Shown: positions 1 through 64,000 of the stretch, piece after piece
How the letters are laid out: every line of letters begins with the position of its first letter
Position numbering within the stretch: the first letter of the stretch is position 1
Assembly: GCA_034435055.1 (NCBI GenBank)
Contig: DAOTXS010000097.1
Location: 66,864-130,863 of the forward strand
DNA from: Anaerolineae bacterium
GTDB taxonomy: Bacteria; Chloroflexota; Anaerolineae; UBA4142
DNA: 64,000 nucleotides
Direction of reading: 5' to 3'
Made by a program: the position numbers and the translations under genes
Notes under the pieces: model-generated
What the model saw: the letters and a program-made list of their open reading frames with translations, nothing else
Database searches by the model: none
Told to the model about the DNA's origin: nothing

Positions 1-1598
1 AGTAAAATTGCGTGTGTGTCCGCCGCGACGACCGGTCGCGTGGTGAATTGCGCGTTGCGAAAATTCCGCAGATACCAAACGATGATCGGATTCGACGCGT
101 CGGCAGAAATCGTGAGCGTGTGTGAGTCGTTCACGCGCCAACGCGAGACATTTTCGATGTCGCGCACCAAATCGCGCACATTCGCCGCGCCGGCGCGCGC
201 GACCAAGTATTCGCGGGGATCCAAACTGCCGGCGAAATTCAACATCATCGATTGACGAAAGGTCCACGCGGCAAGAATGGTTAGCACAATCGCCATCGCC
301 ACATCTTTGGCGCGATGAATGCCGACGGTGGCAACAATCAAAAACGCGACGGCGGCGACAGCGATGGTCAAGAATAACACCACCAATAAACCACCGGCGT
401 TGGCAAGTTGCAAAGTCGATGCTAGGATTTCGGTTGCCAAAAGATTGCCGCGCGTCGAAAGTTCGGCGAGGGTGAGGTAGAAAAATGCGGCGATGGTCAA
501 CGGGAGCAAATAGACCGGCAGTTCTTGCGCGAAAAATCCGGATCGATCAGTTGCGTCGATTGCGCATTCTAGCCAATTGCCCAAAAACCAACCGGCGACC
601 AACGCGAGTGGCACCGTCAGCACGACAACGCGCGCCGGGTGTTTGTCTTCGCCAAGCGAGTACAGCACGAACGCGATGCCAATCCACAACGACAACGCGG
701 CGAGCGGAATATGTGATCGATCGTTCGCGCTTGCGGTGAACGAAAGTTGGATCACCGCGGCGACGCCAAAGAAAAACGCAATCGGTTCATAGACGATGAG
801 TAAACGGAGTGGATCGAACAAGGCGATGCTGGGACGCAAACCGGCAAGCCACGTGTTGATGAGTTCGAACGTTGCGCCTAAACCTTCACGGTGCGTCAAG
901 CCGGTCGTCGCCACACCTACAAGGACGATTGCGAACAACGCTCCCGCGAACCGCCAATGACGCATTTCCAAGTTCGATTGATTCCACACGCGCGTCGTGA
1001 GCGCAAAAAATAAAATTGCACCGACAATCGTCCACGTCTCGCGCGCGGCAACGAGCGCAAGCGCGGCGAAGACCGCGGCGAGATTGAGTGCGCGCGGCGA
1101 TTCATCGTCGAACGCGCGCCACGCAAACGCGACGGCGGCAAACGCGCATGTTACCGCGATGATCGCGCCGTCGGCGGTGCGCGAAAATAAAACAAGCGAC
1201 GGTGACAACGCCAATAACGCGGAGGCAATCAGCGCGCCAGACCGTCCCAGTTCGCGGCGCAAAAGTGCGGGAAGCAAAACTAACATACTGCCAAACAAAG
1301 CCGGGACTAATCGCGCAGTAAAATCGGTTGCGCCGAAGAGCGTGAACAGAATCGCGTTGCCGGTGAACAACAGCGGACTGCCGGTTGTAGCAATCGAATT
1401 GCCGTTGATGAACTGCCACGACGCGATGGCTTGTTGCGCTTCATCAGCGTTGAGCGGCGCGGTATCCAAAATGAATAAACGCAGAAACAGCGCGACGAAA
1501 CCAAGCGCGACGTACAGCGCAGTTTCGATGGTCAGCGTGGATAAATTGAATGTGGAGGGTGCAAGTGATTCTGGATTATCGTGCGTAAATTCGGACAT
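1..1598 (-). CDS. Polytopic membrane protein, TIGR03663/Agl23-like (GT-C-like); 3' end runs off the window
   Basis: Absent from the supplied ORF track because it has no stop in the window. My own minus-strand translation from ATG 1598..1596 gives MSEFTHDNPESLAPSTFNLSTLTIETALYVALGFVALFLRLFILDTAPLNADEAQQAIASWQFINGNS... It stays open to position 3 (532 codons) and is hydrophobic throughout. The plus-strand ORF 997..1833 is its Ala/Ser-rich shadow. The start overlaps the upstream gene end by 23 nt. Confidence 0.6.
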   Translation of the reverse strand, partial: MSEFTHDNPESLAPSTFNLSTLTIETALYVALGFVALFLRLFILDTAPLNADEAQQAIASWQFINGNSIATTGSPLLFTGNAILFTLFGATDFTARLVPALFGSMLVLLPALLRRELGRSGALIASALLALSPSLVLFSRTADGAIIAVTCAFAAVAFAWRAFDDESPRALNLAAVFAALALVAARETWTIVGAILFFALTTRVWNQSNLEMRHWRFAGALFAIVLVGVATTGLTHREGLGATFELINTWLAGLRPSIALFDPLRLLIVYEPIAFFFGVAAVIQLSFTASANDRSHIPLAALSLWIGIAFVLYSLGEDKHPARVVVLTVPLALVAGWFLGNWLECAIDATDRSGFFAQELPVYLLPLTIAAFFYLTLAELSTRGNLLATEILASTLQLANAGGLLVVLFLTIAVAAVAFLIVATVGIHRAKDVAMAIVLTILAAWTFRQSMMLNFAGSLDPREYLVARAGAANVRDLVRDIENVSRWRVNDSHTLTISADASNPIIVWYLRNFRNAQFTTRPVVAADTHAIL

Positions 1599-4047
1599 TG
1601 CCATTTTCAAAAACCAATTGCAACACTTTTGCAAACTTGTCGATCTGCGCTTTTGCCAATCCGTACTTGACTTTTTCGCTCTGACCGACAACGACGAATT
1701 TTATAGCATACTTGTCGAGCAAAGTCAAAAGGTCTTTGGTATCCAAGGTTTGATAGATGCGTTGAATATCGCCCGCGCGGTCGATGCCGTTGCTGGGATC
1801 GAAATACAATTTGCTGTTGCCGCGCCACTGTGATTCGTGCCCCGCCCAACCCAACACGGTTGGCAAGCCGGTCGCCATTGAAATCCGATTGCCGTACGAA
1901 TATTCATCGCCCGGCGCTTCCAAGATCGTCGCGCCGCGCGGCGCGTTCGCGTTCAACCATTCGATTGCCGCATGATCGTCGGGGTTCGTCGCGCGAATCC
2001 ACGCAATACCGTCAAGGGTTGGCGGATTGCGAAAACCATTCGCGCGGTCGGGAATCGCGAGCGCGGGATAGATCAAACTCGCGCCGAGTAGAATTGTCAA
2101 AGCGACAATCCACGCGCCGCGTGCCAAACCGCGAAGCGATTGCAAAAGATAAACCATCGCGTACGTTCCCGCAATCGCAAACAGAGTCCACGCTTGAAAA
2201 TAAAATTTGAACACCGTGTTCATCCGCGAGCCGAACTGATCGCGCAGATACACAAACTCGACGCCGAACGTGAGCAAGAAACCGGTGAGCGCGAGCAACA
2301 ACGCAAACGTCACACTTGCATCGTCGATGCGAAGCGAAATGAGAACCACAATCGACGCGAGGAAAAGCGCGAGCAGAATAAAGAGCCACGGATCATCGAT
2401 CCACGGACGAAAGTAAGCGCCGAGGACGAGTGTCAAGAGATTGCCCGATGCGTTTGGCATCGCCGCGCGGGCTTGATCCTGCAACGCCGGCGTGAGTGCG
2501 AGAATGGTCAGTGCAAGCCCGGCGACGACGAGTGGAAACAGAATCGCGGCGGCGAGAAATGGCGCGGCGCGGCGGAACCACGCGCGCAAATTCATTTCGG
2601 TTTGCTCGCGCGTGAGTTGAATGATCCACGCGCCGAGTAAGAAAACAAACAAGCCAAACATGATGAGGTATTGATGCAGGCGTGTTTTGACAAAGAGCGT
2701 GGGGAGAATTCCGCCGGCTTGTGATTGAAAACTGACGAAGAACGGCAAGTACATCAAGATGCTGGCGATGCCCAATGTCGCGGCGAAAAAAATTACGTCG
2801 CGCGTGACATTTGTGTTCCATTCACTTTCGGCGCGATACCGTGCGATGGCAAACGCGGCGACCAAAATAAAACCGTACGGCAAAATGTCCCAGGAGTTGA
2901 GGAAGAACAAGCCGCCCAAGACCAGCGGATAAATTCCAAATTCCAAATTCCAAATTCCCAATAATGTTTGTTGAGATTTGAGATTGGGTATTTGAGATTT
3001 GGCGTTGAGCAGATTGAGTGCGACTGCAAGCGCGAGCAGGACAAACGGCAATGCGAGGACGTGCGGATGTAAATCGCCTAAAAGAAAACTGAATTGCGGA
3101 AACTCGTCGATCACTTCAACCGAGTTGCCGCCGATGACATCGTGCACCACCCGTGACGCGCGCCACCACCACCAATTGTCGGTGGGAATCCATGTGCCGT
3201 TGACTGTCGCTTGCGCGAGTCCTTTGATGTCGAGCCATTGCCAGAAATCGTCCGGCAGAATGCCGCGATTGTGCAGAATCTCGAACACGGATTCCAAATT
3301 GCCAACGACGGTCAAAAATATCGGCGCAAAAAAAGATAACGCCATTGCGCTCAAAGTTGGTATTTTAAATTTCGAGTCCCGAATCAAATTGTACGCGACG
3401 CCGTACGCGCCGGTTGTACCTAGTGCAAAGAGCGTAGCGATGGCAAGATTGAACGCCATACTCGATGGAATCCCGCTCACCAGCGTTAGCATCGCAACGA
3501 TGACGTAGCCAAAGTAGTAATAACTGATTGCGTAACCGGACAGCCACGGATCGAGCGGGGGAAAGCGTTCGCTTTGCAAGACACCGTTGAGAAACGCAAA
3601 CTCCATCGGTTTTTCGGTGAAGGTGATTTCCGGCATATACGCCCGCACGAAAACCCACAGCAAAAATGCGAAGGTGAAAACGAGTTCAGTAGCGAGGATG
3701 GTGGATGTGTTGGAGCGCAACCAATCGGCGAAGGACGGAGGACGAAAGACGAAAGACGGAGGTTCATCCTCGGTAATCGGTCTTTGGTCATCGGTCATCG
3801 GTCGTCCTGCGAGCCACCAGCTCAACGCCGCGACGCCGATCACCACAAGCAAAATTGCGCCGCGCGTGTTGGTTAGAAAACCAAGCGATGTCAAAAGCCA
3901 GAACGGGTACGCGACCAACAAAAGACCAAGTGGTTTGGTGAACGCATAACCGCGATCCGGCAAGTTGCGGAAAAATCGAAAGGCAAGCGGCAAAACTGCC
4001 AGCCCGATTAATTCAAGTAACAGCCACCAAAGCAAGACTTCTAGCAT
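1576..4047 (-). CDS. Chlor_Arch_YYY (DUF2298-type) integral membrane protein, 823 aa
   Basis: Long ORF with ATG at 4047. It has many predicted TM helices and the YYYxG motif 'AISYYYFGYVIV'. Its N-terminus (LPDRGYAFTKPLGLLLVAYPFW) is paralogous to residues ~745 onward of the 1563-aa protein. It carries two in-frame heptamer-hairpin insertions. Confidence 0.8.
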   Translation of the reverse strand: MLEVLLWWLLLELIGLAVLPLAFRFFRNLPDRGYAFTKPLGLLLVAYPFWLLTSLGFLTNTRGAILLVVIGVAALSWWLAGRPMTDDQRPITEDEPPSFVFRPPSFADWLRSNTSTILATELVFTFAFLLWVFVRAYMPEITFTEKPMEFAFLNGVLQSERFPPLDPWLSGYAISYYYFGYVIVAMLTLVSGIPSSMAFNLAIATLFALGTTGAYGVAYNLIRDSKFKIPTLSAMALSFFAPIFLTVVGNLESVFEILHNRGILPDDFWQWLDIKGLAQATVNGTWIPTDNWWWWRASRVVHDVIGGNSVEVIDEFPQFSFLLGDLHPHVLALPFVLLALAVALNLLNAKSQIPNLKSQQTLLGIWNLEFGIYPLVLGGLFFLNSWDILPYGFILVAAFAIARYRAESEWNTNVTRDVIFFAATLGIASILMYLPFFVSFQSQAGGILPTLFVKTRLHQYLIMFGLFVFLLGAWIIQLTREQTEMNLRAWFRRAAPFLAAAILFPLVVAGLALTILALTPALQDQARAAMPNASGNLLTLVLGAYFRPWIDDPWLFILLALFLASIVVLISLRIDDASVTFALLLALTGFLLTFGVEFVYLRDQFGSRMNTVFKFYFQAWTLFAIAGTYAMVYLLQSLRGLARGAWIVALTILLGASLIYPALAIPDRANGFRNPPTLDGIAWIRATNPDDHAAIEWLNANAPRGATILEAPGDEYSYGNRISMATGLPTVLGWAGHESQWRGNSKLYFDPSNGIDRAGDIQRIYQTLDTKDLLTLLDKYAIKFVVVGQSEKVKYGLAKAQIDKFAKVLQLVFENGNVRIYAR
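2931..3002. repeat. Heptamer-periodic imperfect hairpin repeat (AAATTCC x4 / TGAGATT x3-4), in-frame in a CDS
   Basis: The sequence is aaattcc aaattcc aaattcc aaattcc caataatgtttgt tgagatt tgagatt gggtatt tgagatt tgg. On the minus strand it translates as SQIPNLKSQQTLLGIWNLEFGIYP within the 823-aa protein. Confidence 0.85.
3730..3807. repeat. Heptamer-periodic imperfect hairpin repeat (GAAGGAC/GAAAGAC arm vs CATCGGT/CTTTGGT arm), in-frame in a CDS
   Basis: The sequence is gaaggac ggaggac gaaagac gaaagac ggagg ttcat cctcggt aatcggt ctttggt catcggt catcggt cgtcc. It translates as MTDDQRPITEDEPPSFVFRPPSF in the 823-aa protein. Confidence 0.85.
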
Positions 4048-4053
4048 CGATGT

Positions 4054-5616
4054 TTACTCGGTATATTCCCACGTGAACCGACTTTTTGGTAATAGAATAT
4101 CGATGCCTTCGGGCGTCACGTTGATTTGTGGTGCGTTGATAATGCCCAAGTAATTATCCATGCGAATGATGTTTGTTGCCACGGTCGTGGAATCACGCGA
4201 CTGGTTGAACGAAGTGTCTTCACTGTTCGCGCACTCCCAGGTATTGTTTGCAAAATACACCACCGATCCGCCGATCCAGAATGGATACTTGCATGCCTTG
4301 TCGCTCTTGGGTTCGTACGTGGTGATGTTGTCGCGCAGAAAATTGCCGAACGAAAAGGTGATCTCGAAACAATTGTCGCTTGCGCCCGCGCAAAAATTCG
4401 ACAAAAAGTTATTGTTGTTACTAGCGAGGTTGCGTTCGCCGCTCATGTAAAAACAATTGCCGCTCAACTCGCAATAGTTGTTGGCGATGACATTCATCGT
4501 ACAGCCGAGACAGACCCAGCCCGCGGTCTCGCACCCGGTTAGAAATTTTCTGCCGTCGGGCGTTGTGCATCCGTGATTGTTGCGATCGAGCGTATTGCCG
4601 ACAAAATAACTTTCCCGGCTTGCCCAGTTGTACGACCCCCAACCGTTGAGGTCGCTCAAATTATTATCGATGATGTAATTGTTGCGTCCATTCATTGTCG
4701 CAATGCCGATGGTGCCACCGCGCACGGTAACTCGGTGAATCGTTGTGTTCGATCCTTTGAGCAAGATGCCGCCGCCGTATTGAATCCCGCCGCGAATCGT
4801 CGTCGTTTGTGGACGCGTCGCGAAAAGACATTCGTCATACAAACAAAGCCACGCGCCCAAATCGCGATTGTCCGCGCGCGCTTGAATCGTTACGCTATCG
4901 ACCCAGTTATTCGATCCTTCCAGTGTCACCGCAAATTGGCGACCGTTGCTGGTCACCGTAGCATTATCGCCGAAGAGTGCGATGTTGTCGCCCAGAATGT
5001 TGAGGGGCGGATATGTTTGTCCCGGGCAAAGCCGGAGACTGCGACGAATCGGATTGGTAATTTGTGATGGCGGCGTGCACGTGATTGGATCGGCGGGGAA
5101 GGGCAGCGTCAGTGTGTTGGTGATCGCGCCGGGCGGCAGATTGATCTGCAAAACTTTTCTTCCGTTTTGGACGGCAACTTTTGCGACGTCGCCCGTCGTG
5201 AATGGCGCGATGCGCGCAAAACTGCTGACCCCTTCGCCGGTTACGCTCAACCGGTACGTGATTGCGTTTGGCGCGCGATTTTCGACAATGACGTAAAACA
5301 CGCCTTTGAAACCAAAACGCCCCGACCACTGCAAAGTATCGTCGCGCAATCGCGTGGCGCGTCCGGTCGGCGTAACGTTTTCGCCGCGTCGCACAGCTTC
5401 CATTTGCTCGGCGGTGTAAATCGAAATCACGAGATTCACCACATCGGTTTGCGTGGCAATGATTGTGATGGTTGAATTTTCGATTTTGTAATCAAAACGG
5501 TACTCGATGCGTCGATTGCCTTGTACGGTTGAAATCGGCGCTTGTGCGATTGCCGCAAGCGCCGGCAGTGTTAAAAACAGAACGACGCCCCAAAGAATTG
5601 CAGAATATCGTTTCAT
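4054..5616 (-). CDS. Secreted Cys-rich right-handed beta-helix repeat protein (pectate-lyase/NosD-like fold) with an N-terminal beta-sandwich-like domain
   Basis: Signal peptide MKRYSAILWGVVLFLTLPALAAIAQA. There are many Asn/Gly-rich ~22-aa turns (NNYIIDNNLSDLNGWG, IANNYCELSGNCFY, NNNNFLSNFCAG). I prefer the ATG at 5616 because it forms an ATGA overlap with the upstream stop; 5631 is an alternative start. Confidence 0.6.
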   Translation of the reverse strand: MKRYSAILWGVVLFLTLPALAAIAQAPISTVQGNRRIEYRFDYKIENSTITIIATQTDVVNLVISIYTAEQMEAVRRGENVTPTGRATRLRDDTLQWSGRFGFKGVFYVIVENRAPNAITYRLSVTGEGVSSFARIAPFTTGDVAKVAVQNGRKVLQINLPPGAITNTLTLPFPADPITCTPPSQITNPIRRSLRLCPGQTYPPLNILGDNIALFGDNATVTSNGRQFAVTLEGSNNWVDSVTIQARADNRDLGAWLCLYDECLFATRPQTTTIRGGIQYGGGILLKGSNTTIHRVTVRGGTIGIATMNGRNNYIIDNNLSDLNGWGSYNWASRESYFVGNTLDRNNHGCTTPDGRKFLTGCETAGWVCLGCTMNVIANNYCELSGNCFYMSGERNLASNNNNFLSNFCAGASDNCFEITFSFGNFLRDNITTYEPKSDKACKYPFWIGGSVVYFANNTWECANSEDTSFNQSRDSTTVATNIIRMDNYLGIINAPQINVTPEGIDILLPKSRFTWEYTE

Positions 5617-6467
5617 CTTCCTTGCCACCAATCCTTGCGCGAACGCGGGTCCATAAACGCGCCCGAGTCACGAATCACCACACCCACTTCTTCGCCGATG
5701 GCAGTCCCAACACCTTGCCCGGCAAACAATGCTGGCAAGCGTGCGCGTCCTGCTGCGTTCAGCGTTTGGTACAGCACGAGTAAATTTGGATCGACGCAAA
5801 TATTTTCCAAATGCAAAGTGTAACCCAGAACCACATTATCTTCGCGCGAGTATTTTAGGGTGAGGCGCGTAGGTGCGGCGTACAAGACCATCACTTCATA
5901 ACCATTTGGCAATCTACCAATGTCATAACCGGAACTTGGCACGCGAATTGTTTCCGTTCGCGTTGTGACCAACCCGGCAAGTGTGACCGGCGGATTGACG
6001 ATCGGGGTCGTGCGGCAATTACAATTCCAATCCCAGTTGTACACTTGATGCGTCGATGTGAAAACGCCAGTGCGATTATCGCTGAACAAACCGGGCAGTT
6101 GTGGCGCGGCAGGATCGCTTTGTCCCGGCAAATCGATCAAGCCCAGATATTGATTGGTTTGTGTGTAGCCGCGCAACGCTAGATTCAGGTCGGCGTGTTG
6201 TTCCGCCGGGCGATCCGTTGGCGCGGAGATGATTGTAACACTGCCGTACGATTCGTTCAACACCGGGCAGCGATTCGGTAAAGTAATCCACGGCAAATAA
6301 ATCGAGTGCGTCATTGCATCTGACGTACGCAAAAGCGGGCGATGACCCGCGGACTCTGGAATTGTGTTCGCACGGACGTTCGGTGCGCCGTCGGAAAAAA
6401 TAGCGCTGCCGATTGCAAGCGTCATCGCGCTGACGACGCTCAACCATTTGAGTAATTCGCACTTCAT
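5613..6467 (-). CDS. Secreted hypothetical protein (284 aa), no family recognised
   Basis: N-terminal signal-like segment MKCELLKWLSVVSAMTLAIGSAIF. It has ATGA overlaps with both neighbours (6464-6467 and 5613-5616). It contains a Cys cluster, NWDWNCNCR. Confidence 0.6.
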   Translation of the reverse strand: MKCELLKWLSVVSAMTLAIGSAIFSDGAPNVRANTIPESAGHRPLLRTSDAMTHSIYLPWITLPNRCPVLNESYGSVTIISAPTDRPAEQHADLNLALRGYTQTNQYLGLIDLPGQSDPAAPQLPGLFSDNRTGVFTSTHQVYNWDWNCNCRTTPIVNPPVTLAGLVTTRTETIRVPSSGYDIGRLPNGYEVMVLYAAPTRLTLKYSREDNVVLGYTLHLENICVDPNLLVLYQTLNAAGRARLPALFAGQGVGTAIGEEVGVVIRDSGAFMDPRSRKDWWQGR

Positions 6468-9400
6468 TTGTTCACTTGATAAATCGTCACGCCGGGATTT
6501 TGATAAACCAGTGCGAGGGCGCCGGCGCGCGCCATTGCGTCAAACTTTGCCAGCCCGGCGTGATCGTAAAACGCCATTTCTAATTCGCCGATGTACACAT
6601 ATCGCACATCGAAACGCTCCATCTGCGCCAACGCGATTTGCGGATCGCGGGTATTGTAAATCGTTCGCACAGTTTCCATTCGCCGGTCGATGATGCCGCC
6701 ATCGATGATCGAACGTTGTTGTTTCTGATGCCAGTCCCAGCCGATGACCGTCGGCAAGCCAGTGTAAATCGATACGCGCGATGCCCAGTGATACAACGGC
6801 GCATTGCCTTCCAAAATCACCGGCGAGCCGATTACATTCGCGCGCAACCACTCGAACGCTTGACGGTCGTATTCCAACGTCATATCCCGATCGCGGTCTT
6901 GATACGTGGCTGTTTTTAAAAATTCCATTCCATTCAAACCCGCAGGCGAACCAAGCACAAAGCGATCCGTTACTTTGGCGCGCGTCGCCGTAATCGTGTA
7001 CGTCAAACCAATAACGATGAGGATTGAAAAGATAAACCACCACGCAAAGGGCAAGACCGATGACCGCGGACGGATGACTGCGATATTTTCCTCCGTCATC
7101 GGTTGTCGGTTGTCCATCTGATGCAAGAACGCGATTCCGGTTGCCGCCGCGAGCGCGAAGAAATTCCACGCCTGCAAATAAAATTTGAACACGGTATTCA
7201 TTCTGCCAATATCGCCTTTGTACGTGATGAGCTCGACCATCATTGTCAACGCAAGACCGGCGGCAAGCAACAAGGCGATAAAACGTTCGCGTGCGTCGAG
7301 TTCCGGGCGCAAGAAAAGTAGCCCGGCAAGCACGAGCAACGGGAACGCTAGTGTAAACGCGGCGAGATTCAGGACAAGGAAGAAGGCTTCGATGACGATG
7401 AACGCAACGATAATCAGCGGTTGCCAGGTTGCCCACACCTCGCGTCGCGCTGGCGTATCGAATGTGCGCGCGATGAGATAGGTTGCAATCGCAAAAAGGA
7501 AAATGCCGTGAACGATAAAATACTGACCAAGTGTTGTGCGTTCGCCCTTCCACAATTCGGTGGCGAGATACGCGGTGGCAAAATTACTGACGAACGGTTG
7601 ATACAACCAACTGCTCAAAACGAAAACTGCGCCAAATCGCCACGCGACGCCGACGACCAAATCCAATGTGATTTCGCGACGCCGCGCGTACTCACCAATC
7701 GCAATCGCCGCGCCGATGACGAGCAAGTACGTCGGATAATCGGCGTAGTTGATTGCGCGCAGTCCGCCGATGACCAACGCGGCGACAATAACTTCGACGA
7801 CAGCGATTGGTGAAATTTGGATGACCGGCCAAAAAGGCAGGCGCGCGTCGTCGTTGTGCTCGCGCGCACGGAGCGCGTAGTTGATCGCGACGCCAATCGC
7901 AAGCATCGTGAACGGGAGTGCCATCAAATGCGCGTGCAAATCGCCGTAGAGAAAAGTAAAAAATGGAAATTCATTGATCGTGTCCGGAATTGTCCGCGTG
8001 GCGTTCCAATACCACCAACCCAGCGGCACATCGAACGACGCGCCGTCTGCGATTACGCGCCACGCGCCGGTGAAAATACTCGCCAGGATTGCGCCGGGAG
8101 CATCCAAGTTGCCAGCGCCAATTTTCATCAGTGTTTGTCCAATGAGAATGATTTGTCCCAGGTTGCCGATGACGGCGACGAACAAAACGGCGAGCAAGCC
8201 GGCGAAGATTGCCGGTTTTGTCATTGCGAGGAGCATTTTTTGTGACGTGGCAATTTCCAAGTTACTTGGGGATTGCTTTGCCGCTTTGTGGTTCGCAATG
8301 ACAGTGCAAGTCAGATTGAACGCCGCACTGAACGCGCCCGCGCCGAGCAACGCAAAGAACGTTGGGAGCGCGAGATTGTACGCGACTTCCGGGACGATGC
8401 CGGAAAATTTGATCAGCGTTGCGGTGATGAGTTGTCCAAAGTAATAATAGTTGATGAACCCGCCGGCAAACCACGGGTCGTACGCCGGAAACCACGTCGA
8501 TTTGATCATCGCGTTAAGATATGCAAAATCCATCGGCTTTTCGCCGCCGTACCACTGATGCCACAAATCTGGATTGCCGTAACGAATTAACAAGAACAAT
8601 CCAAAACACGCAAAGAAAACTAATTCTTCGACAAGGATGAGCCGGCGTTGCGCGCGTAGAAAATTTGCAATTTCGCTTCCGTGTCGCCAAACGATAATTG
8701 CACTGACGAGTGCAAGCAATACGATTATTAAACCGATGCTCGTGCGATTGAACGGGAGCCAATGGTAACTCGCCAAAATCCACGCGCCCCACGCGACGAG
8801 CAAAATTCCCAGCGATTTGGCAAACACATAACCGCGATCAATCAATCCGCGGAAAACGACAAACGCAACTGGAAACGCGAGCCAGCCAATCGACTGAATC
8901 AGCGCGAGCCACCCGATCACCGGCATTTGATTGATGAAATCATTCGGATGAAAAATTTCTGACCACGTGCCGCCGCTCTGTTGCGCCGCACGATCCGTTG
9001 GAGTGAGCAAAAGGGCAGTCTTTGCCTGCGTCGCTTCGCGGGGCCAGAAACGATACACTTCTTCCAGATCGATGCTGTTGAACATTGCGGAAATTTTTTC
9101 CGCCGAAAAGCGCGGCGACTTTTTAAAGATTGTTACTTTCGGATGATCGTAAACGGTAAATGTTTCGTCTGCGTCGTCGTCGATAAATTCGATGCCGAGC
9201 AATTGCGGACGCGATGTAAACTCGGCGACTTGATCGAAACCCAACGTGCCATCGAACAGCCACGCGTAATATTTCGTCGTCAGTGGATAACGCATCGGCA
9301 AGCGCGGAATCGAACCGTACAAGCGATTACTCGACAGGATGATGTAATCAGCGTCGTTGAGCCACCGAATCGCTTGCGCGCGTTTTTCCGGTGTATCTTC

Positions 9401-11155
9401 ATCGTACCAGTTCATCAACCCGTCGTCGCCGGGAAATTGCGCCGGCAAGCCGCGATACATTCCGCCAAACGGGTCGCGGCCATCGATGCGCAAGGGGAGC
9501 GGATCGTCCCAGCGTTCGTTCGCCAGTACCGAATCGCGCGGCACATGATCAAAAATCCAACGCGATGCGGTAACGCGCGAAACTGGACGGGTGTAGATCG
9601 ATGTGAACGCCGTCGCATAAAATAACGTGTAGCCGATGACAAAAATCGTTAGCGTGGCGACGGCGATGCGCGCAACTGTTGCATAACGCATCGCGCGCGC
9701 GGCGCGATCCCAGAGTTCGATCAAGAGCCAGCCGGCGCAAAGCGCAAGGAACGGATAGATTTGCAAAAAGTATCGCAGAGGTTTGACCCATTGTTGCCCG
9801 GTGTATGCAAACGTGATGCCAACCCAGGTTACGATAAGTAAATGTTTCCATTCACGAAAACGGATTAAGCGATATAGCGCAAACGCAAACCCAGCCCACG
9901 CGGTCAAACCTACTGCTATTCCCAAACCCCACCGCACCATATTTTCGAATGGGAAGAGGTACGCCGGGCGATCGGTCCATTGATGTCCGGGCGGATAATC
10001 TGCGCGCCCCGCCACAAGTTCGCCGATGTATGCCATATTGTCGGAGAATTGTGTGTTGACACCGCCCGCCCAAAATAATGCTACATCGAACATTGCACTC
10101 ACTGCGCCGTGACTGAGATCGAATGTTGGAATTTTCGGCGCGACGAAACTGGGTCCGTTGGCGGCGTACGGTTGAAAGATGCGGAAGATAATCAATGTGG
10201 CGATGCCGGCAATCGCCAGTCCGCCGAACGCGCGCGTGAATGCGGACATCAACGAATCGCCGATGGTCGGTGCGCTATTTTGCCAACCGACGGAGACGGA
10301 AACCGGCCCCAGCGATTTTTCGGTGACGATCGTTGCCGGTTGCTCTAGCGATTCCGGCGCATCTGCCGGCGATTGGGTGTGCGATGCCTGCCAGTACGCT
10401 CGCCATGCCGATGCCGCGACGATGACCGTGACGAATGGTGCGATGTTGATCCGCCCAGCCAGCGCGAGTCCGAACATCACGCCGGCAAATATAAAAGCTT
10501 GCCAATGCTTGCGCTCCGAAATATCGAGCGCGAACCAGAATGCCAGCAAGATTGGAACATTGGTAAACGTATCGACAGTGAAAAAATGCGATTGCTGAAT
10601 ATCGAGTACCGATGCTGCGAGAAACAATGCGCCGAGTAATGCCGCGCGCGTGTCGTACATTCGGCGACCGATGAAAAAAATCAGCAAGACGGTCGAAAGA
10701 TCGAATAACGCAGACAAGACGCGCCCGACGAGATGAACGTTGCCGTAACTGGCTTGCCCCAATATCTCGCCAACGATGCGTGTGAGAAAAATCGGAAAAG
10801 TGCCGTAAACAAATAGCCCAAAGTTGTGATTGTACGGATTGAGTGGCGAACACGCTGTATCGAAATATCCTCCCCATTTGGCGCAACCTTCAGGCGGACG
10901 ACTTGCCACATCGAAGCCGGGCAGCTGCAACGCGGAGGTAACCATCGTGAGAAAACGTTCGTCGGGATGGAGGTGTTGCTCCGCATCCCAGTTTACGCCG
11001 GTCAATCGCAAGACTGCGCCGAGCAGAAGAATCAGCGTCAGCGCACCGGCGACAAACCAGCCGGGAAGTGTGTGGTTGTTGGGAGGTTGGATTGTTTGAT
11101 CGAGTCCGTTGATCGGTTCAGTCATATTTTTTGATTGGGAGATTTTGTAAATCAT
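6464..11155 (-). CDS. Giant 1563-aa membrane protein: N-terminal GT39/ArnT-PMT-like half fused to a complete Chlor_Arch_YYY domain
   Basis: Uninterrupted ORF. The N-terminal half has a PMT/ArnT-like beginning (HLHPDERFLTMV and many TM helices). From ~aa 745 (FRGLIDRGYVFAKSLGILLVAWGAW) it parallels the 823-aa protein and includes 'FINYYYFGQLITA'. The start could instead be the ATG at 11125. Confidence 0.75.
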   Translation of the reverse strand: MIYKISQSKNMTEPINGLDQTIQPPNNHTLPGWFVAGALTLILLLGAVLRLTGVNWDAEQHLHPDERFLTMVTSALQLPGFDVASRPPEGCAKWGGYFDTACSPLNPYNHNFGLFVYGTFPIFLTRIVGEILGQASYGNVHLVGRVLSALFDLSTVLLIFFIGRRMYDTRAALLGALFLAASVLDIQQSHFFTVDTFTNVPILLAFWFALDISERKHWQAFIFAGVMFGLALAGRINIAPFVTVIVAASAWRAYWQASHTQSPADAPESLEQPATIVTEKSLGPVSVSVGWQNSAPTIGDSLMSAFTRAFGGLAIAGIATLIIFRIFQPYAANGPSFVAPKIPTFDLSHGAVSAMFDVALFWAGGVNTQFSDNMAYIGELVAGRADYPPGHQWTDRPAYLFPFENMVRWGLGIAVGLTAWAGFAFALYRLIRFREWKHLLIVTWVGITFAYTGQQWVKPLRYFLQIYPFLALCAGWLLIELWDRAARAMRYATVARIAVATLTIFVIGYTLFYATAFTSIYTRPVSRVTASRWIFDHVPRDSVLANERWDDPLPLRIDGRDPFGGMYRGLPAQFPGDDGLMNWYDEDTPEKRAQAIRWLNDADYIILSSNRLYGSIPRLPMRYPLTTKYYAWLFDGTLGFDQVAEFTSRPQLLGIEFIDDDADETFTVYDHPKVTIFKKSPRFSAEKISAMFNSIDLEEVYRFWPREATQAKTALLLTPTDRAAQQSGGTWSEIFHPNDFINQMPVIGWLALIQSIGWLAFPVAFVVFRGLIDRGYVFAKSLGILLVAWGAWILASYHWLPFNRTSIGLIIVLLALVSAIIVWRHGSEIANFLRAQRRLILVEELVFFACFGLFLLIRYGNPDLWHQWYGGEKPMDFAYLNAMIKSTWFPAYDPWFAGGFINYYYFGQLITATLIKFSGIVPEVAYNLALPTFFALLGAGAFSAAFNLTCTVIANHKAAKQSPSNLEIATSQKMLLAMTKPAIFAGLLAVLFVAVIGNLGQIILIGQTLMKIGAGNLDAPGAILASIFTGAWRVIADGASFDVPLGWWYWNATRTIPDTINEFPFFTFLYGDLHAHLMALPFTMLAIGVAINYALRAREHNDDARLPFWPVIQISPIAVVEVIVAALVIGGLRAINYADYPTYLLVIGAAIAIGEYARRREITLDLVVGVAWRFGAVFVLSSWLYQPFVSNFATAYLATELWKGERTTLGQYFIVHGIFLFAIATYLIARTFDTPARREVWATWQPLIIVAFIVIEAFFLVLNLAAFTLAFPLLVLAGLLFLRPELDARERFIALLLAAGLALTMMVELITYKGDIGRMNTVFKFYLQAWNFFALAAATGIAFLHQMDNRQPMTEENIAVIRPRSSVLPFAWWFIFSILIVIGLTYTITATRAKVTDRFVLGSPAGLNGMEFLKTATYQDRDRDMTLEYDRQAFEWLRANVIGSPVILEGNAPLYHWASRVSIYTGLPTVIGWDWHQKQQRSIIDGGIIDRRMETVRTIYNTRDPQIALAQMERFDVRYVYIGELEMAFYDHAGLAKFDAMARAGALALVYQNPGVTIYQVNK
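7053..7115. repeat. Heptamer-periodic imperfect hairpin repeat, in-frame in a CDS
   Basis: The sequence is aagaccg atgaccg cggacgg atgactg cgatatttt cctccgt catcggt tgtcggt tgtcc. It translates as MDNRQPMTEENIAVIRPRSSVLP in the 1563-aa protein. Confidence 0.8.
8220..8302. mobile_element. MITE-like palindromic element with GTCATTGCGA...TCGCAATGAC termini, read through in-frame in a CDS
   Basis: Terminal inverted repeats are gtcattgcga (8220-8229) and tcgcaatgac (8293-8302). Its reverse complement aligns with the intergenic copy at 43339-43427. It encodes NHKAAKQSPSNLEIATSQKMLLAMTK in the 1563-aa protein. Confidence 0.7.
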
Positions 11156-11179
11156 AAATCAGAAATCGGAAATCTGCAA

Positions 11180-13174
11180 TTACTGGCTTGGTACATAGAA
11201 TAACCGGAAATCATGTCCCGGCGTGCGCGAACGAACAATTTGTGTTTTGCCGTTCGGAAAAATTTGTTGCAGCACGACCCAGTTCTTTTCATCGCCAAAG
11301 TTGAGCACGTACAATTTATTGGCTGGGTCATCGACGTGCGCGCGCGCATCGTCGGCTTGCGGCAACGTCTGCTCCCAGCCAATCGCGTGCAAATTGATCG
11401 CCACGTTGCGTGTGTCAATCCAGTGCGGGTAGAGCAGAATCCACGTGTGGTTCAAATCAACCACGCCGCTGAAGGCGCGAATTGCCGCGGCGACCTCGGA
11501 TGAGTTCCACGAGCGCGCGCGATAATGCTCGTCAAAGTCGATGAAATAGCGAGTAAAGTTTGCGTGGATACTGGCAAGAATAATCAGCGTGATCAGTGTC
11601 AACGCGCCGACTCGACCCAGCATTGTATCTTTCATCGCGCGCGCAAGCCACGCAAGTGGCAATGCGACGACGATAAACACAAATGGAATTGCGCCGCCGG
11701 CGCGCACGACGCTGGGATTTTCATTTGGAAACGCAATGCTCAACGCGGACGGTAAAAGCATTGTGCCGAGTCCGATCAACACAAACGCGTACGCCATTTC
11801 CCGGTACCGCGCCAATCGATATATCGCGTACACAATGCCGAGCAAAAACAACGCGCCGGCAACATAATCGAGCGCGGGGTCGCCGGGAATCGCATTGGGC
11901 CACGCTTCATCGCCGATCCAATTGAACATCAGCGAGGCGCGAATCAGATTGCTGGCGAGGATGCTGAGGGGATTCTCGTTCACCGGTTGTTCGACGCCGG
12001 TCAGCCGCGTCGCCATGCGATAAAAAACATTGCCGGGATTTTCGGCGAGGTAGCGGGCGAACGGCATCAGAACGATGAGCGCAATTACGAAAAGCAAAAG
12101 GATGTTCGCCAAATAGCGACGCCAATCGGCGTGTTCGTTTTTCTGACTGATGATGAACCACACGCCGGCAAAGAGCGCAACTAGAATCGGCGCGATGCGA
12201 AACGCGTTGTAACCATTTAATCCGATTCCGAGAATCAACCCGGCGATCAAGAAATCGTTGCGGCGGTGATACTTGAACGCGCGAAACAAAAAGTACATCA
12301 ACGGCGCGATAAAGACTGGCGTAAATGGAAAACGCAAACCCATTCGCGCAATCGTGAGGGGCCATTTGCTGAACGCGATAAAAAGCGCGGCAAGCATTGC
12401 CACATCATCGTCGAATAATTCGCGCGCGAAAAGAAATGTGAATGGAATGACCAGTACGCCCATCAACGCCGTGATCAACTTGAGCGCCATATGATCGATG
12501 GGATGCCCGGTCAGTTCGATAAATGCGGCGGTCAAATAAAATTGCAACGGTTCGCGCCCGGTGTTGCGCTCGAAGAAAATCGGACGGAGATCGTTGGTTA
12601 CGATGTCGTTCACGTCGAGCAATTTTTCGGCGTGGTCGCTGTCCATTTCCGCCGGCACCCCATCGAGATTGTGATAATAGAAAAATATCCCGATGAGCAT
12701 AATCGCGCCGAGCATCAACCCGCGCGGCGAAATGTATATACCATCGCTAAACATTTGGCGGATGGTTTGGATTTTTTTGCTCAACCGTATATACCATTCC
12801 ACGCCGCTTTTTTCCGGTTCCCAAAATGCATAGACAAAAACGCCGATACTCAACAGCCACGCGAAAACATTGTCGCCGTTGAATTCATTGCCGCCGGCAA
12901 AGAGAAAAGTCAAAGCGGTGAGGACGATTGCGCTAATCACCAACGCGCGCGACGCAGGTTTCGAATGTGGTTTGCCCGGTTGTGTTTCGTCGATGTGTGT
13001 CCGAATGTCAACACGCGCGAGTATGATTGCAACGAGCCAAATGCCGATTGCTGTCACAAAACCGGCGAGCGCGATCAGGGTCGAATGATGAAACGTGTGT
13101 TGGGATTGTGCGAATGCCGCACACGCAATTGCGGCAAGCGCAAGTACGGGCTGGGTCAGCGCGCGAGGATTCAC
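11180..13174 (-). CDS. Glycosyltransferase family 39-like (ArnT/PMT_2-type) polytopic membrane protein, 664 aa
   Basis: Many TM helices are followed by a soluble C-terminal domain. The general GT-C/ArnT-like layout is present (FERNTGREPLQFYLTAAFIEL...). It has a GTG start at 13174 in a GTGA overlap with the upstream stop. Confidence 0.6.
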   Translation of the reverse strand: MNPRALTQPVLALAAIACAAFAQSQHTFHHSTLIALAGFVTAIGIWLVAIILARVDIRTHIDETQPGKPHSKPASRALVISAIVLTALTFLFAGGNEFNGDNVFAWLLSIGVFVYAFWEPEKSGVEWYIRLSKKIQTIRQMFSDGIYISPRGLMLGAIMLIGIFFYYHNLDGVPAEMDSDHAEKLLDVNDIVTNDLRPIFFERNTGREPLQFYLTAAFIELTGHPIDHMALKLITALMGVLVIPFTFLFARELFDDDVAMLAALFIAFSKWPLTIARMGLRFPFTPVFIAPLMYFLFRAFKYHRRNDFLIAGLILGIGLNGYNAFRIAPILVALFAGVWFIISQKNEHADWRRYLANILLLFVIALIVLMPFARYLAENPGNVFYRMATRLTGVEQPVNENPLSILASNLIRASLMFNWIGDEAWPNAIPGDPALDYVAGALFLLGIVYAIYRLARYREMAYAFVLIGLGTMLLPSALSIAFPNENPSVVRAGGAIPFVFIVVALPLAWLARAMKDTMLGRVGALTLITLIILASIHANFTRYFIDFDEHYRARSWNSSEVAAAIRAFSGVVDLNHTWILLYPHWIDTRNVAINLHAIGWEQTLPQADDARAHVDDPANKLYVLNFGDEKNWVVLQQIFPNGKTQIVRSRTPGHDFRLFYVPSQ

Positions 13175-13959
13175 GGTCGTTCACACACAAAAAAAAGATA
13201 CGCGCCTTCGTTGGTTGGCGGTTCGTCGTAGTAATGCCGCCACAATGCTTCGATCAAAACAAAATTTGCGCGGCACGGTGCGACGATCCAGCGCCCGAAC
13301 AACTTTTTGTAGAGGAGCGTGGGCGCGGAATAATAATGCGCCAGATCGAACAGGTGCGAGGCGGCGCGCGAAAAGTACGAATGCGATTCGCGCACGGAGA
13401 ATCCCAATCGCTCTAGTCGTTCAATCCACACGTTGGGCGAATCGGTGCGATAGTGGTGTGAGATGCGGTTGAAGAAATTTTCATAGCGCTTGGATAATCC
13501 GCGCAAACCGATGCCGCGCAGAACATCGGCGCAGAAAAGATATTCCGCAAAGTGATGCGACGGTGTAGTGAAAACGAAGAGTCCGCGCGGTTTCAGAACT
13601 CGATGCGTTTCGCGCAAGGTCGCGTTAAGATCCGGGATATGTTCGACGACGGAATTACTCAGCACAGTGGCAAAGGTTGCATTCGCAAAAGTCATCGCGT
13701 TGCTATCCATCACGTAGAGTTCACGATGCATCTGCCGCGTCCTGGCTTCGGCAATCGCTTGGGGTGAGGGATCGATGCCGACCTCGAGTGGTGTCGTAAA
13801 AGTCGCTTGTGCAAAATGACCGTCGCCGCAACCGAGATCAAGAATCGGGCGCGGCAAATCGAGCGCGGCAATCTTGCGCGCTTCGACGGCGCGGAGCAAC
13901 GCGCGGAAGGATGGAATAGCAATCAGATGTTCAATGAGGTAATCGCGTTCGGGATTCAA
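13171..13959 (-). CDS. Class I SAM-dependent methyltransferase
   Basis: It has the motif I 'ILDLGCGDGHF' and a later 'LKPRGLFVFTTP'. The track ORF (to 14265) has an Arg-rich N-terminal extension that overlaps the GT4 gene. The likely start is the TTG at 13959, in a TTGA overlap with the GT4 stop. The exact start is uncertain. Confidence 0.75.
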   Translation of the reverse strand: MNPERDYLIEHLIAIPSFRALLRAVEARKIAALDLPRPILDLGCGDGHFAQATFTTPLEVGIDPSPQAIAEARTRQMHRELYVMDSNAMTFANATFATVLSNSVVEHIPDLNATLRETHRVLKPRGLFVFTTPSHHFAEYLFCADVLRGIGLRGLSKRYENFFNRISHHYRTDSPNVWIERLERLGFSVRESHSYFSRAASHLFDLAHYYSAPTLLYKKLFGRWIVAPCRANFVLIEALWRHYYDEPPTNEGAYLFFVCERP

Positions 13960-15152
13960 GATTTCTGCAACTCGGCAAAAAGTTTTTCGTACGCGTGCAC
14001 AGTTTGTTCGATGGAAAACATTGCCTCGATTTCCGCGCGTGGTCGAAGGTATTGAGAGCGATTTTGCAGAACACGCACGATGCCATCGGCGAGCGCGCGG
14101 GCGTCTTTGATCGGCACGATTTCGCCCATCCCGGTCACGCGCACCGGCTCGCGCACGCCCGGTAAATTTGAGGCGACGACCGGACAGCCGCTTAAGAACG
14201 CTTCGACTTGAACGAGCCCAAACGATTCCGTCGAATTGATGCTGGGAACCGTCAGCACGTCGCACGCGCCGAAAAAATTTCCCATCTCTTTGTTAGGAAC
14301 CGATCCCAGAAATTCGAGGTGCGGGCGATGTTGCTGGATCAATGGTTGCAAACGTTCCCACACATTTTCGCCGATGACGTTTCGGTACTCGCCGGCAAAA
14401 AGATATTTGACGTTAGGAATTTTTTCGCGCACGAACGGAATCGAATCGATGAGATACTTGACGCCTTTTTCTTCCGCAAAGCGCGCGGCAAAACCAACGA
14501 CGGCGTGCCCAGTTGCACGATATTTTGCTTTCAACGCGGCAACCGCGTCCGCGTCCGGCGCCGCCATCGTCACCGGCGGATAGATTACCGTGATCTTGTT
14601 TTTGAATTGCGCCAACAACGGTGAGTTATTGGCGTAATCCTGGGTGTAGGCAACGATTCGATGCGCAAATCTGCCGGCAACGTAATTCGATGCAAAGACC
14701 GCGCGGTCGATTACGCGGTTCAAAATTCCCGGCGGCAACTGCAAATCACAGTGATAGGTTAGCACCACCAGCTTGCGTGCCAGCGCGCGTCCGATGAACG
14801 CGAGCGGTCCCCCTTCGGCTTGTGGCAGATGAATGCTGACGACATCGTGTTCGCGGATCAATTTGCCGGCGTGCGATAGAAACCCGGGCATGATACTGCC
14901 TTTGCTAAAACGAAACGCAACTGGGTGGCGAATCACGTGCACGCCGTCGATGTTTTCGCGGAGCGCCAAATCTTTGCGATAGTGCGAAGTCAGTACAGTA
15001 ACGCGATGTCCGCGTTCGGCAAGGGCTTGCGCCAACCGTTCGACGTAAATAGTCAGCCCGCTGATGTGCGGACGATAATAGGTGAGAACGATGAGGATTT
15101 TCAATTTACGCTTTTCGATCTCGGATTTACAATTTGCAATCCAATGAGCCAA
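13956..15152 (-). CDS. Glycosyltransferase family 4 (GT-B fold)
   Basis: It has the typical N-terminus KILIVLTYYRPHISGLTIYVERLAQAL and the C-terminal EX7E-type region 'ESFGLVQVEAFLSGCPVVAS'. The start may be the TTG at 15104 (MKILIV) rather than 15152. Confidence 0.85.
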   Translation of the reverse strand: MAHWIANCKSEIEKRKLKILIVLTYYRPHISGLTIYVERLAQALAERGHRVTVLTSHYRKDLALRENIDGVHVIRHPVAFRFSKGSIMPGFLSHAGKLIREHDVVSIHLPQAEGGPLAFIGRALARKLVVLTYHCDLQLPPGILNRVIDRAVFASNYVAGRFAHRIVAYTQDYANNSPLLAQFKNKITVIYPPVTMAAPDADAVAALKAKYRATGHAVVGFAARFAEEKGVKYLIDSIPFVREKIPNVKYLFAGEYRNVIGENVWERLQPLIQQHRPHLEFLGSVPNKEMGNFFGACDVLTVPSINSTESFGLVQVEAFLSGCPVVASNLPGVREPVRVTGMGEIVPIKDARALADGIVRVLQNRSQYLRPRAEIEAMFSIEQTVHAYEKLFAELQKS

Positions 15153-15184
15153 TGATCAAACTAGCGAACTAACCAATCAGCGCG

Positions 15185-16207
15185 CTATTCAAATAACTTT
15201 TTGTTTTCGGCGACCCAGCGATACAACTTTTCTACGCCGGTTGGCACATCTGTTTGTGGTTCCCAGCCCAACTCGTGTTTTGCTTTGGCAATATCGTACA
15301 CGCAAACTTTTTGATCGCCGGGGCGCCAAGCGCCGCGGGCGAACGGGACCGGCTTGCCCATCAGTTTTTCCAGCATCGGCGCAAATTCCGTCCACACCGA
15401 AATCGTGTTGCGCGCGCCGCCGCCGATGTTGTACACTTGCCCGGCAATCTTGTCGATTCGTGTGGTTGCCGCGTCGTACGCGTCCATCAAATCGTCGATG
15501 AATAACATATCGCGGACTTGCTTGCCGTCGCCATAGATCGTGATTGGCTTGTTCAGCACCGCGGCGATGATAAACCACGCGAGCCAACCTTGATCTTCGA
15601 CGCCGAATTGACGATAGCCGTAGATTGCCGATTGCCGGAAAACGACGGAGCGCAAACCGTAAATGCGATGATAATCGCGCACGTATTGATCCGCCGCGCC
15701 TTTACTGCATCCGTACGGCGAATGGAAATCGAGTGGCTGTTGTTCCGAAACGCCGGTGGGTAGATCGCGGTACGCATAGCGCGTCGCTTGTTCGGCAATC
15801 GCCACATCTTCCATTCCGCCGTACACTTTGTTCGTCGAGGCGAAAACGAAAACCGGATTGCGCCCGGACAATCGGGCGGCTTCGAGTACGTTGAACGTGC
15901 CGAGCGCGTTGATTTCAAAATCGGTGCGTGGATCAGTCACCGATGTTGTGACGGCGACCTGCGCGGCGAAATGAAAAATCGCATCGACATCGCGCGCGGC
16001 ATCTGCAATCGCGCGCGCGTCGCGAATGTCGGCGCGAATCAATTTGAATTTATCACCGTGTTTTGTGCGCAGCCACTCGGCGTTTTTCTCCGCGCCGCGG
16101 CGGGACAAATTGTCGAAGGCGATGACGTGTTCACCGCGCGCAAGTAATCGATCTACGTAATTCGCGCCGATAAAACCGCATCCGCCGGTGACAAGTGTTT
16201 TGCTCAT
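15185..16207 (-). CDS. NAD-dependent nucleotide-sugar epimerase/dehydratase (extended SDR)
   Basis: It has the Rossmann motif 'VTGGCGFIGANYV' and the catalytic 'YGCSKGAADQY' (YxxxK). It forms an ATGA overlap with the upstream gene. Confidence 0.9.
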   Translation of the reverse strand: MSKTLVTGGCGFIGANYVDRLLARGEHVIAFDNLSRRGAEKNAEWLRTKHGDKFKLIRADIRDARAIADAARDVDAIFHFAAQVAVTTSVTDPRTDFEINALGTFNVLEAARLSGRNPVFVFASTNKVYGGMEDVAIAEQATRYAYRDLPTGVSEQQPLDFHSPYGCSKGAADQYVRDYHRIYGLRSVVFRQSAIYGYRQFGVEDQGWLAWFIIAAVLNKPITIYGDGKQVRDMLFIDDLMDAYDAATTRIDKIAGQVYNIGGGARNTISVWTEFAPMLEKLMGKPVPFARGAWRPGDQKVCVYDIAKAKHELGWEPQTDVPTGVEKLYRWVAENKKLFE

Positions 16208-17226
16208 GATGCCTCGCTTGCTGATTTTTGTTCGATGTTTTGCAACCGTTCGTACGTCAGTCCTTCATGCCACATCGAGTACACGCCGAGGACAATCAGC
16301 CAGATGTACGTAAAGGCATGAATGATAAACGCATAACTGAGTGCGGCGGATTTATCGACGCCGTAAATGGTGTTGAGTGTAACTTGGACGCTGAAATGGA
16401 AAATGCCAATGTACCCCGGCGACGAGGGCACGATGACTGCCAGCGCGGCAATCGTCGTGGCGAGGAACGCGGCGTGAATCGGCAGAAGCGTACCGTTCGT
16501 TTGCAGATTCATTCCGATCATAATCGTCCACCATAACACGCCGCCGGTGAGCCACGCAAAAAATGCCCAGCCCCCCACGCCCAGCAATGCGCGCGGCGAA
16601 CGCAATGCCGCAAAGCCGTCGATCAATGAATCGAGAATCCCCCACAGTTTGGGGTTTTGCAACAAAGGAATCGGCGAGGTGAGCCGGCGCAAAAAAGTAA
16701 TGCCGCGATCTTTTTGAAGCGAGAGGACGATGAGAAAAACAATCGCGGCGATGCCGGTCGCGGCAATGCCCAACGCGCCTTGCTTGGCAACATCGGGCAG
16801 GGTAGGCGCGAAGAATGCGCTCAGTGCAAGCAACAAAACGGCGGCAAGTCCGTCGCTCAAACGCTCGGCAACGATGGTCGATAACGCGCGCACTTTGCTC
16901 ACGCTCGCAAACTGACCGATGAGATACGCGCGCACCACATCGCCCAAACGCGCCGGCAAAAGGTTGCTGAGGAAATAGCCGATGTTGAGCGCGTGAAAGA
17001 CCTTGTCGGTCGGCGGCTTGTGCGGCGCGAAAAGCAATTGCCACCGAAAGACGCGCGCCACGTAACTGATGAGAAAAACAATCGACGCTGGAATGAGCCA
17101 GAGGTAATTGAAATCTCGAAGTGCTTCGACAAGTTTATCGAATTGAATACCTTGAAAAGCAAAATACAAACACACGACACTGATAATGATGCCGATCCAA
17201 AAGCGCAGTGATTTGAGCATAGTCAT
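16204..17226 (-). CDS. UPF0104 / lysylphosphatidylglycerol-synthase-TM-like 'flippase-like' membrane protein
   Basis: 340 aa with about 8 TM helices. The N-terminal region 'WIGIIISVVCLYFAFQGIQFDKLVEAL' and 'RVFRWQLLF' are typical of this family. It is the first gene of the operon. Confidence 0.65.
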   Translation of the reverse strand: MTMLKSLRFWIGIIISVVCLYFAFQGIQFDKLVEALRDFNYLWLIPASIVFLISYVARVFRWQLLFAPHKPPTDKVFHALNIGYFLSNLLPARLGDVVRAYLIGQFASVSKVRALSTIVAERLSDGLAAVLLLALSAFFAPTLPDVAKQGALGIAATGIAAIVFLIVLSLQKDRGITFLRRLTSPIPLLQNPKLWGILDSLIDGFAALRSPRALLGVGGWAFFAWLTGGVLWWTIMIGMNLQTNGTLLPIHAAFLATTIAALAVIVPSSPGYIGIFHFSVQVTLNTIYGVDKSAALSYAFIIHAFTYIWLIVLGVYSMWHEGLTYERLQNIEQKSASEAS

Positions 17227-17247
17227 CCTGATGAGAGAGAGTCTCCA

Positions 17248-17275
17248 ATTTTAACGCGCGCTATTTTAGCATCAA
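17248..17275 (-). promoter_or_regulatory. Candidate sigma70-type promoter of the glycosylation operon (TTGATG-16-TAAAAT on minus strand)
   Basis: Hexamers were read on the minus strand about 25-50 nt upstream of ATG 17226. This is a sequence match only. Confidence 0.3.
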
Positions 17276-17366
17276 GTCGATGGAATGGCAAACGAATGTG
17301 GAGAAATTATTGGAACGATGTATAATATCAATCAATCTATCTATCGACATTCTTCGAGGTGATTCA

Positions 17367-18065
17367 ATGAGCAATGATGTGCAACGCGTTCTTGTCGTCT
17401 TGGCGCATCCGGACGACCCGGAATTTTTTTGCGGCGGGACGCTCGCTAAATGGGCGCGTGAGGGAAAAGTGATTCAGTATCTTTTGCTGACGTGCGGGGA
17501 CAAAGGGAGTGACAATCCGGATATGACGCCGCAAACATTGTGCGCCGACCGGCAAATGGAACAGCGCGCGGCGGCGGCGGTGATTGGCGCAAGTCAAGTG
17601 GTGTTTCTCGATTATCACGACGGCGAATTGATGAACACGCTCGACGTGCGCCGTGAGATCGTGCGCGCGATTCGCCAGTTCAAACCGGACGTGGTTGTAA
17701 CGTGCGACCCGACGACGTACTTTCGCGCGAATGCATACATCAATCACGTCGATCATCGCACCGCCGGCGCAGCAACGTTGGACGCAATTTTTCCCGCCGC
17801 CGGCAATCGAATGTATTTCCCGGAATTACTGAACGAGGGACTCGAACCGCACGCGATCAAAGAGGTGTGGATGAGTTTGACGCACGAACCGAACTTGTGG
17901 GTGAATGTGAACGAGACGCTCGAAATCAAACTTGCGGCATTGCGTCAGCATCGGAGTCAAATCAAAGACCCCGACGGATTGGAAAAGCGGATTCGCGAAC
18001 GTTTGCGGCGCACCGATGTCGATGAGGAGTTGTACGCCGAGGGTTTTCGCGTAATTCGATTTTAA
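17367..18065 (+). CDS. PIG-L/LmbE family N-acetylglucosaminyl deacetylase
   Basis: It has the signature 'VLVVLAHPDDPEFFCGG' followed by 'HVDHRTAG'. It is divergent from the glycosylation operon. The ATG at 17367 follows 'gaggtgattca'. Confidence 0.85.
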   Translation: MSNDVQRVLVVLAHPDDPEFFCGGTLAKWAREGKVIQYLLLTCGDKGSDNPDMTPQTLCADRQMEQRAAAAVIGASQVVFLDYHDGELMNTLDVRREIVRAIRQFKPDVVVTCDPTTYFRANAYINHVDHRTAGAATLDAIFPAAGNRMYFPELLNEGLEPHAIKEVWMSLTHEPNLWVNVNETLEIKLAALRQHRSQIKDPDGLEKRIRERLRRTDVDEELYAEGFRVIRF

Positions 18066-18070
18066 TAGAA

Positions 18071-18098
18071 CGAGGACGGCGATTGCCGTCCTCGTTTT
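18071..18098 (+). terminator. Rho-independent terminator
   Basis: Perfect 10-bp stem CGAGGACGGC gatt GCCGTCCTCG followed by TTTT, 5 nt after the PIG-L stop. Confidence 0.8.
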
Positions 18099-18101
18099 AT
18101 T

Positions 18102-18223
18102 CACTCACCTTACGCAATACAGATTGATTTTACCGCAGAGCACGCGGAGAACGCCGAGATTTTCCAATGTTTTTCTCTGCGAACTTTGCGTTCTCAGCGG
18201 TGAAATTGCGTAACATCAGTTAT
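18102..18223 (+). mobile_element. ~122-bp palindromic MITE-like repeat, copy 1 (TTACGCAA...TTGCGTAA termini)
   Basis: cactcaccTTACGCAAtac...ttttctctgcgaactttgcgttctcagcggtgaaaTTGCGTAAcatcagtta. The reverse complement of 29172-29293 matches it, including an identical 45-nt core. The element is internally self-complementary. Confidence 0.8.
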
Positions 18224-19084
18224 TCATACAAACAATGGTTCCAATTGCGCCGCGTTTTCGATCATCACTTTTTGTTCGGCGGGCGTCATTGGCGTGAAAT
18301 GTTCGCACGCATCAAGAAATAGTGGTAGCACGTTGACATCGCCGACGGTACACAGCCCGGTGATGTCTTGCGATAACGCAAAGTTTACCGCGCGTTGAAT
18401 GTTCGTGGCGTCGGTGAATGGCTCGTACCACGTTGTGTGTGTTCTGTCGCGTTCGCCCCAAGGTCCTTTGGTAACTGCTTTGATCGCCATTACGCCCACA
18501 TCGCGCGCGCGGCATTCGCGCAGTAATGTTTCCGCGTCGCGGCGGTAATCCGGCTGACTAAAAAGTTTCGCATTGATCGGAAACAGTACCGTGTCGAAAT
18601 CGAACCGACGTAACGCTTCCAGAAAGACACTTGGCGCGAACAAGCCGTGCCCGGTGATGCCGATGAATTTCGTCAATCCTTCGGCGCGCGCATGAATTAC
18701 CGCTTCCAACGCGCCGCCCGGCGCGGTTGCTTTGTCCAACTCATCGATCGTGTTGACGGCGTGGAGTTGATACAGATCGAAATTATCGACCTGCATTTTT
18801 CCCAGCGAGCGACGGAATTCCGCCGCCGCGCCGTCTTTCGTTCGTTCGGTTGTTTTGCAACCGAGAAAAAACCGTTGGCGTTCGCGCGCGAGCCATGGTG
18901 CGAGGCGTAGCTCTGCCATGCCATTGCTGTACGACGGCGCAATGTCGATATGATTCACGCCTGCGGCAATCGCGCGCGCGATTGCGGTATCATCGATGGC
19001 TTGATCGAACTTGCCCAGCGCCGCGCCGCCCAAAATTGCCACCGTGCTGAAATGCCCAGTTCGTCCAAAGCGTCGTTTTTCCAT
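18224..19084 (-). CDS. Aldo/keto reductase family oxidoreductase
   Basis: 286 aa. It begins 'RRFGRTGHFSTVAILGGAALG' and contains 'DNFDLYQLHAV', a typical AKR layout. Confidence 0.85.
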   Translation of the reverse strand: MEKRRFGRTGHFSTVAILGGAALGKFDQAIDDTAIARAIAAGVNHIDIAPSYSNGMAELRLAPWLARERQRFFLGCKTTERTKDGAAAEFRRSLGKMQVDNFDLYQLHAVNTIDELDKATAPGGALEAVIHARAEGLTKFIGITGHGLFAPSVFLEALRRFDFDTVLFPINAKLFSQPDYRRDAETLLRECRARDVGVMAIKAVTKGPWGERDRTHTTWYEPFTDATNIQRAVNFALSQDITGLCTVGDVNVLPLFLDACEHFTPMTPAEQKVMIENAAQLEPLFV

Positions 19085-19112
19085 ATTGACCTCAAGATGA
19101 TACGTTTGTCTC

Positions 19113-19141
19113 TTGAAATGACCCGTTTATCACTTTATTCT
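19113..19141 (+). promoter_or_regulatory. Candidate promoter of the hydrogenase operon (TTGAAA-17-TATTCT)
   Basis: Hexamers at 19113-19118 and 19136-19141 in the AT-rich divergent intergenic region. Confidence 0.35.
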
Positions 19142-19231
19142 ATATTAATCTAATGTTAAAATTTATGCAAGCCCAATGACATTTTCCGAGTGCTGATGAT
19201 GGCGCAAGGAACAAGCAAGGGGTGATGAAAT

Positions 19232-19274
19232 GCCTCTGGCGTTTATTCGACGCGCCCGAGGCGTTTGTTTTTTA
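19232..19274 (+). promoter_or_regulatory. Terminator-like hairpin plus T-tract inside the hydrogenase 5' leader (possible attenuator)
   Basis: GCCTCTGGCG tttattcgacg CGCCCGAGGC (10-bp stem, 1 mismatch) is followed by gtttgtttttt. There is no upstream plus-strand gene to terminate. It lies ~90 nt before the small-subunit ATG. Confidence 0.45.
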
Positions 19275-19360
19275 TCGCACCAGCCAAGGAGGTGAATCTA
19301 GCAAAGTATAACGAATCAACTTTACGCGGCAATGGTTCCTCTGATGAAAGGAGTCGGTCT

Positions 19361-20488
19361 ATGAATGACTTGCCCCAGGAGTGGGAAAAAGTTCTCGATC
19401 GCAAAGGGGTTACGCGGCGAGATTTCCTCAAATTCTGTTCGCTGATGGCGGCGACGCTGGTTCTTCCTCCGCGTTACATTGAGCAGATCGCCAAGGCGTT
19501 GGTGACGGTGCCACGTCCGCCGCTGGTGTGGTTGGAATTCCAAGATTGTGCCGGCAACACCGAAGCACTCCTCCGCGTCAGCCGTCCCTCGATTGGTGAA
19601 CTCGTCCTCGACACGCTCTCGGTAGATTATCACGAAACGATTATGGCGCCCGCCGGCAAAGCCGCCGAAAAATCATTGCAAGACACGATTGCCAAGAACA
19701 AGGGCAAATACATCACCGTCGTAGAAGGTTCGATTCCCACGAAAGATGGCGGCATCTATTGCACAATTGGCGGACACACCGCGCTCGACATTGCGCGCCA
19801 AGTGTGCGGCAATGCCGCGGCGACAATCGCCGTCGGCGCGTGCGCGTTTGATGGCGGTTGGCCCTCTGCCTCGCCTAACCCGACCGGCGCGGTCGGCGTC
19901 AAAGATGCCGTCCCCGGCATCAAGTTGATCAACCTCCCTGGTTGCCCCGTCAACGCGGCAAACATTACCGCGACTATCGTCCACTATTTGACCTTTGGTG
20001 AATTGCCCGCCGCCGATCAACTGGGACGTCCTCTCTTTGCGTACGGTAAACGCATCCACGATAACTGCGAACGTCGTGCCCATTTCGATGCCGGTCAGTT
20101 CGTCGAAGAGTGGGGCGATGAACATCATCGGCAGGGGTGGTGTCTCTACAAGATGGGGTGCAAAGGTCCGGCCACCTATCACAACTGTCCCGTCGTTCGC
20201 TACAACGATGGCGTGAGTTGGCCCATCGGTTCGGGACACGGTTGCGTCGGCTGTAGCGAACCCAGTTTTTGGGACACGATGTCACCGTTCTATCGGCGCC
20301 TGCCCAACGTGGAGGGCTTGGGGGTCGAAGTGCAAGCCGATCAACTGGGCTTGGGGATCGTCGGTGGTGTGGCGGCGGCGTTTGCGGCGCACGGCGTCTT
20401 GAGCGCGATTCGCGCGCGGCAACAACCCATCGCGCGGCATGGTGAGGAAACCGTCAACGCTCAAGCCGATGAAGGAAAGCGAGGTTAA
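19361..20488 (+). CDS. hupS: [NiFe] uptake hydrogenase small subunit (group 1, Tat-exported, C-terminal TM anchor)
   Basis: It has the Tat motif 'TRRDFLKF' and conserved blocks LDTLSVDYHETIMAPAG, VGACAFDGG, LPGCPVN, HDNCERRAHFDAG, GWCLYKMGCKGP and GHGCVGCSEP. A C-terminal hydrophobic helix is present. The RBS aaaggag sits 7 nt upstream of ATG 19361. Confidence 0.95.
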   Translation: MNDLPQEWEKVLDRKGVTRRDFLKFCSLMAATLVLPPRYIEQIAKALVTVPRPPLVWLEFQDCAGNTEALLRVSRPSIGELVLDTLSVDYHETIMAPAGKAAEKSLQDTIAKNKGKYITVVEGSIPTKDGGIYCTIGGHTALDIARQVCGNAAATIAVGACAFDGGWPSASPNPTGAVGVKDAVPGIKLINLPGCPVNAANITATIVHYLTFGELPAADQLGRPLFAYGKRIHDNCERRAHFDAGQFVEEWGDEHHRQGWCLYKMGCKGPATYHNCPVVRYNDGVSWPIGSGHGCVGCSEPSFWDTMSPFYRRLPNVEGLGVEVQADQLGLGIVGGVAAAFAAHGVLSAIRARQQPIARHGEETVNAQADEGKRG

Positions 20489-20490
20489 CG

Positions 20491-22197
20491 ATGGCAAAGA
20501 TTGCAATTGACCCCATCACGCGCATCGAAGGCCATTTGCGCATCGAAGTTCAGGTGGACGGCGGCAAGGTTACCGATGCGTGGAGTTCCAGCACGATGTT
20601 TCGTGGGATGGAAATCATCCTCAAGGGACGCGATCCGCGCGATGCCTGGGTCTTTACGCAACGCATCTGCGGCGTCTGCACAACCGTTCACGCGGCAACC
20701 TCGGTGCGCGCGGTGGAAAACGCGCTCGGCATTACGATTCCGCTCAACGCGCAGATCATTCGTAATATCATCGAAGGCAGCCAGTTTGTCCAGGATCACG
20801 TCATCCACTTTTATCACCTCCACGCGCTCGATTGGGTGGACATTGTGAGCGCGCTCAAAGCCGATCCTGCCGCCACGGCAAAACTCGCGCAATCCATTTC
20901 GGATTGGCCCAACTCGTCCGAGGCGTACTTCAAGGGTGTGCAAAACAAAGTCAAAGCGTTTGTCGAATCGGGGCAACTGGGTCCCTTTGCGAACGCGTAC
21001 TGGGGACACCCCGCCTACAAGTTGCCGCCCGAAGCAAACCTGATGGCGGTCGCGCACTATCTTGAAGCGCTCGATTGGCAACGCGAGATTATTCGTATCC
21101 ACGCCCTGCTCGGCGCCAAGAATCCGCATCTGCAGACGTATCTGGTCGGCGGGATGTCCATTCCGATTGATCCCAACAGTCAGAATGCCATCAACGCGGA
21201 CAAGATCGCGCTGATGAAAAAGTGGCTGGCGCAAGCGCGTCAGTTCGTCGAAAAAGTGTACATACCCGATCTGCTCGCCGTCGCGCCGTTCTACAAGGAC
21301 TGGGCGGGTTATGGCGCCGGGCTGGGCAACTTTCTGGCGTACGGTGAGTTTCCGCAAGCCGCTGACAACTCGCAACTCTTTTTGCCGCGCGGCGTCATCC
21401 TCAACAAAGACCTGAGCAAGGTCCTGCCGATGGATCACCAAAAAGTTGCCGAGTATGTCACGCATTCGTGGTACGAGTACGGCGCCGGCGATGCCAAGTC
21501 ACTGCATCCTTGGGAGGGAGAAACCAATCCCAAGTACACGGGACCCCAACCGCCGTTCGAGGCGATGGTCGGCGACGGTGCCAAGTATTCCTGGCTCAAA
21601 GCGCCGCGCTACGACGGCAACGCGATGGAAGTGGGACCGCTGGCGCGGATGCTCGTGGCGTATGCGTCGGGGGTCAAGCCGGTGGTGGACACGGTCAATC
21701 TCGTTTTGAAAACGCTCGGCGTCGGACCCGAAGCGCTCTTCTCGACCCTTGGTCGCACCGCCGCACGCGGCATCGAAACGCTTGTCCTCGCGCAGCAACT
21801 GGAGGGCTGGGTGGATCAACTCGCGGCAAACATCAAGCGCGGCGATCTCAAAGTGCACAACGGCGAGAAATGGGATCCATCGAAATGGCCCGCGGAAGCC
21901 AAGGGCTGGGGATTCTTGGAAGCGCCGCGCGGCGCGCTGGGGCACTGGGTACGCATCAAAAACGGCGCCATCGAAAACTATCAATGCGTCGTTCCGTCCA
22001 CGTGGAACGGCTCCCCGCGCGATGCGAGTGGCAAGCGCGGTGCGTGGGAACAAGCGCTCATCGGTACGCCGGTCGCTAATCCCGAACAACCCATCGAAAT
22101 CTTGCGCACCGTCCACTCGTTCGATCCGTGTATGGCGTGTGCCGTCCATGTGGTTGATCCGAACGGGCGTGAGATGATGAGCGTCAAGGTCAAGTGA
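20491..22197 (+). CDS. hupL: [NiFe] uptake hydrogenase large subunit (group 1)
   Basis: The N-terminal motif is 'RIEGHLRIEV...QRICGVCTTVH'. The C-terminal motif is 'DPCMACAVH' followed by a 15-aa extension that the maturation protease removes. Confidence 0.97.
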   Translation: MAKIAIDPITRIEGHLRIEVQVDGGKVTDAWSSSTMFRGMEIILKGRDPRDAWVFTQRICGVCTTVHAATSVRAVENALGITIPLNAQIIRNIIEGSQFVQDHVIHFYHLHALDWVDIVSALKADPAATAKLAQSISDWPNSSEAYFKGVQNKVKAFVESGQLGPFANAYWGHPAYKLPPEANLMAVAHYLEALDWQREIIRIHALLGAKNPHLQTYLVGGMSIPIDPNSQNAINADKIALMKKWLAQARQFVEKVYIPDLLAVAPFYKDWAGYGAGLGNFLAYGEFPQAADNSQLFLPRGVILNKDLSKVLPMDHQKVAEYVTHSWYEYGAGDAKSLHPWEGETNPKYTGPQPPFEAMVGDGAKYSWLKAPRYDGNAMEVGPLARMLVAYASGVKPVVDTVNLVLKTLGVGPEALFSTLGRTAARGIETLVLAQQLEGWVDQLAANIKRGDLKVHNGEKWDPSKWPAEAKGWGFLEAPRGALGHWVRIKNGAIENYQCVVPSTWNGSPRDASGKRGAWEQALIGTPVANPEQPIEILRTVHSFDPCMACAVHVVDPNGREMMSVKVK

Positions 22198-22210
22198 AGC
22201 GGAGGCGACT

Positions 22211-22897
22211 ATGCTCAGGAGATTATATGTTTGGGAAATTCCAGTCCGCCTGACGCACTGGGTCAACGTTTTGTCTATCGTCGTCTTGTCCGTTACCGGC
22301 TATTACATCGGCAACCCGTGGATTCTGGTGAGTAATCGTGAATGGTACGGGCCCTTTTTTATGGGGAATGTGCGTTTTATCCATTTTACCTTTGCGTTCA
22401 TTTTCGTTGCCAGTCTGGCACTCCGCACCTACTGGGCGTTCGTCGGCAACGAGTGGGCAAGTTGGCGCAACCTGTTTCCATTTCTCACCGCGGATGGACG
22501 CAAAGCGTTACTCGACGCGCTCAAGTACTATGCTTTCCTCCGGCGTGAGCCGCCCGAAGTAATTGGACACAATGCGCTCGCGGGACTGACGTACGCGGCG
22601 ATTGTAACTCTGTACTTTGTCCAAGTGTTCACTGGGTTTGCGCTCTTGGGCGAGACCAATCCGCAAGGGATTTGGTACCAACTGACCGGTTGGGTCTTTG
22701 GAATTTTCCCCAACCAAACTTTGCGGCTGGTGCATCACCTAATCATGTGGTTACTCATCGCGTTTGCATTGCATCATGTGTACAGCGCGTTCCTCGTGGA
22801 CTCGGAAGAAGGAAATGGACTGTTATCGTCCATCTTCAGCGGGTTCAAGTTCATTCACGCGGAACTGCTCAAAAAAGTGAATGGGAACCAAACTTAA
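22211..22897 (+). CDS. hupC: Ni/Fe-hydrogenase b-type cytochrome subunit
   Basis: 228 aa with 4 TM helices. The N-terminus 'YVWEIPVRLTHWVNVLSIVVLSVTGYYIG' is typical of HyaC/HupC. Confidence 0.9.
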   Translation: MLRRLYVWEIPVRLTHWVNVLSIVVLSVTGYYIGNPWILVSNREWYGPFFMGNVRFIHFTFAFIFVASLALRTYWAFVGNEWASWRNLFPFLTADGRKALLDALKYYAFLRREPPEVIGHNALAGLTYAAIVTLYFVQVFTGFALLGETNPQGIWYQLTGWVFGIFPNQTLRLVHHLIMWLLIAFALHHVYSAFLVDSEEGNGLLSSIFSGFKFIHAELLKKVNGNQT

Positions 22898-22899
22898 CC

Positions 22900-22930
22900 G
22901 GCGGAGGGTAGCACGATTTTACCCTCCGCC
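22900..22930 (+). promoter_or_regulatory. Intercistronic perfect 10-bp hairpin (no U-tract) between hupC and the maturation genes
   Basis: GGCGGAGGGT agcacgatttt ACCCTCCGCC, immediately after the hupC stop. Confidence 0.6.
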
Positions 22931-22941
22931 TCATCTTGGCA

Positions 22942-23418
22942 ATGGAAATACTTGTGCTGGGTTTGGGGAACATTCTTTTGCACGATGAAGGCATCGGCGT
23001 GCGCGTGATCGAACAGTTGCGCACGCGCTATACTTTTCCGGACGATGTGATTGTGATGGACGGCGGTACGTTGGGTCTCGATCTCTTGGCGTACATCGAA
23101 GAAGCGTCGCACCTTGTCATTGTGGACGCGGTCAATGCCGGCAAGGAACCCGGGACGCTGGTGCGTCTGGTGAACGACGAAATCCCGGCATTCCTAGGTC
23201 CCAAAGTCTCGCCGCATCAAGTTGGCTTGCAAGATTTGCTCGCGCTTGCCAGACTGCGCGGACATTTTCCGGCGGAGGTGGTTCTGTGGGGCGTGCAAAT
23301 CGAACAGCTTGAACCGGGTCTCACACTCTCGTCGAAGGTCGCTGCCCAAATTGATCCCCTCTGCCTTCGCGTGGTCGAAGAATTGGCGCGCTGGAATATC
23401 GTTGTGAAGCAAAAATGA
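22942..23418 (+). CDS. hupD: Hydrogenase maturation endopeptidase (HyaD/HybD/HupD family)
   Basis: It begins 'EILVLGLGNILLHDEGIGVRV' and contains 'VIVDAV' and 'SPHQVGL', which are signatures of this family. Confidence 0.92.
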   Translation: MEILVLGLGNILLHDEGIGVRVIEQLRTRYTFPDDVIVMDGGTLGLDLLAYIEEASHLVIVDAVNAGKEPGTLVRLVNDEIPAFLGPKVSPHQVGLQDLLALARLRGHFPAEVVLWGVQIEQLEPGLTLSSKVAAQIDPLCLRVVEELARWNIVVKQK

Positions 23419-23843
23419 AACGCTTGGGTTTTTGGCTCATCACCGCTCTCATCATCCTTGGCGCATATCTGACCTTGCCGCGTGATTCTGAATCACTTCC
23501 TCAAGAATACGCTACCATCAACGTGCCGAACGATATCCTCGATTCGCCCGACGCCATCACGCGCGGACGCGAGATTTTTCTTTCCAACTGCGTGCCGTGT
23601 CACGGTCTTGCCGGGAATGGTCAAGGCACCATCAAGCCAACCTTCGGTCCGTCGCCAGCCGATTTTACGGATCGCGCGCGCCGGCAAAGGCGGTCGCCGC
23701 AATATCTCTTTTGGCGCGTGAGCGAAGGAGGTCAAGTCGAACCATTTCGTTCGCAAGGTTCGATTATGCCCGCGTGGAAATTTCGCTTGAGTGAACCGCA
23801 ACGCTGGCAAGTCGTCGCCTATCTTCGCACACTTGCACCGTAA
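23415..23843 (+). CDS. Membrane-anchored class I c-type cytochrome (monohaem)
   Basis: It has an N-terminal TM helix, the single haem motif 'CVPCHG', and a distal Met context 'GSIMPAW'. It forms an ATGA overlap with the hupD stop. Confidence 0.8.
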   Translation: MKRLGFWLITALIILGAYLTLPRDSESLPQEYATINVPNDILDSPDAITRGREIFLSNCVPCHGLAGNGQGTIKPTFGPSPADFTDRARRQRRSPQYLFWRVSEGGQVEPFRSQGSIMPAWKFRLSEPQRWQVVAYLRTLAP

Positions 23844-23888
23844 CACCACCCACGCTATAATGGGATGAATCCTCTTTGCGGAAAAAAT

Positions 23889-24230
23889 ATGCATGAATTA
23901 GGCATCGCTCAGGATATTTTCAAAATTGCAAGCGAGTATGCAGCCAAGCATAACGCGCAGCGTATTACTGCCTTTAACATCGAAATCAGTGCGGCAATGG
24001 ACGAAAGCGAAGAGGCGTTGCGTTTTCATATCGAGAATCTGGCACACGGCACGCTTGCCGAAGGCGCGACCATTGAAATTGCGCGTGTGCCCGCGCACCT
24101 CGTCTGTCTCGATTGCGGCAACGAGTTTGAACTGCGTGATGAGAATGTTGTCTGTCCGCATTGTGCGAGTGTACGCGTGCGTGCGCATTCGCACGACGAT
24201 TTCAAACTGACCAGCATCGAGATCGAGTAA
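23889..24230 (+). CDS. hypA: Hydrogenase nickel insertion protein HypA
   Basis: It has the N-terminal 'MHE' Ni-binding motif and the Zn site 'CLDCGNEF...CPHCAS'. Confidence 0.93.
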   Translation: MHELGIAQDIFKIASEYAAKHNAQRITAFNIEISAAMDESEEALRFHIENLAHGTLAEGATIEIARVPAHLVCLDCGNEFELRDENVVCPHCASVRVRAHSHDDFKLTSIEIE

Positions 24231-26599
24231 TGATCAAACGATTGCGTGCGGAAATTCGCGGCGCGGTGCAGGGCGTCGGTTTTCGTCCGTTTGTTTATCG
24301 GCTGGCGACCGAACTTGCGCTCAAGGGCTGGATCATCAACGATACACGCGGTGTCTTTATCGAAGTTGAAGGAGACGAGACAGCGCTGGCGCGTTTCATC
24401 GAACGCTTGCCAGAGGAAAAACCGCCCCGTTCGATCATTCATTCATTCGATTTGACCTGGCTTGCACCGGTTGGCTTTGCGCAATTTGAAATCCGTCATA
24501 GCGATGAATCGGGCGCGAAAACGGTGCTCGTCTTGCCCGACATTGCCACTTGCCCCGACTGTCTCGCTGAAGTTTTCGATCCAAGGAATCGGCGTTATCG
24601 TTATCCCTTTACCAATTGCACCAACTGCGGTCCGCGTTTTACAATCATCGAAGCCTTACCCTACGACCGTCCCAACACGACGATGCGCCGGTTCACAATG
24701 TGTGCAGATTGCCAACACGAGTACGAAAATCCGCTCGACCGGCGTTTTCACGCGCAACCGAATGCCTGTCCGGTGTGTGGTCCCACGTTAAAAGTTACAA
24801 GTTCCAAGTTCAAAATTGAGAACCTTGAACCTGAAACCTTGAACCTTGAACCCATCGCACACACCGCGCGTCTCCTCGCGCAAGGTTACATCGTCGCCGT
24901 CAAAGGTCTGGGCGGATTTTTGTTGATGGCGGACGCGCGCAACGCTGAGGCGCTGGCACGTTTGCGTGAGCGCAAGCCTCGCCGTGATAAACCGTTCGCG
25001 TTGATGGCGCGCGATCTGGTGCAAGCGCGCACGCTCGTTGAGCTAGACCCCCAAGCCGAAGCCTTGCTCACCTCGCCTGAATCGCCGATTGTGTTGTTGC
25101 GTCGTAAGCACAATGCGCCGGTTGCGGAGAATATTGCACCTGGCAATCCGTACCTGGGTGTGATGTTACCGTACACCCCCTTGCATCATTTGCTCTTACG
25201 CGCGATTGATTTTCCGGTCGTTGCCACCAGCGGCAACTTGAGCGACGAACCGATTTGCATTGACGAAACCGAAGCGGTGCAACGCCTAGGACACATCGCC
25301 GATTTCTTTCTTGTGCACAATCGTCCGATTGCGCGGCACGTGGACGACAGCGTGATGACCATCATGCTAGGCGAGCCGCGATTCTTGCGGCGCGCACGTG
25401 GATACGCGCCGATGCCGGTGTTGCTCAAACACGAGATTCCAACGATTCTGGGCGTTGGGGCGCATCTCAAGAATACAATCGCGCTATCGGTTCGCAACCA
25501 AGTCTTTATCAGTCAGCACATTGGCGATTTGGAAACGCCCGAAGCGATGAAGGCGTTCGAGCGCGTGATCGCCGATTTTCTGAAATTATACGAAGCGACG
25601 CCCATCGCCGTCGCGCACGATTTGCATCCGGATTATCTTTCGACTAAGTGGGCGCACGCGTGGATGACGAAAGACGAAAGACGAACGACGAATGATTCGT
25701 CCTTGGTCGTTCGTCCTTCGTCCTTGGTCGTTGTCCAGCACCACCACGCTCACCTTGCTGCGTGCCTCGCCGAGAATCAAGCCGACCGTGCATTGGGGGT
25801 GATGTGGGACGGTACGGGGTACGGAACGGACGGCACAATTTGGGGCGGCGAATTTTTGCTCGGCGATGCAAAAGATTTTGTGCGCGTCGCGCATCTGCGT
25901 CCGTTTCGCTTACCCGGTGGCGATGCCGCCATCAAAGAGCCGCGCCGTTCAGCGTTTGCATTGTTGTACGCAATGTTTGGTGAAGCGATCATCGAGCGCG
26001 ATGATCTGGCACCGATACGCACGTTGACATCGGCGGAACGCAAGACACTGGTGCAAATGTTGAGCAAAGGAATCAACTCACCGATCACCACGAGTGTCGG
26101 ACGATTATTCGATGGCGTTGCTGCGCTGATCGGTTTACATCCACACGTTTCGTTTGAAGGTCAAGCGGCGATGGCGCTCGAGTATGCGGTAGATGCGACG
26201 GTGAGGGACGCATACCCAATCGAGACGAAAGACGAAGGACGAAAGACGAGGGATTTGTCCTCCGTCGTTCGTCCTTCGTCCTCCGTCCTCGACTGGCACC
26301 CCCTCATCGAATCCGTGTTGAGCGACTTGTCACGCGGCATCGAACGGAGTATTATTGCGGCACGGTTTCATAACGCGCTTGTGCAAGCGATTGTTGCGGT
26401 GGCAAAACAAATCGGCGAGGAAAAGGTTGCGCTGAGCGGCGGCTGTTTTCAGAATCGTTTCTTGACCGAACGTGCGGCAACCGAACTCGCGCAAGCCGGC
26501 TTTCGCGTCTTGTTGCACCAACACGTTCCGCCGAATGATGGGTGTATCAGTTTGGGACAGGTGGTCGTCGCGGCGGCGCGTCTGACTACTAACCACTAA
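24230..26599 (+). CDS. hypF: Carbamoyltransferase HypF
   Basis: It has the acylphosphatase-like 'IRGAVQGVGFRPFVYRLA', two Zn-finger pairs (CPDCLAEV...CTNCGPRF; CADCQHEY...CPVCGP), and YrdC-like and Kae1-like regions. It forms a TAATG overlap with hypA. It contains three in-frame heptamer-hairpin insertions. Confidence 0.95.
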   Translation: MIKRLRAEIRGAVQGVGFRPFVYRLATELALKGWIINDTRGVFIEVEGDETALARFIERLPEEKPPRSIIHSFDLTWLAPVGFAQFEIRHSDESGAKTVLVLPDIATCPDCLAEVFDPRNRRYRYPFTNCTNCGPRFTIIEALPYDRPNTTMRRFTMCADCQHEYENPLDRRFHAQPNACPVCGPTLKVTSSKFKIENLEPETLNLEPIAHTARLLAQGYIVAVKGLGGFLLMADARNAEALARLRERKPRRDKPFALMARDLVQARTLVELDPQAEALLTSPESPIVLLRRKHNAPVAENIAPGNPYLGVMLPYTPLHHLLLRAIDFPVVATSGNLSDEPICIDETEAVQRLGHIADFFLVHNRPIARHVDDSVMTIMLGEPRFLRRARGYAPMPVLLKHEIPTILGVGAHLKNTIALSVRNQVFISQHIGDLETPEAMKAFERVIADFLKLYEATPIAVAHDLHPDYLSTKWAHAWMTKDERRTTNDSSLVVRPSSLVVVQHHHAHLAACLAENQADRALGVMWDGTGYGTDGTIWGGEFLLGDAKDFVRVAHLRPFRLPGGDAAIKEPRRSAFALLYAMFGEAIIERDDLAPIRTLTSAERKTLVQMLSKGINSPITTSVGRLFDGVAALIGLHPHVSFEGQAAMALEYAVDATVRDAYPIETKDEGRKTRDLSSVVRPSSSVLDWHPLIESVLSDLSRGIERSIIAARFHNALVQAIVAVAKQIGEEKVALSGGCFQNRFLTERAATELAQAGFRVLLHQHVPPNDGCISLGQVVVAAARLTTNH
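24792..24853. repeat. Heptamer-periodic imperfect hairpin repeat (AAGTTCC arm / AACCTTG arm), in-frame in hypF
   Basis: The sequence is aagttac aagttcc aagttca aaattgag aaccttg aacctga aaccttg aaccttg aaccc. It encodes KVTSSKFKIENLEPETLNLEP. Confidence 0.85.
25663..25736. repeat. Heptamer-periodic imperfect hairpin repeat (GAAAGAC arm / TCGTCCT-TGGTCGT arm), in-frame in hypF
   Basis: The sequence is gaaagac gaaagac gaacgac gaatgat tcgtcct tggtcgt tcgtcct tcgtcct tggtcgt tgtcc. It encodes MTKDERRTTNDSSLVVRPSSLVVV. Confidence 0.9.
26222..26290. repeat. Heptamer-periodic imperfect hairpin repeat (GAAAGAC/GAAGGAC arm / GTCCTCC-GTCCTTC arm), in-frame in hypF
   Basis: The sequence is gaaagac gaaggac gaaagac gagggat tt gtcctcc gtcgttc gtccttc gtcctcc gtcctc. 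It encodes ETKDEGRKTRDLSSVVRPSSSVL. Confidence 0.9.
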
Positions 26600-26618
26600 C
26601 CACTGATCACTGTTCACT
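26584..26618 (+). repeat. Tandem heptamer array (NNNCACT x5), single arm, spanning the hypF stop
   Basis: The sequence is gactact aaccact aaccact gatcact gttcact, followed by the hypC RBS ggagg. Confidence 0.7.
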
Positions 26619-26628
26619 GGAGGTTTTT

Positions 26629-26886
26629 ATGTGTCTCGGTGTTCCCGGCAAAGTGATAGCGATTCAACCCAACTCAGTTGGGATGACGATGGGCAAAGTG
26701 GATTTTGGCGGCATCGTCAAAGAAATTTGCCTTGCCTATGTGCCTGAGGTCAAAGTCGGCGAATACGTTATCGCGCATGCCGGCTTTGCGATTAGCACGC
26801 TGGACGAAAAAGAAGCGCGCGAGGTATTTGAAACGCTCAAGCAGATTGACGATTTGTCGTCGTTGGATATTCCGCAACCAGACTAA
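26629..26886 (+). CDS. hypC: Hydrogenase assembly chaperone HypC/HupF
   Basis: It has the N-terminal 'MCLGVPGKV' with the essential Cys2. The protein is 85 aa. Confidence 0.95.
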   Translation: MCLGVPGKVIAIQPNSVGMTMGKVDFGGIVKEICLAYVPEVKVGEYVIAHAGFAISTLDEKEAREVFETLKQIDDLSSLDIPQPD

Positions 26887-26946
26887 CGACGAATGACGAA
26901 TGACGAATGCATTCCTTCGTCCTTCGTCTTTGGTCCTTGGTCGAGG
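26884..26946. repeat. Heptamer-periodic imperfect hairpin repeat (GAATGAC arm / GTCCTTC arm), hypC-hypD intergenic
   Basis: The sequence is taacgac gaatgac gaatgac gaatgca ttccttc gtccttc gtctttg gtccttg gtcgagg. It lies just upstream of the hypD ATG at 26953. Confidence 0.85.
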
Positions 26947-26952
26947 TGTGAG

Positions 26953-28037
<1,085 letters not shown>

Positions 28038-28041
<4 letters not shown>

Positions 28042-29096
28042 GCGCAGTCGAATTTACCGGCGTGCAATGTCCGATTCCCATCAACGAATATCCGCACATC
28101 ACGCTGGCGCACGGCGGCGGCGGACGCTTGATGCAAATGCTCATCGAAAAAATGTTTGTACCGTCGTTTGCCAACCCCGCGCTGGAATCCTTGCACGATG
28201 GCGCGATCATCGAAACGCATGGGGCGCGCCTGGCATTCACCACCGACTCGTATGTGATTCATCCGATTTTTTTCCCGGGCGGTGACATTGGTTCGCTGGC
28301 GGTGCACGGCACGGTGAATGATTTGGCGATGTGTGGCGCGCAACCGCTCGCGCTTTCCTCGGCGCTGATTTTGGAAGAGGGCTTGCCGATGCACGATTTG
28401 TGGCGCATTGTGCAATCGATGCAGAACGCGGCGCAAAAGGTTGGCGTCCCGATTGTGACCGGCGATACCAAAGTGGTGGATCGCGGCAAGGGCGATGGCG
28501 TGTTCATCAATACCGCCGGCATCGGCATGATTCCGGCGCACATTCGCGTTGCGCCACAGCGGGCGCAACCCGGCGACCTCGTTTTGCTTAGCGGTGCGAT
28601 TGCAGTACACGGCATCGCGATTATGTCGGTGCGTGAGGGATTGGACTTTGAAACGCAACTGCAATCCGATTCCGCGCCATTGCACGACATCGTCGCGCGG
28701 GTGCTCGAGGTGGCGGGCGAACACGTTCACGTTTTGCGTGATCCCACCCGCGGCGGAGTGGCAAGCACGTTGAACGAGATCGCCGCATCGGCGAAGGTTG
28801 GGATCCGCTTGCAAGAAACGCAGATTCCAATTGACGATGCGGTGCGCGGCGCGTGCGAAATCCTGGGATTCGATCCGCTCTACGTCGCGAACGAAGGCAA
28901 ATTTCTCGCCATCGTCGCGCGCGAGGTGGCGGAGCAAGTTCTGGCGACGATGCAGGCGCATCCGTTAGGCAAACAATCCGCGATAATCGGTGAGGTGGTT
29001 GCGGATCATCCTGGCAAAGTGTATTTGAAAAGTCGGATTGGTGGAATGCGTGTGGTGGATATGCTCAGTGGCGAGCAACTACCGAGGATTTGCTGA
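28038..29096 (+). CDS. hypE: Hydrogenase maturation carbamoyl dehydratase HypE
   Basis: It has '[14 protein letters not shown]' and an AIR-synthase-like fold pattern, and the C-terminus ends in 'PRIC'. It forms an ATGA overlap with hypD. Confidence 0.95.
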
Positions 29097-29114
29097 TCGC
29101 TAAATTTGCGATAT

Positions 29115-29149
29115 GTCATTTCGAGCGAAGCGAGCAATCTCGTAATGAC
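29115..29149. mobile_element. Short copy of the GTCATT(T/G)CGAG...CGTAATGAC palindromic element
   Basis: gtcatttcgagcgaagcgagcaatctcgtaatgac shares its termini and the 'gcgaagcga(a)gcaatctc' core with 43339-43427. Confidence 0.7.
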
Positions 29150-29171
29150 ATCACCTGCATAGCATCAATTA

Positions 29172-29293
29172 CTAACTGACGTTACGCAATTTCACCGCTG
29201 AGAACGCAAAGTTCGCAGAGAAAAATCCTGAAAAATCTCAGCGGTCTCCGTGGGCTTTGCAGTAAAACAATTCGGTTTGCGTAAGGTGAGTTA
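29172..29293 (-). mobile_element. ~122-bp palindromic MITE-like repeat, copy 2 (inverted relative to copy 1)
   Basis: The reverse complement reads ctcaccTTACGCAAaccgaattgttttactgcaaagcccacggagaccgctgagatttttcaggatttttctctgcgaactttgcgttctcagcggtgaaaTTGCGTAAcgtcagtta. This matches 18102-18223. Confidence 0.8.
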
Positions 29294-29310
29294 CTAACAC
29301 AAACAAAGAA

Positions 29311-29340
29311 CGGGCGAGAAATTTTCTCGCCCGTTTGGTT
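29311..29340. terminator. Bidirectional rho-independent terminator
   Basis: Perfect 10-bp stem CGGGCGAGAA att TTCTCGCCCG, flanked by T-rich tracts on both strands. Confidence 0.7.
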
Positions 29341-29420
29341 GTTGTGGGGGAAACATTGTTGGACGCCACCGAATAAATTCGGCGTCTAATATAGGCGCTA
29401 CGTCTCTGTGAACACCAATG

Positions 29421-29996
29421 TCACAAACGGACGTGCTTGACTTTCTTTCCGTCTATGTTTAGGAAATGAATCTGGCTCAGGTCTTCGCCCCGCAACGCAA
29501 CGCGATATTCATCATACCAGAATCGAAATGGATTCTGGCAGATATCTTTCTCTCTACCGCGAAACTTGGCGTTGTACTGTTCTTTTGTCGTCCAGCGCAG
29601 TTTCCAGCAGTCCGCCTTGCGATTTGGCAAAGTAGTTACGATGATATATGGAATGTGTCTACCGTAAACCTGACTCCACGCTCGGTACGCGTTCACGTCC
29701 TTACTTGGAATTCTCATGTCACTGCTATTCGGGCTTTCGTAGTCAAGGAATAGCACAGGGCGAAGCGGCTCAACCTGAGAGAGGGCAACCAAATCTGGTT
29801 GAAACTTGATTCTCCCGCTGTTCAGGCGGAAATCAACTCCTACGTATTTTACTCCTGCGACGGACGACAGTATTCTCGACAAAATGCCGAGGCTGATAGG
29901 ATGAGTGTAATTCTTGCCAGTCACAGTGAAAGCAAAACACAAACGGGATACGCTTTTCCGTTTCACGCTTGGCGGGTTACGTTTTTCGTATCCCAT
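29421..29996 (-). CDS. Hypothetical protein, possibly Uma2/DUF820-like PD-(D/E)xK nuclease fold; visibly AT-richer than its surroundings
   Basis: The ORF has an ATG at 29996 (MGYEKRNPP), 8 nt after the ABC ATPase stop. The motif pattern 'QPDLVAL ... VLFLDYESPNSS ... KDVNAYRAW ... IPYIIVTT' resembles the Uma2 'PD...E-x-SPS...K...Y' arrangement. This assignment is from memory only. Confidence 0.4.
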   Translation of the reverse strand: MGYEKRNPPSVKRKSVSRLCFAFTVTGKNYTHPISLGILSRILSSVAGVKYVGVDFRLNSGRIKFQPDLVALSQVEPLRPVLFLDYESPNSSDMRIPSKDVNAYRAWSQVYGRHIPYIIVTTLPNRKADCWKLRWTTKEQYNAKFRGREKDICQNPFRFWYDEYRVALRGEDLSQIHFLNIDGKKVKHVRL

Positions 29997-30004
29997 TTCC
30001 TTGG

Positions 30005-31081
30005 TCAATCTTCCGCAATCAGATGACACCGCTCCGGCGGCAGATGAAGCCGCACGTGATCGCCGGTTTTGTAGCGATGGAAGGTGTCGGACTGCACGCG
30101 CAAATCCACATTCCCCGGCAACAACACGCGGTAATCGATGATGTTGCCAAGATACGTCGCTTGTTTGACCGTGCCGGTCAACACATTCTTGTCCACCGAC
30201 GCGTCCGCAAACGCAATATCGTACGGACGAATGTGAAGTAGAATCGATTGCCCCTTGATCAACGGGTCGGTGATGGGGACGGTGAAGACCGCGCCGGCGG
30301 CGGTTACAGTCGCCAACTTGTCGCCAAACGATTCGACGCGCGCGGGGAGAAAATCGCTCAAGCCGATAAAGTCGGCGACGAAACGCGAACGCGGACGCTC
30401 GTAGATTTCTTCCGGCGTACCGAGTTGCGCTAACTTGCCCTGATTGATGATTGCGATGAGGTCGGACATCACAAGTGCTTCTTCCTGCGCGTGCGTTACG
30501 TAAATCGCGGTGATGCCTAAACGCTTTTGCAGATCGCGAATTTCAAAACGCATTTCCTCACGCAATTTTGCATCAAGGTTCGATAGCGGTTCATCGAACA
30601 ACAACACCTTCGGTTCGACGACGAGCGCGCGCGCGAGCGCGACGCGCTGTTGCTGTCCGCCGGAAAGTTGATTCGGCGCGCGATTTTCCAACCCGGTGAG
30701 TTGTGTCAGTTTCATCACGTCATCGATGCGCTTTTTGATTTCGGTCGTCGAAAGTTTTTTGATTTTCAAACCATACGCGATATTCTCGAACACGTTGAGG
30801 TGTGGAAAGATCGCGTAACTTTGAAACACCATTGCCATATCGCGGCGGTTCGGCGGCACATCGTCCAGCCGCGCGCCATCGAGCGAGATGCGACCGCTCG
30901 TTGGAAATTCAAAACCGGCGATCAGCCGAAGCGTCGTCGTCTTGCCGCACCCAGACGGACCCAGCAACGTGACAAACTGTCCCTTTTCGATATTCAGTGA
31001 AACATCGTCCACCGCGGCAACTTCACCTTGTCCACCGCGCGCCGGAAATTTTTTGGTGATGTGATCGAGTGTGAGATACAT
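30005..31081 (-). CDS. ABC transporter ATP-binding protein (PotA/FbpC-type importer ATPase)
   Basis: It has Walker A 'GPSGCGKTT', the signature 'LSGGQQQRVALARAL', Walker B 'LLFDEPLS', and a C-terminal TOBE-like domain. Confidence 0.93.
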   Translation of the reverse strand: MYLTLDHITKKFPARGGQGEVAAVDDVSLNIEKGQFVTLLGPSGCGKTTTLRLIAGFEFPTSGRISLDGARLDDVPPNRRDMAMVFQSYAIFPHLNVFENIAYGLKIKKLSTTEIKKRIDDVMKLTQLTGLENRAPNQLSGGQQQRVALARALVVEPKVLLFDEPLSNLDAKLREEMRFEIRDLQKRLGITAIYVTHAQEEALVMSDLIAIINQGKLAQLGTPEEIYERPRSRFVADFIGLSDFLPARVESFGDKLATVTAAGAVFTVPITDPLIKGQSILLHIRPYDIAFADASVDKNVLTGTVKQATYLGNIIDYRVLLPGNVDLRVQSDTFHRYKTGDHVRLHLPPERCHLIAED

Positions 31082-33433
31082 TTATCCTGCTCCCAAACTT
31101 GTTTCGATGCCGGACGCGCGGAACGCGCGCCCCGCCCACGCGTACATCAAACCGATTGCCGCCAGCACGATGAAAATCAGAATCATCGAGTACGCGGCGG
31201 AAAGACTCATTCCGCCTTGTTCCACCTCGCTCATAATCAACGCGGTCAAGATGGGCCATTTCGCGGACGAAAGGAAAATGATCGCGGAGAGCGAAGTCAT
31301 ATGCCGCGCAAAACTAAAAATCAAACCAGCGACGAATGCCGGGAGAATCAGCGGCAACGTAACCTGACGAAAAGTGAGACTCGCGTCCGCCCCCAGGTTC
31401 GTCGATGCTTCTTCGATGGCTGGGTCGATTTGTTGCAATGAGGCGATGCCGGCGCGCACCGATGCCGGCAAACTGCGCACCGCATACGCGGCGATGATGA
31501 TGTACGGCGAGCCAACGAGCGCGAGCGTTTCGCCGTAAAAAGTTAGCGCGGCGCACACGGCGAGCAAAGCCAGCATTCCAATCACACGCGCGCGGTTAGC
31601 CCACGCGCTGATGATAAAGCCGGCAATCACGGTGTATGTGAATCCCAGGATTGCGAGCGGCGGTTGAAAGAGTAAATTGATCCACGCCGCAACACTCGCG
31701 CCGGTCTTGGGCAAGATGTTGCCGCCTTGTTGCCGTCCCCAAACGCCAATCGGCGCGGTCAAATCGCCGATGAACAAACGCGAGAGCAAATATGCCGCCA
31801 TCACGATCAAGATGATGAACGATGCTTGGCGCGTTTTGGGATTAGCGAAGAACAGACTCGCAAAACCGACGATGACCAAAATTGCCGCGAGTGCAACTGT
31901 CCACGTTTGTTGATCGATGACCGGCAAACTACCGAGCGGCGCGATCAGCGGATTGCTCATCAACGGCGCGCGCCCTTTTTCATCGAGGTTGAGGAAATTA
32001 ATGCCCACGCCGATAAGTGTTCCGACGAGCATCAAGATCACGCGTCCCCAAAATGAATTTGTGCTGGAGCCAACCAAATAATAAGCGAGAGCGACGAACG
32101 TAATCGCGACGATGATGAGCGGCGCTTGAATGAACGCGATGATGTAGCCGATGCCAAGAATCGTGCCGGGCACCGCGCCGCCCAGGTTCGACGCAAAATC
32201 GACTGCCTCTTTTCCGCTAAACGTTTTACGCACAACGAGATACGCGATGATCATTCCAACCAACCCGGCAATCGGCGTGGCGAATGCGGAGAGAAACGTC
32301 GTGTCGAGAATTGGCTTCAAGCCACGATCAATCGCGTTGCCGTAATGACTCAGGTCGAGCGTGTAATCGATACCCCACAGCCGCGTGATCGAGCCGAGGA
32401 AGATCGCGCCGTACAACGCTACGATCAACAGGAGTACAAGAAAAGTAAAAGTGATGAAGGTCCAGCGGATCAGCGGTTCTTTGACAAAGCCCGCGCCGCC
32501 GCCCGTCGGTTTGCCGGTGACCGAGATGTACGATTTGCGCGAGACCCAGTAACGTTGCAAAAGAAACACGGTCAGCGTCGGCAAAAGCAGAATCAAGGAT
32601 AATGCCGCGCCCTTTTGCTGATTGAATTCGCCGTTGACCGCAATCCAGATCTGCGTCGAAAGCACCGTTACGTTGCCGCCGATGAAAATCGGATTGCCCA
32701 AATCGGCGAGCGCTTCGACGAACATCAAGAGAAACGAACCGGCGATGCCGGGCGTCAAGAGCGGCAACGTGATCGTCCGGAAAATATGCCACTTGCTTGC
32801 GCCGAGCGCGAGCGCGGCTTCTTCCATCGAGGGATCGATGCGTTCGAGCAAGCCGCGAATAATCAGATACGCAACGGGAAAGAACGTGATGATCTGGACA
32901 AAGATCAAGCCGTCGAGTCCATAAATATCGTTGACGCCGGGTTTGAATTGAATGTTCAAAATACCTTTGGAGACTAGTCCGGAGCGGCCGAACAAAAGAA
33001 TCGTCGCCAGCGCGATGGCAAACGGCGGCGAAATTGTTGGCACAAGCGTGATGGCGTGAACGAGGCCCTTGAACGGAATATTACAGCGCACCATCGTGTA
33101 TGCAAAAAGAAATCCGACAATCGTGCTCCCAACCGCCGCGCCGATGCCCATCTGAATGGTCCACCAAAAGATTTGTGTGTATTGCGCGGTGAAGGTGGGA
33201 TTCACATAGTTTAAAAAATAATCGATGTTAAACGCGCCCGCATTCGGTTTGCCAGCACCGACGAAGAATCCCTGCCAGATGACGCGGACGAGGGGCCAGA
33301 CGATAAAAGTGAGGATGAATGCGCCGGTGATCAACAAACCGACGAGAAGCACCGGGTCGCGCGCGATGAGTTTGAATTCGCGATAACGGCGCACAAGCGA
33401 GTCGAACAGTGAGGAACGGGCAAGAGTTGTCAT
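31082..33433 (-). CDS. ABC transporter permease, fused double-domain (iron(III)/thiamine-type FbpB-like), 783 aa
   Basis: It is highly hydrophobic. Two EAA-type permease modules are present ('MEEAALALGASKWHIFRTITLPLL' and 'IEEASTNLGADASLTFRQVTLPLI'). Confidence 0.85.
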   Translation of the reverse strand: MTTLARSSLFDSLVRRYREFKLIARDPVLLVGLLITGAFILTFIVWPLVRVIWQGFFVGAGKPNAGAFNIDYFLNYVNPTFTAQYTQIFWWTIQMGIGAAVGSTIVGFLFAYTMVRCNIPFKGLVHAITLVPTISPPFAIALATILLFGRSGLVSKGILNIQFKPGVNDIYGLDGLIFVQIITFFPVAYLIIRGLLERIDPSMEEAALALGASKWHIFRTITLPLLTPGIAGSFLLMFVEALADLGNPIFIGGNVTVLSTQIWIAVNGEFNQQKGAALSLILLLPTLTVFLLQRYWVSRKSYISVTGKPTGGGAGFVKEPLIRWTFITFTFLVLLLIVALYGAIFLGSITRLWGIDYTLDLSHYGNAIDRGLKPILDTTFLSAFATPIAGLVGMIIAYLVVRKTFSGKEAVDFASNLGGAVPGTILGIGYIIAFIQAPLIIVAITFVALAYYLVGSSTNSFWGRVILMLVGTLIGVGINFLNLDEKGRAPLMSNPLIAPLGSLPVIDQQTWTVALAAILVIVGFASLFFANPKTRQASFIILIVMAAYLLSRLFIGDLTAPIGVWGRQQGGNILPKTGASVAAWINLLFQPPLAILGFTYTVIAGFIISAWANRARVIGMLALLAVCAALTFYGETLALVGSPYIIIAAYAVRSLPASVRAGIASLQQIDPAIEEASTNLGADASLTFRQVTLPLILPAFVAGLIFSFARHMTSLSAIIFLSSAKWPILTALIMSEVEQGGMSLSAAYSMILIFIVLAAIGLMYAWAGRAFRASGIETSLGAG

Positions 33434-33445
33434 ATGCGATTAAAA

Positions 33446-33466
33446 GGGGCGGGGTTACCCCGCCCC
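33446..33466. promoter_or_regulatory. Perfect GC-rich palindrome/hairpin between the SBP and permease genes
   Basis: GGGGCGGGGT t ACCCCGCCCC, with no adjacent U-tract. It lies in the 44-nt gap between the SBP stop (33478) and the permease start (33433). Confidence 0.7.
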
Positions 33467-33477
33467 TACAAGGTGAT

Positions 33478-34638
33478 TTATTTCGCCAGCGTTGCCGCGG
33501 CGATTTCATTGGAGAATTTATCGACGAAGGCGGTCTTGTTCTTGCCGCAATAATCAAAGTTGTAATTGATGAGTTTCACTTGCAGCAATTCGGGTTTGGG
33601 CGGGACCGCGCCCTTGATTGTCAAGCCCTGATAGGCGGTGTACTTTTTGCCCAGTTCCTGGGTCTTGGCTTCGAGTGCCCAATCGTACCACGCTTTGGCG
33701 AGATCGGGGTGCTTGGCGCCCTTGATGATGCCCATACCGCCAATCTCATAACCCGTGCCTTCCGCGGGGAAACTTAGCGCCAATGGCAATTTGTTCACAT
33801 CGATGCCGGCGACAATGTCGTGCGAGAAGACGACCCCCACGGCGGCTTCACCCAAGCCGACGTTTTGCACCGGCGCGGCGCCACTTTTGGTCCAGATCAA
33901 AACGTTCGACGCGAATTTCTTCATGTAATCCCAGCCGGCTTGTTCGCCCTTGATCTGGAGCACCGTGCACATGAAGGTGTACGAGGTACCCGACGACGCC
34001 GGATGCGCGATGACGATTTGTCCCTTGAGTTCCGGCTTGATCAGGTCGTCGAACGAGGTCGGCGGTTTGATGGCAGTTTGCTTGGTGTTTGTCGCAAAGC
34101 CGAGGGAGCCAACGTAGATGCCGACCCACTGCGGATTGGGATCGTTGTCCATCATCAATTTGGGATCGATGATGTTGGCATGCCCAGGGGATTTGTACGG
34201 TTCAAGCAGCCCTTCCGCTTTGGCGGCGATGAAAGAATCGATGGGTCCTCCCCACCAAATGTCGAATTGGGGGTTGGCTTTTTCGTTGCGGATACGCGTC
34301 AACGATTCGCCGCTGGAAAGACGAATGTAGTTCACGGTTACGCCGGGATTCAGCGCCTCAAACTCTTTCTTCATACCCTGGCACCAGACTTCTTGCGGGG
34401 TGCAGAGCAAGTTGAGTTCACCCTTGAGCGGTGCTTTAGTTGGCACTGCGGTCGGCGCGGCGGTGGGCGGGACTGCCGTTGGTGCAACGGATGACGCCAC
34501 GCTGGAACTGCTGGCAGGTGGCTTTGGTGCGGCGGTGGGCGGCGCGGCTGTTGGCGCAGGCGTTGGCGCCGGCGCACACGCGGCGAGCGCGACAAGCACC
34601 ATCACGAACAAAACGAACAAAGTCTTACGGGGTTGCAT
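33478..34638 (-). CDS. ABC transporter substrate-binding lipoprotein (family 1 SBP, iron/thiamine/polyamine-like)
   Basis: It has the lipobox 'LVALAAC', a long Pro/Ala/Thr linker, and then an SBP_bac_1-like body ('NPQFDIWWGGP'). Confidence 0.85.
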   Translation of the reverse strand: MQPRKTLFVLFVMVLVALAACAPAPTPAPTAAPPTAAPKPPASSSSVASSVAPTAVPPTAAPTAVPTKAPLKGELNLLCTPQEVWCQGMKKEFEALNPGVTVNYIRLSSGESLTRIRNEKANPQFDIWWGGPIDSFIAAKAEGLLEPYKSPGHANIIDPKLMMDNDPNPQWVGIYVGSLGFATNTKQTAIKPPTSFDDLIKPELKGQIVIAHPASSGTSYTFMCTVLQIKGEQAGWDYMKKFASNVLIWTKSGAAPVQNVGLGEAAVGVVFSHDIVAGIDVNKLPLALSFPAEGTGYEIGGMGIIKGAKHPDLAKAWYDWALEAKTQELGKKYTAYQGLTIKGAVPPKPELLQVKLINYNFDYCGKNKTAFVDKFSNEIAAATLAK

Positions 34639-34703
34639 CTTTGCCTCCTTTTCGATTTTTATTTTTCTCCGAGGGGATGGTCGTGCGGGGAAATTACAAT
34701 TAA

Positions 34704-34732
34704 ATCATATCACAATTCTATGCGGATTGCAA
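34704..34732 (-). promoter_or_regulatory. Candidate promoter of the ABC operon (TTGCAA-17-TATGAT on minus strand)
   Basis: Hexamers at 34732-34727 and 34709-34704, about 65 nt upstream of the SBP ATG. Confidence 0.4.
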
Positions 34733-34752
34733 ACGTTTGAAATCGGAGAATT

Positions 34753-35925
34753 TTAATCACGAAACTGGATAACGCCGAACTTGCCATTCACATTCCACGC
34801 CGGGTCTTGCGCGCGCAATTTTTCTGCGACGCCGGCGCGCAAGCCAACCAGCGGTTCCGATTTCAATGTCCGAAGCGCGACGATGGATACCGGGAAATGC
34901 GCGGACGCCGATTCAAACGATGTGGTTGGATTCCAATGGCAATCGCCGATCAAACGTCGATAGTTTGCGTCGCCCTTGTTGATGACGATTGATGATCGCG
35001 CAAAAGTCGCGCGCAAATCGTTCGGCAGTGCGTGGAAGAAAAAGCCGGTCACCCAAAATGGATGATCGCTCAGAATCAAACGACCATTATCGATGGCTTG
35101 CGCCAACCGCGATGCTAATTGCCGCAAAGCCGGTGTCGGTGTTTGTCCCAGCGCATCGATAGATTGCATCACATCATCGACCATTGCGTCAGATACGAAA
35201 GTGGGATGCGATTTCAAATGCAAAAGGATTTCTTTGGCGATTTCCGTCCGCAACAGAAAATCAACTAACGCAAGATCAAAGACCAGCTCCGTGCCGGCGT
35301 TATCGCAAATGAAATCAATCTGTCCGCCGCGATGGGTGTGTAAATATTCCCACACTCGCGCCGAATCATCGACCAACAAATTTTCGCGTTCGTGATCTAG
35401 CGTAGCCGCTAACGATGGGGCGATGTTGTACATCGATAGGTCAACGCGATTGCCCCACAAATCGGCGTGCAAAAGCAAGTGGAACGCGGCGCGCTCGTCG
35501 TTTGGCAATGAGTCGATCACTTGACTCACGGCGCGCAGTGCGCGGTTGGGCGCGAGTTCTTCGCGTTTGATTTTTGCGTACGGGTCGTGTCGATAAAACT
35601 TGCCGGGCTGAAAATAGCGCACGGCTTCCAGCAGTCGCCGATAGAAAAATGTTTCTGCCCAAAACCACGGCACCTCGAGCCAGGATTTGCCAAGATGCTC
35701 GCGCGCATGCTCGTCCCAAAACGCGCGGTCGTCCGCGACTTCGTTCAACGCGCGAATTTTGCCATCGACAATTTCCCGGCGCAATGCTTTGAGCGCGGTA
35801 ACCAGCGTGCGTGGATAATCATTCGCCGCGATCACGTCATCGATGATACGCGGGATGCGCGTTTCAAATGTCAGCCGCGCCCACGAGCCGGGTTCGGAGG
35901 TGTGAATAATCGGCGGCAGTTGCAT
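34753..35925 (-). CDS. DUF89 / ARMT1-like damage-control phosphatase family protein
   Basis: From ATG 35925 the protein reads 'MQLPPIIHTSEPGSWARLTFETRIPRIIDDVI', with later 'DNAGTELVFDLAL' and 'KGDANYRRL', typical of DUF89. The track ORF's Arg-rich extension overlaps the upstream gene and is rejected. Confidence 0.75.
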   Translation of the reverse strand: MQLPPIIHTSEPGSWARLTFETRIPRIIDDVIAANDYPRTLVTALKALRREIVDGKIRALNEVADDRAFWDEHAREHLGKSWLEVPWFWAETFFYRRLLEAVRYFQPGKFYRHDPYAKIKREELAPNRALRAVSQVIDSLPNDERAAFHLLLHADLWGNRVDLSMYNIAPSLAATLDHERENLLVDDSARVWEYLHTHRGGQIDFICDNAGTELVFDLALVDFLLRTEIAKEILLHLKSHPTFVSDAMVDDVMQSIDALGQTPTPALRQLASRLAQAIDNGRLILSDHPFWVTGFFFHALPNDLRATFARSSIVINKGDANYRRLIGDCHWNPTTSFESASAHFPVSIVALRTLKSEPLVGLRAGVAEKLRAQDPAWNVNGKFGVIQFRD

Positions 35926-36254
35926 CACGCCGGTTCGACGACGACGGCGGTGCCGTACGCCAATACTTCGGTGATGCCTTCCATCACTTCGTTCGCATCG
36001 TAGCGCATACCGATGATTGCGTTCGCGCCGATTTGTTGCGCGTGTTGCATCAGCAAATCGAATGCTTCGGCGCGCGCGTGTTCGCACAGTTCGGTGTAGA
36101 TCGTGATGTTGCCGCCGAAAAGTGCTTGAATTCCGCCAGCCAGATTGCCTAGCGCGCTGCGCGAGCGAACGGTGATGCCGCGCACGACGCCAAGATTTTT
36201 GGCAACGCGATGTCCGGGAATTTCAAATGCAGTGGTAACCATCGATACGTTCAT
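35925..36254 (-). CDS. YbjQ/UPF0145 family protein
   Basis: 109 aa. It contains 'GGNITIYTELCEHARAEAFDLLMQHAQQIGANAIIGMRYD', characteristic of YbjQ. A GGAGG RBS is present. Confidence 0.85.
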   Translation of the reverse strand: MNVSMVTTAFEIPGHRVAKNLGVVRGITVRSRSALGNLAGGIQALFGGNITIYTELCEHARAEAFDLLMQHAQQIGANAIIGMRYDANEVMEGITEVLAYGTAVVVEPA

Positions 36255-36335
36255 CGTTTCCTCCAGAGAATTGGACGCAGATGAACGCCTCTAAAATCAA
36301 AAAGTATCTGCGCTGGTCTGTGTCCAATTGATTTT

Positions 36336-37796
36336 TCATTTTTGGCTATCTGCCACAATTCCGTTCTTCACATCGTCGCGGCAGTTGCACGCTTCACGTG
36401 TTTCCGCGCCGCGCGACATTTTTCCATCGTACTCTTGATCGAGCGGGATGATCGTCCAGCCGGACAAAACCATCGGCAGTATTTGTGTGTCGATCCATTG
36501 GCCGTTGTACAGCCGCGCGAAATGGACGTGCGTTGAATCTGCCACGCCGCCTTCGCACGACGGATGCCCGATGCGGTCGCCGGCGTTGAGTTGCGCGCCA
36601 ACATTTGCGCGCCCGGCGCTGGCGATGTGCAAATACATCAACGTCCAACCTTTACCGGGAAAATCGTCGTTGCTCAACGAAAGCACGACACGGCCATGTT
36701 CTGCGCGAATGATTTTTCCGGGCGCGGCAGCAACCGTCCACAGCCGCGAAGCGAAACAACTGCCGAGGACATCTTTCGGTGTAAAATCGACTGCCGCCCA
36801 CGCATAATCGCCCCAGCCGCCGTGCGGTCCGCCGGTGTAATACCACATTTCGCCATCGTTCCACGGCAATCGCAAAGTCGGCTGTTTCAAATCGGCGGGA
36901 ATCAACGGCTCGATGGCGTACTGAGTTGGATCGCCGAACAATTTTCGGTACGTCGCGATAAAACCGGCGTCGCTGATTTGCGTTTGCCACGTGTTCCAAT
37001 CGCACACTTGCGCTAGCACATTTTGGATCGCAACTGTTCCCGGATTAACCAACGAGCCGACGCGCGCGCGCGAACGATCTTTAAAACGCAATGCCTCGAG
37101 TCGCTTGGTGATTTTGCCATAGTATCCTTCGTTCAATCGATTCGCCGCCCAACTCGCTTGCAGAAATAATCCTTGCCGATACCCGTCGGGATTGCCCAGC
37201 GGGTACGCCATTTGATTCGCGTTCAAAATCGATTGCGTCAGCCAGCCGGATTGAAATTCCATCAGCGCGAGCAAAACGCGCGGACCCACGCTGTAGCGTT
37301 CGGCGACGAGTTGAATGATTTGCGCGCCGGTCATCCATTCGCCTTCGACTTTTTCCCGATACGCGGCGAGATAACCGTTGTACCGATTGGCGATTGCCGC
37401 AACGTCGAATGTGGCGTACGCCGGACTGTATACCACCTCGCTATCGGGCAATAATTGGGTGTCGGGCGCGACGCGCGAGACGACTGCCGGAATCTTCAAT
37501 TGCTGATTGATCTGCAAGGCATTCGCGTTTGTCAAGTTGTTGACGCGCATCAACTCTTCAATCGAAATATCAAAACGCAGGGAAATGCTACTAAGCGTAT
37601 CGCCGGCGCGCACGGTGTAGCGATCATAAATCGTAACCGATACCGGCGTGGGAGTTGGTGGCGTGGGATTCGGCGTGGCGATCACCGGGATGCGCGTAAT
37701 CCCGGGCGGTGCGGCAAGGTTGTTTGGGTTGGGGGACGAGGTGCAAGCCGCAAGAGCAACGATTACTGAAAGCACCATCATCGAGCAAAAACGCAT
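36336..37796 (-). CDS. LysM domain-containing M23 family metallopeptidase (cell-wall hydrolase)
   Basis: It has a signal/lipobox-like N-terminus, a LysM domain 'YTVRAGDTLSSISLRFDISIEELMRVNNL', and a C-terminal M23 'STHVHFARLYNGQWID'. Confidence 0.8.
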   Translation of the reverse strand: MRFCSMMVLSVIVALAACTSSPNPNNLAAPPGITRIPVIATPNPTPPTPTPVSVTIYDRYTVRAGDTLSSISLRFDISIEELMRVNNLTNANALQINQQLKIPAVVSRVAPDTQLLPDSEVVYSPAYATFDVAAIANRYNGYLAAYREKVEGEWMTGAQIIQLVAERYSVGPRVLLALMEFQSGWLTQSILNANQMAYPLGNPDGYRQGLFLQASWAANRLNEGYYGKITKRLEALRFKDRSRARVGSLVNPGTVAIQNVLAQVCDWNTWQTQISDAGFIATYRKLFGDPTQYAIEPLIPADLKQPTLRLPWNDGEMWYYTGGPHGGWGDYAWAAVDFTPKDVLGSCFASRLWTVAAAPGKIIRAEHGRVVLSLSNDDFPGKGWTLMYLHIASAGRANVGAQLNAGDRIGHPSCEGGVADSTHVHFARLYNGQWIDTQILPMVLSGWTIIPLDQEYDGKMSRGAETREACNCRDDVKNGIVADSQK

Positions 37797-37880
37797 CAAG
37801 ACTCCGAAAATTGAGATGCCGCTATTTTATCAGTTTGTGGTGCGATGGCAAATGTCGGGCGCACACGCAAATCGATTCTG

Positions 37881-37961
37881 TGGTATAATAGCGTTACTTG
37901 CGTATTAGGATTTGTGCGCGCGTTTTGTCGCCAGACCCTCGTATGGGCTGGCGCGTTTTTG
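37881..37961 (+). promoter_or_regulatory. Extended -10 promoter (TGGTATAAT) followed by a terminator-like leader hairpin upstream of carD
   Basis: tgGTATAAT lies at 37881-37889. The hairpin GCCAGACCC tcgtat GGGCTGGC (37930-37952) is followed by gcgtttttgtt. The RBS gaaaggag precedes ATG 37984. Confidence 0.4.
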
Positions 37962-37983
37962 TTCTGAGCGGAAAGGAGCAACG

Positions 37984-38475
37984 ATGACATTTCAAGTGGG
38001 CGATGCGGTGATTCATCCCGTGCACGGAGTTGGGCATATTGTTGGCATTACCGAAAAGCGATTGATCGAAGATCGCTCGCGGTTGTATTACGAGATCGCC
38101 ACAGAAAAAAGTACCATCTGGATGCCTATCGAATCATCCGCCACGATTGGGTTGCGGCGCGTGGTTGCCAAACGTGAGTTGGCGCGTTATCGCACTACGT
38201 TAAAAAGCCGCGCCGCACCGTTGAACGATAATCACAGCAAACGCCAAGCGGAGATTGCTCTCCGGCGAAAAGCCGGCTCGCTCAAGATTCTGTGTGAAGT
38301 GGTGCGTGATCTAACTGCGCGGAGCGCACGCAAACGGCTGACGCAATTGGACAACGATACGTTGCGAAAAGCGCGCGCGGAGTTGGAGCGCGAGTGGGCG
38401 GCGGCGGCAGGGATTTCGGTTGCCGATGCCAGCGCGGAAATCGAAGCGCTGTTGAAGGATAAACGACGAACGTAG
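37984..38475 (+). CDS. CarD/CdnL family RNA-polymerase-binding transcription regulator
   Basis: It begins 'FQVGDAVIHPVHGVGHIVGI' (the Tudor-like RID) and has a helical C-terminal domain. Confidence 0.85.
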   Translation: MTFQVGDAVIHPVHGVGHIVGITEKRLIEDRSRLYYEIATEKSTIWMPIESSATIGLRRVVAKRELARYRTTLKSRAAPLNDNHSKRQAEIALRRKAGSLKILCEVVRDLTARSARKRLTQLDNDTLRKARAELEREWAAAAGISVADASAEIEALLKDKRRT

Positions 38476-38485
38476 AAGAAATCAA

Positions 38486-38515
38486 GGCGACGCATTGAGG
38501 TGCGTCGCCTTTTTT
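38486..38515 (+). terminator. Rho-independent terminator
   Basis: GGCGACGC attgaggt GCGTCGCC followed by TTTTTT. Confidence 0.8.
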
Positions 38516-38563
38516 GTAACGTGCGCTGAAACATAGTTTTGGGGTCGTGGACGTCCGCCGGTT

Positions 38564-39865
38564 TTACGGGGTCAATCGTTGCTGGTCGCGCGGAAACATC
38601 GTTGCCTCGCGCAAGTTAGACAAGCCGCACAACTGCATCACGAATCGCTCAAGTCCAATCGCAAATCCACCGTGCGGCGGCATTCCAAATTTCATCGGCT
38701 CGAGATAATACGCGAATGGTTCGATGGAGAAATTGGCGCGGGCAAGTGCGGCGAGATAATCTTCGTAACGATGTAACCGCTGACCGCCGGTAACGAGTTC
38801 TGTTCCGCGAAAAAGCAAATCGAACGAGTACGAGTACGTTGGTTCGGCGGGATCAGGGTGCGTGTAAAACGGCCGCTTGGCCATCGGATAACCGACGACA
38901 AAGAGAAAATCCGAGTTATATTTTTCGCGCGCCCATTCGCTAAGCCAGCGTTCGTGTTGCGGCGCGAGGTCAAGTTCGCCGCGACAATCCTCGCCGTATT
39001 TTTCAAAGATGAGTTGTTGCGCGTCTTTGAAATGGATGTGTGGAAAGGTTTCCGGCGCGTCCGGCATTTTCACTTCCAACAATGCCAACTCCGCCGACTT
39101 GGTTTCCGCCAATCGCGTCAGAATGTGCCGCACGACGCGCGTGAGCATCGCCATCACCGTGAAATGATTTTCGATAAAACCGAATTCGACGTCCATACTG
39201 ACATATTCGTTCACGTGCCGCGTCGTGCTGTGCGGTTCGGCGCGAAAGACCGGCGCGATTTCGTACACCCGCTCGAAAATCCCTACGCCGATTTGTTTGT
39301 AGAACTGCGGCGATTGCGCAAGAAACGCGCGTTTGCCAAAATAATCGACGGCGAAAACGTTCGCGCCGCTTTCGGTTGCCGACGCGACGAGTTTGGGAGA
39401 TTGAATCTCGGTGAATCCTTCACCGTTGAGAAATTCGCGGAACGCCGCCATAATCGCCGCCGATAATCGCAACAACGCACGCTTGCGCGGATGCCGCAAG
39501 CCGACGGTTGCGTGATCGAGAAAAACGTCGAGCGATGTGTTGATGACCGGTTTGTTGAGTGGAATCGTGAACGTGTCGGTAACCGGCGCAATCACGTGAA
39601 TCGCAATATCGTGCAATTCAAATCCGCTTGGCGCTTGGGATTCGGCGACAACCACGCCATCGATTTGAATCACGCTTTCGTTTTGCAAACCTTGAAGCGG
39701 CGCGAGCGCGTCGGCATCCTGGGTCATTGCTTGCGCAATGCCGGCGCGGTCGCGCACCAGCACGAAATTGATTTTGCCGAGCGCGCGCAAATTGTGCAAC
39801 CAGCCGGCAATCGTCACGCGCTCACCGACATGTTCGTGCAATTGGGTGGAAAGAATTCGTTGCAT
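38564..39865 (-). CDS. aspS: Aspartate--tRNA ligase, archaeal/eukaryal type (type 2, short form, likely non-discriminating)
   Basis: 433 aa from ATG 39865, with a GGAGG RBS 5 nt upstream. It lacks the bacterial insertion domain. It has an OB-fold N-terminus 'VTIAGWLHNLRALGKINFVLVRDRAG' and class II motifs ('FRAEPHSTTRH', 'GGFAIGLERF'). Confidence 0.92.
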   Translation of the reverse strand: MQRILSTQLHEHVGERVTIAGWLHNLRALGKINFVLVRDRAGIAQAMTQDADALAPLQGLQNESVIQIDGVVVAESQAPSGFELHDIAIHVIAPVTDTFTIPLNKPVINTSLDVFLDHATVGLRHPRKRALLRLSAAIMAAFREFLNGEGFTEIQSPKLVASATESGANVFAVDYFGKRAFLAQSPQFYKQIGVGIFERVYEIAPVFRAEPHSTTRHVNEYVSMDVEFGFIENHFTVMAMLTRVVRHILTRLAETKSAELALLEVKMPDAPETFPHIHFKDAQQLIFEKYGEDCRGELDLAPQHERWLSEWAREKYNSDFLFVVGYPMAKRPFYTHPDPAEPTYSYSFDLLFRGTELVTGGQRLHRYEDYLAALARANFSIEPFAYYLEPMKFGMPPHGGFAIGLERFVMQLCGLSNLREATMFPRDQQRLTP

Positions 39866-39900
39866 TGCACCCTCCGTTTTTTTATCCGCCAATCTTCACG

Positions 39901-40142
39901 AATAAAATAATCCCCCATCATCCTGTACGAAAGGACGAGGGGGGACTCGTGGTGCCACCTTTCTTTGTCACGCGCTCCTTCGACTGCTCCGCTCAAGATA
40001 CGTGTGACCTTGAAACTCGCTAACGGGAGTGAGCCGTCGCATCATGCGAATACGGGGGAGTGTTCTTCGCGTTTGACGAGAGACCGGCTTTTCACCTATC
40101 ACGGTTCTCTAAACTCTCGCGTCTCAAACGTTACTCGTCTCC
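39901..40142 (-). promoter_or_regulatory. T-box riboswitch leader (tRNA-sensing transcription attenuator) controlling aspS
   Basis: Read on the minus strand. Stem I has AGTA in the specifier loop, the AG bulge 'TTAGAGAA', and the distal loop 'GATAGGTGAAAAG'. The T-box sequence 'AAAGGTGGCACCACGAG' is present. The terminator TCCCCCCTCGTCCT ttcgtac AGGATGATGGGGGA is followed by TTATTTTATT. Confidence 0.85.
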
Positions 40143-40148
40143 GCTCTT

Positions 40149-40177
40149 TTTATAACACATCTCGATGGATTGGTCAA
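40149..40177 (-). promoter_or_regulatory. Candidate promoter of the T-box/aspS transcript (TTGACC-17-TATAAA on minus strand)
   Basis: Hexamers at 40177-40172 and 40154-40149, immediately upstream of Stem I. Confidence 0.5.
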
Positions 40178-40310
40178 TTGACAAGGCGTGAATTTGGAAA
40201 ATGAATCGCGGCTCGATTTTCTTGCTTTTGCGTGTTGAACGTGATAAACTATTTCTAGCCAGTGCGTCGGATAAATTGTCCGACCCAGATTATCTGGCAA
40301 TGAGACGATT

Positions 40311-41687
40311 ATGGCACAGTACACACTCGAACCTTTCAAAATCAAATCGGTCGAAGCGATTCCGGTGACGACGCGCGCCGAGCGCGAAAAATTTATTGCC
40401 GATGCTGGCTACAATATTTTTCGCTTGCCGAGCCGTGCGGTTACCATCGATTTCCTCACCGATTCCGGCACCAGCGCGATGAGCGACCATCAATGGGCAG
40501 GAATGCTCGCCGGCGACGAATCGTACGCCGGGTCGAAAAATTATTTTCACCTCGCGCAAGTCGTCCGCGATATTTTTGGCTTTGAGCAATTTGTGCCGAC
40601 GCATCAGGGACGCGGCGCAGAACAAGTGCTGTTCAACATCCTTGTGCAACCCGGCAAAGTGGTGCCCAGCAACACACATTTCGACACGACGCGCGCAAAC
40701 ATCGAAGCGATTGGCGGTGTCGCGCTCGACCTCGTGATTCCCGAAGGACTCGATCCGACGAATCGGCATCCGTTCAAAGGGAATATGAATCTGGCGAATT
40801 TGCAAAAGACAATTGAGCGTGTCGGCGTCGAAAACATTCCGCTGGCGATGATGACGATCACGAATAACGCGGTTGGCGGTCAGCCGGTTTCACTAGCGAA
40901 TATTCGCGCGACGAAAGAATTGCTCGCGCGGTACAAGATTCCGTTTTTCATCGATGCGTGTCGTTACGCTGAGAATTGTTATTTTATCCAGCAACGAGAA
41001 GATGATTATCGCCACAAATCGATCATTGAAATCGCGCGCGAAATTTTTGCGTATGCCGATGGCTTTACGATGAGCGCGAAGAAAGATGGACTGGTGAACA
41101 TCGGTGGACTGTTGGCGGCGCGCGATGCAAAATTATTCGAGCAGATTCAGAATCGCTTGATTCTCACCGAGGGCTTTGTGTCGTACGGCGGACTCGCGCG
41201 GCGCGATTTGGAGGCGATGGCACGCGGCTTGGTCGAAGCGACCGACGAAAAATATTTGGCGTATCGTACCGGGCAGATTCGTTATCTTGCCGAGCGCTTG
41301 CAAGAAAATCGTATTCCAATCGTCGAACCGCCGGGCGGCCACGCGCTCTTTCTCGACGGCAAACGATTCCTGCCGCACATTCCGCAGTCGCAGTTTCCGG
41401 CGCAGGCGTTGACCATTGCGTTGTATGTGGAAGGCGGCATTCGCGGGTGCGAGATTGGGAGTGTGATGTTCGCGCATAAAGACGCGGCGACCGGCGAGAT
41501 GAAATATCCTGCACTCGATTTGGTGCGGTTGGCAATTCCGCGCCGCGTGTACACGCAATCGCATTTGGATTACGTCGCGGACGTGATTATCGAGTTGTAT
41601 CGCAAGCGCGAGACGATTCGTGGCGTCAAGCTAGTTTGGGAAGCGCCGTTGCTGCGACATTTCACGGCGAAGTTTGAGAGGGTGTGA
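40311..41687 (+). CDS. PLP-dependent beta-eliminating lyase (tryptophanase / tyrosine phenol-lyase family)
   Basis: It is collinear with TPL/TnaA as I remember them: 'EPFKIKSVE', 'DFLTDSGTSAMSDHQWAGM', 'PTHQGRGAEQ', the PLP-lysine context 'SAKKDGLVNIGG', and 'LAIPRRVYTQSHLDYVAD'. Confidence 0.88.
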   Translation: MAQYTLEPFKIKSVEAIPVTTRAEREKFIADAGYNIFRLPSRAVTIDFLTDSGTSAMSDHQWAGMLAGDESYAGSKNYFHLAQVVRDIFGFEQFVPTHQGRGAEQVLFNILVQPGKVVPSNTHFDTTRANIEAIGGVALDLVIPEGLDPTNRHPFKGNMNLANLQKTIERVGVENIPLAMMTITNNAVGGQPVSLANIRATKELLARYKIPFFIDACRYAENCYFIQQREDDYRHKSIIEIAREIFAYADGFTMSAKKDGLVNIGGLLAARDAKLFEQIQNRLILTEGFVSYGGLARRDLEAMARGLVEATDEKYLAYRTGQIRYLAERLQENRIPIVEPPGGHALFLDGKRFLPHIPQSQFPAQALTIALYVEGGIRGCEIGSVMFAHKDAATGEMKYPALDLVRLAIPRRVYTQSHLDYVADVIIELYRKRETIRGVKLVWEAPLLRHFTAKFERV

Positions 41688-41690
41688 ATT

Positions 41691-42266
41691 ATGCCCGAAA
41701 TCACCAAACGTTCAATCTTCAAAAATCGTGCCGCGTGGCGCGCGTGGTTGGAAAAGCATCACGCGCGCGAAACAGAATTGTGGCTCGTGTTCTACAAAAA
41801 GAATTCCAACAGACCGACCGTCACGTACAACGAAGCCGTCGAGGAGGCGTTGTGCTTTGGCTGGATCGATGGCTTGACCAAAGGCATCGACGAAGAAAAA
41901 TATGCGGTGCGTTTTACGCCGCGCAAAAGCGCAAGTGTTTGGTCCGAGTCGAATAAAAAGCGCGTGGCGAAAATGATTGCAGAAGGCAAAATGATGTCTG
42001 TCGGATTAGCAAAAGTCGAGGAAGCGAAACGCAACGGCGAATGGGAGAAAGCGACAATGCGCGAAGATGTGTCGAATGTCCCGGCAGATTTAAAGTGCGC
42101 GCTGCAAGCGGACAAAATCGCGCAACAAAATTTTGAAAAACTCGCGCCGTCGCACAAGCGGCAGTACATTTATTGGATTACGGAAGCCAAGCGCGACGAG
42201 ACGCGGCAAAAGCGGATTCGCGAAACGGTGCGGATGGTGAAGGCGCACAAGCGGCTGGGACAATAA
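41691..42266 (+). CDS. YdeI/OmpD-associated family protein
   Basis: It contains 'AWRAWLEKHHARETELWLVFYKKNS...EAVEEALCFGWIDG...RKSASVWSESNKKRV', typical of this family. Confidence 0.75.
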   Translation: MPEITKRSIFKNRAAWRAWLEKHHARETELWLVFYKKNSNRPTVTYNEAVEEALCFGWIDGLTKGIDEEKYAVRFTPRKSASVWSESNKKRVAKMIAEGKMMSVGLAKVEEAKRNGEWEKATMREDVSNVPADLKCALQADKIAQQNFEKLAPSHKRQYIYWITEAKRDETRQKRIRETVRMVKAHKRLGQ

Positions 42267-42270
42267 ATCG

Positions 42271-42307
42271 ATCCGCAGATTGCACAGAAAAAATATTATC
42301 TGCGGAT
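42271..42307. terminator. Hairpin between convergent genes (probable bidirectional terminator)
   Basis: ATCCGCAGAT (17-nt A/T-rich loop) ATCTGCGGAT, a perfect 10-bp stem. Confidence 0.5.
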
Positions 42308-42312
42308 TCATT

Positions 42313-43323
42313 TCACCGCACGCGCCGGGTCATTGCGTCCGCAATTTCGCGCAAGCGATCCATCGCCGGGTTATCGATGCCGGTTGCATCGAGCGCGGCG
42401 AGCGCGGCGGCGCGATGTTCGTCCGCACGTTTCTGCGTTTGCTCGCGTGCGCCGATGGCATCGAGGAGCAAGAGCACGCGCGCTACATCGTCCGGCGTCA
42501 GTTGCGGTTTGCTGTAAATCGCTCGTAGCGTCGCGCCGTGTTGCGGATGACTCAAGCCGATGATTGCCGGGAGCGATTTCTTTTTCGTCAGAATATCGGT
42601 TGCCGCCGATTTGCCGGTAACCGATGAATTGCCCCAGATGCCCAGAATGTCGTCGGTCATTTGAAACGCCAAGCCGATATTTTCGCCAAAACGTTCAAAG
42701 GTTTCCAGCAAGCGGTGATCTTGCGTACCGAGCATCGCGCCCAGCCGCGCCGACGACGCAATCAACGCGGCAGTCTTGCCGCGAATCATTTTCAAATATT
42801 CGTCGATGGTGACATCGAGCCGCGCTTCAAAACTGAGATCGAGAAATTGGCCGTGACACAACGCGAGCGTCGTCGCATCGAATTCGTAATTGATGTGCGC
42901 GCACTGATCGATGGCAATGCCTTGTTGCGGCATTTTGTCGAGCGCGAGCCGCGCCAGCATAAACATCCCATCGCCCGCGTTCAATCCTTGCGCCAAGCCC
43001 CACACCTTCCACACCGCCGGACGACCGCGCCGTTCGTCGCTTTGATCTTCGATGTCGTCGTGAATCAGCGAAAAGTTATGCACCAATTCGATAGCGGCGG
43101 CAACCGGCAATGCGCGTTTCCAATCGCCGCAAACCGCTTCGCACGTGAGTAAACAAAGCAACGGACGGACACGTTTACCGGCATCGTTTTTCGTTGGCGC
43201 AAAATTGGCATTCGTCCAACCGAGATGATATTTGAACATGCCATAGTACGGGGCAAATGCCGGCTCCGGCGCATTGACGAGCGAACGCAATTCATTTTCT
43301 AGAGCGGTGAGGTAAGCGTCCAT
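42313..43323 (-). CDS. Polyprenyl diphosphate synthase (GGPP/FPP synthase family)
   Basis: From ATG 43323 it reads 'MDAYLTALENELR'. It has the FARM 'LIHDDIEDQSDERRG' and the SARM 'FQMTDDILG'. The 'MLRFARNDK' extension in the track ORF lies in the MITE-like repeat and is rejected. Confidence 0.9.
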   Translation of the reverse strand: MDAYLTALENELRSLVNAPEPAFAPYYGMFKYHLGWTNANFAPTKNDAGKRVRPLLCLLTCEAVCGDWKRALPVAAAIELVHNFSLIHDDIEDQSDERRGRPAVWKVWGLAQGLNAGDGMFMLARLALDKMPQQGIAIDQCAHINYEFDATTLALCHGQFLDLSFEARLDVTIDEYLKMIRGKTAALIASSARLGAMLGTQDHRLLETFERFGENIGLAFQMTDDILGIWGNSSVTGKSAATDILTKKKSLPAIIGLSHPQHGATLRAIYSKPQLTPDDVARVLLLLDAIGAREQTQKRADEHRAAALAALDATGIDNPAMDRLREIADAMTRRVR

Positions 43324-43338
43324 TAACCAATCCCGTTT

Positions 43339-43427
43339 GTCATTACGAGCGAAGCGAAGCAATCTCTCAAGAGACTTTTGAGACGCGTACGCGGCTTCGT
43401 CGGCGCAAACTGCCTCCTCGCAATGAC
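43339..43427. mobile_element. MITE-like palindromic element GTCATTACGAG...CTCGCAATGAC, intergenic
   Basis: gtcattacgagcgaagcgaagcaatctctcaagagacttttgagacgcgtacgcggcttcgtcggcgcaaactgcctcctcgcaatgac. It lies between the fni stop and the polyprenyl synthase start. Confidence 0.75.
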
Positions 43428-43435
43428 AATTAAAG

Positions 43436-44473
43436 TCATACTTTCTTCAGGTGTTTTGTTTCTCTCAACGCATCTAAATTCTCTGCACCGATGCCGAACA
43501 TTGCCACGCGGATTTGTTCCTCGATCATTTTGATGCCTTCGATCACATCTTCCGCGCCGCGATCCGCAAGCCGCAACATCGGTGAAGCGAAGCCAACCAG
43601 CCGCGCGCCGAGCGCGATACACTTGGCGGCATCGACGCCGTCTTTGATTCCACCGCTTGCAATCAACGGCAAGCCCGGCGCGCCGCGTTGCGCGTGTTCC
43701 AAACTTTCGGTGGTGGGCAAACCCCAATCCCAAAACGCCAGCGCTAGTTCGCGCAAAAACGCCGACGGTGCGCGGTACGCTTCAACTGCCGCCCACGACG
43801 TACCGCCCGCGCCGGCAACATCGATTGCCGCGACGCCGGCGTTGGCTAATTGCCGCGCCGTCTCTTCCGAAATGCCAAAGCCCACTTCTTTGGCGATGAC
43901 CGGCGTCGTCAGCGCGCGGCACACTTTTTCGATCTGGTTCAGCAAACCGCGCCAATTCACATTGCCGCCGGCTTGTACCGCTTCTTGAATCGAGTTGAGG
44001 TGGAGGATCAACGCATCGGCGCGAATCATTTCCACCGCGCGGCGGCAATGGTCGACGGTATAATTGTAGTTGAGTTGAATCGCGCCGAGATTGGCGAACA
44101 ACAAAATATCGGGCGCGACGCGGCGCACCTGGTACGTGTACGCGAGCGATTCATCTTCGATTGCCGCGCGTTGCGAGCCAAGTCCCATCGCAATGCCGGT
44201 CGCTTGCGCCGCGCTTGCCAGTGTCAAGTTGATGCGTTCGGCTTCGTGCGCGCCGCCGGTCATCGATGAAATCAAAATGGGCGCGCGCAATTTTTTGCCG
44301 AATAACGTCGTCGCCAGCGAAATGTCGCTCAGGTTGATTTCGGGAAGTGCTTGATGCACAAAGCGATAACGTTCCAACCCGGTCTTGGTCTGCTTGAATT
44401 GAACATCCTCGGTCAGGTTGATGCGAAGATGCTCCAGTTTGCGATTTTCGTGAGTGGTTTCGTCAGGGGACAT
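43436..44473 (-). CDS. fni: Type 2 (FMN-dependent) isopentenyl-diphosphate delta-isomerase
   Basis: It contains 'RKLEHLRI', '[11 protein letters not shown]', 'QLNY', and the C-terminal '[19 protein letters not shown]'. Confidence 0.92.
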
Positions 44474-44558
44474 GAAATCCTTTGCGTCGAGCGTAACCGA
44501 TTGCCCAGCGTGGTGTTAAAGTGTGCAAACGCAGACGAATTATAGCACAAGTGAGAGG

Positions 44559-44587
44559 TTGACGCACGAGCCAATTCCGCATATACT
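44559..44587 (+). promoter_or_regulatory. Candidate acpP promoter (TTGACG-17-TATACT)
   Basis: Hexamers at 44559-44564 and 44582-44587, about 58 nt upstream of the acpP ATG. Confidence 0.5.
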
Positions 44588-44644
44588 TGGCGCGGTTGAC
44601 GAGCTCATCTTTCGTCTGCAGATTATTTCACAGGAGGGGATCCG

Positions 44645-44884
44645 ATGGATCAGCAGGTTTTTGAACAGGTTAAAGCAATTATTGTAGACAAACTCGGCGT
44701 CGATGCCAGCAAAGTCAAACCCGAGGCACGGTTTCGTGAAGATTTGGAGGCGGACTCGCTCGATCTCGTCGAATTGATTATGGAATTTGAAGAAAAATTC
44801 GGCGGCGAGATTTCTGACGAAGAAGCGCAGAAAATCACAACGGTCGGCGAAGCTGTGGCATATCTAGAATCTGCCAAAAAATAA
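44645..44884 (+). CDS. acpP: Acyl carrier protein
   Basis: 79 aa, with the phosphopantetheine site '[20 protein letters not shown]'. Confidence 0.95.
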
Positions 44885-44921
44885 TTAGACTGCCGCTTCG
44901 CGCACGAGCAAAGCAATCGAT

Positions 44922-44948
44922 GGGAACGCTGTCGCGCGTTCCCTTTTT
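44922..44948 (+). terminator. Rho-independent terminator
   Basis: GGGAACGC tgtcgc GCGTTCCC followed by TTTTT. Confidence 0.8.
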
Positions 44949-44957
44949 GTTGCAACG

Positions 44958-45629
44958 ATGAAAATTCTCGACAACGGTTTACCCCTTTTCCCTTTGAATA
45001 CAGTTTTGTTTCCGCACGCGCGATTGCCGCTGCATATTTTCGAACCGCGCTACCGGGAAATGATCGCGCGTTGTATCGATGACGATCTGGCGTTCGGTGT
45101 TCTACTGATCAAAGAAGGCGTCGAAGTAGGCGGGCTAGCGATTCCGCACCCGGTGGGTACCCTCGCGCAGATCACCAATCTCACGCACTTGCCCGATGGT
45201 CGAATGAATTTGACCGCGCTCGGCGTAACGCGTTTTCGATTACTGGAACAATTCGATGCTCACGCGTACGCGACGGGACGCATCGTGTTGTTGCCGGACG
45301 AACACGTCGATGAAACGCAGACGCAACCGGTTGCGGCGGACGTGCGGCGCTGGTTCACCGAGTACGTGCGCGCGATTCGCCAAGTGAGCGAACCCGACCG
45401 CGTTGCAACCGCGTTCAATCTACCCGACGACTCAACGGCGCTTTCGTACATCGTCGCCGCCGTGTTGCCAATCACCGCGTTGGAAAAACAAATGTTGCTG
45501 GAAATTCAAACGACGCACGAACGCTTGCAACGCGAGTTGAATTTGTTGCGGCGCGAGATCGAGTTGCTGAAAACGATGCTGGAAAAATTGCCGCGCCTGC
45601 CCGACCAGGGATTATTTTCGCTGAATTGA
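44958..45629 (+). CDS. LON substrate-binding (LonN) domain protein
   Basis: It begins 'LPLFPLNTVLFPHARLPLHIFEPRYREMI', the classic Lon N-terminal domain start. There is no ATPase or protease part. Confidence 0.85.
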   Translation: MKILDNGLPLFPLNTVLFPHARLPLHIFEPRYREMIARCIDDDLAFGVLLIKEGVEVGGLAIPHPVGTLAQITNLTHLPDGRMNLTALGVTRFRLLEQFDAHAYATGRIVLLPDEHVDETQTQPVAADVRRWFTEYVRAIRQVSEPDRVATAFNLPDDSTALSYIVAAVLPITALEKQMLLEIQTTHERLQRELNLLRREIELLKTMLEKLPRLPDQGLFSLN

Positions 45630-45630
45630 G

Positions 45631-46329
45631 ATGATCGAATTCTTACCTCGCGTGAGTGCAGTGATTCTCGCCGGCGGAAAAAGCCGGCGGATGGGGCGCG
45701 ATAAATCGTTTCTCGAATTTGACGGCAAACCGCTGATCAGTCGTGTGATCGAGCAAGCCGGCAAAGTTTGCGCCGAGACCATCATCGTAGCGAACGATGT
45801 TGAATTGTACCGACAGTTTGGCTTGCGTGTGGTGAGCGATGTTTTCCCCCACAAAGGTTCGCTGGGGGGATTATATTCCGGCTTGCTTGCCGCGCAAGAC
45901 GAGAATGTTTTGGCACTGGCGTGTGATATGCCTTTTCTCAATCCAGACCTGATCCGGTATATGATTTCGATCAAGTCAGAGTACGATGTGGTTATTCCAC
46001 GCGCGCGTGGACTCTCTGGGCACACGCCGCGTTCATCGAGCGAACGCAAACCGCGCGTGGATACTATCCCGCCACGCCCGGATCAAATGCTGGCGAAAGA
46101 AGCCGACCTCCATCCGTTACACGCGATTTATTCCAAACGCTGTTTGCCCATCATCGCCGAACGTCTCCGGGTTGACGATCTCCGCTTGATCAGTATTTTG
46201 CCAGATGTAAAAACCCGCATTGTAGAGGTCGCTGAAATTGATCGATTCGATCCCAAACACATTTCATTTTTCAACGCAAATACACCGGCAGATTTTGAAA
46301 TCGCCCAACGGTTGATGACCGATGTTTGA
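45631..46329 (+). CDS. mobA: Molybdenum cofactor guanylyltransferase MobA (with a ~30-aa internal insertion)
   Basis: It contains 'AVILAGGKSRRMGRDKSFLEFDGKPLI' and 'LACDMPFL'. At 232 aa it is longer than typical MobA proteins, because of the segment ARGLSGHTPRSSSERKPRVDTIPPRPDQ. Confidence 0.85.
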   Translation: MIEFLPRVSAVILAGGKSRRMGRDKSFLEFDGKPLISRVIEQAGKVCAETIIVANDVELYRQFGLRVVSDVFPHKGSLGGLYSGLLAAQDENVLALACDMPFLNPDLIRYMISIKSEYDVVIPRARGLSGHTPRSSSERKPRVDTIPPRPDQMLAKEADLHPLHAIYSKRCLPIIAERLRVDDLRLISILPDVKTRIVEVAEIDRFDPKHISFFNANTPADFEIAQRLMTDV

Positions 46330-47173
46330 AGCCAAAGCATCCGTACGGATTTATCGTGTAACCGAAAAAAGCCGCCAAGCCGTCGACGGGGTCATCATTG
46401 GCGAGAGTCAATGTGGATTGTTTGTCAACGGCATCGAAGTGGTTACGTTCATGGCGACGGTGCGCAATTTGCATCACCTCGCGCTCGGTTTTCTCGCATC
46501 GGAAAAATTGATTAGTGGCTTGAATGACGTTGCATCGATTCGCGTTCACGAGGCGGCAGATCAAGTGTATTGGTACATTCCATCGTTGGGTGTCAACGAA
46601 GTTCGACACATCGCGCCGTGCGAAGGCGGCGTGGGCGCAATCGAAGTGCGTCTCACGCACAATGCTTTTCGCCTGCCGCCGCATCGTACGTTGACGAGTG
46701 GCTGCGGCGGCGGTGTAACATTCGACGATTTGTCGCAAGCGCAAACGCCGCTCGATTCCAACCGCACAATCCGCGCCGCGCAGATTTTTGCGATGATGCG
46801 CGAGTTGAATCATCGCGCCACGTTGTACCGCGAATGTCGCGGCGTGCATACTTCTGCGCTTACCGACGGCGCGCAGTTGCTTGCGCTCGCCGAAGATGTG
46901 GGGCGCCACAACACACTCGACAAGATTCGCGGCGATTGCATGATGCGTGGCGTGAACACGCACGATACGATGCTCATTACCACCGGACGCATTTCATCGG
47001 AGATGATCACCAAAGCCGCCAAGATGCGCGTGCCGATTGTCGTTTCGCGCACCTCGCCGACGCATTTGGCGATGCAATTGGCGCGCGCGTGGAATATCGC
47101 GCTGGTTGGTTATGCGCGTGGCGGCGAGATGCAAGTGTATACCGGGATTGAAAGAATTATTGTAGACGGATGA
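46322..47173 (+). CDS. fdhD: FdhD-family sulfurtransferase (formate dehydrogenase/molybdoenzyme accessory protein)
   Basis: It contains 'LFVNGIEVVTFMATVRNLHHLALGFLASEKLI', 'TSGCGGG', 'GVHTSAL' and 'EDVGRHNTLDKIRG'. Confidence 0.9.
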   Translation: MFEAKASVRIYRVTEKSRQAVDGVIIGESQCGLFVNGIEVVTFMATVRNLHHLALGFLASEKLISGLNDVASIRVHEAADQVYWYIPSLGVNEVRHIAPCEGGVGAIEVRLTHNAFRLPPHRTLTSGCGGGVTFDDLSQAQTPLDSNRTIRAAQIFAMMRELNHRATLYRECRGVHTSALTDGAQLLALAEDVGRHNTLDKIRGDCMMRGVNTHDTMLITTGRISSEMITKAAKMRVPIVVSRTSPTHLAMQLARAWNIALVGYARGGEMQVYTGIERIIVDG

Positions 47174-47225
47174 CCGGAGACGGAAGACCGGGCATAACGG
47201 TCATCCGTCGCCGGTCTTCGGTCGA
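47165..47225. repeat. Heptamer-periodic hairpin repeat (GACGGAA/GACCGGN arm vs CGGTCNT arm) at the fdhD stop
   Basis: The sequence is gacggat gaccgga gacggaa gaccggg cataa cggtcat ccgtcgc cggtctt cggtcga. This forms a ~26-bp stem with 4 mismatches. The fdhD stop codon (47171-47173) lies inside the left arm. Confidence 0.85.
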
Positions 47226-47238
47226 AAGAGGTTTTTGA

Positions 47239-48501
47239 ATGATTTCAGTTGAAGAAGCCTTGGCGTACATTCTCAAACATTTTCAACCGCTCGAACCTGA
47301 ACGTGTGTCATTACTTGAATCGTTGGATCGCGTCTTGACTGAAGATATTGTGTCGGACATTAATGTGCCGCCGTTTGCCAATTCCGCGATGGACGGCTAC
47401 GCAGTCCGCGCAGAAGATGTTGCGAACGCAACCACAGAAAATCCGATTCGCTTGCGTGTCATCGGCGAGGTGGCGGCGGGGTACACTTCGCAACTCAAAG
47501 TTGAGCCCGGCACGGCAATGCGGATTATGACTGGCGCGCCGATGCCGGCGGGGTCGGACGCGGTGGTGCGATTCGAAGAAACTTCGGAAGGCACGGCGGC
47601 AAAGGGTGAAGGAAAAAAACGTGAGCAAGTCTCGATTTTGAAATCGGTCAAGCGCGGCGATAATATGCGTAACGCCGGCGAAGATGTTCGCATCGGCGAA
47701 GTTGTTTTTCCAAAAGGCACAGTTGTGCGCGCGGCGGAGATTGGCGTGATGGCGTCGTTGGGCAAAAAATTCGTGAATGTGCATCGACGTCCGCGCGTGG
47801 CGATTCTAGCGACCGGTGATGAACTTGTCGCTATCGATGAGCCGATTACGCCGGGCAAGATTCGCAACTCGAACGAGTACTCGAACGCGGCGGCGGTTCT
47901 CAAAGCCGGCGGCATTCCGATTCAACTCGGCATCGCCCGCGACAACATCGACGACTTGACATCAAAAATCCGTGCGGGACTGGACGCCAATGTCGATTTG
48001 TTTCTCACGAGCGCGGGTGTCTCCGTCGGCGATTACGATATCGTCAAAGAGGTGTTGAACGCGGAAGGCGAAATGCACTTTTGGCAAGTGCGAATGAAGC
48101 CGGGCAAACCATTGGCGTTTGGCATCTTGCGCGCGCGCAGCGAAAAGAATGTGCCATTGCTTGGCTTGCCCGGCAATCCGGTCAGCGCGATGATTTCGTT
48201 TGAAGTGTTTGCGCGCCGCGCGATTTTGACGATGCTTGGCAAAACAAAATTCGATCGTCCGACGGTGCGCGCCGAGTTGCTCGAAGATATCAAGAACGAT
48301 GCGCAACGGCGCAACTTTATTCGCGTTGTCGTCGAGAAACGCGGCAGTGGTTACGTTGCTCGTTCCACCGGCGAACAAGGTTCCGGCATTCTCACTTCGG
48401 TCGCGCGCGCGAACGGCTTGGTGGTCGTGTCGGAAGATGTGCCGTACGTTCGCAAAGGTGAGACGGTCGAGGTGCAGATGCTCGATATGCCAGAATGGTG
48501 A
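47239..48501 (+). CDS. moeA: Molybdopterin molybdenumtransferase MoeA
   Basis: It contains 'PPFANSAMDGYAVRAEDV', 'RIMTGAPMPAGSDAVV' and 'GLPGNPVSAMISFEVF'. Confidence 0.93.
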   Translation: MISVEEALAYILKHFQPLEPERVSLLESLDRVLTEDIVSDINVPPFANSAMDGYAVRAEDVANATTENPIRLRVIGEVAAGYTSQLKVEPGTAMRIMTGAPMPAGSDAVVRFEETSEGTAAKGEGKKREQVSILKSVKRGDNMRNAGEDVRIGEVVFPKGTVVRAAEIGVMASLGKKFVNVHRRPRVAILATGDELVAIDEPITPGKIRNSNEYSNAAAVLKAGGIPIQLGIARDNIDDLTSKIRAGLDANVDLFLTSAGVSVGDYDIVKEVLNAEGEMHFWQVRMKPGKPLAFGILRARSEKNVPLLGLPGNPVSAMISFEVFARRAILTMLGKTKFDRPTVRAELLEDIKNDAQRRNFIRVVVEKRGSGYVARSTGEQGSGILTSVARANGLVVVSEDVPYVRKGETVEVQMLDMPEW

Positions 48502-48510
48502 ACCAAAGTT

Positions 48511-48539
48511 TTGACTTTTCGGATGCATCGCAATATAAT
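48511..48539 (+). promoter_or_regulatory. Consensus sigma70-type promoter (TTGACT-17-TATAAT)
   Basis: Hexamers at 48511-48516 and 48534-48539 with exactly 17 nt between them. Confidence 0.6.
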
Positions 48540-48598
48540 AAATACGGATTATCAATATGAGCGACGATGCTTATAACCTAGTCCGGGGGTCGTGATCG

Positions 48599-48626
48599 CC
48601 TCTCTCGAAAGTTGGGAGAGGTTTTT
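48599..48626 (+). terminator. Rho-independent terminator / attenuator ~60 nt downstream of the consensus promoter
   Basis: CCTCTC tcgaaagttgg GAGAGG followed by TTTTT. It lies upstream of the kinase ATG at 48676. Confidence 0.55.
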
Positions 48627-48675
48627 GCTTTCTATTCTTTGGCATGGTATTTGTTCGATTACTCGGCAAATCGAT

Positions 48676-50208
48676 ATGCTTTACTTGATCACTCGTTACG
48701 TTGACAAATTTCGCCATTGGCAAGCGTCTTTCAATTGGGGTTTGCGTTTCAAGCTCGTCCTCTTAATTGCCATTGTATCCTTCTTCAGTGTTCTGGCTTC
48801 GTCCGCGTTAATTCTCACACTCCAAAAACAACAACTTGAAGATAGTGCCATGCAATCGACTACACGATTGAGCGATGCGATCAATGCGAGTTTGGAGCAG
48901 GCAATGCTTCGCGACGATCGTCCGATGATTAGGCAGATTGTTCAGACATTGGTGGACAAACAGAACGTTGAGCACATTCGAATTTTGGACAGACAGGGAA
49001 TTGTGCATATTAGTTCTCAGCCAACCGAAGTTGGCGTGCGGTTCGATTATTCTCAGGCGTTATGCCAATTTTGCCATACCGACGGCACGCGCCCTAGCAA
49101 TCAAACAACGATGACTGAAATGAGCGATGGACGTACCGCTTTGCTCAATGTTACGATGATCTACAATCAACCGCAATGCCAGAGTTGCCATGACGCTCAA
49201 CGTCGCATTCTTGGGTTGACAATGATCGAGATGTCATTGGGCGATTTGAATAATCAGGTGGCGTCGGGTTTTTGGCGGATTGTACTGTCATCGTTGGTAT
49301 CGCTGGCTTTGTTGATCGTCCTAATGATTATTGCCTTGCGAAAATTGATTATCAAACCGATCGACGAATTGACGCGCGGGATGACGGAGATTCGTGCGGG
49401 TAATCTTGATTGCGCGCTTCAAGTTTCAACGCGCGATGAATTTGGCAAGTTAGCTGACACCTTCGACGATATGCGCCGGCAATTAAAGTCGTCGCGCAGT
49501 GAAAACGTTGAACTGTACAAGCGGGTGCGCTCGCTGGCAATCTTGGAAGAGCGCGACCGTTTGGCGCGCGAGATGCACGACAATCTGGCGCAGATGCTTG
49601 GCTACATCAATTTCAAACTAGCGGTTACTGACGAGCTACTGGCCAAACCAGAACTCGCGCAAGCGCGTGCCAACCTGATCGAAATTAAGCGAGTTGCCAA
49701 AGAAGCATTCACCGATGTGCGCGAGGCGATTTTCAATCTTCGTCAAACAGCGCCGATTGGAGACGGGTTGATTTCGATGTTGCGAGGGTATCTGGACGAA
49801 TACCAAGCGCATTATGGCATTGAGACGGATTTTTGGATCGAGGATCTACGATTGGTGGAGTTTCCCGAGGAAGTTCAGTTGCAAATAAATCGGATCGTTC
49901 AAGAGGCACTGACGAATGTGCGCAAGCACGCACGCGCCAGCCGGGTGTCGGTTCGGATCGAGCACGTGGATCATCATGTTCAAATCGGAATTGGTGATAA
50001 CGGCACTGGATTTGACGCGATCAAATTGAGCCAAGACGGTGTGCAACATTACGGCTTGCAAATTATGCGCGAACGTGCGGCGAGTGTGGGTGGTGATTTG
50101 GAAATAAATTCTCAGCCCGGCGCCGGCACGCGCATCATTCTGCGAGTTCCACTTTATCCGGTATTTGAGGACCCTCATGAAAATATTACGCGTACTATTA
50201 GCGGATGA
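48676..50208 (+). CDS. NarX/LiaS-class sensor histidine kinase (HAMP + HisKA_3 + HATPase_c) with an extracytoplasmic domain carrying two CxxCH motifs
   Basis: The extracytoplasmic domain lies between TM1 (LVLLIAIVSFFSVLASSALIL) and TM2 (FWRIVLSSLVSLALLIVLMIIAL). It contains 'CQFCH' (49063-49077) and 'CQSCH' (49177-49191). The HAMP region is 'IKPIDELTRGMTEIRAGNL', the H-box is 'ERDRLAREMHDNLAQ', and the G-boxes are 'DNGTGF' and 'GLQIMRERA'. Confidence 0.85.
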   Translation: MLYLITRYVDKFRHWQASFNWGLRFKLVLLIAIVSFFSVLASSALILTLQKQQLEDSAMQSTTRLSDAINASLEQAMLRDDRPMIRQIVQTLVDKQNVEHIRILDRQGIVHISSQPTEVGVRFDYSQALCQFCHTDGTRPSNQTTMTEMSDGRTALLNVTMIYNQPQCQSCHDAQRRILGLTMIEMSLGDLNNQVASGFWRIVLSSLVSLALLIVLMIIALRKLIIKPIDELTRGMTEIRAGNLDCALQVSTRDEFGKLADTFDDMRRQLKSSRSENVELYKRVRSLAILEERDRLAREMHDNLAQMLGYINFKLAVTDELLAKPELAQARANLIEIKRVAKEAFTDVREAIFNLRQTAPIGDGLISMLRGYLDEYQAHYGIETDFWIEDLRLVEFPEEVQLQINRIVQEALTNVRKHARASRVSVRIEHVDHHVQIGIGDNGTGFDAIKLSQDGVQHYGLQIMRERAASVGGDLEINSQPGAGTRIILRVPLYPVFEDPHENITRTISG

Positions 50209-50839
50209 TCACGTCTTGTTCCGCAAAGGCGTCGCCGCGGTGTTGGCTTCTCGCCCCGATTTGAAAGTGGTTGGTGAGGCGGGCAATGGTGCGGAGGCGT
50301 GCGAACGGGCGCTTGAACACGTGCCGGACGTCATCTTGATGGATGTCAATATGCCAGAAATGACCGGGCTGGAGGCGGTCAAGCGTATCAAGGCAGAAAT
50401 GCCGCATGTGCGGATCATTATGCTCACCGTTTCGGATAATGATCGTGATTTATTTACGGCGATTAAGAATGGTGCAGATGGCTATCTCCTGAAAAACCTC
50501 GAACCGGGAGAACTTTTCGAAATGTTGGATTGTTTGCGTCGTGGCGAAGCACCGGTTTCGGGAAATTTGGCGGTGAAAATTCTGAATGAGTTCCGTCAAC
50601 CCAGTAAAAGTATCGAGCCCACCGGCACGCGGAATGGATTATCGGCACGAGAGGTTGAGGTGCTGGAGTTGATCGTGCAAGGCAAGACAAACAAAGAGAT
50701 CGCGGCGGCGTTGTCGATTGCCGAAGACACAGTCAAGATTCACTTGCGCAATATTCTCGAAAAACTGCATTTGCACAATCGGATTCAAGCCGCCGTCTAC
50801 GCCGTGCGGCAAGGATTGGTGTCCGAGACAGGCAAGTAA
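50177..50839 (+). CDS. NarL/FixJ-family response regulator (REC + LuxR-type HTH)
   Basis: It contains 'KILRVLLADDHVLFRKG', 'PDVILMDVNMPEMTG', 'IIMLTVSD', and the HTH 'LSAREVEVLELIVQGKTNKEIAAALSIAEDTVKIHLRNIL'. Confidence 0.93.
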   Translation: MKILRVLLADDHVLFRKGVAAVLASRPDLKVVGEAGNGAEACERALEHVPDVILMDVNMPEMTGLEAVKRIKAEMPHVRIIMLTVSDNDRDLFTAIKNGADGYLLKNLEPGELFEMLDCLRRGEAPVSGNLAVKILNEFRQPSKSIEPTGTRNGLSAREVEVLELIVQGKTNKEIAAALSIAEDTVKIHLRNILEKLHLHNRIQAAVYAVRQGLVSETGK

Positions 50840-50876
50840 TCCAATTGGGTGATCGAGAAAGTGAGCAGGATAACTC

Positions 50877-50915
50877 AACCGGGCTATTGGAAAAATAGCC
50901 CGGTTTTTTATTTTT
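50877..50915 (+). terminator. Rho-independent terminator
   Basis: Perfect 12-bp stem AACCGGGCTATT ggaaa AATAGCCCGGTT followed by TTTTATTTTT. Confidence 0.85.
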
Positions 50916-51005
50916 AATCGCTGGGTAGAGTATAGGCAAATAAGTTAGGTTGATGGATAATTAAGACAGAGTTGATTCGCAGGTGAATATCCGCCTCGGG
51001 TATTT

Positions 51006-51034
51006 GCCCGGGGACGAGGGTCAAGTTCCCCGGC
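51006..51034. repeat. Inverted repeat GCCCGGGGA-N12-TCCCCGGC upstream of the AOR operon (candidate operator or leader hairpin)
   Basis: Read directly from the sequence, about 70 nt upstream of the first ORF of the operon. Confidence 0.3.
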
Positions 51035-51101
51035 ATTGCTTAATTGCGATGTCGGGGGACTGCTTCGTTTTCGTTTTTTGCGTATGGGCGATGGTAATCG
51101 T

Positions 51102-51584
51102 ATGAAGCGAATCTTTATGTTCTCGACTCACCCGCTCTTTAGCCAAGGTGTTGAGACCTTGTTGTGCCAGAATAGCCAAGTGGAATTTGTGGGGCGCGAG
51201 TCGGATATAGAAAAGGCAATCGAACGAATCCAACTGCTCCATCCGGACATTGTGATTGTGGATCACGAATCGGCTTTATGTGTGCAAGCGCCGGCTTTGC
51301 TCCGAATCTTGGGTGACGGCACCGGTCCCAAGATCATTGGACTGAATCTATTGACCAACACGATGTGTATTTATCGCGGCGAGCAGAAATCAGCGTATCG
51401 AGTGGAAGACCTTTTGCAAGCAATCGAAAATGAATCGAGCAGACCTGAAACAGTTGGCGGCACGGAGAAATCGATGTGCGCCGGTGTTGGAAAGGAGGAT
51501 CCAAAAATCGGACGGGTTCAACGGTTGGTCGAACGAGAAAATGAGTCAACAGAATCGGCACAGGAGGACGAAAATGAACGGTGA
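51102..51584 (+). CDS. Receiver-like (pseudo-receiver) domain protein with an acidic C-terminal tail
   Basis: 'MKRIFMFSTHPLFSQGVETLLCQNSQVEFVGRESDIEKAIERIQLLHPDIVIVDHES' follows the REC pattern and keeps the 'PDIVIVD' Asp. The N-terminal acidic pair (DD) is replaced by 'ST'. There is no output domain. The start could instead be 51084. Confidence 0.5.
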   Translation: MKRIFMFSTHPLFSQGVETLLCQNSQVEFVGRESDIEKAIERIQLLHPDIVIVDHESALCVQAPALLRILGDGTGPKIIGLNLLTNTMCIYRGEQKSAYRVEDLLQAIENESSRPETVGGTEKSMCAGVGKEDPKIGRVQRLVERENESTESAQEDENER

Positions 51585-52323
51585 GAATGATGACCGCAAG
51601 TTAATTGCTTCGTTGTCCGACGCGGCACACAAACCAATCTCCCGCCGTGATTTTATCAAACTTGCCGGGATTGGGACGGTCGGACTGGTTATTCCACAAA
51701 TTGTCTGTTTGCAGATGGCAGACGCCGCGCCAGCCGGTCAGGGTGCTGACCTTGCCCTGCCCAAAGGTATGGTAATCGGCGATCCAACGCGATGCACCGC
51801 TTGCCGGCGTTGCGAAATCGCCTGCACGTCGTTCAACGATGGCAAGAATCAGCCGACGTTGGCGCGCGTCAAAGTTTCGCGCAATATGAATTTTGGCCCG
51901 GCTGGGGCGCAACAAGGTTTCTATCGCGGCGACGGACATTTCGGAAACTTTTTGCTCATTCAAGAAACTTGTCGTCAATGCCCGCATCCAGTTCCGTGTA
52001 TGATGGCTTGTCCCAGCGGCGCAATCGAGGTTTCCGGGCCGGTCAATGCGCGTGTGATTAACGCGAGCAAATGCACGGGATGCCGTCAGTGTCAAGCCGC
52101 GTGTCCGTGGGATATGACAGTGTTTGACGAGCAACTGAAGAAAGCCAGCAAGTGCCACTTGTGTAACGGCGAACCGGAATGTGTCAAGGCGTGCCCGAAT
52201 AGTGCGTTGCGTTATGTGGCGTGGGTCGATCGAAGTAAGGACATTCCCAAGAAATGGGTTGTGCCGGCTTCCATTTCAACCCCGCCGAACGTTGCGAATA
52301 CCTGTGGCACGTGTCACAAGTAG
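51574..52323 (+). CDS. Tat-signal 4x[4Fe-4S] ferredoxin-type electron-transfer subunit (DmsB/YdhX-like)
   Basis: The Tat motif is 'SRRDFIKLAGIGTVGLV'. Four Cys clusters are present: CTACRRCEIAC, CRQCPHPVPCMMACP, CTGCRQCQAACP and CHLCNGEPECVKACP. The RBS caggagga sits upstream of ATG 51574. Confidence 0.88.
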   Translation: MNGENDDRKLIASLSDAAHKPISRRDFIKLAGIGTVGLVIPQIVCLQMADAAPAGQGADLALPKGMVIGDPTRCTACRRCEIACTSFNDGKNQPTLARVKVSRNMNFGPAGAQQGFYRGDGHFGNFLLIQETCRQCPHPVPCMMACPSGAIEVSGPVNARVINASKCTGCRQCQAACPWDMTVFDEQLKKASKCHLCNGEPECVKACPNSALRYVAWVDRSKDIPKKWVVPASISTPPNVANTCGTCHK

Positions 52324-52367
52324 CCGCTTTGGGCTAGAAAAAACTAGAGTTACAACGGAGGTTACAA

Positions 52368-54443
52368 ATGCCAGGAGGATATACCGGCAAGATTCTTCGA
52401 ATTGACTTGTCGACCGGCAAGGTTACTTCGGAGGATACTTCCAAATACAAAGACTTTCTTGGGGGCACTGGGCTGGGCTATAAAATTCTATGGGACGAAG
52501 TCAAGCCCGGCACCAAAGCGTGGGACCCTGAGAATCGCATTATCTTCGGCGTCGGACCGCTGACCGGATCCGGTTCGCCGCTTTCCGGTCGCGTTTCCAT
52601 CACCTCGCTGTGGCCCGTCCACATCAATGAATTACCCGGCACCGGACATATGGGTGGTCATTGGGGTGCGGAACTGAAATTCGCCGGCTGGGATTCGCTA
52701 ATCGTTCAAGGGAAAGCCGCCAAACCGGTGTGGATTTACATCAAAGACGATAAGGTGGAAATCCGCGATGCCAAGAATCTGTGGGGCAATGGGATTTTCC
52801 GCGCAACCGAAGAAATCTGCAACGAAGTTGGGTCAGATACGCAGGTTGCCGCGATTGGTCAAGCCGGCGAGAATCTCGTCCGACTTTCGTGCGTGTTGTG
52901 CAATCGTTCGCACTCGGCGGGCGGCGTCGGCAGTATTCTCGGTTCCAAGAACTTGAAAGCGATTGCTGTCAAAGGTTCCGGCTCGGTGGCGATTGCCGCT
53001 GACAAAAAGGCGTGGAAAGATTTGACCTACGAATATCTTTCCTTGCTTGGTGCGAATAATCAAGGCGTCGTGCCGCGCACGCCGCAACCGTGGGCAGAGT
53101 ATTACGGAAATACTCGCTGGACGGCGCGCAAAGGTTTGTACTGGGGCGCGGCGAACCCGCCCATCGAAACCGGCGAATGTTCAGCCGATGATTTGAATCG
53201 CATCGGTTACCGGACGCAAAAGGGTGTCTTGGATCACGGCGAAGGTGTCGGTGAAAAATATCTCGTCCGAATGGGTGGTTGCTATTCCTGCCCGATTCGT
53301 TGCCATGCGTACACCTCGATGCCGCAACTGGAAACCAAGTACGGCGTCTCGCGGTATCAAGGCAACACCTGTACCGGCAATTCGTTCGGTAGCAGTTTCT
53401 TTAATCTGCCGAGTGGATCTGAGCTGAGAATGGAAGCATCGCAACTGGGCAGTGCCTTGGCAGATGACTATGGACTGTGGAGCGACTACGGACAATGGCC
53501 CCGCGACTTTGTCTATTTGTACAGAAACAGTTTTCTTAAGGCAAAGCTTCCGGCGGCAGAATACAACAGTATTCCCTGGCAAAAGCTGGAGAATGGTGAT
53601 CCCTCATTCCTGCAAGACCTTTTCCGACGCATTGCCTTTAAAGAGGGTGAACTGGGCAAAACATTTGCGGAAGGTCCTGCGCGCGTGGCGAAAAAATGGC
53701 CCGAGTTAGCGGCGTGGCATCAGACGTACGAATCGAGTTGTTGGAAAGATGATCATGCCAAGCACCACGAAGGCGGGCAGGTTGGCGCGTTGCTCAATAT
53801 GTTGTACAATCGCGATGTGCAATGTCACACCCATTCCAACTTCCAAGGAAGTGGTTTACCGCTATCGCTGATGAAAGAAATCTCGGCGGAGCTGTTTGGT
53901 TCACCGGACGCGTTCGATGCCTCCGGAAATAACACGCCGATGAACAAAGGCAAAGCGGTCTTCACCAAAATGTCGATTGTGTATCTCGAGTTGCACAACT
54001 CGCTGACCGCGTGCAACTGGACGCTTCCCACATGGACTTCGCCGCGCAAGGATCGCAAGTATCGCGGCGATGTTGAGATGGAAGCAAAAGTGTTGTCCGC
54101 GGTGACCGGCGAAAAGATCAGCCGAGCGGATCTCGAAAAGACTGGTCTGCGCATCTTGACGTTGTTCCGCGCGCTCACCGCGTTGTATGCAAACGAAAAG
54201 AATATGCGCGTCAATCACGATAAAATGAACGACTGGGTCTTTGACTATCCGGCTAGCGCCAAGCCCTTCACGCCGGGGGTTGCCAAGATGGACAAGGCAG
54301 ACATCGAACTGGGCAAGGATTTGCTCTACGCTGAACTTGGTTGGGACAAAGCAACCGGAATGCCGACCAAGGCGACGCTCGATAGTCTTGGCTTGGGGTA
54401 CGTTGCCGACACACTTGCGAAAGCCGGTTTGTTGCCGGCTTGA
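52368..54443 (+). CDS. Aldehyde:ferredoxin oxidoreductase (AOR) family tungsto/molybdopterin enzyme
   Basis: The N-terminal 'GYTGKILRIDLSTGKVTSE...FLGGTGLGYKILWDEV' is the typical AOR start. The 4Fe-4S motif is 'GGCYSCPIRCH'. The protein is 691 aa and has no signal peptide. Confidence 0.9.
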   Translation: MPGGYTGKILRIDLSTGKVTSEDTSKYKDFLGGTGLGYKILWDEVKPGTKAWDPENRIIFGVGPLTGSGSPLSGRVSITSLWPVHINELPGTGHMGGHWGAELKFAGWDSLIVQGKAAKPVWIYIKDDKVEIRDAKNLWGNGIFRATEEICNEVGSDTQVAAIGQAGENLVRLSCVLCNRSHSAGGVGSILGSKNLKAIAVKGSGSVAIAADKKAWKDLTYEYLSLLGANNQGVVPRTPQPWAEYYGNTRWTARKGLYWGAANPPIETGECSADDLNRIGYRTQKGVLDHGEGVGEKYLVRMGGCYSCPIRCHAYTSMPQLETKYGVSRYQGNTCTGNSFGSSFFNLPSGSELRMEASQLGSALADDYGLWSDYGQWPRDFVYLYRNSFLKAKLPAAEYNSIPWQKLENGDPSFLQDLFRRIAFKEGELGKTFAEGPARVAKKWPELAAWHQTYESSCWKDDHAKHHEGGQVGALLNMLYNRDVQCHTHSNFQGSGLPLSLMKEISAELFGSPDAFDASGNNTPMNKGKAVFTKMSIVYLELHNSLTACNWTLPTWTSPRKDRKYRGDVEMEAKVLSAVTGEKISRADLEKTGLRILTLFRALTALYANEKNMRVNHDKMNDWVFDYPASAKPFTPGVAKMDKADIELGKDLLYAELGWDKATGMPTKATLDSLGLGYVADTLAKAGLLPA

Positions 54444-54461
54444 TGATCGACAGTTCGAAGT

Positions 54462-54488
54462 GCTGGGCTGAGAATTTTTCAGCCCAGC
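54462..54488 (+). promoter_or_regulatory. Intercistronic perfect 10-bp hairpin (no U-tract) after the AOR gene
   Basis: GCTGGGCTGA gaatttt TCAGCCCAGC. Confidence 0.6.
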
Positions 54489-54519
54489 AAGTAATTCCAA
54501 GATGAACGTGAGGGTTGAA

Positions 54520-55359
54520 ATGGAAAACACAACTGCGGCATCGCCCAGCGTCCAGAAAATCGCGGTCGATGTGATTTACATTGCCATAGCCGACAAAGTT
54601 CGCACGGACACCGAAAGCGTCGGCAAGCCCATTCACGTCGAAGCGCTCGGCGCGCTTTTTCCTGATATGAAGCCGGAGGAAATCATCGATCATTTGACCG
54701 CGATGGTCAAGGTCGAACGCTATCAAGATGTCAAGGTTTATGTCTCGGCAAGTGGCGCGGCGTACCTGTATTCTGAAAAATTTCTACCCGCGTCAGAAGC
54801 AATCGAAAAGATTGTTGCGGAAGAGACGCAAGGCAAAATCGTAGACAAGGTGCGCGAAGATTCGGCAAAGACATTTCAGCTCACGGCGATTGATGCTCTG
54901 CCCACGCTCTTTCCCGATCTTGAAGCCGACCGCGTGCAACAGTACGCCCAAGCCGTCGCCGGAGCCGAAAACTGTCCGGACATTAAGCAAATCATCGGAC
55001 CTACCGGTATTGCTTATCTCTATTCCGAAAATTTCATGACGCCCCACTACGCGAGTTTGTTGGCGCGTGCCGGTGCGAAGAATCCGTATATGACGATTGC
55101 GGAAACTGTACGCGAAGAGTCGCGAGTGTATCCGCGCCCCACCAACGTGGCGCTGTTCTACGATCCGATTTTTCAAATCGCGGGCGATCAGATGGAGACA
55201 GTCGTCGAAAATCTTTTGCGACAACCAGAGTATCAGGACATCAAAAAGATTGTGGCGACGACCGGCGCAATTTATCTTTACTCAGACAAATACCTTGACC
55301 CCGGCGCCGCGCAATGGCAAGTTCAATGGGAAGAAGTCGAGCGGCACAACAATCCGTAA
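54520..55359 (+). CDS. Protein of unknown function built from three ~85-aa tandem repeats
   Basis: The repeat cores are 'YQDVKVYVSASGAAYLYSEKFL', 'CPDIKQIIGPTGIAYLYSENFM' and 'YQDIKKIVATTGAIYLYSDKYL', spaced 84 and 86 aa apart. I prefer the ATG at 54520 (RBS gaggg); 54502 is an alternative. Confidence 0.7.
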   Translation: MENTTAASPSVQKIAVDVIYIAIADKVRTDTESVGKPIHVEALGALFPDMKPEEIIDHLTAMVKVERYQDVKVYVSASGAAYLYSEKFLPASEAIEKIVAEETQGKIVDKVREDSAKTFQLTAIDALPTLFPDLEADRVQQYAQAVAGAENCPDIKQIIGPTGIAYLYSENFMTPHYASLLARAGAKNPYMTIAETVREESRVYPRPTNVALFYDPIFQIAGDQMETVVENLLRQPEYQDIKKIVATTGAIYLYSDKYLDPGAAQWQVQWEEVERHNNP

Positions 55360-55380
55360 ATTCGGGTCGATGAAAAAATA

Positions 55381-55407
55381 CTGGCGAAGGTCAAATGCCT
55401 TCGCCAG
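55381..55407. terminator. Bidirectional rho-independent terminator between convergent genes
   Basis: CTGGCGAAGG tcaaatg CCTTCGCCAG, flanked by an A-tract upstream and a T-tract downstream. Confidence 0.75.
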
Positions 55408-55440
55408 ATTTATTTTTATCGCGCGAACAGACTTGCAAGC

Positions 55441-56469
55441 TCAATTGCGTTTTGGTGTTGGGGTGGAAGTTACGATGCCAAAGAAAGAACCAGTGAGAGG
55501 AGCCGCATTTGCCGGCGGCGTGATTTTGATATTCGCATTGAAATCGTACAGATGAACGCGGAGAAGCATCGTGATTTTGTCGGTTGGTTTCTTGGCGTCG
55601 TGTGCTTCCATATTCATAACCAACTGATGCATATAACCGTCGTCGCAGACCCAGAACTTGATGTCGGCAGAATCCAACTGGCTCAGCGCATTGAAATCGG
55701 TTGTACTTTGCAAGTCGAGCGCTTGGAACATTGTCAACGCTGCGTTCTTGTCGCCGGTGTACACGTCACAACGCCGATTGTCGAATGTCTCCGTGCTCGT
55801 CTTTTTGAAAATATTCCAATCGACGTTTTGCGAAGATGATTTGCCGATGAAATCGTCCGCGCTTGGCAAACTGCTAGTCACTTGCCCCGTGCCGCCGACG
55901 TACCACTTGTTTTCGGTCGCACCCATCATCGCGAGCGGTCCGCGGACGTACGTCTTGCCGCCGACGGTCATCATCTCGAATCCTTTTGCCGGATCCCCGC
56001 CGAGGAAAGATGCGATGAATCCCTTGAAGACGATGTGCGAATCTTTGCCCGCTATCGCGCCGGTCATCGTGAACAACGAAAGTTCTTGAGTGGCGCCGGT
56101 AACGCCGGGAACATTTCCCAATGCGCCTTTCATCGTCATATCGAAATCCATTCGATACGCGGTGGCGGTTTCAGCTTTTGCCCACGCATTGGAAAGTGGA
56201 TTAGGCGGCGCGGGGGTTCGCGTGGGTGGTGGCGGCGGAGGCGCAAAGACGCGCGTCGCAGTAGGAATGGCGGTCGGGGTTGCGGAAGGTGTTGGCGTTT
56301 CCATCGGCGTTGCGGTGGGTCGGGGTGTATGGGTGGCTGACACAAACAGATTGGCGATTTGAACATCCGCCCCCAGCATTTGTTGCGCGACGATAAAAAT
56401 GCCGGCGCACCAAATACACAAAACGCTGATGCCTAAAACAGCAACGATGATCCATTGTTGGCGAGTCAT
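55441..56469 (-). CDS. Membrane-anchored exported protein with Pro/Thr-rich linker, function unknown (LolA-like/DUF-type globular domain possible)
   Basis: ATG 56469 has a GGAGGTG RBS. The N-terminal TM helix is 'WIIVAVLGISVLCIWCAGIFIV'. A PT-rich linker follows, then a ~230-aa domain. Confidence 0.6.
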   Translation of the reverse strand: MTRQQWIIVAVLGISVLCIWCAGIFIVAQQMLGADVQIANLFVSATHTPRPTATPMETPTPSATPTAIPTATRVFAPPPPPPTRTPAPPNPLSNAWAKAETATAYRMDFDMTMKGALGNVPGVTGATQELSLFTMTGAIAGKDSHIVFKGFIASFLGGDPAKGFEMMTVGGKTYVRGPLAMMGATENKWYVGGTGQVTSSLPSADDFIGKSSSQNVDWNIFKKTSTETFDNRRCDVYTGDKNAALTMFQALDLQSTTDFNALSQLDSADIKFWVCDDGYMHQLVMNMEAHDAKKPTDKITMLLRVHLYDFNANIKITPPANAAPLTGSFFGIVTSTPTPKRN

Positions 56470-56621
56470 CGAACACCTCCGCATAAAAATGATTGACTCG
56501 ATAATACGGGAGATTGCGAAAAAGGTCAATGAGAATCCGGGTGGATAAAAAAGCGGTGCAATGTTTGACATCCGCCAAGTGTTCGACTAAAATGAATTTG
56601 AAATTTTAGCAAGGACTTGTT

Positions 56622-59381
56622 ATGTCTCTCACTTCTCAACAAATCCGCAAAACCTTTCTCGATTATTTCAAGCGCCGCAAGCACACGATTGTTGCGAGTT
56701 CATCGCTGATTCCCGCTGGCGATCCGACCCTCTTGTTCACGAACGCCGGCATGGTGCAGTTCAAAGACACCTTCCTGGGCTTGGAAAAACGCGATTACGT
56801 TCGCGCGACGACGGCGCAAAAATGTATGCGCGTTTCGGGCAAACACAACGATTTGGAGAACGTGGGTCCTTCGCCGCGCCATCACACCTTTTTTGAGATG
56901 CTCGGCAACTTTTCGTTCGGCGATTATTTCAAAAAGGAGGCAATCGAGTACGCCTGGGATTTGCTGGTCAATCATCTTGAACTTGACCCAGCGCGGTTGT
57001 GGTTCACCATTTTCGAAGGCGATGATCAAGTGCCGGCAGACGAAGAAGCCGCCGAGTTGTGGGTCAAAGTCGGCGCGCCGCCGGAACGCATTCGACGATT
57101 TGGACGCAAGGATAATTTCTGGCAGATGGGGGAAACCGGTCCGTGCGGTCCGTGTTCCGAAATTCATTACTACTTGGGACCCCATCCTAAAAATCCCAAA
57201 TACAATCGCGTCGAGTACGTCAACGGCGACGGCGACGAGCAAGTCGAAATTTGGAATCTTGTCTTTATGCAATTCAATCGATTCCAAGATGGCGATACCT
57301 TCAAGCTAACGCCTTTGCCCAAGCCTTCGGTGGACACCGGTTCTGGGATGGAGCGCTTGACAATGGCGTTGCAAGCGAAACCCTCGACGTACGACACCGA
57401 TCTCTTCAAACCGGTTCTCGAACGCACACGCAAATTGCTGGGGCAAGACAAAGCGACGATGGAAAAACGCATCGCGTCGTACCGTGTCATCGCCGATCAT
57501 TCGCGTGCGGTTGCGTTTCTCACCGCCGATGGCGTGATTCCCGGCAATGAGGGGCGCAATTATATCTTACGTTTGATTCTGCGCCGCGCCGCGCGCCATG
57601 GCCAATTGCTCGGTTTCAACGAACCATTCCTCACGCAAGTTTTGCCCACCGTCATCGAGGTGATGGGCGATCAATATCCCGAACTCGTCAAGCGCCGGGA
57701 TGCGATTATGAAGATCACGTTGCAAGAGGAAGAGCGTTTCCAAAAAACACTCAAGAGTGGTTCGGCGATGCTGGAAGATTTGGTCGCCGATTTGAAGGCG
57801 AAAGGCAAAACGCAAATTCCCGGCGCGGAGGCATTCAAACTGCACGACACGTACGGCTTTGCGTTGGAACTCACGCGCGATTACGCTCGCGAATTTGGAA
57901 TGACCGTTGATGAAGCCGGCTTTCGCAAAGCGATGGATGAACAAGCCGAGCGTTCGCGTGCCACCTCGAAAATCGGCGCGGTCGATGATAAAGGGGAGCA
58001 GTTGTATCGCGATACGCTCGATGAACTGGTGGCATCGGAACGCATCGCGCCTGCCGGTGTTGTGCACGACCCGTACAGCGGCACGGATTTGGCGACGACG
58101 GTCGCCGGCTTTTTGCGCGACGGCAATCTCACCGACCAAGTGAAAGCCGGCGATCAAGTGGAAGTGATTCTCCCCAAGACGTGCTTCTACGTAGAGTCGG
58201 GCGGGCAGGTGAGCGATGTGGGGCGCATCGTGAGATATGCCGGCGTTGCGGACGGCGCAGAAACCGAAGAGGCGAACGTCGAGTGGGCAATTGAAATCAC
58301 GGACGCGCGCAAACCGATTCCCGGGTTGATTGTGCACGTCGGCAAAGTATTGAAAGGCAATCCGCGCGTCGGTGATTCTGTTGTGGCTGAAGTCGATCGT
58401 TTGCGACGCTGGGACATTATGCGCAATCACACGGCGACGCATCTTTTGCATCGCGAGTTGCGCTACGTTTTGGGTGAACACGTGCAACAAGCCGGCTCGC
58501 TGGTTGCGCCGGAGCGTTTCCGTTTTGATTTCGCGCACAATGCAATGGTTACGCAAGACGAACTCGACCGCATCGAAGAAATGGTGAACGATGCAATTCT
58601 GGCGGATTTGCCGGTCGCGCCGTTCGAGATGAGTTATCAAGAGGCAACCGCCGGCGGCGCAATGGCGTTGTTCACGGAAAAGTACGGCGATCGCGTGCGC
58701 GTGATGAAAATCGGCGATCCGAAAAAGCCATTCAGCCAAGAGTTGTGCGGCGGCACGCACGTGTCGCGCACGAGCCAGATTGGTTCGTTCCACATTTTGT
58801 CGGAATCATCGGTAGGTGCTGGGTTGCGTCGCATCGAAGCGACGACCGGGCGCGGCGTGAGCAAATTGCTTGCGGATGGGCTGGGACGCTTGGAACGCAC
58901 GGCGGCGTACTTGCGCGTCTCGCCGGAACAGGTCGATCACAAAGTGCTTGAGCTGATGAGCGAGCGCGAGGCGCAACAAAAAGAAATCGAACGATTACGC
59001 CGCGAGCTGGCAATGCGCGAAGTTGGCAAATTGCTCGACCGGGTTCAACAAGTCGATGGTGTGTCAGTCCTTTCGGCGCAAGTTGAAGCGGCGAACGCCG
59101 ATATGTTGCGCGAAATCGGCGATTGGCTCAAAGACAAACTGGGTTCCGGTGTCATTGTGCTTGGTGCGGCAATCGAAGACAAGCCAAGTTTAATCGTGAT
59201 GGTCACGCCTGATCTGGTGGCAAGAGGTTTCGACGCGGTGCAAATCATTCGCCCGATTGCGAAAATTGTCGGCGGCGGCGGCGGTGGCCGTGCGACGCTT
59301 GCGCAAGCCGGTGGCAAAGATGCGTCGCTGTTGCCGGAAGCAATCGCACAAGCGGCGAATATGATTGCGAAAAAATTGTAA
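56622..59381 (+). CDS. alaS: Alanine--tRNA ligase
   Basis: It contains 'IRKTFLDYFKRRKHTIV', 'FTNAGMVQFK' and 'GNFSFGDYFK', the editing-domain 'HTATHLLH', and the C-terminal DHHA1 'GGGGGRATLAQAGG'. Confidence 0.97.
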   Translation: MSLTSQQIRKTFLDYFKRRKHTIVASSSLIPAGDPTLLFTNAGMVQFKDTFLGLEKRDYVRATTAQKCMRVSGKHNDLENVGPSPRHHTFFEMLGNFSFGDYFKKEAIEYAWDLLVNHLELDPARLWFTIFEGDDQVPADEEAAELWVKVGAPPERIRRFGRKDNFWQMGETGPCGPCSEIHYYLGPHPKNPKYNRVEYVNGDGDEQVEIWNLVFMQFNRFQDGDTFKLTPLPKPSVDTGSGMERLTMALQAKPSTYDTDLFKPVLERTRKLLGQDKATMEKRIASYRVIADHSRAVAFLTADGVIPGNEGRNYILRLILRRAARHGQLLGFNEPFLTQVLPTVIEVMGDQYPELVKRRDAIMKITLQEEERFQKTLKSGSAMLEDLVADLKAKGKTQIPGAEAFKLHDTYGFALELTRDYAREFGMTVDEAGFRKAMDEQAERSRATSKIGAVDDKGEQLYRDTLDELVASERIAPAGVVHDPYSGTDLATTVAGFLRDGNLTDQVKAGDQVEVILPKTCFYVESGGQVSDVGRIVRYAGVADGAETEEANVEWAIEITDARKPIPGLIVHVGKVLKGNPRVGDSVVAEVDRLRRWDIMRNHTATHLLHRELRYVLGEHVQQAGSLVAPERFRFDFAHNAMVTQDELDRIEEMVNDAILADLPVAPFEMSYQEATAGGAMALFTEKYGDRVRVMKIGDPKKPFSQELCGGTHVSRTSQIGSFHILSESSVGAGLRRIEATTGRGVSKLLADGLGRLERTAAYLRVSPEQVDHKVLELMSEREAQQKEIERLRRELAMREVGKLLDRVQQVDGVSVLSAQVEAANADMLREIGDWLKDKLGSGVIVLGAAIEDKPSLIVMVTPDLVARGFDAVQIIRPIAKIVGGGGGGRATLAQAGGKDASLLPEAIAQAANMIAKKL

Positions 59382-59399
59382 AGCGTTTTTGGTTTATTG

Positions 59400-61769
59400 A
59401 TGTCTGAGACAATCCTGCGAGCAACTCCATTTGTGATGGGGTTGCTCGCATACGGTTTAAGCAAACGCTGGATAAACGGACGTGGTTTCGTTCTCTCGCG
59501 TCGGGTTGCCGACCGCAGTGTTGTGATTTTGGCGATCATCTACTTTATAATTTTTGGAACACTCACGCTCTTGTTGCATTTTTCGTTGAATGGCGCGGAC
59601 GACGATGTGGGACTTTTTCATCAAGTCGTGTGGAACTCATTACACGGGCGATTGCTCGAAACCTCGTTATTGTCAGATGTTACATCGCTCATCCAACAAC
59701 GGTTTTCGCCGATTCTGCTTGCCTTCGTCCCTTGGTATGCAGTTTGGACAAGTCCGGCGGTTCTGTTGCTAATTCAAACGTTGGGGATTGCGGTTGGAGT
59801 ATTTCCACTTTATTGGATTGCGCGCGCGAAAATTGGAAATGGATTTGGCGTTCTGCTTGCAGCGGTGTATTTTCTTTTTCCGGCTTTAGAGCACGTTAAC
59901 TTGTACGGCTTTCACGAAATCGCGCTGGCGATTCCAGTTTTGGCGTACGCTTGCTTCTTTCTTTTACGCAAGCGTCTGGATGCATTTTTCATTTGCGTTC
60001 TTTTGTCTCTTTTGATCAAAGAAGATTTAGCGCTCACGGCGGCGGGATTGGGTGTCTATCTGTTTCTGGTGTTGCGCAAACGATGGCTGGGTTTAATCCT
60101 GTGTTTTGGATCGATAGCGTGGTTTGTTTTCCTCTTACAATGGCTCATTCCATTTTTTCGCGGCGCGCCGGAAGGGTACGGCTATTACTATTTCGGCAGC
60201 GGTTTTGCGGCTGGGTTTGGACGTTATGATTATTTGGGTAACAGTCTCTCGCAGATCATTTTGACCATTCTCACGCGCCCAGACCTTGTGGTCTCTCATT
60301 TGTTCGTCGAGCGCAAAATCGATTACCTTATCAATTTGTTGGTGCCACTTGGCTTGTTGCCGTTCGTCGGACTTGAAATCGCCGCGCTGGCAATTCCATC
60401 ACTCGCAATTTCTGTGCTGAGCGATTATCCGCTCCAGACCTCGCTTGCTTCACATTATGCCGCGCCAACCCTTGTGCCTTTGTTTTTTGCGGTGCCGCTT
60501 GCCATCGAACGTTTGATAAAGCTGGGTCAAGCGCGGAACGAAAAATTTGCGCGCGCACTGGGTGTTGGTGTTTTGCTGATTCTAGCATCGCTGGCGAATT
60601 ATTATCTGCTTTCGCCCGGTCCACTTGCCCGGAATTTCAAGCCGGAAAAATACGCGGTTACCGCGCGCACTTTTGCCGGTTACGAACTCTTGAGTAAAAT
60701 TCCTGCTGATGCGGTTGTGGTGGCGCAACGGGGGTTGGTTCTCCACATTTCAGGTCGCGCGGGCGCGCATGAATTTCCCGGGTCGCCCGATTTTTGCCGG
60801 GAAGAGTACGTGATTGTCGATGAGACGCAGTACGCTTTTCAGGCATTCCAGGACGACTGGCAAAAATATATGCGGTCGGGTTATTTTGAAATTGCGCAGG
60901 CAAAAGAGGGATTCATTCTTGCGTCGCGCCGTGTGGCAAATCGCCCCAGCGGAATTTCGTTTGGAAATCAATTGACGCTTGCCAATTATTTACTGATTAC
61001 GGATTCTGCGCGCGGCGGTTCGGTGATTTGTCCGATTGTCGAGTGGCGGGCGGCGCGCGCAATTCCTGGCGCATACATTATCCACGCGCGACTGGTTGAT
61101 TCGCGCGGGCACGTCATCGCGCGCGATGACCGCGAGCCACGGCGCGGACTCTTGCCGACGAATCGATGGACGTCGGGGCAATCGATCCCCGATCAATTTA
61201 CTTTTGACATTCCATCGACCGCGCCGAGTGGAATGTATGCAATCACCGTCGGCGTTTACGATCCTGTAACTGATCGTTATTTGGAGCCACGCGACGCAAA
61301 CGGAACCGCTCTCGACTATGAAGCGCCGCTTGCAACACTCAAGATCCAAAAAGATGTGTCGAGCAAAACGGCAAGCGAATTGTACATTGAAAATCCTTTG
61401 ATGATCGATATGGGCGAAATTCGCTTGCTGGGTTTGGCGTCTCTGCCAAAAACGATTGAACCGGGACAACGCCTCGCCGTTGGATTGTATTGGCGTGCGC
61501 GCGCCCAACCGCGCGGCGATTATCACGTGCAGGTTACTTTGAAAAATGCGGCAGACATTACGGTGCTGGAAAAATCTAGTGCGCCGGCGGCGGGAACTTA
61601 TCCGACGTCACAATGGCACATGGGCGAAGTCTTGCTCGATTGGCATGACCTTGACCTGCCAAGCGATCTGGAATCGGGCGAATATCGAGTGATGGTTTAC
61701 TTGCGCGATTCAGCAAAACAGATTATCTTGGGGCAAGCTCAAGTGGCTCTAATCAAAATCGAAAATTAG
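59400..61769 (+). CDS. DUF2079-like polytopic membrane protein with a large C-terminal extracytoplasmic domain (putative GT-C-type glycosyltransferase)
   Basis: It has about 12 TM helices in the first ~400 aa ('FHQVVWNSLHGRLLETS...RFSPILLAFVPWYAVW'), followed by a soluble beta-rich region. The family assignment is from memory. Confidence 0.55.
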   Translation: MSETILRATPFVMGLLAYGLSKRWINGRGFVLSRRVADRSVVILAIIYFIIFGTLTLLLHFSLNGADDDVGLFHQVVWNSLHGRLLETSLLSDVTSLIQQRFSPILLAFVPWYAVWTSPAVLLLIQTLGIAVGVFPLYWIARAKIGNGFGVLLAAVYFLFPALEHVNLYGFHEIALAIPVLAYACFFLLRKRLDAFFICVLLSLLIKEDLALTAAGLGVYLFLVLRKRWLGLILCFGSIAWFVFLLQWLIPFFRGAPEGYGYYYFGSGFAAGFGRYDYLGNSLSQIILTILTRPDLVVSHLFVERKIDYLINLLVPLGLLPFVGLEIAALAIPSLAISVLSDYPLQTSLASHYAAPTLVPLFFAVPLAIERLIKLGQARNEKFARALGVGVLLILASLANYYLLSPGPLARNFKPEKYAVTARTFAGYELLSKIPADAVVVAQRGLVLHISGRAGAHEFPGSPDFCREEYVIVDETQYAFQAFQDDWQKYMRSGYFEIAQAKEGFILASRRVANRPSGISFGNQLTLANYLLITDSARGGSVICPIVEWRAARAIPGAYIIHARLVDSRGHVIARDDREPRRGLLPTNRWTSGQSIPDQFTFDIPSTAPSGMYAITVGVYDPVTDRYLEPRDANGTALDYEAPLATLKIQKDVSSKTASELYIENPLMIDMGEIRLLGLASLPKTIEPGQRLAVGLYWRARAQPRGDYHVQVTLKNAADITVLEKSSAPAAGTYPTSQWHMGEVLLDWHDLDLPSDLESGEYRVMVYLRDSAKQIILGQAQVALIKIEN

Positions 61770-61775
61770 TTTTAT

Positions 61776-63272
61776 ATGTACCAAATCGTTCAGCTCCAAC
61801 CAACCGATGACCTTGCCGCGATCCGCGCGCGCATCGAAACAGCAGAATTTGCACATCTGGTGCTTGTCGTTCCACACGATTGCCCCGCACTTGGAAATCG
61901 CAGTGGTCTGCAATTGTTGCGACGCGCGGCGGATGACCTGGGGGCGGAAATTGCGCTGGTCGCGCATAATCCCTTCGCGCGGGCGCACGGCGCAGAATTT
62001 GGCTTTCCGGTTTTTACATCGATTCCGCAGGTGCAACGCGCGCGCTGGCAAATGTCGGAACCGGCGCGCGCCAGCAGTCGCGCGAGCAAACCGCCGACAG
62101 AATCGCCAGAATCGGCAGCGTCGATGCAACGCACGATGCAAGAGTGGCGCGGCACACTCATCGTTATGGCGATTGTGGTGTTGCTCTTGTCGTGCGCTGC
62201 TGTGTTCATTGTGCCGACGGCTCAAATTCAATTGGTGCCGTCCGCCGTCGCGCTGAATGTTGCAACGGACATTATTATCGATTCATCGATTGGCGCGGTG
62301 AGTGCGGAAACGCGCGCAATTCCGGCGCGGCGCATCAACAAAGAAATCAGTGGCACGTTGCAATTGCGAACGACCGTTACTAAAACCGTACCCGACGCGC
62401 GCTCGACCGGCACGGTTACGTTTACCAATCTGCGCGCCGAAGAAATTACAATTCCACCCGGCACCATCGTGCGCACGAGCGCCGGCGTGCCCATTCGATT
62501 TTCGACGCAGACGACGGTTACGCTTCCCGGCGGTGTCAACAATCGCGTCGATGCGCCGATTCAGGCAGTCGATCCCGGCCCCACCGGCAATGTCCGCGAA
62601 CTGGCGATCAACACCGTCGAAGGTTCGTTCACATTATCGCTGCGAGTGATCAACACCAAACCGACGGTAAGCGGCACGTTGCGTTCCGTGCGCGTCGTAA
62701 CCGCCGACGATAAAAAGAAATTGGAAGAGCAACTTCTTCAGCAATTGAAGCAACAAGCGCCGGGCGTGTTGAACGTCGGCTTGAAACCGGGGGAGTTTAT
62801 CCCGCCGGATTCCATCTTGGTCGATATTCAGGATCGGCAATTTGATCGCGCCGTCGATGAGCCAGCCGACGCGGTGACACTCAAAGCGACCGCGAACGCG
62901 TTTGGTTTGGCGATTGATCGCGCCGATCTGGAAGCCGTAATGGAAACGTTGTTGGAAAAACAATTACAAACCGGGTATCGACTTTTGGAAAATGGCGTCG
63001 CGGTCGAGATTTTGCCGGGCGGTAAATTTCAAGGCATCCAATTGCGCCAGCCGATTCGCGCGATTGGTTACGCAATTCCACAAATCGATCCCGCCAAAGT
63101 GGCGGCGGGTGTGCAAGGCAAATCGATTGAAGAGGCTCAAGCATTTTTGGCGAGCCGCTTGACGCTTGCGCAACCGGCAAACATTCGCATCGTGCCGCCG
63201 CTCTGGCCCCGATTGCCGTGGCTCGCGTTTCGCATTGCCGTGTTCATCGAGGAACCGAGGGTGAATCGATGA
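61776..63272 (+). CDS. Single-pass membrane protein; extracellular part resembles the baseplate J/gp47-like family
   Basis: The TM helix is 'LIVMAIVVLLLSCAAVFIV'. The segment 'VTFTNLRAEEITIPPGTIVRTSAGVPIRFSTQTTVTLPGG...IQAVDPGPTGNV' resembles baseplate J-like repeats. It forms an ATGA overlap with ruvX. Confidence 0.4.
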   Translation: MYQIVQLQPTDDLAAIRARIETAEFAHLVLVVPHDCPALGNRSGLQLLRRAADDLGAEIALVAHNPFARAHGAEFGFPVFTSIPQVQRARWQMSEPARASSRASKPPTESPESAASMQRTMQEWRGTLIVMAIVVLLLSCAAVFIVPTAQIQLVPSAVALNVATDIIIDSSIGAVSAETRAIPARRINKEISGTLQLRTTVTKTVPDARSTGTVTFTNLRAEEITIPPGTIVRTSAGVPIRFSTQTTVTLPGGVNNRVDAPIQAVDPGPTGNVRELAINTVEGSFTLSLRVINTKPTVSGTLRSVRVVTADDKKKLEEQLLQQLKQQAPGVLNVGLKPGEFIPPDSILVDIQDRQFDRAVDEPADAVTLKATANAFGLAIDRADLEAVMETLLEKQLQTGYRLLENGVAVEILPGGKFQGIQLRQPIRAIGYAIPQIDPAKVAAGVQGKSIEEAQAFLASRLTLAQPANIRIVPPLWPRLPWLAFRIAVFIEEPRVNR

Positions 63273-63691
63273 AATATCTTGGACTCGATGTGGGTAACAA
63301 ACGCATCGGCGTCGCATTTGGCGATTCCGATTTGCGGCTTGCCACGCCGGTCGATGTGATCATGCGCGGGTCACTGGAGCAAGATGCGCAGGTGCTTGCA
63401 AATTTGGTACGCGAGTACGATGCGGCGCAATTGATTGTCGGCTTGCCGCGCAATATGGACAATTCGCAAGGCGAGCAGGCGGAAGCAGTTATCGAGTACG
63501 CGCAAACGATTGCGGAAAGAATTCTTGTGCCAATCGTTTTTTGGGACGAACGCTTGACAACGGTGGAAGCAACCAAGCGCGCGCACGAAACCGGCGCGCG
63601 TGGAAAAAAATCCCGGCGCGGGATCGACGCGCTTGCCGCCGCCGTTTTGTTACAAGATTATTTGGACAGCCAAGCCGATGAAACTCATTAG
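63269..63691 (+). CDS. ruvX: Holliday-junction resolvase-like / pre-16S rRNA nuclease RuvX (YqgF)
   Basis: It begins 'MKYLGLDVGNKRIGVAFGD' and contains 'GLPRNMDNSQGEQAE' and 'DERLTTVEA'. Confidence 0.93.
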   Translation: MKYLGLDVGNKRIGVAFGDSDLRLATPVDVIMRGSLEQDAQVLANLVREYDAAQLIVGLPRNMDNSQGEQAEAVIEYAQTIAERILVPIVFWDERLTTVEATKRAHETGARGKKSRRGIDALAAAVLLQDYLDSQADETH

Positions 63692-64000
63692 CATTTTACT
63701 TTTCGCATTGATCCTAGTCGGATGCAGTTCTGCCGAGCCGGGCAGTTTGCTCGTTTCGGAAAATCAATTGCCCACACCATCCCGCATCGAAGATATGCCG
63801 GCGTACTTGTACTTGCAACAGCACAAGGACGAATTGAACAAGCCCGCCGGCAACGACGCGACGCCGGTGCAATTCACCGTTGCGCCCGGCGAATTGCCAA
63901 CGGACATTGCCGTGCGTTTGCAGAAACAGGGCTTGATCAAGAACGTTGATTTGTTCATCAATCTAGTCAAGTACACCAAAGTTGCCACCAAAATTCAGGC
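63678..64000 (+). CDS. mltG: Endolytic murein transglycosylase MltG/YceG (5' part; runs off the window)
   Basis: Absent from the ORF track because it is open-ended. My translation is MKLISILLFALILVGCSSAEPGS...PVQFTVAPGELPTDIAVRLQKQGLIKNVDLFINLV. It has a lipobox and the YceG-type 'F.V..G....I...L...G.I' pattern. It sits in the conserved ruvX-mltG position. Confidence 0.7.
   Translation, partial: MKLISILLFALILVGCSSAEPGSLLVSENQLPTPSRIEDMPAYLYLQQHKDELNKPAGNDATPVQFTVAPGELPTDIAVRLQKQGLIKNVDLFINLVKYTKVATKIQ

Follow-up and report, generated by a model that had tools for sequence, protein, structure and literature searches.

Heptanucleotide hairpin arrays translated in frame at variable protein loops of a Chloroflexota genome

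What produces, within a protein-coding gene, a tandem array of heptamers followed after a short spacer by a second, roughly complementary heptamer array? Two such elements, E1 and E2, occur in the gene for an integral membrane protein in a 64-kb stretch of DNA (hereafter the window) from a Chloroflexota (Anaerolineae-type) metagenome-assembled genome (MAG). According to its Pfam profile match, this 823-aa ORF is a full-length DUF2298 protein; it has an identical match (P0001) and thousands of homologs which, where they carry names, are assigned to Chloroflexi or Anaerolineae. A preliminary description had placed heptamer hairpins at both sites, which was borne out by the detection with TRF of period-7 arrays at all four arms, with spacers of 7–8 nt (Table 1). 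It had also held that both elements keep the reading frame; indeed, neither introduces a stop within the minus-strand ORF, where the two arrays of E1 encode residues 349–373 and those of E2 residues 81–107. An inverted-repeat finder delimited arms of 27 nt in E1 (74% complementary, 13 nt between them) and of 29 nt in E2 (72%, 5 nt between them), values that fit the ~1–2 mismatches per heptad estimated earlier.

Table 1 Heptamer elements of the window and the gene that hosts E1 and E2.
Feature	Position	Strand or location	Evidence
Host gene, 823-aa DUF2298 ('YYY domain') integral membrane protein	1576..4047	minus strand	ORF; Pfam PF10060, E = 1.5e-115
E1 left array, (AAATTCC) x 4.6	2931..2962	units read on + strand	TRF; 96% matches
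E1 spacer (hairpin loop)	2963..2970		sequence; fold
E1 right array, (TTGAGAT) x 4.4, roughly complementary to left	2971..3002 (TRF 2971-3001)		75% matches
E2 left array, (CGAAGGA/GACGRAR) x 4.9	3729..3762	units read on + strand	TRF (CGAAGGA); 81% matches
E2 spacer (hairpin loop)	3763..3769		sequence; fold
E2 right array, (TCGGTCA/TTGGTCA) x 4.9	3770..3807 (TRF 3770-3803)		81% matches
E3, hairpin, GACCGAT/ATCGGTC family	7055..7120	in frame in 1563-aa PMT_2 + DUF2298 gene (6464..11155, minus strand)	TRF; fold
E4, solitary array, AAATCAG-like, without partner arm	11145..11180	5' end of / just upstream of 1563-aa gene	
E5, hairpin, GTTACAA-like / GAACCTT	24784..24852	in frame in hypF (24161..26599, plus strand)	TRF; fold
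E6, hairpin, GACGAAA / TTCGTCC	25661..25736	in frame in hypF	TRF; fold z = −6.4
E7, hairpin, AGACGAA / GTCCTCC	26221..26292	in frame in hypF	TRF; fold z = −8.0 (+), −9.8 (−)
E8, solitary arrays (ACTAACC, CACTGAT), no hairpin	26582..26620	hypF stop codon and downstream intergenic	z about 0
E9, hairpin, GACGAAT / TCCTTCG	26879..26943	at / just upstream of hypD start	fold z = −4.8
E10, hairpin, 14-nt alternating units GACGGAT GACCGGA / CGGTCAT CCGTCGC	47164..47224		z = −5.7

The window contains eight array-spacer-array hairpins and two solitary arrays. Six of the hairpins lie within coding sequence and only E9 and E10 are non-coding, the latter between ORFs 46322..47173 (fdhD-like) and 47239..48501 (moeA-like), names taken only from reading the translations. 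A uniform tandem scan (threshold of 17/21 self-matches) found 13 segments at period 7 in the window and none at periods 4–6 or 8–11. With 80 related genome loci added, all of them from Chloroflexota/Anaerolineae MAGs, the scan counted 202 period-7 segments, followed by 48 of period 8, 15 of period 6 and at most 7 of any other period; 80 hypF metagenome loci plus L086 gave 68 at period 7 versus at most 6 at others. ORFs of at least 250 aa held 80% of the arrays and made up 85% of the bases; the density of heptamer arrays in coding DNA comes close to that in non-coding DNA.

Clustering by unit sequence, as the preliminary description had proposed, sorted the window hairpins into four families on pairwise identity, with the GACGAAA family recurring at the unrelated sites E2, E6, E7 and E9. 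Pairwise identities among the window elements ranged from 0.40 to 0.79, and we detected no conserved sequence (no conserved 20-mer), termini or loop core common to them. The best pair was E6/E7, but copy-paste of a whole hairpin was dropped as its explanation because the two (identity 0.78) are only as alike as unit-order-permuted controls are (mean 0.77, p = 0.41). Inspection of the flanks of E1–E3, E5–E7, E9 and E10 revealed no target-site duplications. Likewise, a scan of the whole window on both strands at Rfam gathering scores returned 0 matches, no intrinsic terminator was found at E10, and the only terminator-like signal at E9 was a weak internal consensus match no better than shuffles.

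Folding of E1 gave minimum free energies of −23.0 (+) and −18.4 (−), with z of −3.0 and −3.9, respectively, and that of E2 gave −34.5 (+) and −26.6 (−). As a control we permuted the columns of the right arm, keeping periodicity and composition. Against this null, E1 reached p = 0.11 on either strand and E2 p = 0.04 (+) and 0.10 (−), so that the pairing of each taken singly is marginal. E3 (fold z = −4.4 on +) gave p = 0.017 (+) and 0.000 (−), and for E10 0/300 permuted arrays reached the native energy. Combined over the eight window hairpins, Fisher's p was about 1e-5 (a hand calculation from the column-permutation values). In addition, adjacent arrays had complementary units (at least 6/7) in 16% of cases versus 1.9% for random array pairs, an enrichment of ~8-fold. 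The hairpin layout is not universal among arrays: only ~1/3 of the multi-array clusters folded significantly on both strands, and many orthologs (e.g., L003 and L005) have non-complementary arrays at the same sites.

The two strands do not fold equally well. In intragenic hairpins (E1, E2, E3, E5, E7 and most of those in other loci) the mRNA strand usually folds worse than the antisense, by our own tally in ~14 cases versus 4 with the opposite bias, these cases not being phylogenetically independent. A replication-strand cause was rejected because the better-folding strand follows gene orientation, flipping with it within the 64-kb window; the sense strand thus has A-C mismatches opposite antisense G-U pairs. 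The sense strand of the arrays is G-poor and A-rich (G 0.19 vs 0.30 in ORFs), a composition that stop-codon avoidance explains only partly, since it predicts G 0.255 and A 0.21 against the observed 0.19 and 0.27. Candidate 'antisense-only' G-U hairpins (e.g., L007 10240-10335 and the E2 site of L081) folded at −42 vs −9 kcal/mol but reached a z of only ~−3 with strand-specific shuffles, and are mostly a reflection of this G-poor, A-rich sense strand. The non-coding E9 and E10 fold better on the operon sense strand.

Comparison with orthologs, also suggested in the preliminary description, showed that these sites are hot spots of rapid change. In nearly all close DUF2298 orthologs (57–84% identity), the E1 and E2 sites are occupied by heptamer arrays of other units and lengths, and arrays in this family cluster at about aa 80–110, 215–255 and 350–400. 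In hypF orthologs, arrays are likewise variable at three sites. The inserts are missing from some proteins: that of E1 from P0069, P0070, P0074 and P0076, that of E5 from P0130 and P0131, that of E6 from P0150, P0151 and P0163, and that of E7 from P0166. The peptides of the inserts are not conserved even at 84–97% overall identity, and P0121 shows 8/27 amino-acid differences within E2. The sites thus hold hypervariable heptamer arrays, not the ordinary conserved loops that had been named as the contrary outcome.

Change at these sites was both fast and concerted. Between the window and strain L082, which share 97.3% nucleotide identity, 13 of the 79 nt of E2 are substituted, ~6x the background rate; the substitutions include a change shared by adjacent units, (CGTCTTT) x 2 to (CGTCTTC) x 2. 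Net length changes were multiples of 3: the right arm of E7 in L087 has 21 nt more, equal to three extra units, E5 in the same relative has gained 18 nt, and E1 in L081 differs by +14 and −5 nt. No length change was seen among strains at 97–98% nucleotide identity. At the E6 site, the whole unit family has been replaced in relatives L086 and L087 (79–85% nucleotide identity), both arms having changed together, and at the E8 site L087 has a hairpin of another family instead of solitary arrays.

Do the two arms evolve together? On a fixed strand and with elements split at their midpoint, we compared the pairing of native arms with that of chimeric arms assembled among orthologs. Native arms paired better at the E1 site (p = 0.027 sense, 0.0006 antisense), and the effect was weak at the E2 site (p = 0.20 sense, 0.048 antisense). 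The E2 hairpin of L082, changed in both arms, is stronger than that of the window (−42.8 vs −34.5) and also than the two chimeras (−36.2 and −35.1). The arms therefore co-vary, if weakly at the E2 site, so that the other contrary outcome named in advance, arms without co-variation that pair no better than shuffled arrays, did not materialise either. This co-variation is equally compatible with one arm being templated by the other and with selection for pairing. Of the earlier suggestion that some mechanism generates a structure with 7-nt periodicity rather than a fixed sequence, the common period and layout of elements with different units could be retained; co-variation, proposed there as a sign of selection for pairing, does not demonstrate such selection.

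At the protein level, E1 and E2 are predicted to encode two of just three disordered loops in an otherwise confident fold. The AlphaFold model of the 823-aa protein (pLDDT 85.6, pTM 0.90) falls below pLDDT 50 only at residues 86–102 (E2), 170–175 and 351–366 (E1). Compared with the HypF structure 3VTH, E5 is a 10-aa insertion, E6 adds about 14 residues and E7 is a 13-aa insertion. Since seven codons span three heptamers, an array yields one and the same 7-aa repeat whichever frame is read, apart from its cyclic permutation, and the peptides of the two arms are 'reverse complements' of each other (e.g., TKDERR... and ...SSFVFRP). In E2, read on the sense strand, AAAGACC comes after two GATGACC units, at a point where a third GATGACC would place TGA in frame, a pattern of unit variants that we read as suggestive of filtering by the reading frame.

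Our preferred reading, to which we assign about an even chance, is that E1 and E2 belong to a genome-wide class of STRR-like heptanucleotide microsatellites, often inverted, which are by-products of DNA metabolism without a function of their own. Through slippage during replication, by 7 nt at a time, the arrays would become longer, shorter and more homogeneous, and their two arms could pair in every 7-nt register. Copying of one arm from the other, by intrastrand fold-back or template switching, would then create the inverted layout and preserve the complementarity. Selection would act as a filter, so that intragenic survivors would be those that keep the frame, avoid in-frame stops and sit in a tolerant loop; each gene would have a few permissive hot spots at which the protein forms a hypervariable, disordered loop.

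Alternatively, the hairpins might be selected as RNA or single-stranded DNA structures, with a role in mRNA stability, in translation pausing between transmembrane segments or domains, or in translational coupling or protein binding. We consider this unlikely, although several observations agree with it: the superior pairing of native arms at the E1 site, the strengthening of the E2 hairpin by changes in both arms in L082, the rebuilding of the hairpin layout with a different unit family at the E6 site and the sense-strand preference of E9 and E10. The solitary E4, located in a 5' leader, is also nearly unchanged in L081, whose DUF2298 protein is 84% identical, and for the STRR hairpins of cyanobacteria a role in transcript stabilisation or translational coupling has been suggested (PMC2670836). 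However, in most intragenic cases it is the mRNA strand that folds worse, with an asymmetry that flips with gene orientation, so that A-C mismatches in the sense strand face G-U pairs in the antisense, and many orthologs bear non-complementary arrays at the very same sites. Moreover, the substitution rate in E2 is increased rather than reduced, and neither Rfam matches in the window nor a terminator-like site at E10 were detected. Protein-level selection for ordinary low-complexity linker loops, with an incidental DNA periodicity, appears highly improbable. It would agree with the location of the disordered loops between helices and with their presence in nearly all close orthologs, but it is contradicted by the nucleotide-level period, which is 7 nt and not 21 nt, so that one peptide repeat corresponds to three identical heptamers read in three frames. 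Besides, the two arms are reverse complements of each other, similar arrays are also intergenic (E8, E9, E10), and the encoded peptides are unconserved among close homologs.

Miniature mobile palindromic elements of the kind of MITEs, Rickettsia palindromic elements (RPEs) or REPINs, inserted in frame and spread by a transposase whose gene lies elsewhere, represent an explanation that we find improbable, more so than selection for pairing. Palindromes of 60–90 nt inserted in frame in conserved proteins, as seen against a solved homolog, would be expected from such elements, as would their variable presence among orthologs, the occurrence of one unit family at several unrelated sites of one genome, the family replacement at the E6 site, and the ~30-nt core common to two elements in the hypF of L143. 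Nevertheless, the window elements have neither a conserved sequence nor termini nor a loop core in common, their flanks show no target-site duplications on inspection, and E6 and E7 are no more alike than their unit-order-permuted versions. In addition, the sites are occupied down to ~57% identity while their units drift and change in unit steps, which fits evolution in place better. Still, replacement of a whole hairpin family, as at the E6 site, is hard to obtain by the gradual slippage of our preferred reading and would fit a palindrome copied from another place or generated de novo; the distribution of the GACGAAA family over several unrelated sites is what a dispersing element would also give. 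We can therefore envisage, as a rather doubtful conjecture, an unrecognised active process, structure-templated or enzyme-driven, that writes palindromic period-7 arrays into bacterial chromosomes, coding sequence included, making both arms together and copying unit families between sites. Were this true, specific protein loops would be continually rewritten in at least two phyla (Chloroflexota and, probably, Verrucomicrobiota).

Several known systems invite comparison. Short tandemly repeated repetitive (STRR) heptamers of cyanobacteria were reportedly described by Mazel and colleagues in 1990, and Vioque is said to have found them in RNase P RNA in 1997. Their hosts are filamentous, heterocyst-forming cyanobacteria and their canonical units are STRR1 CCCCAGT, STRR2 TTGGTCA and STRR3 CAACAGT. 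The elements studied here resemble STRRs in their 7-nt units, several families per genome, frequent inverted hairpin arrays and variability between relatives. The preliminary description had pointed to the unit TTGGTCA, which we take to be that of STRR2. This unit does occur in E2, although only once, in a right arm whose consensus is TCGGTCA; most other units differ (AAATTCC, TTGAGAT, GACGAAA, GAACCTT, etc.), and the arrays come from a Chloroflexota MAG rather than from a heterocystous cyanobacterium, so the resemblance is kept as an analogy only. Furthermore, 80% of our arrays are translated in long ORFs, whereas cyanobacterial 7-bp STRR arrays have been described as intergenic hairpins (PMC2670836).

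In many prokaryotes, the long-unit repeats in greatest excess are heptamers, and slippage of the polymerase is the proposed cause (Mrazek 2007, as cited in PMC4679880 and PMC4692102). As far as these two papers relay the work of Mrazek et al., such heptanucleotide long simple sequence repeats (LSSRs) are similar to our arrays in the excess of period 7, in their conserved positions and in the variation of length and sequence between close relatives, to which the change by whole units (+21 nt in E7 of L087) can be added. By contrast, our arrays are hardly rarer in coding DNA than outside it, and their paired inverted layout and intragenic hot spots fall outside the LSSR description relayed there. 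The TAACTGA repeats of marine Beggiatoaceae, heptamer tandem arrays common upstream of start codons (PMC4679880), are comparable to E4, but they consist of a single unit, are almost all direct and are intergenic. REP sequences lie outside genes, show a conserved stretch of ~20 nt and are associated with a RAYT transposase gene (PMC3116915). REPs and REPINs are likewise hairpin-forming doublets of short repeats dispersed in the genome, whereas our elements are mostly coding and have no conserved 20-mer. RPEs, families of ~100–150 bp with a conserved consensus that are thought to be mobile, were reportedly described by Ogata and colleagues in 2000 as in-frame palindromes in conserved genes, translated as an extra surface peptide. 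Our elements share with them the palindromic, in-frame and translated character and the presence or absence among orthologs, but lack a conserved sequence, consist of tandem 7-mers and evolve in situ through unit-sized steps. They also differ from both MITEs and RPEs in being inverted repeats throughout, with no target-site duplication seen.

Knowledge of heptamer repeats goes back to 1990 for cyanobacteria and to 2007 for their rank as the most over-represented prokaryotic long-unit repeat, and a 2015 paper still considered detailed literature on them to be missing (PMC4692102). Our own search found no literature on heptamer hairpins in Chloroflexi or Verrucomicrobia. Here the setting is another one: a different phylum, arrays paired as hairpins, translated in frame in a few permissive loops (e.g., of HypF) and with a turnover that can be compared among strains. 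This makes the problem tractable, as orthologous hot spots are replicate natural experiments on the origin, complementarity and replacement of arrays, and the reading frame is a built-in filter whose footprint is legible in the unit variants. These arrays are also a source of hypervariable loops and length variation in MAG-predicted proteins, which alignment, annotation and structure prediction should expect.

The heptamer-hairpin class is present in Chloroflexota and, probably, in Verrucomicrobiota, the likely origin of the L143 hypF, in whose two elements the common core of ~30 nt lies between inverted heptamer arrays. Small dispersed repeats (SDR) of Nostoc, reportedly described by Elhai and colleagues in 2008, are said to be very small elements that can lie within or next to heptamer arrays and inside genes, a layout that the L143 core recalls and from which the window elements differ in having no common core. 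The two L143 elements themselves resemble a small dispersed repeat.

The two repeats found in the gene for the DUF2298 ('YYY') protein, E1 and E2, were confirmed as in-frame heptamer hairpins. Each consists of a left and a right array of 7-nt units around a short spacer, with arms that are 74% complementary over 27 nt in E1 and 72% over 29 nt in E2. Single strands of both were predicted to form one stem-loop in which each heptad has about six pairs and one mismatch, with energies of -23.0 (+ strand) and -18.4 (- strand) for E1 and of -34.5 and -26.6, respectively, for E2. Their host is an 823-aa ORF on the minus strand (1576..4047), free of stop codons in either element, whose product is a complete DUF2298 membrane protein. 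E2 encodes residues 81-107 (MTDDQRPITEDEPPSFVFRPPSF) and E1 residues 349-373 (KSQIPNLKSQQTLLGIWNLEFGI). The AlphaFold model of this protein is confident (pLDDT 85.6, pTM 0.90), and pLDDT falls below 50 only at residues 86-102, 170-175 and 351-366, so that E2 and E1 are predicted to form disordered loops between helices. An NCBI MAG encodes an identical protein. The homologs with a name are from Chloroflexi or Anaerolineae, and the 80 related genome loci all come from Chloroflexota MAGs. The gene belongs to a conserved cluster (window 1-14000 and the related loci L081, L082 and L085) that is syntenic across Anaerolineae MAGs and contains large membrane glycosyltransferase-like genes (PMT_2, PMT_2 + DUF2298, DUF2298, STT3-like, NHL-repeat PMT_2 and LPG_synthase_TM). 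Two secreted proteins without annotation, of 284 and 525 aa (520 aa in the contigs of relatives), are also encoded there, and most arrays of the related loci were found in this cluster.

Heptamer arrays occur at ten loci of the window, eight as hairpins and two as solitary arrays. Under one uniform criterion, the window contained 13 segments of period 7 and none of periods 4-6 or 8-11. Relative to the solved HypF structure 3VTH, an insertion of 10 residues lies at E5, one of about 14 at E6 and one of 13 at E7. The ORFs on either side of E10 would be fdhD-like and moeA-like, judging from their translations. The position of E4 is reminiscent of Beggiatoaceae and Nostoc, where heptamer arrays precede start codons; this array is nearly unchanged in L081 (84% identity of the DUF2298 protein), while the hairpins inside genes diverge fast.

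Heptamer loci of the window (E1-E10)
Element	Position	Type	Units	Context
E1	2931-3002	hairpin	(AAATTCC) x 4.6, spacer 8 nt, (TTGAGAT) x 4.4	in frame in the 823-aa DUF2298 gene
E2	3729-3807	hairpin	(CGAAGGA = GACGRAR) x 4.9, spacer 7 nt, (TCGGTCA/TTGGTCA) x 4.9	in frame in the 823-aa DUF2298 gene
E3	7055-7120	hairpin		adjacent 1563-aa PMT_2 + DUF2298 gene, in frame
E4	11145-11180	solitary array	AAATCAT/AAATCAG/AAATCGG/AAATCTG (+)	immediately upstream of where the 1563-aa gene probably starts
E5	24784-24852	hairpin		in frame in hypF
E6	25661-25736	hairpin	(GACGAAA)/(TTCGTCC)	in frame in hypF
E7	26221-26292	hairpin		in frame in hypF
E8	26582-26620	solitary array		at the end of hypF
E9	26879-26943	hairpin		non-coding, at the start of hypD
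E10	47164-47224	hairpin		non-coding, between ORFs 46322..47173 and 47239..48501

DUF2298 orthologs of 57-84% identity carried repetitive hypervariable peptides exactly at the positions of E2 and E1 (for example, TTDDEGR x 3 and NSKFKIQ), and a few had minimal loops instead (P0005, P0025 and P0026 at E2; P0069, P0070, P0074 and P0076 at E1). In the DNA of 13 close orthologs, these sites were occupied by heptamer arrays with differing units and, occasionally, by octamer arrays. Across the family, arrays clustered at about aa 80-110, 215-255 and 350-400, and hypF orthologs showed the same hot-spot behaviour at three sites. The hot spot at aa 215-255 is occupied, among others, at L004:10705, L007:10682-10764, L010:10642-10697 and L067:10645; the window gene has there the sequence ...RDSKFKIPTLSAM... 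without an obvious array, and this stretch may be the remnant of a decayed one. The preliminary description had proposed a mechanism that generates or propagates a period-7 structure rather than a fixed sequence. Such an architecture is real, since orthologs hold other units at the same sites, and so is the polymorphism among orthologs at the E1 and E2 sites, with hypervariable arrays and, in a few, minimal loops; the proposal is partly supported, with a specific generator as its hypothetical part.

The closest relatives illustrated the pace and mode of these changes. At 98.0% nucleotide identity (L085), E2 and E4 were identical and there were one substitution in E1 and four in E3. At 97.3% (L082), the 79-nt E2 had 13 substitutions and an unchanged length; two adjacent units shared one change, from (CGTCTTT) x 2 to (CGTCTTC) x 2, and the other arm had changed too. 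The E2 hairpin is stronger there, the antisense strand folding at -42.8 versus -34.5 in the window, and the two chimeras at -36.2 and -35.1. Of the 27 amino-acid differences in P0121, eight lie inside E2. In L081, one E2 arm has become (ACGCATC)n and E1 shows changes of +14 and -5 nt, and in L087, a hypF relative, E7 is longer by 21 nt, exactly three units, and E5 by 18 nt; net length changes at arrays in the L081 and L087 comparisons were multiples of three. Whole families were also exchanged: two hypF relatives, with nucleotide identities of 85% and 79%, have at the E6 site (window 25661-25736, L086:1720-1797 and the homologous site of L087) a hairpin built from another family, (CAAGTTN)n/(GAAACCT)n, and in L087 the E8 site holds another hairpin. 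The family present at their E6 site is the one that also forms E5; the two arms were exchanged jointly, and there are differences in the flanking codons too (KWAHAW versus KWAREQ). All these data derive from MAGs and metagenomes, with genes defined as long ORFs; an assembly artefact is excluded, as independent assemblies (NCBI, JGI and Logan) contain near-identical elements.

Reading frames leave a footprint on the arrays. Since three heptamers make seven codons, each frame yields the same 7-aa repeat, cyclically permuted, and the complementary arm encodes a 'reverse-complement' peptide (for example, TKDERR... with ...SSFVFRP). Of the possible heptamers, 69% give arrays that lack stops in every frame, and 50% give arrays that lack them on both arms. 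On the E2 sense strand, AAAGACC comes after two GATGACC units, at a point where a third GATGACC would give an in-frame TGA, which L082 avoids with GAAGACC; the reading frame thus accounts for part of the 'imperfection' of the arrays. Depletion of arrays in coding sequence is only mild: 80% of them lie in ORFs of at least 250 aa, which cover 85% of the bases. Their sense strand is G-poor and A-rich (A 0.27, C 0.30, G 0.19, T 0.24, versus 0.19, 0.30, 0.30 and 0.21 in ORFs), a bias of which stop avoidance explains only a small part, and in-gene hairpins therefore fold worse as mRNA than as antisense. The plus strand folds better for E1, E2 and E3, in minus-strand genes, and the minus strand for E5 and E7, in the plus-strand hypF, with E6 neutral. 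As the favoured strand flips with gene orientation, it is the coding strand, not replication, that the asymmetry follows. For the non-coding E9 and E10, folding is slightly better on the sense strand of the operon.

Pairing was compared with a null in which the seven columns of the right arm were permuted, keeping tandem structure and composition. Individually, E1 (p = 0.11) and E2 (p = 0.04 on the plus strand, 0.10 on the minus strand) were marginal, and the other elements ranged from below 0.003 to 0.24 on the plus strand; the class as a whole was not marginal, with a Fisher combined p of ~1e-5 over the eight hairpins (calculated by hand from these values). The pairing beyond that of shuffled arrays that the preliminary description had made a test of its reading thus holds for the eight hairpins together. 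In the window and the first 80 related loci, 16% of adjacent arrays had complementary units (at least 6/7) versus 1.9% of random pairs, and about 20 of 58 multi-array clusters formed a significant hairpin on both strands. The inverted layout is, therefore, strongly enriched and not obligatory. Native arms were also compared with inter-ortholog chimeras, with fixed strand and midpoint split and among orthologs that are not phylogenetically independent. At the E1 site, native arms folded better on the antisense (mean -18.1 versus -13.4, p = 0.0006) and sense strands (-15.7 versus -13.2, p = 0.027); at the E2 site their advantage was weak (p = 0.048 and 0.20). The arms do co-vary, clearly at the E1 site and weakly at the E2 site, which by itself does not demonstrate the selection for pairing initially associated with it.

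From the anatomy, dynamics and filtering of the arrays, which the data above show, we infer, with about an even chance of being right, that they are STRR-like heptanucleotide microsatellites in inverted arrangement, shaped by slippage, arm templating and selective filtering. Slippage in 7-nt steps would make, resize and homogenise the arrays, as suggested by the concerted change of adjacent units and by the growth of E7 in L087. Two periodic arms can pair in any 7-nt register, and fold-back or template-switch synthesis may then copy one arm from the other; this would create and maintain complementarity and explain the joint change of both arms. Selection would act only as a filter, for reading frame, absence of stops, a tolerant loop and, perhaps, weaker mRNA stems. 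Each protein would have a few permissive loops, and these would be the hot spots, which most lineages would have retained or occupied anew. As for the unit length, the sole suggestion found in the literature is the polymerase contact length put forward by Mrazek (as cited in PMC4679880 and PMC4692102).

A selected RNA or DNA structure would also produce co-varying arms and re-established hairpins. However, the strand that folds more weakly inside genes is the sense one, several orthologs hold non-complementary arrays at the same sites, the substitution rate is elevated and no Rfam or terminator signal was detected, so that we consider this alternative unlikely. It is quite improbable that the hairpins are mobile palindromic elements, since they lack any conserved sequence or terminus, no target duplication was seen and E6 and E7 resemble each other no more than permuted controls do, although insertion in frame, presence or absence among orthologs, the recurrence of one unit family at unrelated sites and the replacement of families at a site are what such elements would leave. 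Rickettsia palindromic elements have a similar effect on proteins, but the window elements have no conserved consensus. A purely protein-level origin as low-complexity loops is contradicted by the 7-nt period of the DNA and by the intergenic copies.

The closest known class to these microsatellite-like hairpins is the cyanobacterial STRR, whose 7-bp repeats form intergenic hairpins and have no known function (PMC2670836; Pradhan 2022 preprint). The window elements work alike but fall outside that class by unit sequence and host, and differ also in being mostly intragenic and translated. The next, broader class is that of prokaryotic heptanucleotide long SSRs, over-represented in prokaryotes (PMC4679880, PMC4692102). 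We found no description of heptamer hairpins in Chloroflexota or Verrucomicrobiota in the literature searched, the coverage of which was incomplete. In 80 metagenome hypF loci plus L086, there were 68 arrays of period 7 versus at most 6 of each of the other periods between 5 and 12. Identity to the window HypF is only 54-57% in many of these loci, and such genes carry in-frame heptamer arrays (AATCCGC, GCGGAAT, GAGTGCG and AAATCCG; L143, L156, L152, L134 and L160). Two proteins ~72% identical to the L156 HypF are named Verrucomicrobiota, so that in-frame arrays, including the hairpins of L143, probably also occur in this second phylum.

The L143 contig, probably from Verrucomicrobiota, has hypF hairpin elements at 2735-2850 and 3610-3730 that encode the peptides NTARGDARPTKT and NTAREDARSTET. 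They share, between inverted heptamer arrays, a core of ~30 nt, ACGGCTCG(C/T)G(G/A)GGACGCTCG(C/T)(C/T)CCACC, which has the appearance of a small dispersed repeat embedded in heptamers. Between hypF and hypC, L086 has a toxin-antitoxin-like DUF433/DUF5615 gene pair (2689-3115) at the spot where the window has the E8 arrays and L087 a heptamer hairpin; apparently, this intergenic position is a hot spot for insertions in general. Octamer arrays were the second commonest class in the comparison of L001-L080 (48 versus 202 heptamer arrays), for example (ACCCAATC)n at the E2 site of L005 (3640-3665) and others in L076, L045, L041 and L077. They sometimes adjoin heptamer arrays at the same hot spots, and eight is likewise no multiple of three.

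Follow-up and report, generated by a model that had tools for sequence, protein, structure and literature searches.

The hydrogenase operon and its proximal-cluster site

The window (the whole stretch of 64,000 nucleotides analysed here, from a contig of an Anaerolineae bacterium) carries a cluster of genes for a [NiFe] hydrogenase, in which the small subunit is followed by the large subunit, a b-type cytochrome, a maturation endopeptidase, a small c-type cytochrome and several hyp genes. The genes, and the cluster-ligand motifs within the small subunit, are given below; the hyp genes were named from their ORF translations and from the Pfam labels of a syntenic related locus (L081).

19361..20488, + strand: [NiFe] hydrogenase small subunit, 375 aa (TIGR00391 hydA and PDB small-subunit matches)
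19547..19558, + strand: C63-A-G-N66, first proximal-cluster Cys and Asn at the second-Cys position (Cys20, D. vulgaris numbering); codons tgt gcc ggc aac, phmmer alignment
19835..19858, + strand: G-A-C161-A-F-D164-G-G, third proximal ligand (PDB alignments)
19937..19954, + strand: P-G-C195-P-V197-N, fourth proximal ligand, with Val in place of the canonical Pro at position 197
20057..20161, + strand: distal [4Fe-4S] ligands H233, C236, C261 and C267 (aligned to D. vulgaris His188/Cys191/Cys216/Cys222)
20186..20254, + strand: medial [3Fe-4S]-type ligands C276 (then Pro277), C295 and C298 (PDB alignment, relatives)
20491..22197, + strand: [NiFe] hydrogenase large subunit, 568 aa (NCBIfam E 1e-197; L1 and L2 motifs)
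22211..22897, + strand: b-type cytochrome membrane subunit, HyaC-like (TIGR02125, E 7e-48, 163 bits, cutoff 121.5)
22936..23418, + strand: HyaD/HybD-type maturation endopeptidase (TIGR00140, E 5e-49)
23415..23843, + strand: small monohaem c-type cytochrome (CVPCH at 23589, N-terminal hydrophobic segment; weak NCBIfam cytochrome c matches)
23865-24230, + strand: hypA
about 24230-26599, + strand: hypF
26629-26886, + strand: hypC
about 26956-28041, + strand: hypD
about 28038-29096, + strand: hypE

The small-subunit reading frame starts at an ATG with AAAGGAG just ahead, and its product scores 440 bits against the NCBIfam model TIGR00391 (cutoff 179.5), carries the Tat signal RRDFLKF at amino acids 19-25 (the NCBIfam TAT signal model was matched as well) and ends in a hydrophobic anchor. 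A phmmer search of all PDB chains returned 43 small-subunit matches with E values from 1e-99 to 1e-79. In the alignment with the enzyme of D. vulgaris MF (1h2a_S, E 1e-99) the window segment 'lvwlefqdcagnteallr' pairs with 'vvylhnaectgcsesvlr' without gaps, and the motif region is likewise gap-free against the chains of Hyd-1, Hyd-2 and MBH. Since the alignment with the 43 solved small subunits runs without gaps, Asn66, encoded by the codon aac at 19556-19558, takes the place of the second Cys in the proximal CxxC motif, as the sequence-only reading had claimed; neither a shifted register nor an insertion brings a Cys to this place, and no compensating Cys was found among the cysteines of the window small subunit. 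Counted from a presumed Tat cleavage site behind AKA, C63 and N66 would be residues 17 and 20, just as in D. vulgaris. The proximal cluster site has three thiolate ligands and an Asn at the fourth position.

The remaining iron-sulfur ligands follow the pattern of the solved enzymes with one departure. C161 and C195 are present, so that part of the earlier statement that the other proximal ligands are canonical stands; the sequence LPGCPVN, in contrast, is not fully canonical, the usual form being GCPPN. The distal set was rightly called canonical, given that H233, C236, C261 and C267 align to the D. vulgaris ligands, and it is invariant among the relatives of the protein. The medial set C276/C295/C298 is intact as well, but in the motif GCKGP...NCP...CVGC that had been quoted for it the 'GC' of GCKGP belongs to a distal ligand. 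Gly166 occupies the place of the extra Cys120 of group 1d.

In the large subunit, the L1 motif RICGVCTTVH lies at 20662-20691 and the L2 motif DPCMACAVH at 22123-22149; the four nickel-ligand codons are all Cys, and no in-frame UGA is present. L2 is followed by a 15-residue tail, and the HyaD-type protease gene lies downstream. The cytochrome b gene is found in nearly all related loci. A scan for the HypB motif revealed no hypB in the gene cluster. Taken together, these genes make up a full operon, coding for an uptake hydrogenase that is exported by the Tat route and anchored through cytochrome b. As a separate observation, palindromic elements of about 70-80 nt, made of GACGAA[A/G] heptads, lie in frame within hypF (25666-25745 and 26224-26303), and a further element of the same kind is placed at the hypC/hypD junction.

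Position 66 among relatives and assignment to group 1f

The residue at position 66 was recorded in several sets of homologous sequences. In an alignment of 203 sequences (201 relatives plus two PDB outgroups, 60-95% identity), Asn occupies position 66 in 125, Cys in 53 and Asp in 25. Of the 120 nearest database clusters (66-95% identity), 68 have CxxN, 46 have CxxC and 6 have CxxD, and a scan of 80 loci, one genome per species and 60-87% identity, gave 56 with Asn, 19 with Asp (16 counted and three missed by the pattern) and 5 with Cys. Among 1.84 billion representatives at 50% identity, searched with HMMER, the nearest clusters have Asn, Asp or Glu, and Cys appears in the more distant ones. 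The closest protein (P0001, 95% identical) comes from the MAG GCA_037444225.1, which has the operon in the same form, cytochrome c gene included; the labels of other close relatives are Caldilineales, Chloroflexota or Anaerolineae, and an exact-sequence lookup found no record identical to the small-subunit protein of the window. Mapped by parsimony on a neighbour-joining tree of the 203 sequences, rooted with D. vulgaris and E. coli Hyd-2, position 66 changed state at least 18 times, mostly between Asn and Asp (at least 11 swaps), and a homologue that is 92% identical (P0002) carries Asp. With Asn, Asp and Cys interchanging so often, C-x-x-N does not define a clade, which was one of the checks proposed beforehand.

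The named relatives include Roseiflexus spp. (CAGN) and Geobacter, Geobacteraceae and Oryzomonas (CAGD or CAGN), along with many Acidobacteriota, Nitrospirota, Ktedonobacterales and Chloroflexaceae; the gene order small subunit, large subunit, cytochrome b, protease is common to them. Small-subunit identity in the relative set is 60-89%, versus 49-50% to the solved small subunits of groups 1b and 1c, and it amounts to 63-74% for the nearest named relatives (Roseiflexus, Geobacter/Geobacteraceae and Acidobacteriota). It has been reported that group 1f enzymes from Roseiflexus, Geobacter and Frankia have Asn or Asp instead of this Cys (Mohammadi et al. 2017, PMC5364354), and other papers place the enzymes of Roseiflexus, Frankia synton-3 and Acidobacterium ailaaui in group 1f. 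Because its nearest named relatives belong to Roseiflexus, the Geobacter family and the Acidobacteriota and it shares the published Asn/Asp hallmark, the window enzyme is assigned to the HydDB group 1f type, an assignment based on similarity to named taxa and on that hallmark. The general traits of group 1 respiratory uptake enzymes are all in place: the Tat signal, the cluster ligands, the L1 and L2 motifs, the C-terminal tail, the protease and the cytochrome b.

It follows from the published hallmark, and from the majority of Asn and Asp in the 1f-type clade, that the enzyme is not the unusual variant of an otherwise standard group 1 hydrogenase that it had been taken for; Asn at position 66 is a normal and already described state of group 1f and not a one-off oddity. 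Group 1f hydrogenases are widespread in bacteria of soil, hot springs and sediment, and have been tied to the oxidation of H2, aerobic or at trace levels, and to protection from oxidative stress; the window adds one more example from an uncultured member of the Chloroflexota and no new kind of enzyme.

Other classes were considered and rejected. Group 1d requires Cys19 and Cys120, where the window protein has Gly65 and Gly166, and the score against the Hyd-1 equivalog model lies below its cutoff. Group 1h does not agree with a Tat signal, with Asn instead of Asp, with the NCP motif of a medial 3Fe-type cluster or with the L1 sequence. With group 2a just the CxxN is in common, at 28% identity; the Tat signal and the distal His233 are present in the window protein. 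The [NiFeSe] class was discarded given that all nickel-ligand codons of the window are Cys. Two observations concern other proteins met in these searches: the related locus L020 holds a second hydrogenase of 438 aa, unrelated to groups 2a and 1h and, judged by its length and motifs, probably of group 3, and one representative (P0178) is closest to NiFeSe small subunits.

The alignment column with the strongest association to the state of position 66 is position 197. Among the 203 aligned sequences, Pro197 is present in 51 of 53 with Cys66 and in none of 150 with Asn or Asp66 (Fisher p 4e-46, phylogeny ignored); among the 50%-identity representatives it is present in 46 of 67 with Cys66 and in none of 28 with Asn, Asp or Glu66 (Fisher p about 1e-11, phylogeny ignored). 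HucS (GCPA) and the C. necator actinobacterial-type hydrogenase AH (GCPV) obey the same rule, as does the window sequence GCPVN, and inside the clade Cys is paired with Pro in two or more distinct groups. Positions 157, 163, 164 and 202 also co-vary with position 66; Asp164, which lies in the window motif 'CAFDGG', is found in 65 of the 125 Asn-state sequences and in none of the Cys-state relatives. Given that the Pro two residues past the fourth Cys ligand accompanies only Cys66, the pocket looks co-adapted rather than shaped by neutral drift. The rule can be put as follows: a residue other than Cys at position 20 goes along with loss of the second Pro of GCPP, and this is common to groups 1f, 1h and 2a. 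The covariation is a small new point, absent from the literature on these enzymes that we consulted, and it could guide mutagenesis and annotation.

It had also been proposed that CxxN fits with the c-type cytochrome encoded in the operon. Of 81 related loci, only seven (L008, L038, L049, L062, L067, L073 and L081) include a homologue of this cytochrome among the operon genes, and all seven are in the Asn state; since about 70% of all loci are in that state, the association is not significant and the proposed link is weak. The cytochrome c is an accessory, found sporadically in a few lineages, and provides no evidence on the proximal cluster.

As a side observation, selenocysteine-like codons occur in the large-subunit genes of some relatives. 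In 21 of 80 related genomes the L1 motif reads RI-TGA-GV-TGA, and in three more only the second TGA is present; in these UGA-type loci the C-terminal DPCxxC remains Cys, and the large-subunit gene of the window differs from them in having Cys codons. A 6-bp hairpin with a CGUGA loop is found at +29 to +45 after the UGA codons. It was recognised by eye and was not returned by RNAalifold, and explicit pair counts were used: the pairs 29-45, 32-42, 33-41 and 34-40 are formed in 92-100% of the UGA-type genes, and the pairs 30-44 and 31-43 in 71%, because 7 of the 24 UGA-type genes use a shifted register. Over nine tested positions the paired fraction is 69% in UGA-type versus 43% in Cys-type genes, and at pair 30-44 there is one compensatory change from A-U to U-A. 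The Arg codon is AGA in 16 of the 24 UGA-type genes; AGA does not appear in the list of the most frequent codons at this place in Cys-type genes. No tRNA turned up when the loci with UGA were scanned. A 2026 paper describes UXXU only in group 4 hydrogenases, calls UXXC and UXXU previously unrecognised, and cites only two group 1 sequences with CXXU.

Cluster type and competing explanations

We read the small subunit as the electron-transfer subunit of a periplasmic group 1f H2-uptake [NiFe] hydrogenase, with Asn as the majority state of its class and with an altered proximal cluster, and give this reading a probability of about 0.8. In such an enzyme the large subunit would split H2, and electrons would pass from the proximal cluster to the medial [3Fe-4S] cluster, then to the distal His-ligated [4Fe-4S] cluster and through the cytochrome b to the quinone pool; the fourth iron of the proximal cluster would be absent or weakly held. 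We lean slightly (about 55:45) towards a proximal [3Fe-4S] cluster, as in HucS, where CxxN is likewise combined with a residue other than Pro after GCP, over a [4Fe-4S] cluster ligated by the Asn oxygen. With either type, the potential of the proximal relay would be expected to be more positive than that of an all-Cys cubane; this would make the enzyme favour H2 oxidation and might let it cope better with O2. To our knowledge, group 1f enzymes have neither been purified nor solved structurally; for this reason the cluster type and the potential are extrapolated from enzymes that are 27-28% identical, and these two properties and the behaviour towards O2 are inferred, O2 resilience being plausible by analogy with AH and Huc. 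Raised potential and O2 resilience have been discussed in the literature for sites of this kind. The effect of the substitution on physiology may be modest, given that the Cys state recurs within the clade.

The strongest competitor, to which we grant a substantial chance though somewhat short of even, is a complete proximal [4Fe-4S] cluster whose fourth iron is held by the side-chain oxygen of Asn66, with no 3Fe cluster at this place. A carboxamide is a poor iron ligand, which counts against it. So does HucS, whose CxxN is identical: it shows a [3Fe-4S] cluster at 1.52 A resolution, and EPR gave no signal of a reduced 4Fe cluster. On the other hand, the Asp of AH is at exactly the same position and binds a 4Fe cluster, and a review has the proximal [4Fe-4S] cluster of Nostoc HupS bound by three Cys and one Asn; since Asn and Asp interchange so often in the clade, even at 92% identity, the Asn may act as the Asp ligand of AH does. 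A bolder version of the [3Fe-4S] reading, in which group 1f would have two such clusters (proximal and medial) and an unusually high-potential relay, with electrons perhaps delivered also to the periplasmic cytochrome c encoded in the operon, appears unlikely to us; if true, it would permit a direct coupling of H2 oxidation to a high-potential (aerobic) chain. We know of no demonstration of a two-[3Fe-4S] arrangement in any Tat-exported group 1 hydrogenase.

The substitution could also be effectively neutral, with Cys, Asn and Asp enzymes functionally similar and the variation due to drift, as the many state changes, some between near-identical proteins, would allow; the strict coupling to Pro197, the covariation of the pocket positions 157, 163 and 202, and the finding that replacing the equivalent Asp of AH abolishes O2 insensitivity speak against this view and make it improbable. 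That a different Cys (by a shifted register or an insertion, C134, C149 or one from the large subunit) acts as the fourth thiolate of a normal 4-Cys cubane is far less credible. C134 and C149, the only two non-ligand cysteines in the mature small subunit, are conserved in the clade, but equally so in relatives with and without Cys at position 66, and in Hyd-1, Hyd-2 and MBH, which also have C134, this residue binds no cluster; the motif alignment has no gap, and the additional Cys of the few relatives with CCGN or CCGD corresponds to Ala64 in the window. Least probable, with next to no chance of being right, is that the Asn stems from faulty sequencing or assembly, or from a private mutation in a gene under decay, the real or ancestral product having had CxxC: apart from the deviation from the textbook motif nothing favours it. 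AAC or AAT codes for Asn here in 58 independent genomes, a change from Asn to Cys requires two nucleotide changes, and no damage is seen in the remaining ligands, the Tat signal or the operon as a whole, hyp genes included. Since Asn is the commonest residue at position 66 in the relatives, chance and sequencing error are excluded, and a pseudogene was rejected.

Comparison with characterised hydrogenases

The parallels drawn beforehand, to the Asp of group 1h and to the 3Fe clusters of Huc, both fall by alignment on exactly this position, and they were well chosen because the cases of HucS, AH and HupS concern the same single residue. In Huc of M. smegmatis, three [3Fe-4S] clusters have been described on the basis of 1.52 A cryo-EM maps, 'the fourth coordinating residue' and EPR. 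The HucS chains 7uur_D and 7utd_B read 'GACSGNTMSF ... GDCACFGG ... GCPAHPDW', and their C-S-G-N aligns by BLASTP to the C-A-G-N of the window without gaps; the HucS sequence was taken from the PDB. HucS (group 2a; PDB 7UTD/7UUR/8DQV) resembles the window protein in having C-x-G-N at the same position and a residue other than Pro after GCP (GCPAH versus GCPVN). It differs in being 28% identical and cytosolic, in its lack of a Tat signal, in having all three clusters as [3Fe-4S] and in the replacement of the distal His; in addition, Huc reduces menaquinone directly in an 833 kDa complex.

The small subunit of the C. necator AH, HofK (read from plasmid pHG1, whose annotation wrongly calls it HypE), reads 'GCDGDS ... 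GCPVQPDN', with Asp at the same position. Its proximal [4Fe-4S] cluster is bound by three Cys and one Asp. HofK (group 1h; PDB 5AA5) shares with the window a non-Cys residue at this place (C-D-G-D) and GCPVQ without the second Pro, but it is 27% identical, its Asp ligates a [4Fe-4S] cluster, its medial cluster has four Cys, and it has no Tat signal and no cytochrome b. Group 1h enzymes (Hhy, AH) are in general characterised by a cytosolic small subunit, CxxD, a 4-Cys medial cluster and the L1 motif TSRICGICGDNH, which in the window is RICGVCTTVH. Cyanobacterial HupS (group 2a, Nostoc punctiforme), whose EPR has been read as that of a [4Fe-4S] cluster, agrees with the window in having Asn and three Cys at the proximal site; unlike the window protein it is cytoplasmic and has Gln for His at the distal cluster.

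The enzymes of groups 1b, 1c and 1d (D. vulgaris, E. coli Hyd-2 and Hyd-1, C. necator MBH) share with the window enzyme the fold, Tat export, the medial 3Fe cluster and the distal His/3Cys ligation, and those of groups 1d and 1c also a membrane cytochrome b or anchor. In contrast, they have CxxC (CxCC plus Cys120 in 1d) and GCPP where the window has CAGN, Gly at 19 and 120, and GCPV; the window protein scores below the cutoffs of both the Hyd-1 and the Hyd-2 equivalog models, and its identity to 1b, 1c and 1d enzymes is 49-50%. The closest agreement is with group 1f (Roseiflexus spp., Geobacter sulfurreducens Hya, Frankia synton-3 and Acidobacterium ailaaui), which shares the Tat-exported small subunit and the operon order of small subunit, large subunit, cytochrome b and protease; identities to the homologues of Roseiflexus, Geobacteraceae and Acidobacteriota are 63-67% for the small and 63-71% for the large subunit, and the gene cluster is without hypB, as is the Frankia 1f synton. 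What sets the window apart from these group 1f relatives is its source, an uncultured member of the Chloroflexota, and the extra gene for a monohaem cytochrome c, which few of them possess.

UGA codons in the large subunit of related loci

In some of the related hydrogenase loci, the N-terminal nickel-binding motif of the large subunit, RICGVC, is encoded as RI-TGA-GV-TGA (for example L009, at about 11290-11360). Both TGA codons are present in L003, L004, L009-L012, L014, L016, L018, L019, L021, L023, L025-L027, L029, L040, L061, L063, L064 and L071, and only the second one in L001, L007 and L078. The C-terminal DPCxxC motif of these same UGA-bearing subunits remains Cys, and the large-subunit gene of the window itself carries Cys codons, not UGA. 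A SECIS-like hairpin of 6 bp with the loop CGUGA is located 16-18 nt 3' of the second UGA; one compensatory pair and an AGA bias in the Arg codon were observed for it. With both codons TGA, the motif is a putative UxxU, with two putative selenocysteines. UXXU is described only for group 4 hydrogenases in a 2026 paper, so its occurrence in enzymes of the group 1f type may not have been reported before.

Cytochrome c, hyp cluster and palindromic elements

A gene for a monohaem c-type cytochrome (CVPCH) overlaps the stop codon of the protease gene; homologues in the same operon were found in just 7 of the 81 related loci, and these seven comprise one from Anaerolineales, several from Acidobacteriota and that of the 95%-identical relative (L081). 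Elsewhere in the window, two CxxCH haem-binding motifs in one frame, 38 codons apart, suggest a multihaem cytochrome c gene. The maturation cluster includes hypA, hypF, hypC, hypD and hypE but lacks hypB, and scanning the window in all six frames for the HypB motif gave no match; the Frankia group 1f synton has likewise been reported without hypB.

Palindromic elements of about 70-80 nt, formed by GACGAA[A/G] heptads and their complement, are also present. Those within hypF translate as ..DERRTTNDSSLVVRPSSLVV.. and ..DEGRKTRDLSSVVRPSSSV..., and the one at the hypC/hypD junction makes the apparent 5' end of hypD too long; they resemble REP/MITE-like insertions tolerated inside coding sequence.

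Features of the window
23415-23843: monohaem cytochrome c gene
about 49063-49190 (+): CxxCH pair
23865-29096: hyp maturation cluster
25666-25745: palindromic element, in frame within hypF
26224-26303: palindromic element, in frame within hypF
about 26883-26939: palindromic element, hypC/hypD junction
3729-3752: palindromic element, half copy
19850-19852: D164 codon, small subunit
19949-19951: V197 codon, small subunit

Proximal-cluster pocket of the small subunit

A few related small subunits (P0035, P0060, P0117, and those of L021, L040, L042 and L064) carry C-C-G-N or C-C-G/A-D, where the second Cys, at position 18, immediately follows the first ligand and might act as an alternative thiolate; the window has Ala64 there. 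In contrast, the extra Cys that group 1d has in this motif is at position 19.

The C. necator plasmid pHG1 (NC_005241) encodes, at 59962-61017 (L083 9963-11018), the small subunit HofK of the actinobacterial-type hydrogenase (PDB 5AA5), labelled 'hydrogenase expression protein HypE' in the plasmid record.

Asp164 (CAFDGG) is confined to relatives without Cys at position 66 (65 with Asn and 2 with Asp there, none with Cys). The Pro of GCPPN, two residues after the fourth proximal Cys ligand, occurs in 51 of the 53 sequences with Cys at position 66 and in 0 of the 150 without it, a rule that is also obeyed by HucS of M. smegmatis (GCPAH) and by the C. necator group 1h enzyme (GCPVQ).

Follow-up and report, generated by a model that had tools for sequence, protein, structure and literature searches.

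In-frame heptamer-array palindromes occupy three loops of an Anaerolineae HypF and probably belong to a non-autonomous repeat class of Chloroflexota

The closest described counterparts of the elements reported here are the Rickettsia palindromic elements (RPEs), the REPs and the heptameric repeats of the STRR type. RPEs are palindromic, lie in frame in many unrelated housekeeping genes at fold-compatible positions, are translated, and have extragenic copies too (PMC10969869); for CGTC-type RPEs no dedicated transposase is known (PMC3733652). REPs have one end tagged by an unpaired GTAG or CGTC; stems measure 5-13 bp and loops 2-20 nt in GTAG REPs, which are linked to RAYT transposases, and 8-9 bp and 4-5 nt in CGTC REPs (Di Nocera et al. 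2013, PMC3733652). Heptameric simple repeats are over-represented in some bacteria, with polymerase slippage proposed as the cause, and those of Xanthomonas (GGGAATC) and Nostoc are over-represented in intergenic regions, and a part of them form inverted pairs (PMC4692102). Our literature search, incomplete in its coverage, found no account in Chloroflexota of elements such as those below, in agreement with the first-pass annotation of this DNA, which knew of no such description.

The locus lies in a 64-kb stretch of an Anaerolineae genome (the window), where hypF (carbamoyltransferase HypF; 24230..26599, + strand; 789 aa from ATG 24230) hosts three in-frame elements. The gene is a single unbroken ORF (24161/24230-26599) whose product matches PDB 3VTH at E = 2e-191 and carries all five HypF Pfam domains (Acylphosphatase, zf-HYPF x2, Sua5_yciO_yrdC, HypF_C and HypF_C_2) flanking the blocks, and its AlphaFold model compares with 3VTH at a TM of 0.81-0.85. 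The first-pass annotation had placed three repeat blocks at 24792-24853, 25663-25736 and 26222-26290, encoding KVTSSKFKIENLEPETLNLEP, MTKDERRTTNDSSLVVRPSSLVVV and ETKDEGRKTRDLSSVVRPSSSVL and introducing no stop codon: positions and peptides are borne out, and the frame is intact throughout. Element 1 (site 1; 24787..24852, + strand) joins the arms (GTTNNAA)x4 and (ACCTTGA)x4, both found as arrays by TRF and identical, with the phase shifted, to the AAGTTCC/GAACCTT units named earlier, across a centre of ~7 nt, and places its peptide KVTSSKFKIENLEPETLNLEP after the second Zn finger and ahead of the YrdC-like domain. Element 2 (site 2; 25666..25736, + strand) reads (GACGAAA GACGAAA GACGAAC GACGAAT), centre GAT, (TCGTCC TTGGTCG TTCGTCC TTCGTCC TTGGTC) plus GTTGTCC; it corresponds to inverted repeat I2, with arms at 25666-25695 and 25700-25729, and its peptide MTKDERRTTNDSSLVVRPSSLVVV immediately precedes the QHHHAH motif of the Kae1-like domain. 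Element 3 (site 3; 26224..26287, + strand; inverted repeat I1) reads (GACGAAA GACGAAG GACGAAA GACGAGG), centre GATTT, (GTCCTCC GTCGTTC GTCCTTC GTCCTCC GTC), with pairing that continues to TCGAG/CTCGA at 26219-26293, and its peptide TKDEGRKTRDLSSVVRPSSSV caps a beta hairpin of the Kae1-like C-terminal subdomain. The peptides had been described as lying between HypF domains, which holds for block 1 only, blocks 2 and 3 being found in loops within the Kae1-like domain.

A hairpin structure common to all three blocks had likewise been proposed, and it stands for two of them. No other inverted repeat of the window is as long as blocks 2 and 3, which have 30-nt arms, 83% complementarity and a 4-nt spacer and as single-stranded DNA fold at z = -4.9 to -6.3 against dinucleotide shuffles (-4.9 and -5.6 for element 2, -5.6 and -6.3 for element 3), whereas block 1 is clearly 7-periodic but a poor hairpin (z = -0.49 sense, -2.53 antisense). 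The 7-periodicity of the window as a whole is well beyond chance: it holds 15 period-7 runs, against 0-4 runs across periods 4-12, where first-order Markov simulations give an expectation of 0.34 and a maximum of 2 in 100 runs.

That the three blocks are inserted repeat elements read through in frame, and not ancestral HypF sequence, as the first-pass annotation held, is supported because the solved structures 3VTH and 4G9I align with gaps at all three block positions, HypFs from other phyla have shorter median anchor-to-anchor lengths (32, 25 and 37 residues at sites 1, 2 and 3, against 37, 38 and 47 in the window HypF), and the AlphaFold model drops below a pLDDT of 50 precisely at residues 197-205, 484-493 and 672-680, amid confidently modelled elements. 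Ortholog alignment and structure model, the check suggested with that claim, agree in presenting the three segments as low-confidence loops with no counterpart in solved HypFs; at site 3, strands 665-668 and 685-688 flank the low-confidence stretch. At site 1 the block took the place of a native loop, QLALWSxxGxxLAExDE, which is present in the relatives P0006, P0007 and P0026, for a net gain of only ~5 residues, and at site 2 the host residues adjoining the block are also altered, from REQ to HAW.

Sibling repeats had been reported both in other genes and in intergenic DNA of the window, and both kinds are present. Two lie in frame in the gene for an 823-aa DUF2298 ('YYY') membrane protein (ORF 1576-4047, minus strand; Pfam): the element at 3727..3806 (- strand; TRF) has + strand arms (GGCGAAG GACGGAG GACGAAA GACGAAA GACGGAG) and (CGGTCTT TGGTCAT CGGTCAT CGGTC), encodes GRPMTDDQRPITEDEPPSFVFRPPSF and folds as RNA at -38.4 kcal/mol, and the one at 2929..3001 (- strand; TRF) has + strand arms (AAATTCC)x4.6 and (TTGAGAT)x4.4, encodes NAKSQIPNLKSQQTLLGIWNLEFGIY and folds at -23.6 kcal/mol. 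A third in-frame copy, 60 nt at 7055..7114 (- strand; TRF), belongs to a 1563-aa PMT_2 + DUF2298 protein (ORF 6464-11155, minus strand; Pfam), with + strand arms (GACCGAT GACCGCG GACGGAT GACTGCG) and (CGTCAT CGGTTGT CGGTTGTC), the peptide MDNRQPMTEENIAVIRPRSSV and an RNA fold of -35.3 kcal/mol. Between genes or at their ends stand two hairpins found by TRF, each covering a stop codon. The hypC-hypD element (26881..26942, + strand; DNA z = -3.7), (GACTAAC GACGAAT x3), centre GCATTCC, (TTCGTCC TTCGTCT TTGGTCC TTGGTC), contains the hypC stop TAA (26884-26886) in its first unit; a related GACGAAT hairpin occurs in the relatives L001 and L002, a strongly diverged copy (67% identity) in the relative L085 and none in L003. 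The fdhD-moeA element (47165..47223, + strand; DNA z = -6.5), (GACGGAT GACCGGA GACGGAA GACCGGG), centre CATAA, (CGGTCAT CCGTCGC CGGTCTT CGGTC), contains the fdhD stop TGA (47171-47173) and is flanked by ORFs with the Pfam matches FdhD-NarQ and MoeA. Two heptamer arrays are unpaired. One (11147..11176, no strand assigned; AAATCAT AAATCAG AAATCGG AAATCTG; TRF and period scan) lies where two minus-strand genes meet, overlapping the start called for the 1563-aa ORF, and is conserved in L085 at 779-808; the other (26582..26619, + strand; CTAACCA CTAACCA CTGATCA CTGTTCA; TRF) provides the final hypF codons plus the hypF stop TAA (26597-26599) and differs from L085, whose hypF uses another stop codon, by exactly one 7-nt unit.

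Further copies are found in the window, in relatives and in metagenomes. A metagenome scan for a single family, (GACGAAR)n-centre-(YTTCGTC)n, returned at least 128 elements on at least 120 contigs. The elements measure about 45-95 bp and combine 3-5 tandem 7-nt units in the 5' arm, mostly GACNNNN (e.g. GACGAAR) with GTTNNAA as a second family, with complementary NNNNGTC units in the 3' arm, around an unstructured, copy-specific centre of median ~16 nt, and many different heptamer families coexist. Among the matches listed, non-seed copies are GAC-first in 29 cases and GTC-first in 0; the left array starts exactly at the G of GAC in 91/128 and the right array ends exactly at the C of GTC in 89/128, a comparison in which the seed pattern may inflate the left-end phase peak and affects the right-end peak far less; and pairing ends with the arrays in 101 of 123 elements. 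Constant in polarity and sharply bounded (5'-GAC...GTC-3'), with pairing that stops where the arrays do, the elements are discrete, an anatomy that the first-pass annotation had not described. Their centres vary: the 97 that could be delimited among these matches comprise 93 sequences, of which four were seen twice, partly at least on loci of identical sequence. The same matches yielded no full-length consensus common to the copies and no target-site duplication or conserved target motif around them, and no transposase was found in the 64-kb window.

Long open frames, of genes such as aroA, gltB and purL, enclose about a third of the matches listed (46/128), and nine of ten host ORFs tested among these belong to known protein families (aroA, PBP transpeptidase, DUF4147/MOFRL, NRPS, DEAD helicase, purL, gltB, DUF2298 and a membrane protein with PTPS_related and YfhO matches). 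Across the elements of this set, long flanking ORFs stay in frame in 31 cases and are shifted in 16, where no constraint would give 1:2 and random positions, as background, are 'shifted' in ~10%; judged from these sequences, the reading frame is kept across elements. In-gene copies of the set are not enriched in multiples of 3 (18/46 and 15/46 under two boundary definitions), so that element lengths do not fit pure insertion: insertion may cost host bases, or else the boundaries are a few bases off.

The three HypF loops themselves are hot spots. Among 120 Chloroflexi/Anaerolineae relatives, at least 7 extra residues are present at site 1 in 62, at site 2 in 95 and at site 3 in 82, with peptides stemming from many hairpin families (e.g. 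TKDEGRR..SSFVLRP, DRRPQTAD..AVGGRQSAV, VSGFKFQV..LNLKL); some relatives have empty sites (e.g. P0026, P0042, P0046), others nested or composite hairpins (e.g. P0011, P0031, P0109), and within the phylum EPSP synthase shows a hot spot as well, filled in 72/121 sequences. Because the loops are occupied in most relatives by differing families, we conclude that hairpins turn over at fixed hot spots and that this genome is not alone in having insertions there; of the proposed lineage specificity, the absence from most other phyla stands, but the same loops are filled across most Anaerolineae-type relatives. The turnover is most evident against the syntenic L085, a JGI assembly, which is 92.5% identical to the window at site 1, 97.1% at site 3 and 93.2% in the rest of hypF, but only 38.6% at site 2, where it, like L001, L002 and L003, carries a different hairpin family, GGTTTCA/TGAAACC. 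The block 1 and 3 hairpins recur in L085 with a few substitutions, L002 has both as well, and L001 has block 1; because of their recurrence in this independent assembly the blocks are not assembly artefacts, an outcome that the first-pass annotation had named as fatal to its reading. Relative to the window, L002 has 63 nt more in element 1 and 21 nt more in element 3, there in the right arm only, while site 3 of L001 holds a GACGGAA family instead. The window's site-2 hairpin finds its best DNA matches in site-3 hairpins (90% over 60 nt), with the core GACGAATGATTCGTC common to site 3 of L002. Amino-acid constraint within the inserts looks relaxed: codons differing from L085 are synonymous to non-synonymous 2:5 in sites 1 and 3, where just 7 codons differ, vs 100:25 in the rest of hypF (Fisher p = 0.007).

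We propose, with a probability of about 0.6, that the three blocks are copies of a short, palindromic 'heptamer-array' repeat class of Chloroflexota (Anaerolineae-type), non-autonomous and tolerated and translated only in permissive loops. Such repeats would be carried by some process to new sites, including into or over older hairpins, and the site-2 copy was probably templated on the hairpin that the same gene carries at site 3. Once in place, the arms would lengthen and shorten through replication slippage, and the indels between relatives (+21 and +63 nt within hypF, 7 nt at its non-coding end) point to slippage under frame constraint. Many copies lie between genes or over stop codons, and an in-gene copy would survive only where the net change preserves the frame, brings no stop codon into it and puts the added residues into a surface loop, of which HypF seems to offer three. 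The inserts are predicted to be translated as disordered loop extensions made of a charged arm (e.g. TKDEGRK) and a Ser/Val/Leu/Arg/Pro arm (e.g. SSFVLRP), presumably adding no function. Repeats of this class are common in the lineage, settle in the surface loops of many housekeeping proteins and are exchanged over time.

It is possible, if unlikely, that the arrays arise in place, slippage making and resizing them and intra-strand template switching (quasi-palindrome correction) making the inverted arm and maintaining complementarity. Indels in units of 7, 21 and 63 nt, the independent variation in length of the two arms, the failure to find a shared consensus centre or target-site duplication among the matches listed or a transposase in the window, and the slippage proposed for over-represented bacterial heptameric repeats (PMC4692102) all suit this account. 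It is harder to reconcile with one heptamer family of one polarity and the same GAC...GTC ends at well over 100 unrelated loci, mostly on contigs of 55% to 70% GC, with the swap of a whole hairpin for another family between flanks still 93% identical, or with a replacement that resembles another hairpin 560 bp away; moreover, inverted duplication in situ predicts both polarities, and the count among the matches listed is 29 to 0.

Repair scars, in which a double-strand break (e.g. at a hairpin or cruciform) has the same heptamer array added to both 3' ends before these are joined with filler DNA into inverted arrays around a variable centre, would predict much of the anatomy: fixed polarity on both strands, sharp host-proximal ends in fixed phase, copy-specific and non-palindromic centres, absence of target-site duplication, loss or change of host bases with lengths that are not multiples of 3, and nesting in, or replacement of, entire older hairpins. 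We nevertheless hold this account to be improbable: we know of no such array-adding end-processing activity in bacteria and identified no candidate gene, the coexistence of so many families would call for numerous templates or for arrays that evolve very fast, and the similarity of the site-2 and site-3 hairpins, centre-proximal bases included, suits copying better than fresh synthesis.

A role that keeps the inserts in place, whether in the mRNA (ribosome pausing at domain boundaries, transcript stabilisation, operon attenuation) or in the protein as flexible charged loops, appears quite doubtful as well. The loops stay occupied across a large clade despite changing content, which could also mean usefulness where we infer neutrality; sites 1 and 3 are conserved between the window and L085 like the rest of the gene; and, as a weak trend, fewer intergenic copies lie in divergent, promoter-side spacers than in the control (3/35 vs 20%, among the matches listed). 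Against this, the encoded peptide can be wholly different between close relatives, substitutions in the inserts are mostly non-synonymous, sites may stand empty as noted above, the same elements occur in many unrelated enzymes, and among the matches listed both strands fold about equally (sense weaker in 26 copies and stronger in 18, not significant). Finally, ancestral linker or misassembly has next to no probability, since, although loop length varies in other phyla too (e.g. L061 and L079 at site 3), the residues are missing from solved structures and most other phyla, the DNA itself is palindromic and 7-periodic, the same hairpins are found in independent JGI assemblies, and the reading frame is intact from end to end.

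Read as copied, non-autonomous repeats, the elements invite comparison with the described families, and the first-pass annotation had likened them to RPEs and STRRs: the resemblance stands, but the defining features of both families were tested for and membership does not follow. Like RPEs, the elements are palindromic, sit in frame in many unrelated housekeeping genes at fold-compatible sites and have extragenic copies as well. RPEs, by contrast, are ~150 bp long (first report), form families in each of which the full-length consensus and the encoded peptide are conserved, have no heptamer periodicity and inhabit another phylum, whereas here only the heptamer arms are shared, unit number varies, 93 sequences occur among 97 centres in the matches listed, and one and the same loop is filled anew by different families. 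With REPs (GTAG- and CGTC-tagged, and REPINs) the elements have in common that they are short hairpin repeats, mostly extragenic, with documented intragenic copies, often at gene 3' ends, and the tetranucleotide CGTC even appears in each 3'-arm unit here (TTCGTCC); the stems here, however, are 20-35 nt of tandem heptamers with CGTC repeated and base-paired, and the 64-kb window shows no RAYT gene near the elements.

STRR and other heptameric repeats (Calothrix/Nostoc; Xanthomonas GGGAATC, PMC4692102) share the tandem 7-nt units, the variation in length and sequence between close relatives and some inverted pairs, but here the arrays are, as a rule, paired in inverse orientation, with one polarity and fixed ends, and lie in frame in genes. 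In a cyanobacterial HypF locus (Chroococcidiopsis), for instance, 0 of 20 period-7 arrays in 22 kb have a complementary partner by the pairing test applied. MITEs are similarly small, non-autonomous and multicopy, with inverted-repeat ends and occasional in-frame fusions with host ORFs; the present elements differ in that the matches listed showed no target-site duplication or conserved interior and the window no related autonomous insertion sequence, and their 'terminal repeats' are arrays of variable unit number. The SDRs of Nostoc punctiforme (Elhai and colleagues, 2008) are reported to be tiny hairpin elements, 21-27-nt units of conserved sequence, that enter tandem heptameric repeats and conserved genes and produce nested structures, with the heptamer arrays reportedly serving as their hosts; here, by contrast, the heptamer arrays themselves make the palindrome. 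Our best reading is that the HypF elements are members of none of these families, being akin to RPEs and REPs in behaviour and to STRRs in periodicity.

The hypF gene of the window is one open frame on the + strand (24161/24230-26599) with a complete set of HypF domains in Pfam (Acylphosphatase, two zf-HYPF, Sua5/YrdC, HypF_C and HypF_C_2), and its product matches the solved Caldanaerobacter HypF 3VTH at E = 2e-191. It belongs to an operon of [NiFe]-hydrogenase and hyp genes, where the small (19265-20488) and large (20491-22197) hydrogenase subunits are followed by cytochrome b, HycI, a c-type cytochrome, hypA, hypF, hypC, hypD and hypE. Both the sequence and Tandem Repeats Finder place paired period-7 arrays, which in the window have 3-5 unit copies per arm, at 24787-24852 (block 1), 25666-25736 (block 2) and 26223-26290 (block 3), the places within hypF where the first-pass annotation had reported them. 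The window holds 15 period-7 runs, against 0-4 at each other period from 4 to 12, and a first-order Markov simulation yields 0.34 such runs on expectation and 2 at most in 100 runs. Blocks 2 and 3 are the longest two inverted repeats of the 64-kb window (30-nt arms, 83% complementary, 4-nt spacing) and fold as single-stranded DNA with z = -4.9 to -6.3; the hairpin structure attributed to all three blocks holds for these two but is weak for block 1, which is periodic yet folds poorly (z = -0.49 sense, -2.53 antisense). Each of the window's six in-gene copies is open and keeps the frame, and the peptide stretches encoded at the hypF inserts include TKDEGRK and SSVVRPSSSVLDWHPL.

The blocks had been read as inserted elements rather than ancestral HypF sequence, and comparison with orthologs bears this out: all three are gaps in alignments to the solved HypFs 3VTH and 4G9I, and the anchor-to-anchor distances at sites 1, 2 and 3 are mostly shorter in other phyla (medians 32, 25 and 37 residues, vs. 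37, 38 and 47 here). An AlphaFold2 model (mean pLDDT 75; TM 0.81-0.85 to 3VTH) falls below a pLDDT of 50 at residues 197-205, 484-493 and 672-680, which are exactly the three inserts, and all of them map to loops. Of the further claim that the blocks lie between HypF domains only the part on site 1 survives, since this site alone is inter-domain; sites 2 and 3 are loops within the Kae1-like domain, with site 3 modeled as the tip of a beta-hairpin between strands 665-668 and 685-688. At site 1 the native loop QLALWSxxGxxLAExDE is replaced, not extended, for a net gain of ~5 residues.

Length variation among the 120 closest HypFs (62-100% identical; 758-904 residues; named sources Chloroflexi, Anaerolineae or Ardenticatenia MAGs) is concentrated at the same three sites, with at least 7 extra residues in 62, 95 and 82 of the 120 proteins at sites 1, 2 and 3, respectively. 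These additional peptides are diverse, and each looks like a translated hairpin (TKDEGRRTKDE...SSFVLRPSSFV; DRRPQTADR...AVGGRQSAV; VSGFKFQV...LNLKL; RLEIGDWRLEI...ISNLQSPIS); some proteins carry nested or composite inserts (e.g., P0011, P0031 and P0109), and a few have empty sites (e.g., P0026, P0042 and P0046).

The content of these sites also turns over between close relatives. L085, a JGI metagenome contig, is syntenic with the window over ~10.5-32 kb and 93.2% identical to it in hypF outside the blocks, 92.5% at site 1 and 97.1% at site 3, vs. 38.6% at site 2 and 67% in the hypC-hypD hairpin. At site 2 the hairpin is GACGAAA/TTCGTCC in the window and GGTTTCA/TGAAACC in L085 and in the relatives' hyp loci L001, L002 and L003, which makes the latter the older state in the clade; the host codons immediately upstream are altered (REQ to HAW), and identity to L085 picks up again at TGTCCAGCACCAC. 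The best matches of the window's site-2 hairpin are site-3 hairpins (90% over 60 nt for that of L085, with a core GACGAATGATTCGTC common to window site 2 and L002 site 3), a likeness suggestive of copying from site 3, which lies 560 bp away. In-gene length changes amount to 21 nt (L002 site 3, right arm only) and 63 nt (L002 site 1), and in the array across the hypF stop codon one 7-nt unit separates the window from L085. The codons that differ from L085 are 100 synonymous and 25 nonsynonymous in the rest of hypF and 2 and 5, respectively, in sites 1 and 3 (Fisher p = 0.007, on a small sample), a codon-level pattern that points to relaxed constraint on the peptides encoded there. Gene content around hypF varies in the same group: a DUF433/DUF5615 pair resembling a toxin-antitoxin module, or DUF5615 alone, lies between hypF and hypC in L001 (2689-3115), L002 (4197-4753) and L003 (12386-12619) and is missing from the window (26600-26628) and L085, and upstream of hypF, L002 and L003 also encode an additional HypA and a CBS-domain protein.

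Sibling copies were found elsewhere in the window, intergenic and in other genes, as had been claimed: in-frame copies in two DUF2298 and PMT_2 membrane-protein genes (2929-3001, 3727-3806 and 7055-7114), hairpins at gene ends (26881-26942 and 47165-47223) and unpaired heptamer arrays (26582-26619 and 11147-11176), with 6 of the 11 arrays in frame within genes. Three of the six in-gene hairpins fall in a gene cluster for very large, glycosyltransferase-like membrane proteins (1576-13174), which encodes an 823-aa DUF2298 ('YYY') protein, a 1563-aa PMT_2 and DUF2298 fusion, two ORFs without a Pfam match and a 664-aa ORF whose L085 counterpart is PMT_2/STT3-like. Pfam detected no transposase domain in the ORFs of the 64-kb window, these ORFs include no candidate for a related autonomous insertion sequence, and Rfam families gave zero matches in the window. 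Between a DUF2079 membrane protein and ruvX, a 498-aa ORF (61776-63272) has a weak Baseplate_J-like Pfam match (E = 7e-6, no single stretch passing alone).

Heptamer arrays furnish the stop codons of three genes (26582-26619, 26881-26886 and 47165-47173): the hypF TAA lies within a CTAACCA array, the hypC TAA within GACTAAC, the first unit of the hypC-hypD hairpin, and the fdhD TGA within GACGGATGA. Apparently, the elements either settle right at the 3' termini of genes or rewrite these termini. At the other end of the reading frame, the mechanical hypD ORF begins at an ATG inside the hairpin (26893-26953), while the conserved HypD N-terminus MKYIDEYR begins at 26954, downstream of a GAGG motif, and hypD of L085 is called ~7-9 residues longer than in L001-L003; start codons borne by hairpins probably produce false N-terminal extensions in the annotations of these genomes. 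Ordinary palindromes without the 7-nt period also occur at gene ends (29298-29346, 18064-18101, 55373-55415 and 42265-42313), and those at 18064, 55373 and 42265, flanked by A-rich/T-rich runs, look like bidirectional intrinsic terminators, so that conventional terminator hairpins exist in this genome alongside, and separate from, the heptamer class. Around hypF, scanning for promoters and terminators yielded no signal exceeding that of shuffled sequence.

A metagenome scan for one family (GACGAAR three times, 3-33 nt, TTCGTCY-TTCGTC) retrieved at least 120 contigs with at least 128 elements. Among the 128 listed, 46 lie within open frames that extend at least 60 codons to either side of the element, 69 do not and 13 lie near a contig end; about a third of the elements listed are thus within genes, and as 55% of random positions on the same contigs count as internal, the elements favor gene ends and spacers. 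Divergent spacers are under-represented for the intergenic copies (3 of 35 vs. a 20% control), a weak trend. Known protein families were found in 9 of 10 host ORFs tested, the tenth having no Pfam match; host genes encode EPSP synthase (aroA), a PBP transpeptidase, a DUF4147/MOFRL protein with two elements, an NRPS, a DEAD-box helicase, PurL, the large subunit of glutamate synthase (gltB), a DUF2298 protein and a membrane protein with PTPS_related and YfhO matches. The EPSP synthase hot spot is filled in 72 of 121 sequences, with several hairpin families, and the closest named relatives of this host are likewise Chloroflexi and Anaerolineae; median GC of the seeded contigs, among the matches listed, is 62%, vs. 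54% for the window. A phmmer search of 1.84 billion representative proteins with the 31-residue site-3 peptide returned 4 weak hits, the query being too short and low in complexity for a statement on prevalence.

Mitochondrial 'byp' hairpin inserts are skipped by the ribosome and need neither keep the frame nor avoid stops. Such ribosomal bypass is disfavored, and read-through translation favored, by the long ORFs that flank elements on both sides: among the matches listed, 31 are in the same frame and 16 shifted, well above the one-third same-frame share expected without constraint (1:2), with ~10% of random positions scoring as shifted. No excess of in-gene lengths in multiples of 3 was seen by two boundary definitions (outermost RNAfold pair; unit-wise arm extension), which may err by a few bases, and host bases lost on insertion may account for lengths that are not multiples of 3. 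A filter against stop codons is weak because roughly half of the possible heptamers (~50-56%) contain no stop in any of the six frames; anecdotally, some in-gene arms such as GAACCTT escape an in-frame TGA only via variant units. Selection against mRNA structure, considered since antisense folding of the in-gene hairpins seemed better in the window, was dropped: the sense fold is weaker in 26 and stronger in 18 of the 46 in-gene metagenome copies listed (n.s.).

In a control panel of at least 80 HypF loci spanning many phyla (1.35 Mb), drawn as a cross-phylum sample from a HypF-alignment scan of a genome collection and not from the closest relatives, arrays with a complementary partner are almost absent, the exception among the loci listed being a Thermoflexales (Chloroflexota) locus with paired arrays. 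The Thermoflexales MAG locus L072 has ~160 nt of heptamer arrays inside the HypF of a different Chloroflexota order (11222-11383; (CAGTAGT/CAGATGT)n, then (CAATCGN)n and (CCAAAAT)n) and a paired ATTGCGT/ACGCAAT hairpin at 4374-4453. The metagenome contigs L087-L206, retrieved with the GACGAAR family, also bear further hairpin families of the same architecture and fixed polarity (GATTGTA/TACAATC, GAGTTTT/AAAACTC, GTGGCAA/TTGCCAC, GATAGAC/GTCTATC and TACGGAA/TTCCGTA; examples at L110 2014-2069, L189 5448-5504 and 6758-6826, and L118 8640-8686), with extra heptamer hairpins averaging ~1 per 10 kb on the long seeded contigs.

Each element spans 42-97 nt, its arms being 20-35 nt of tandem heptamers in variable unit number, with CGTC recurring within the paired 3' arm. 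The arrangement (GACNNNN)x3...(NNNNGTC)x3 was counted 10 times in the window together with its close relatives and, seeds excluded, 19 times in the metagenome loci, whereas its GTC-first mirror occurs 0 times against these 29 in the same loci. Other families are likewise polar (ATT-first, GATTGTA-type, 13 to 0; GTT-first 8 to 0, partly orthologous copies), and the lone apparent exception is the junction of two adjacent hairpins in the metagenome locus L132. A rule based on G-C skew or purine content was rejected, as it fails for some families; the polarity is fixed within each family. Left arrays start exactly at the G of GAC in 91 of 128 elements, a count that the seed pattern may help, and right arrays stop exactly at the C of GTC in 89 of 128, which the seed hardly affects; on direct reading, 6 of 6 GAC-type elements of the window obey the same rule, and pairing ends at the array ends in 101 of 123 elements. 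The flanks of the 123 carry no conserved motif or tag, and direct repeats of at least 3 nt, as expected of a target-site duplication, are found at 2 of 123 vs. 2.6% in a shuffled-partner control. The 97 delimited centers (median 16 nt) comprise 93 different sequences, four of which recurred once; they are not palindromic and on average fold no better than shuffles.

These data demonstrate that the hypF blocks are inserted, non-ancestral, frame-preserving palindromic heptamer arrays of a lineage-wide class, located in permissive loops and replaced episodically; the first-pass finding is confirmed and its interpretation supported, with refinements. How such arrays are made is a separate question, for which break repair that adds the same array to both 3' ends is a minority possibility: it would explain the polarity, sharp outer ends, variable centers, host-base loss and nesting, but no enzyme for it is known, and the coexistence of many heptamer families is a difficulty for it. 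The indel pattern agrees with pure slippage plus template switching, which does not account for the ends and polarity shared at more than 100 unrelated loci, nor for the swap of a whole hairpin. The variable center, variable arm length and absent target duplication speak against a classical MITE or RPE mechanism, despite the fixed ends and polarity that it would fit. For the episodically replaced arrays we propose that new copies would be templated from other hairpins, as from site 3 to site 2, that slippage would lengthen and shorten the arms, only multiples of 3 being retained within genes, and that the encoded peptides would be passengers. With a probability of roughly one in four, the class might tentatively be viewed as the footprint of a dedicated, undescribed DNA transaction in Anaerolineae-type Chloroflexota, for example, an activity targeting hairpins or breaks that would install inverted heptamer arrays with fixed 5'-GAC...GTC-3' ends and a short filler center. 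If true, this would establish a prokaryotic repeat class of a new kind, either mobile or generated by repair, and the surface loops of housekeeping proteins would undergo continual remodeling throughout an entire bacterial class.

What makes the three blocks notable is less hypF itself than the class-wide repeat system that they reveal, in which fixed polarity, sharp ends and a variable center coincide with the lack of a target-site duplication and, in the window, of a transposase, and no standard short-repeat model fits all of these. Palindromic repeats within reading frames have so far been an oddity seen chiefly in Rickettsia; the same outcome is seen here at much larger scale, in a free-living and environmentally abundant phylum, with the core enzymes HypF, AroA, GltB and PurL affected at recurrent hot spots with content turnover. 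This amounts to a natural experiment on the random sequence that a protein loop tolerates and to a steady supply of new loop sequence. It also poses an annotation problem, as the elements furnish stop codons and spurious starts and place 7-residue periodic, low-complexity segments in the predicted proteomes of Chloroflexota MAGs.

STRR proper are described from heterocystous cyanobacteria, are mostly intergenic and have no obligatory inverted partner. The elements share the tandem 7-nt units of STRR and other heptameric simple repeats but differ in obligatory inverted pairing, fixed polarity (29 to 0) and residence in genes. A cyanobacterial locus of the control panel, L031 (Chroococcidiopsis sp. 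FACHB-1243, 22 kb), has 20 period-7 arrays, 0 of 20 with a complementary partner by the pairing test applied here, and these look like classical cyanobacterial STRR, unlike the paired Chloroflexota arrays; several different heptamers often stand side by side there. Heptameric repeats of cyanobacteria and Xanthomonas include some inverted pairs and are over-represented in intergenic DNA (PMC4692102). Terminal inverted repeats with defined ends (91/128 left, 89/128 right) are shared with MITEs, the target-site duplication is not (2/123). REPs have some copies inside genes, and their CGTC type has no known transposase, association with a RAYT (IS200/IS605-like) transposase being a feature of GTAG REPs; their stems of 5-13 bp (GTAG) or 8-9 bp (CGTC) enclose a short loop, with an unpaired tetranucleotide tag at one end (PMC3733652). 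Unlike REPs and REPINs, the present elements have arms of 20-35 nt and a paired CGTC and lack a conserved flanking tag. PARCELs, a 25-residue repeat domain, are a different thing (PMC2996958).

The earlier statement that no such elements were known from Chloroflexi agrees with the literature on heptanucleotide, palindromic or in-frame repeats in Chloroflexi/Anaerolineae, where, within incomplete coverage, no description was found. The copies of an RPE family share a conserved full-length consensus of ~100-150 bp and a conserved peptide; here, with 93 different sequences among 97 centers and variable unit number, there is no family-wide consensus, and the relatives are Chloroflexi, Anaerolineae and Ardenticatenia MAGs rather than Rickettsia (Alphaproteobacteria). 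The likeness to RPEs and STRR proposed at first pass thus extends to in-frame palindromes and heptamer periodicity, but neither to the consensus and hosts of RPEs nor to the intergenic, unpaired character of STRR, and the elements fail defining features of RPE, REP, STRR and MITE alike. RPEs, in-frame palindromes in many housekeeping genes (PMC10969869), are nevertheless the closest known system in behavior, and the elements share with them the insertion of palindromic DNA in frame in unrelated protein-coding genes at fold-compatible positions.
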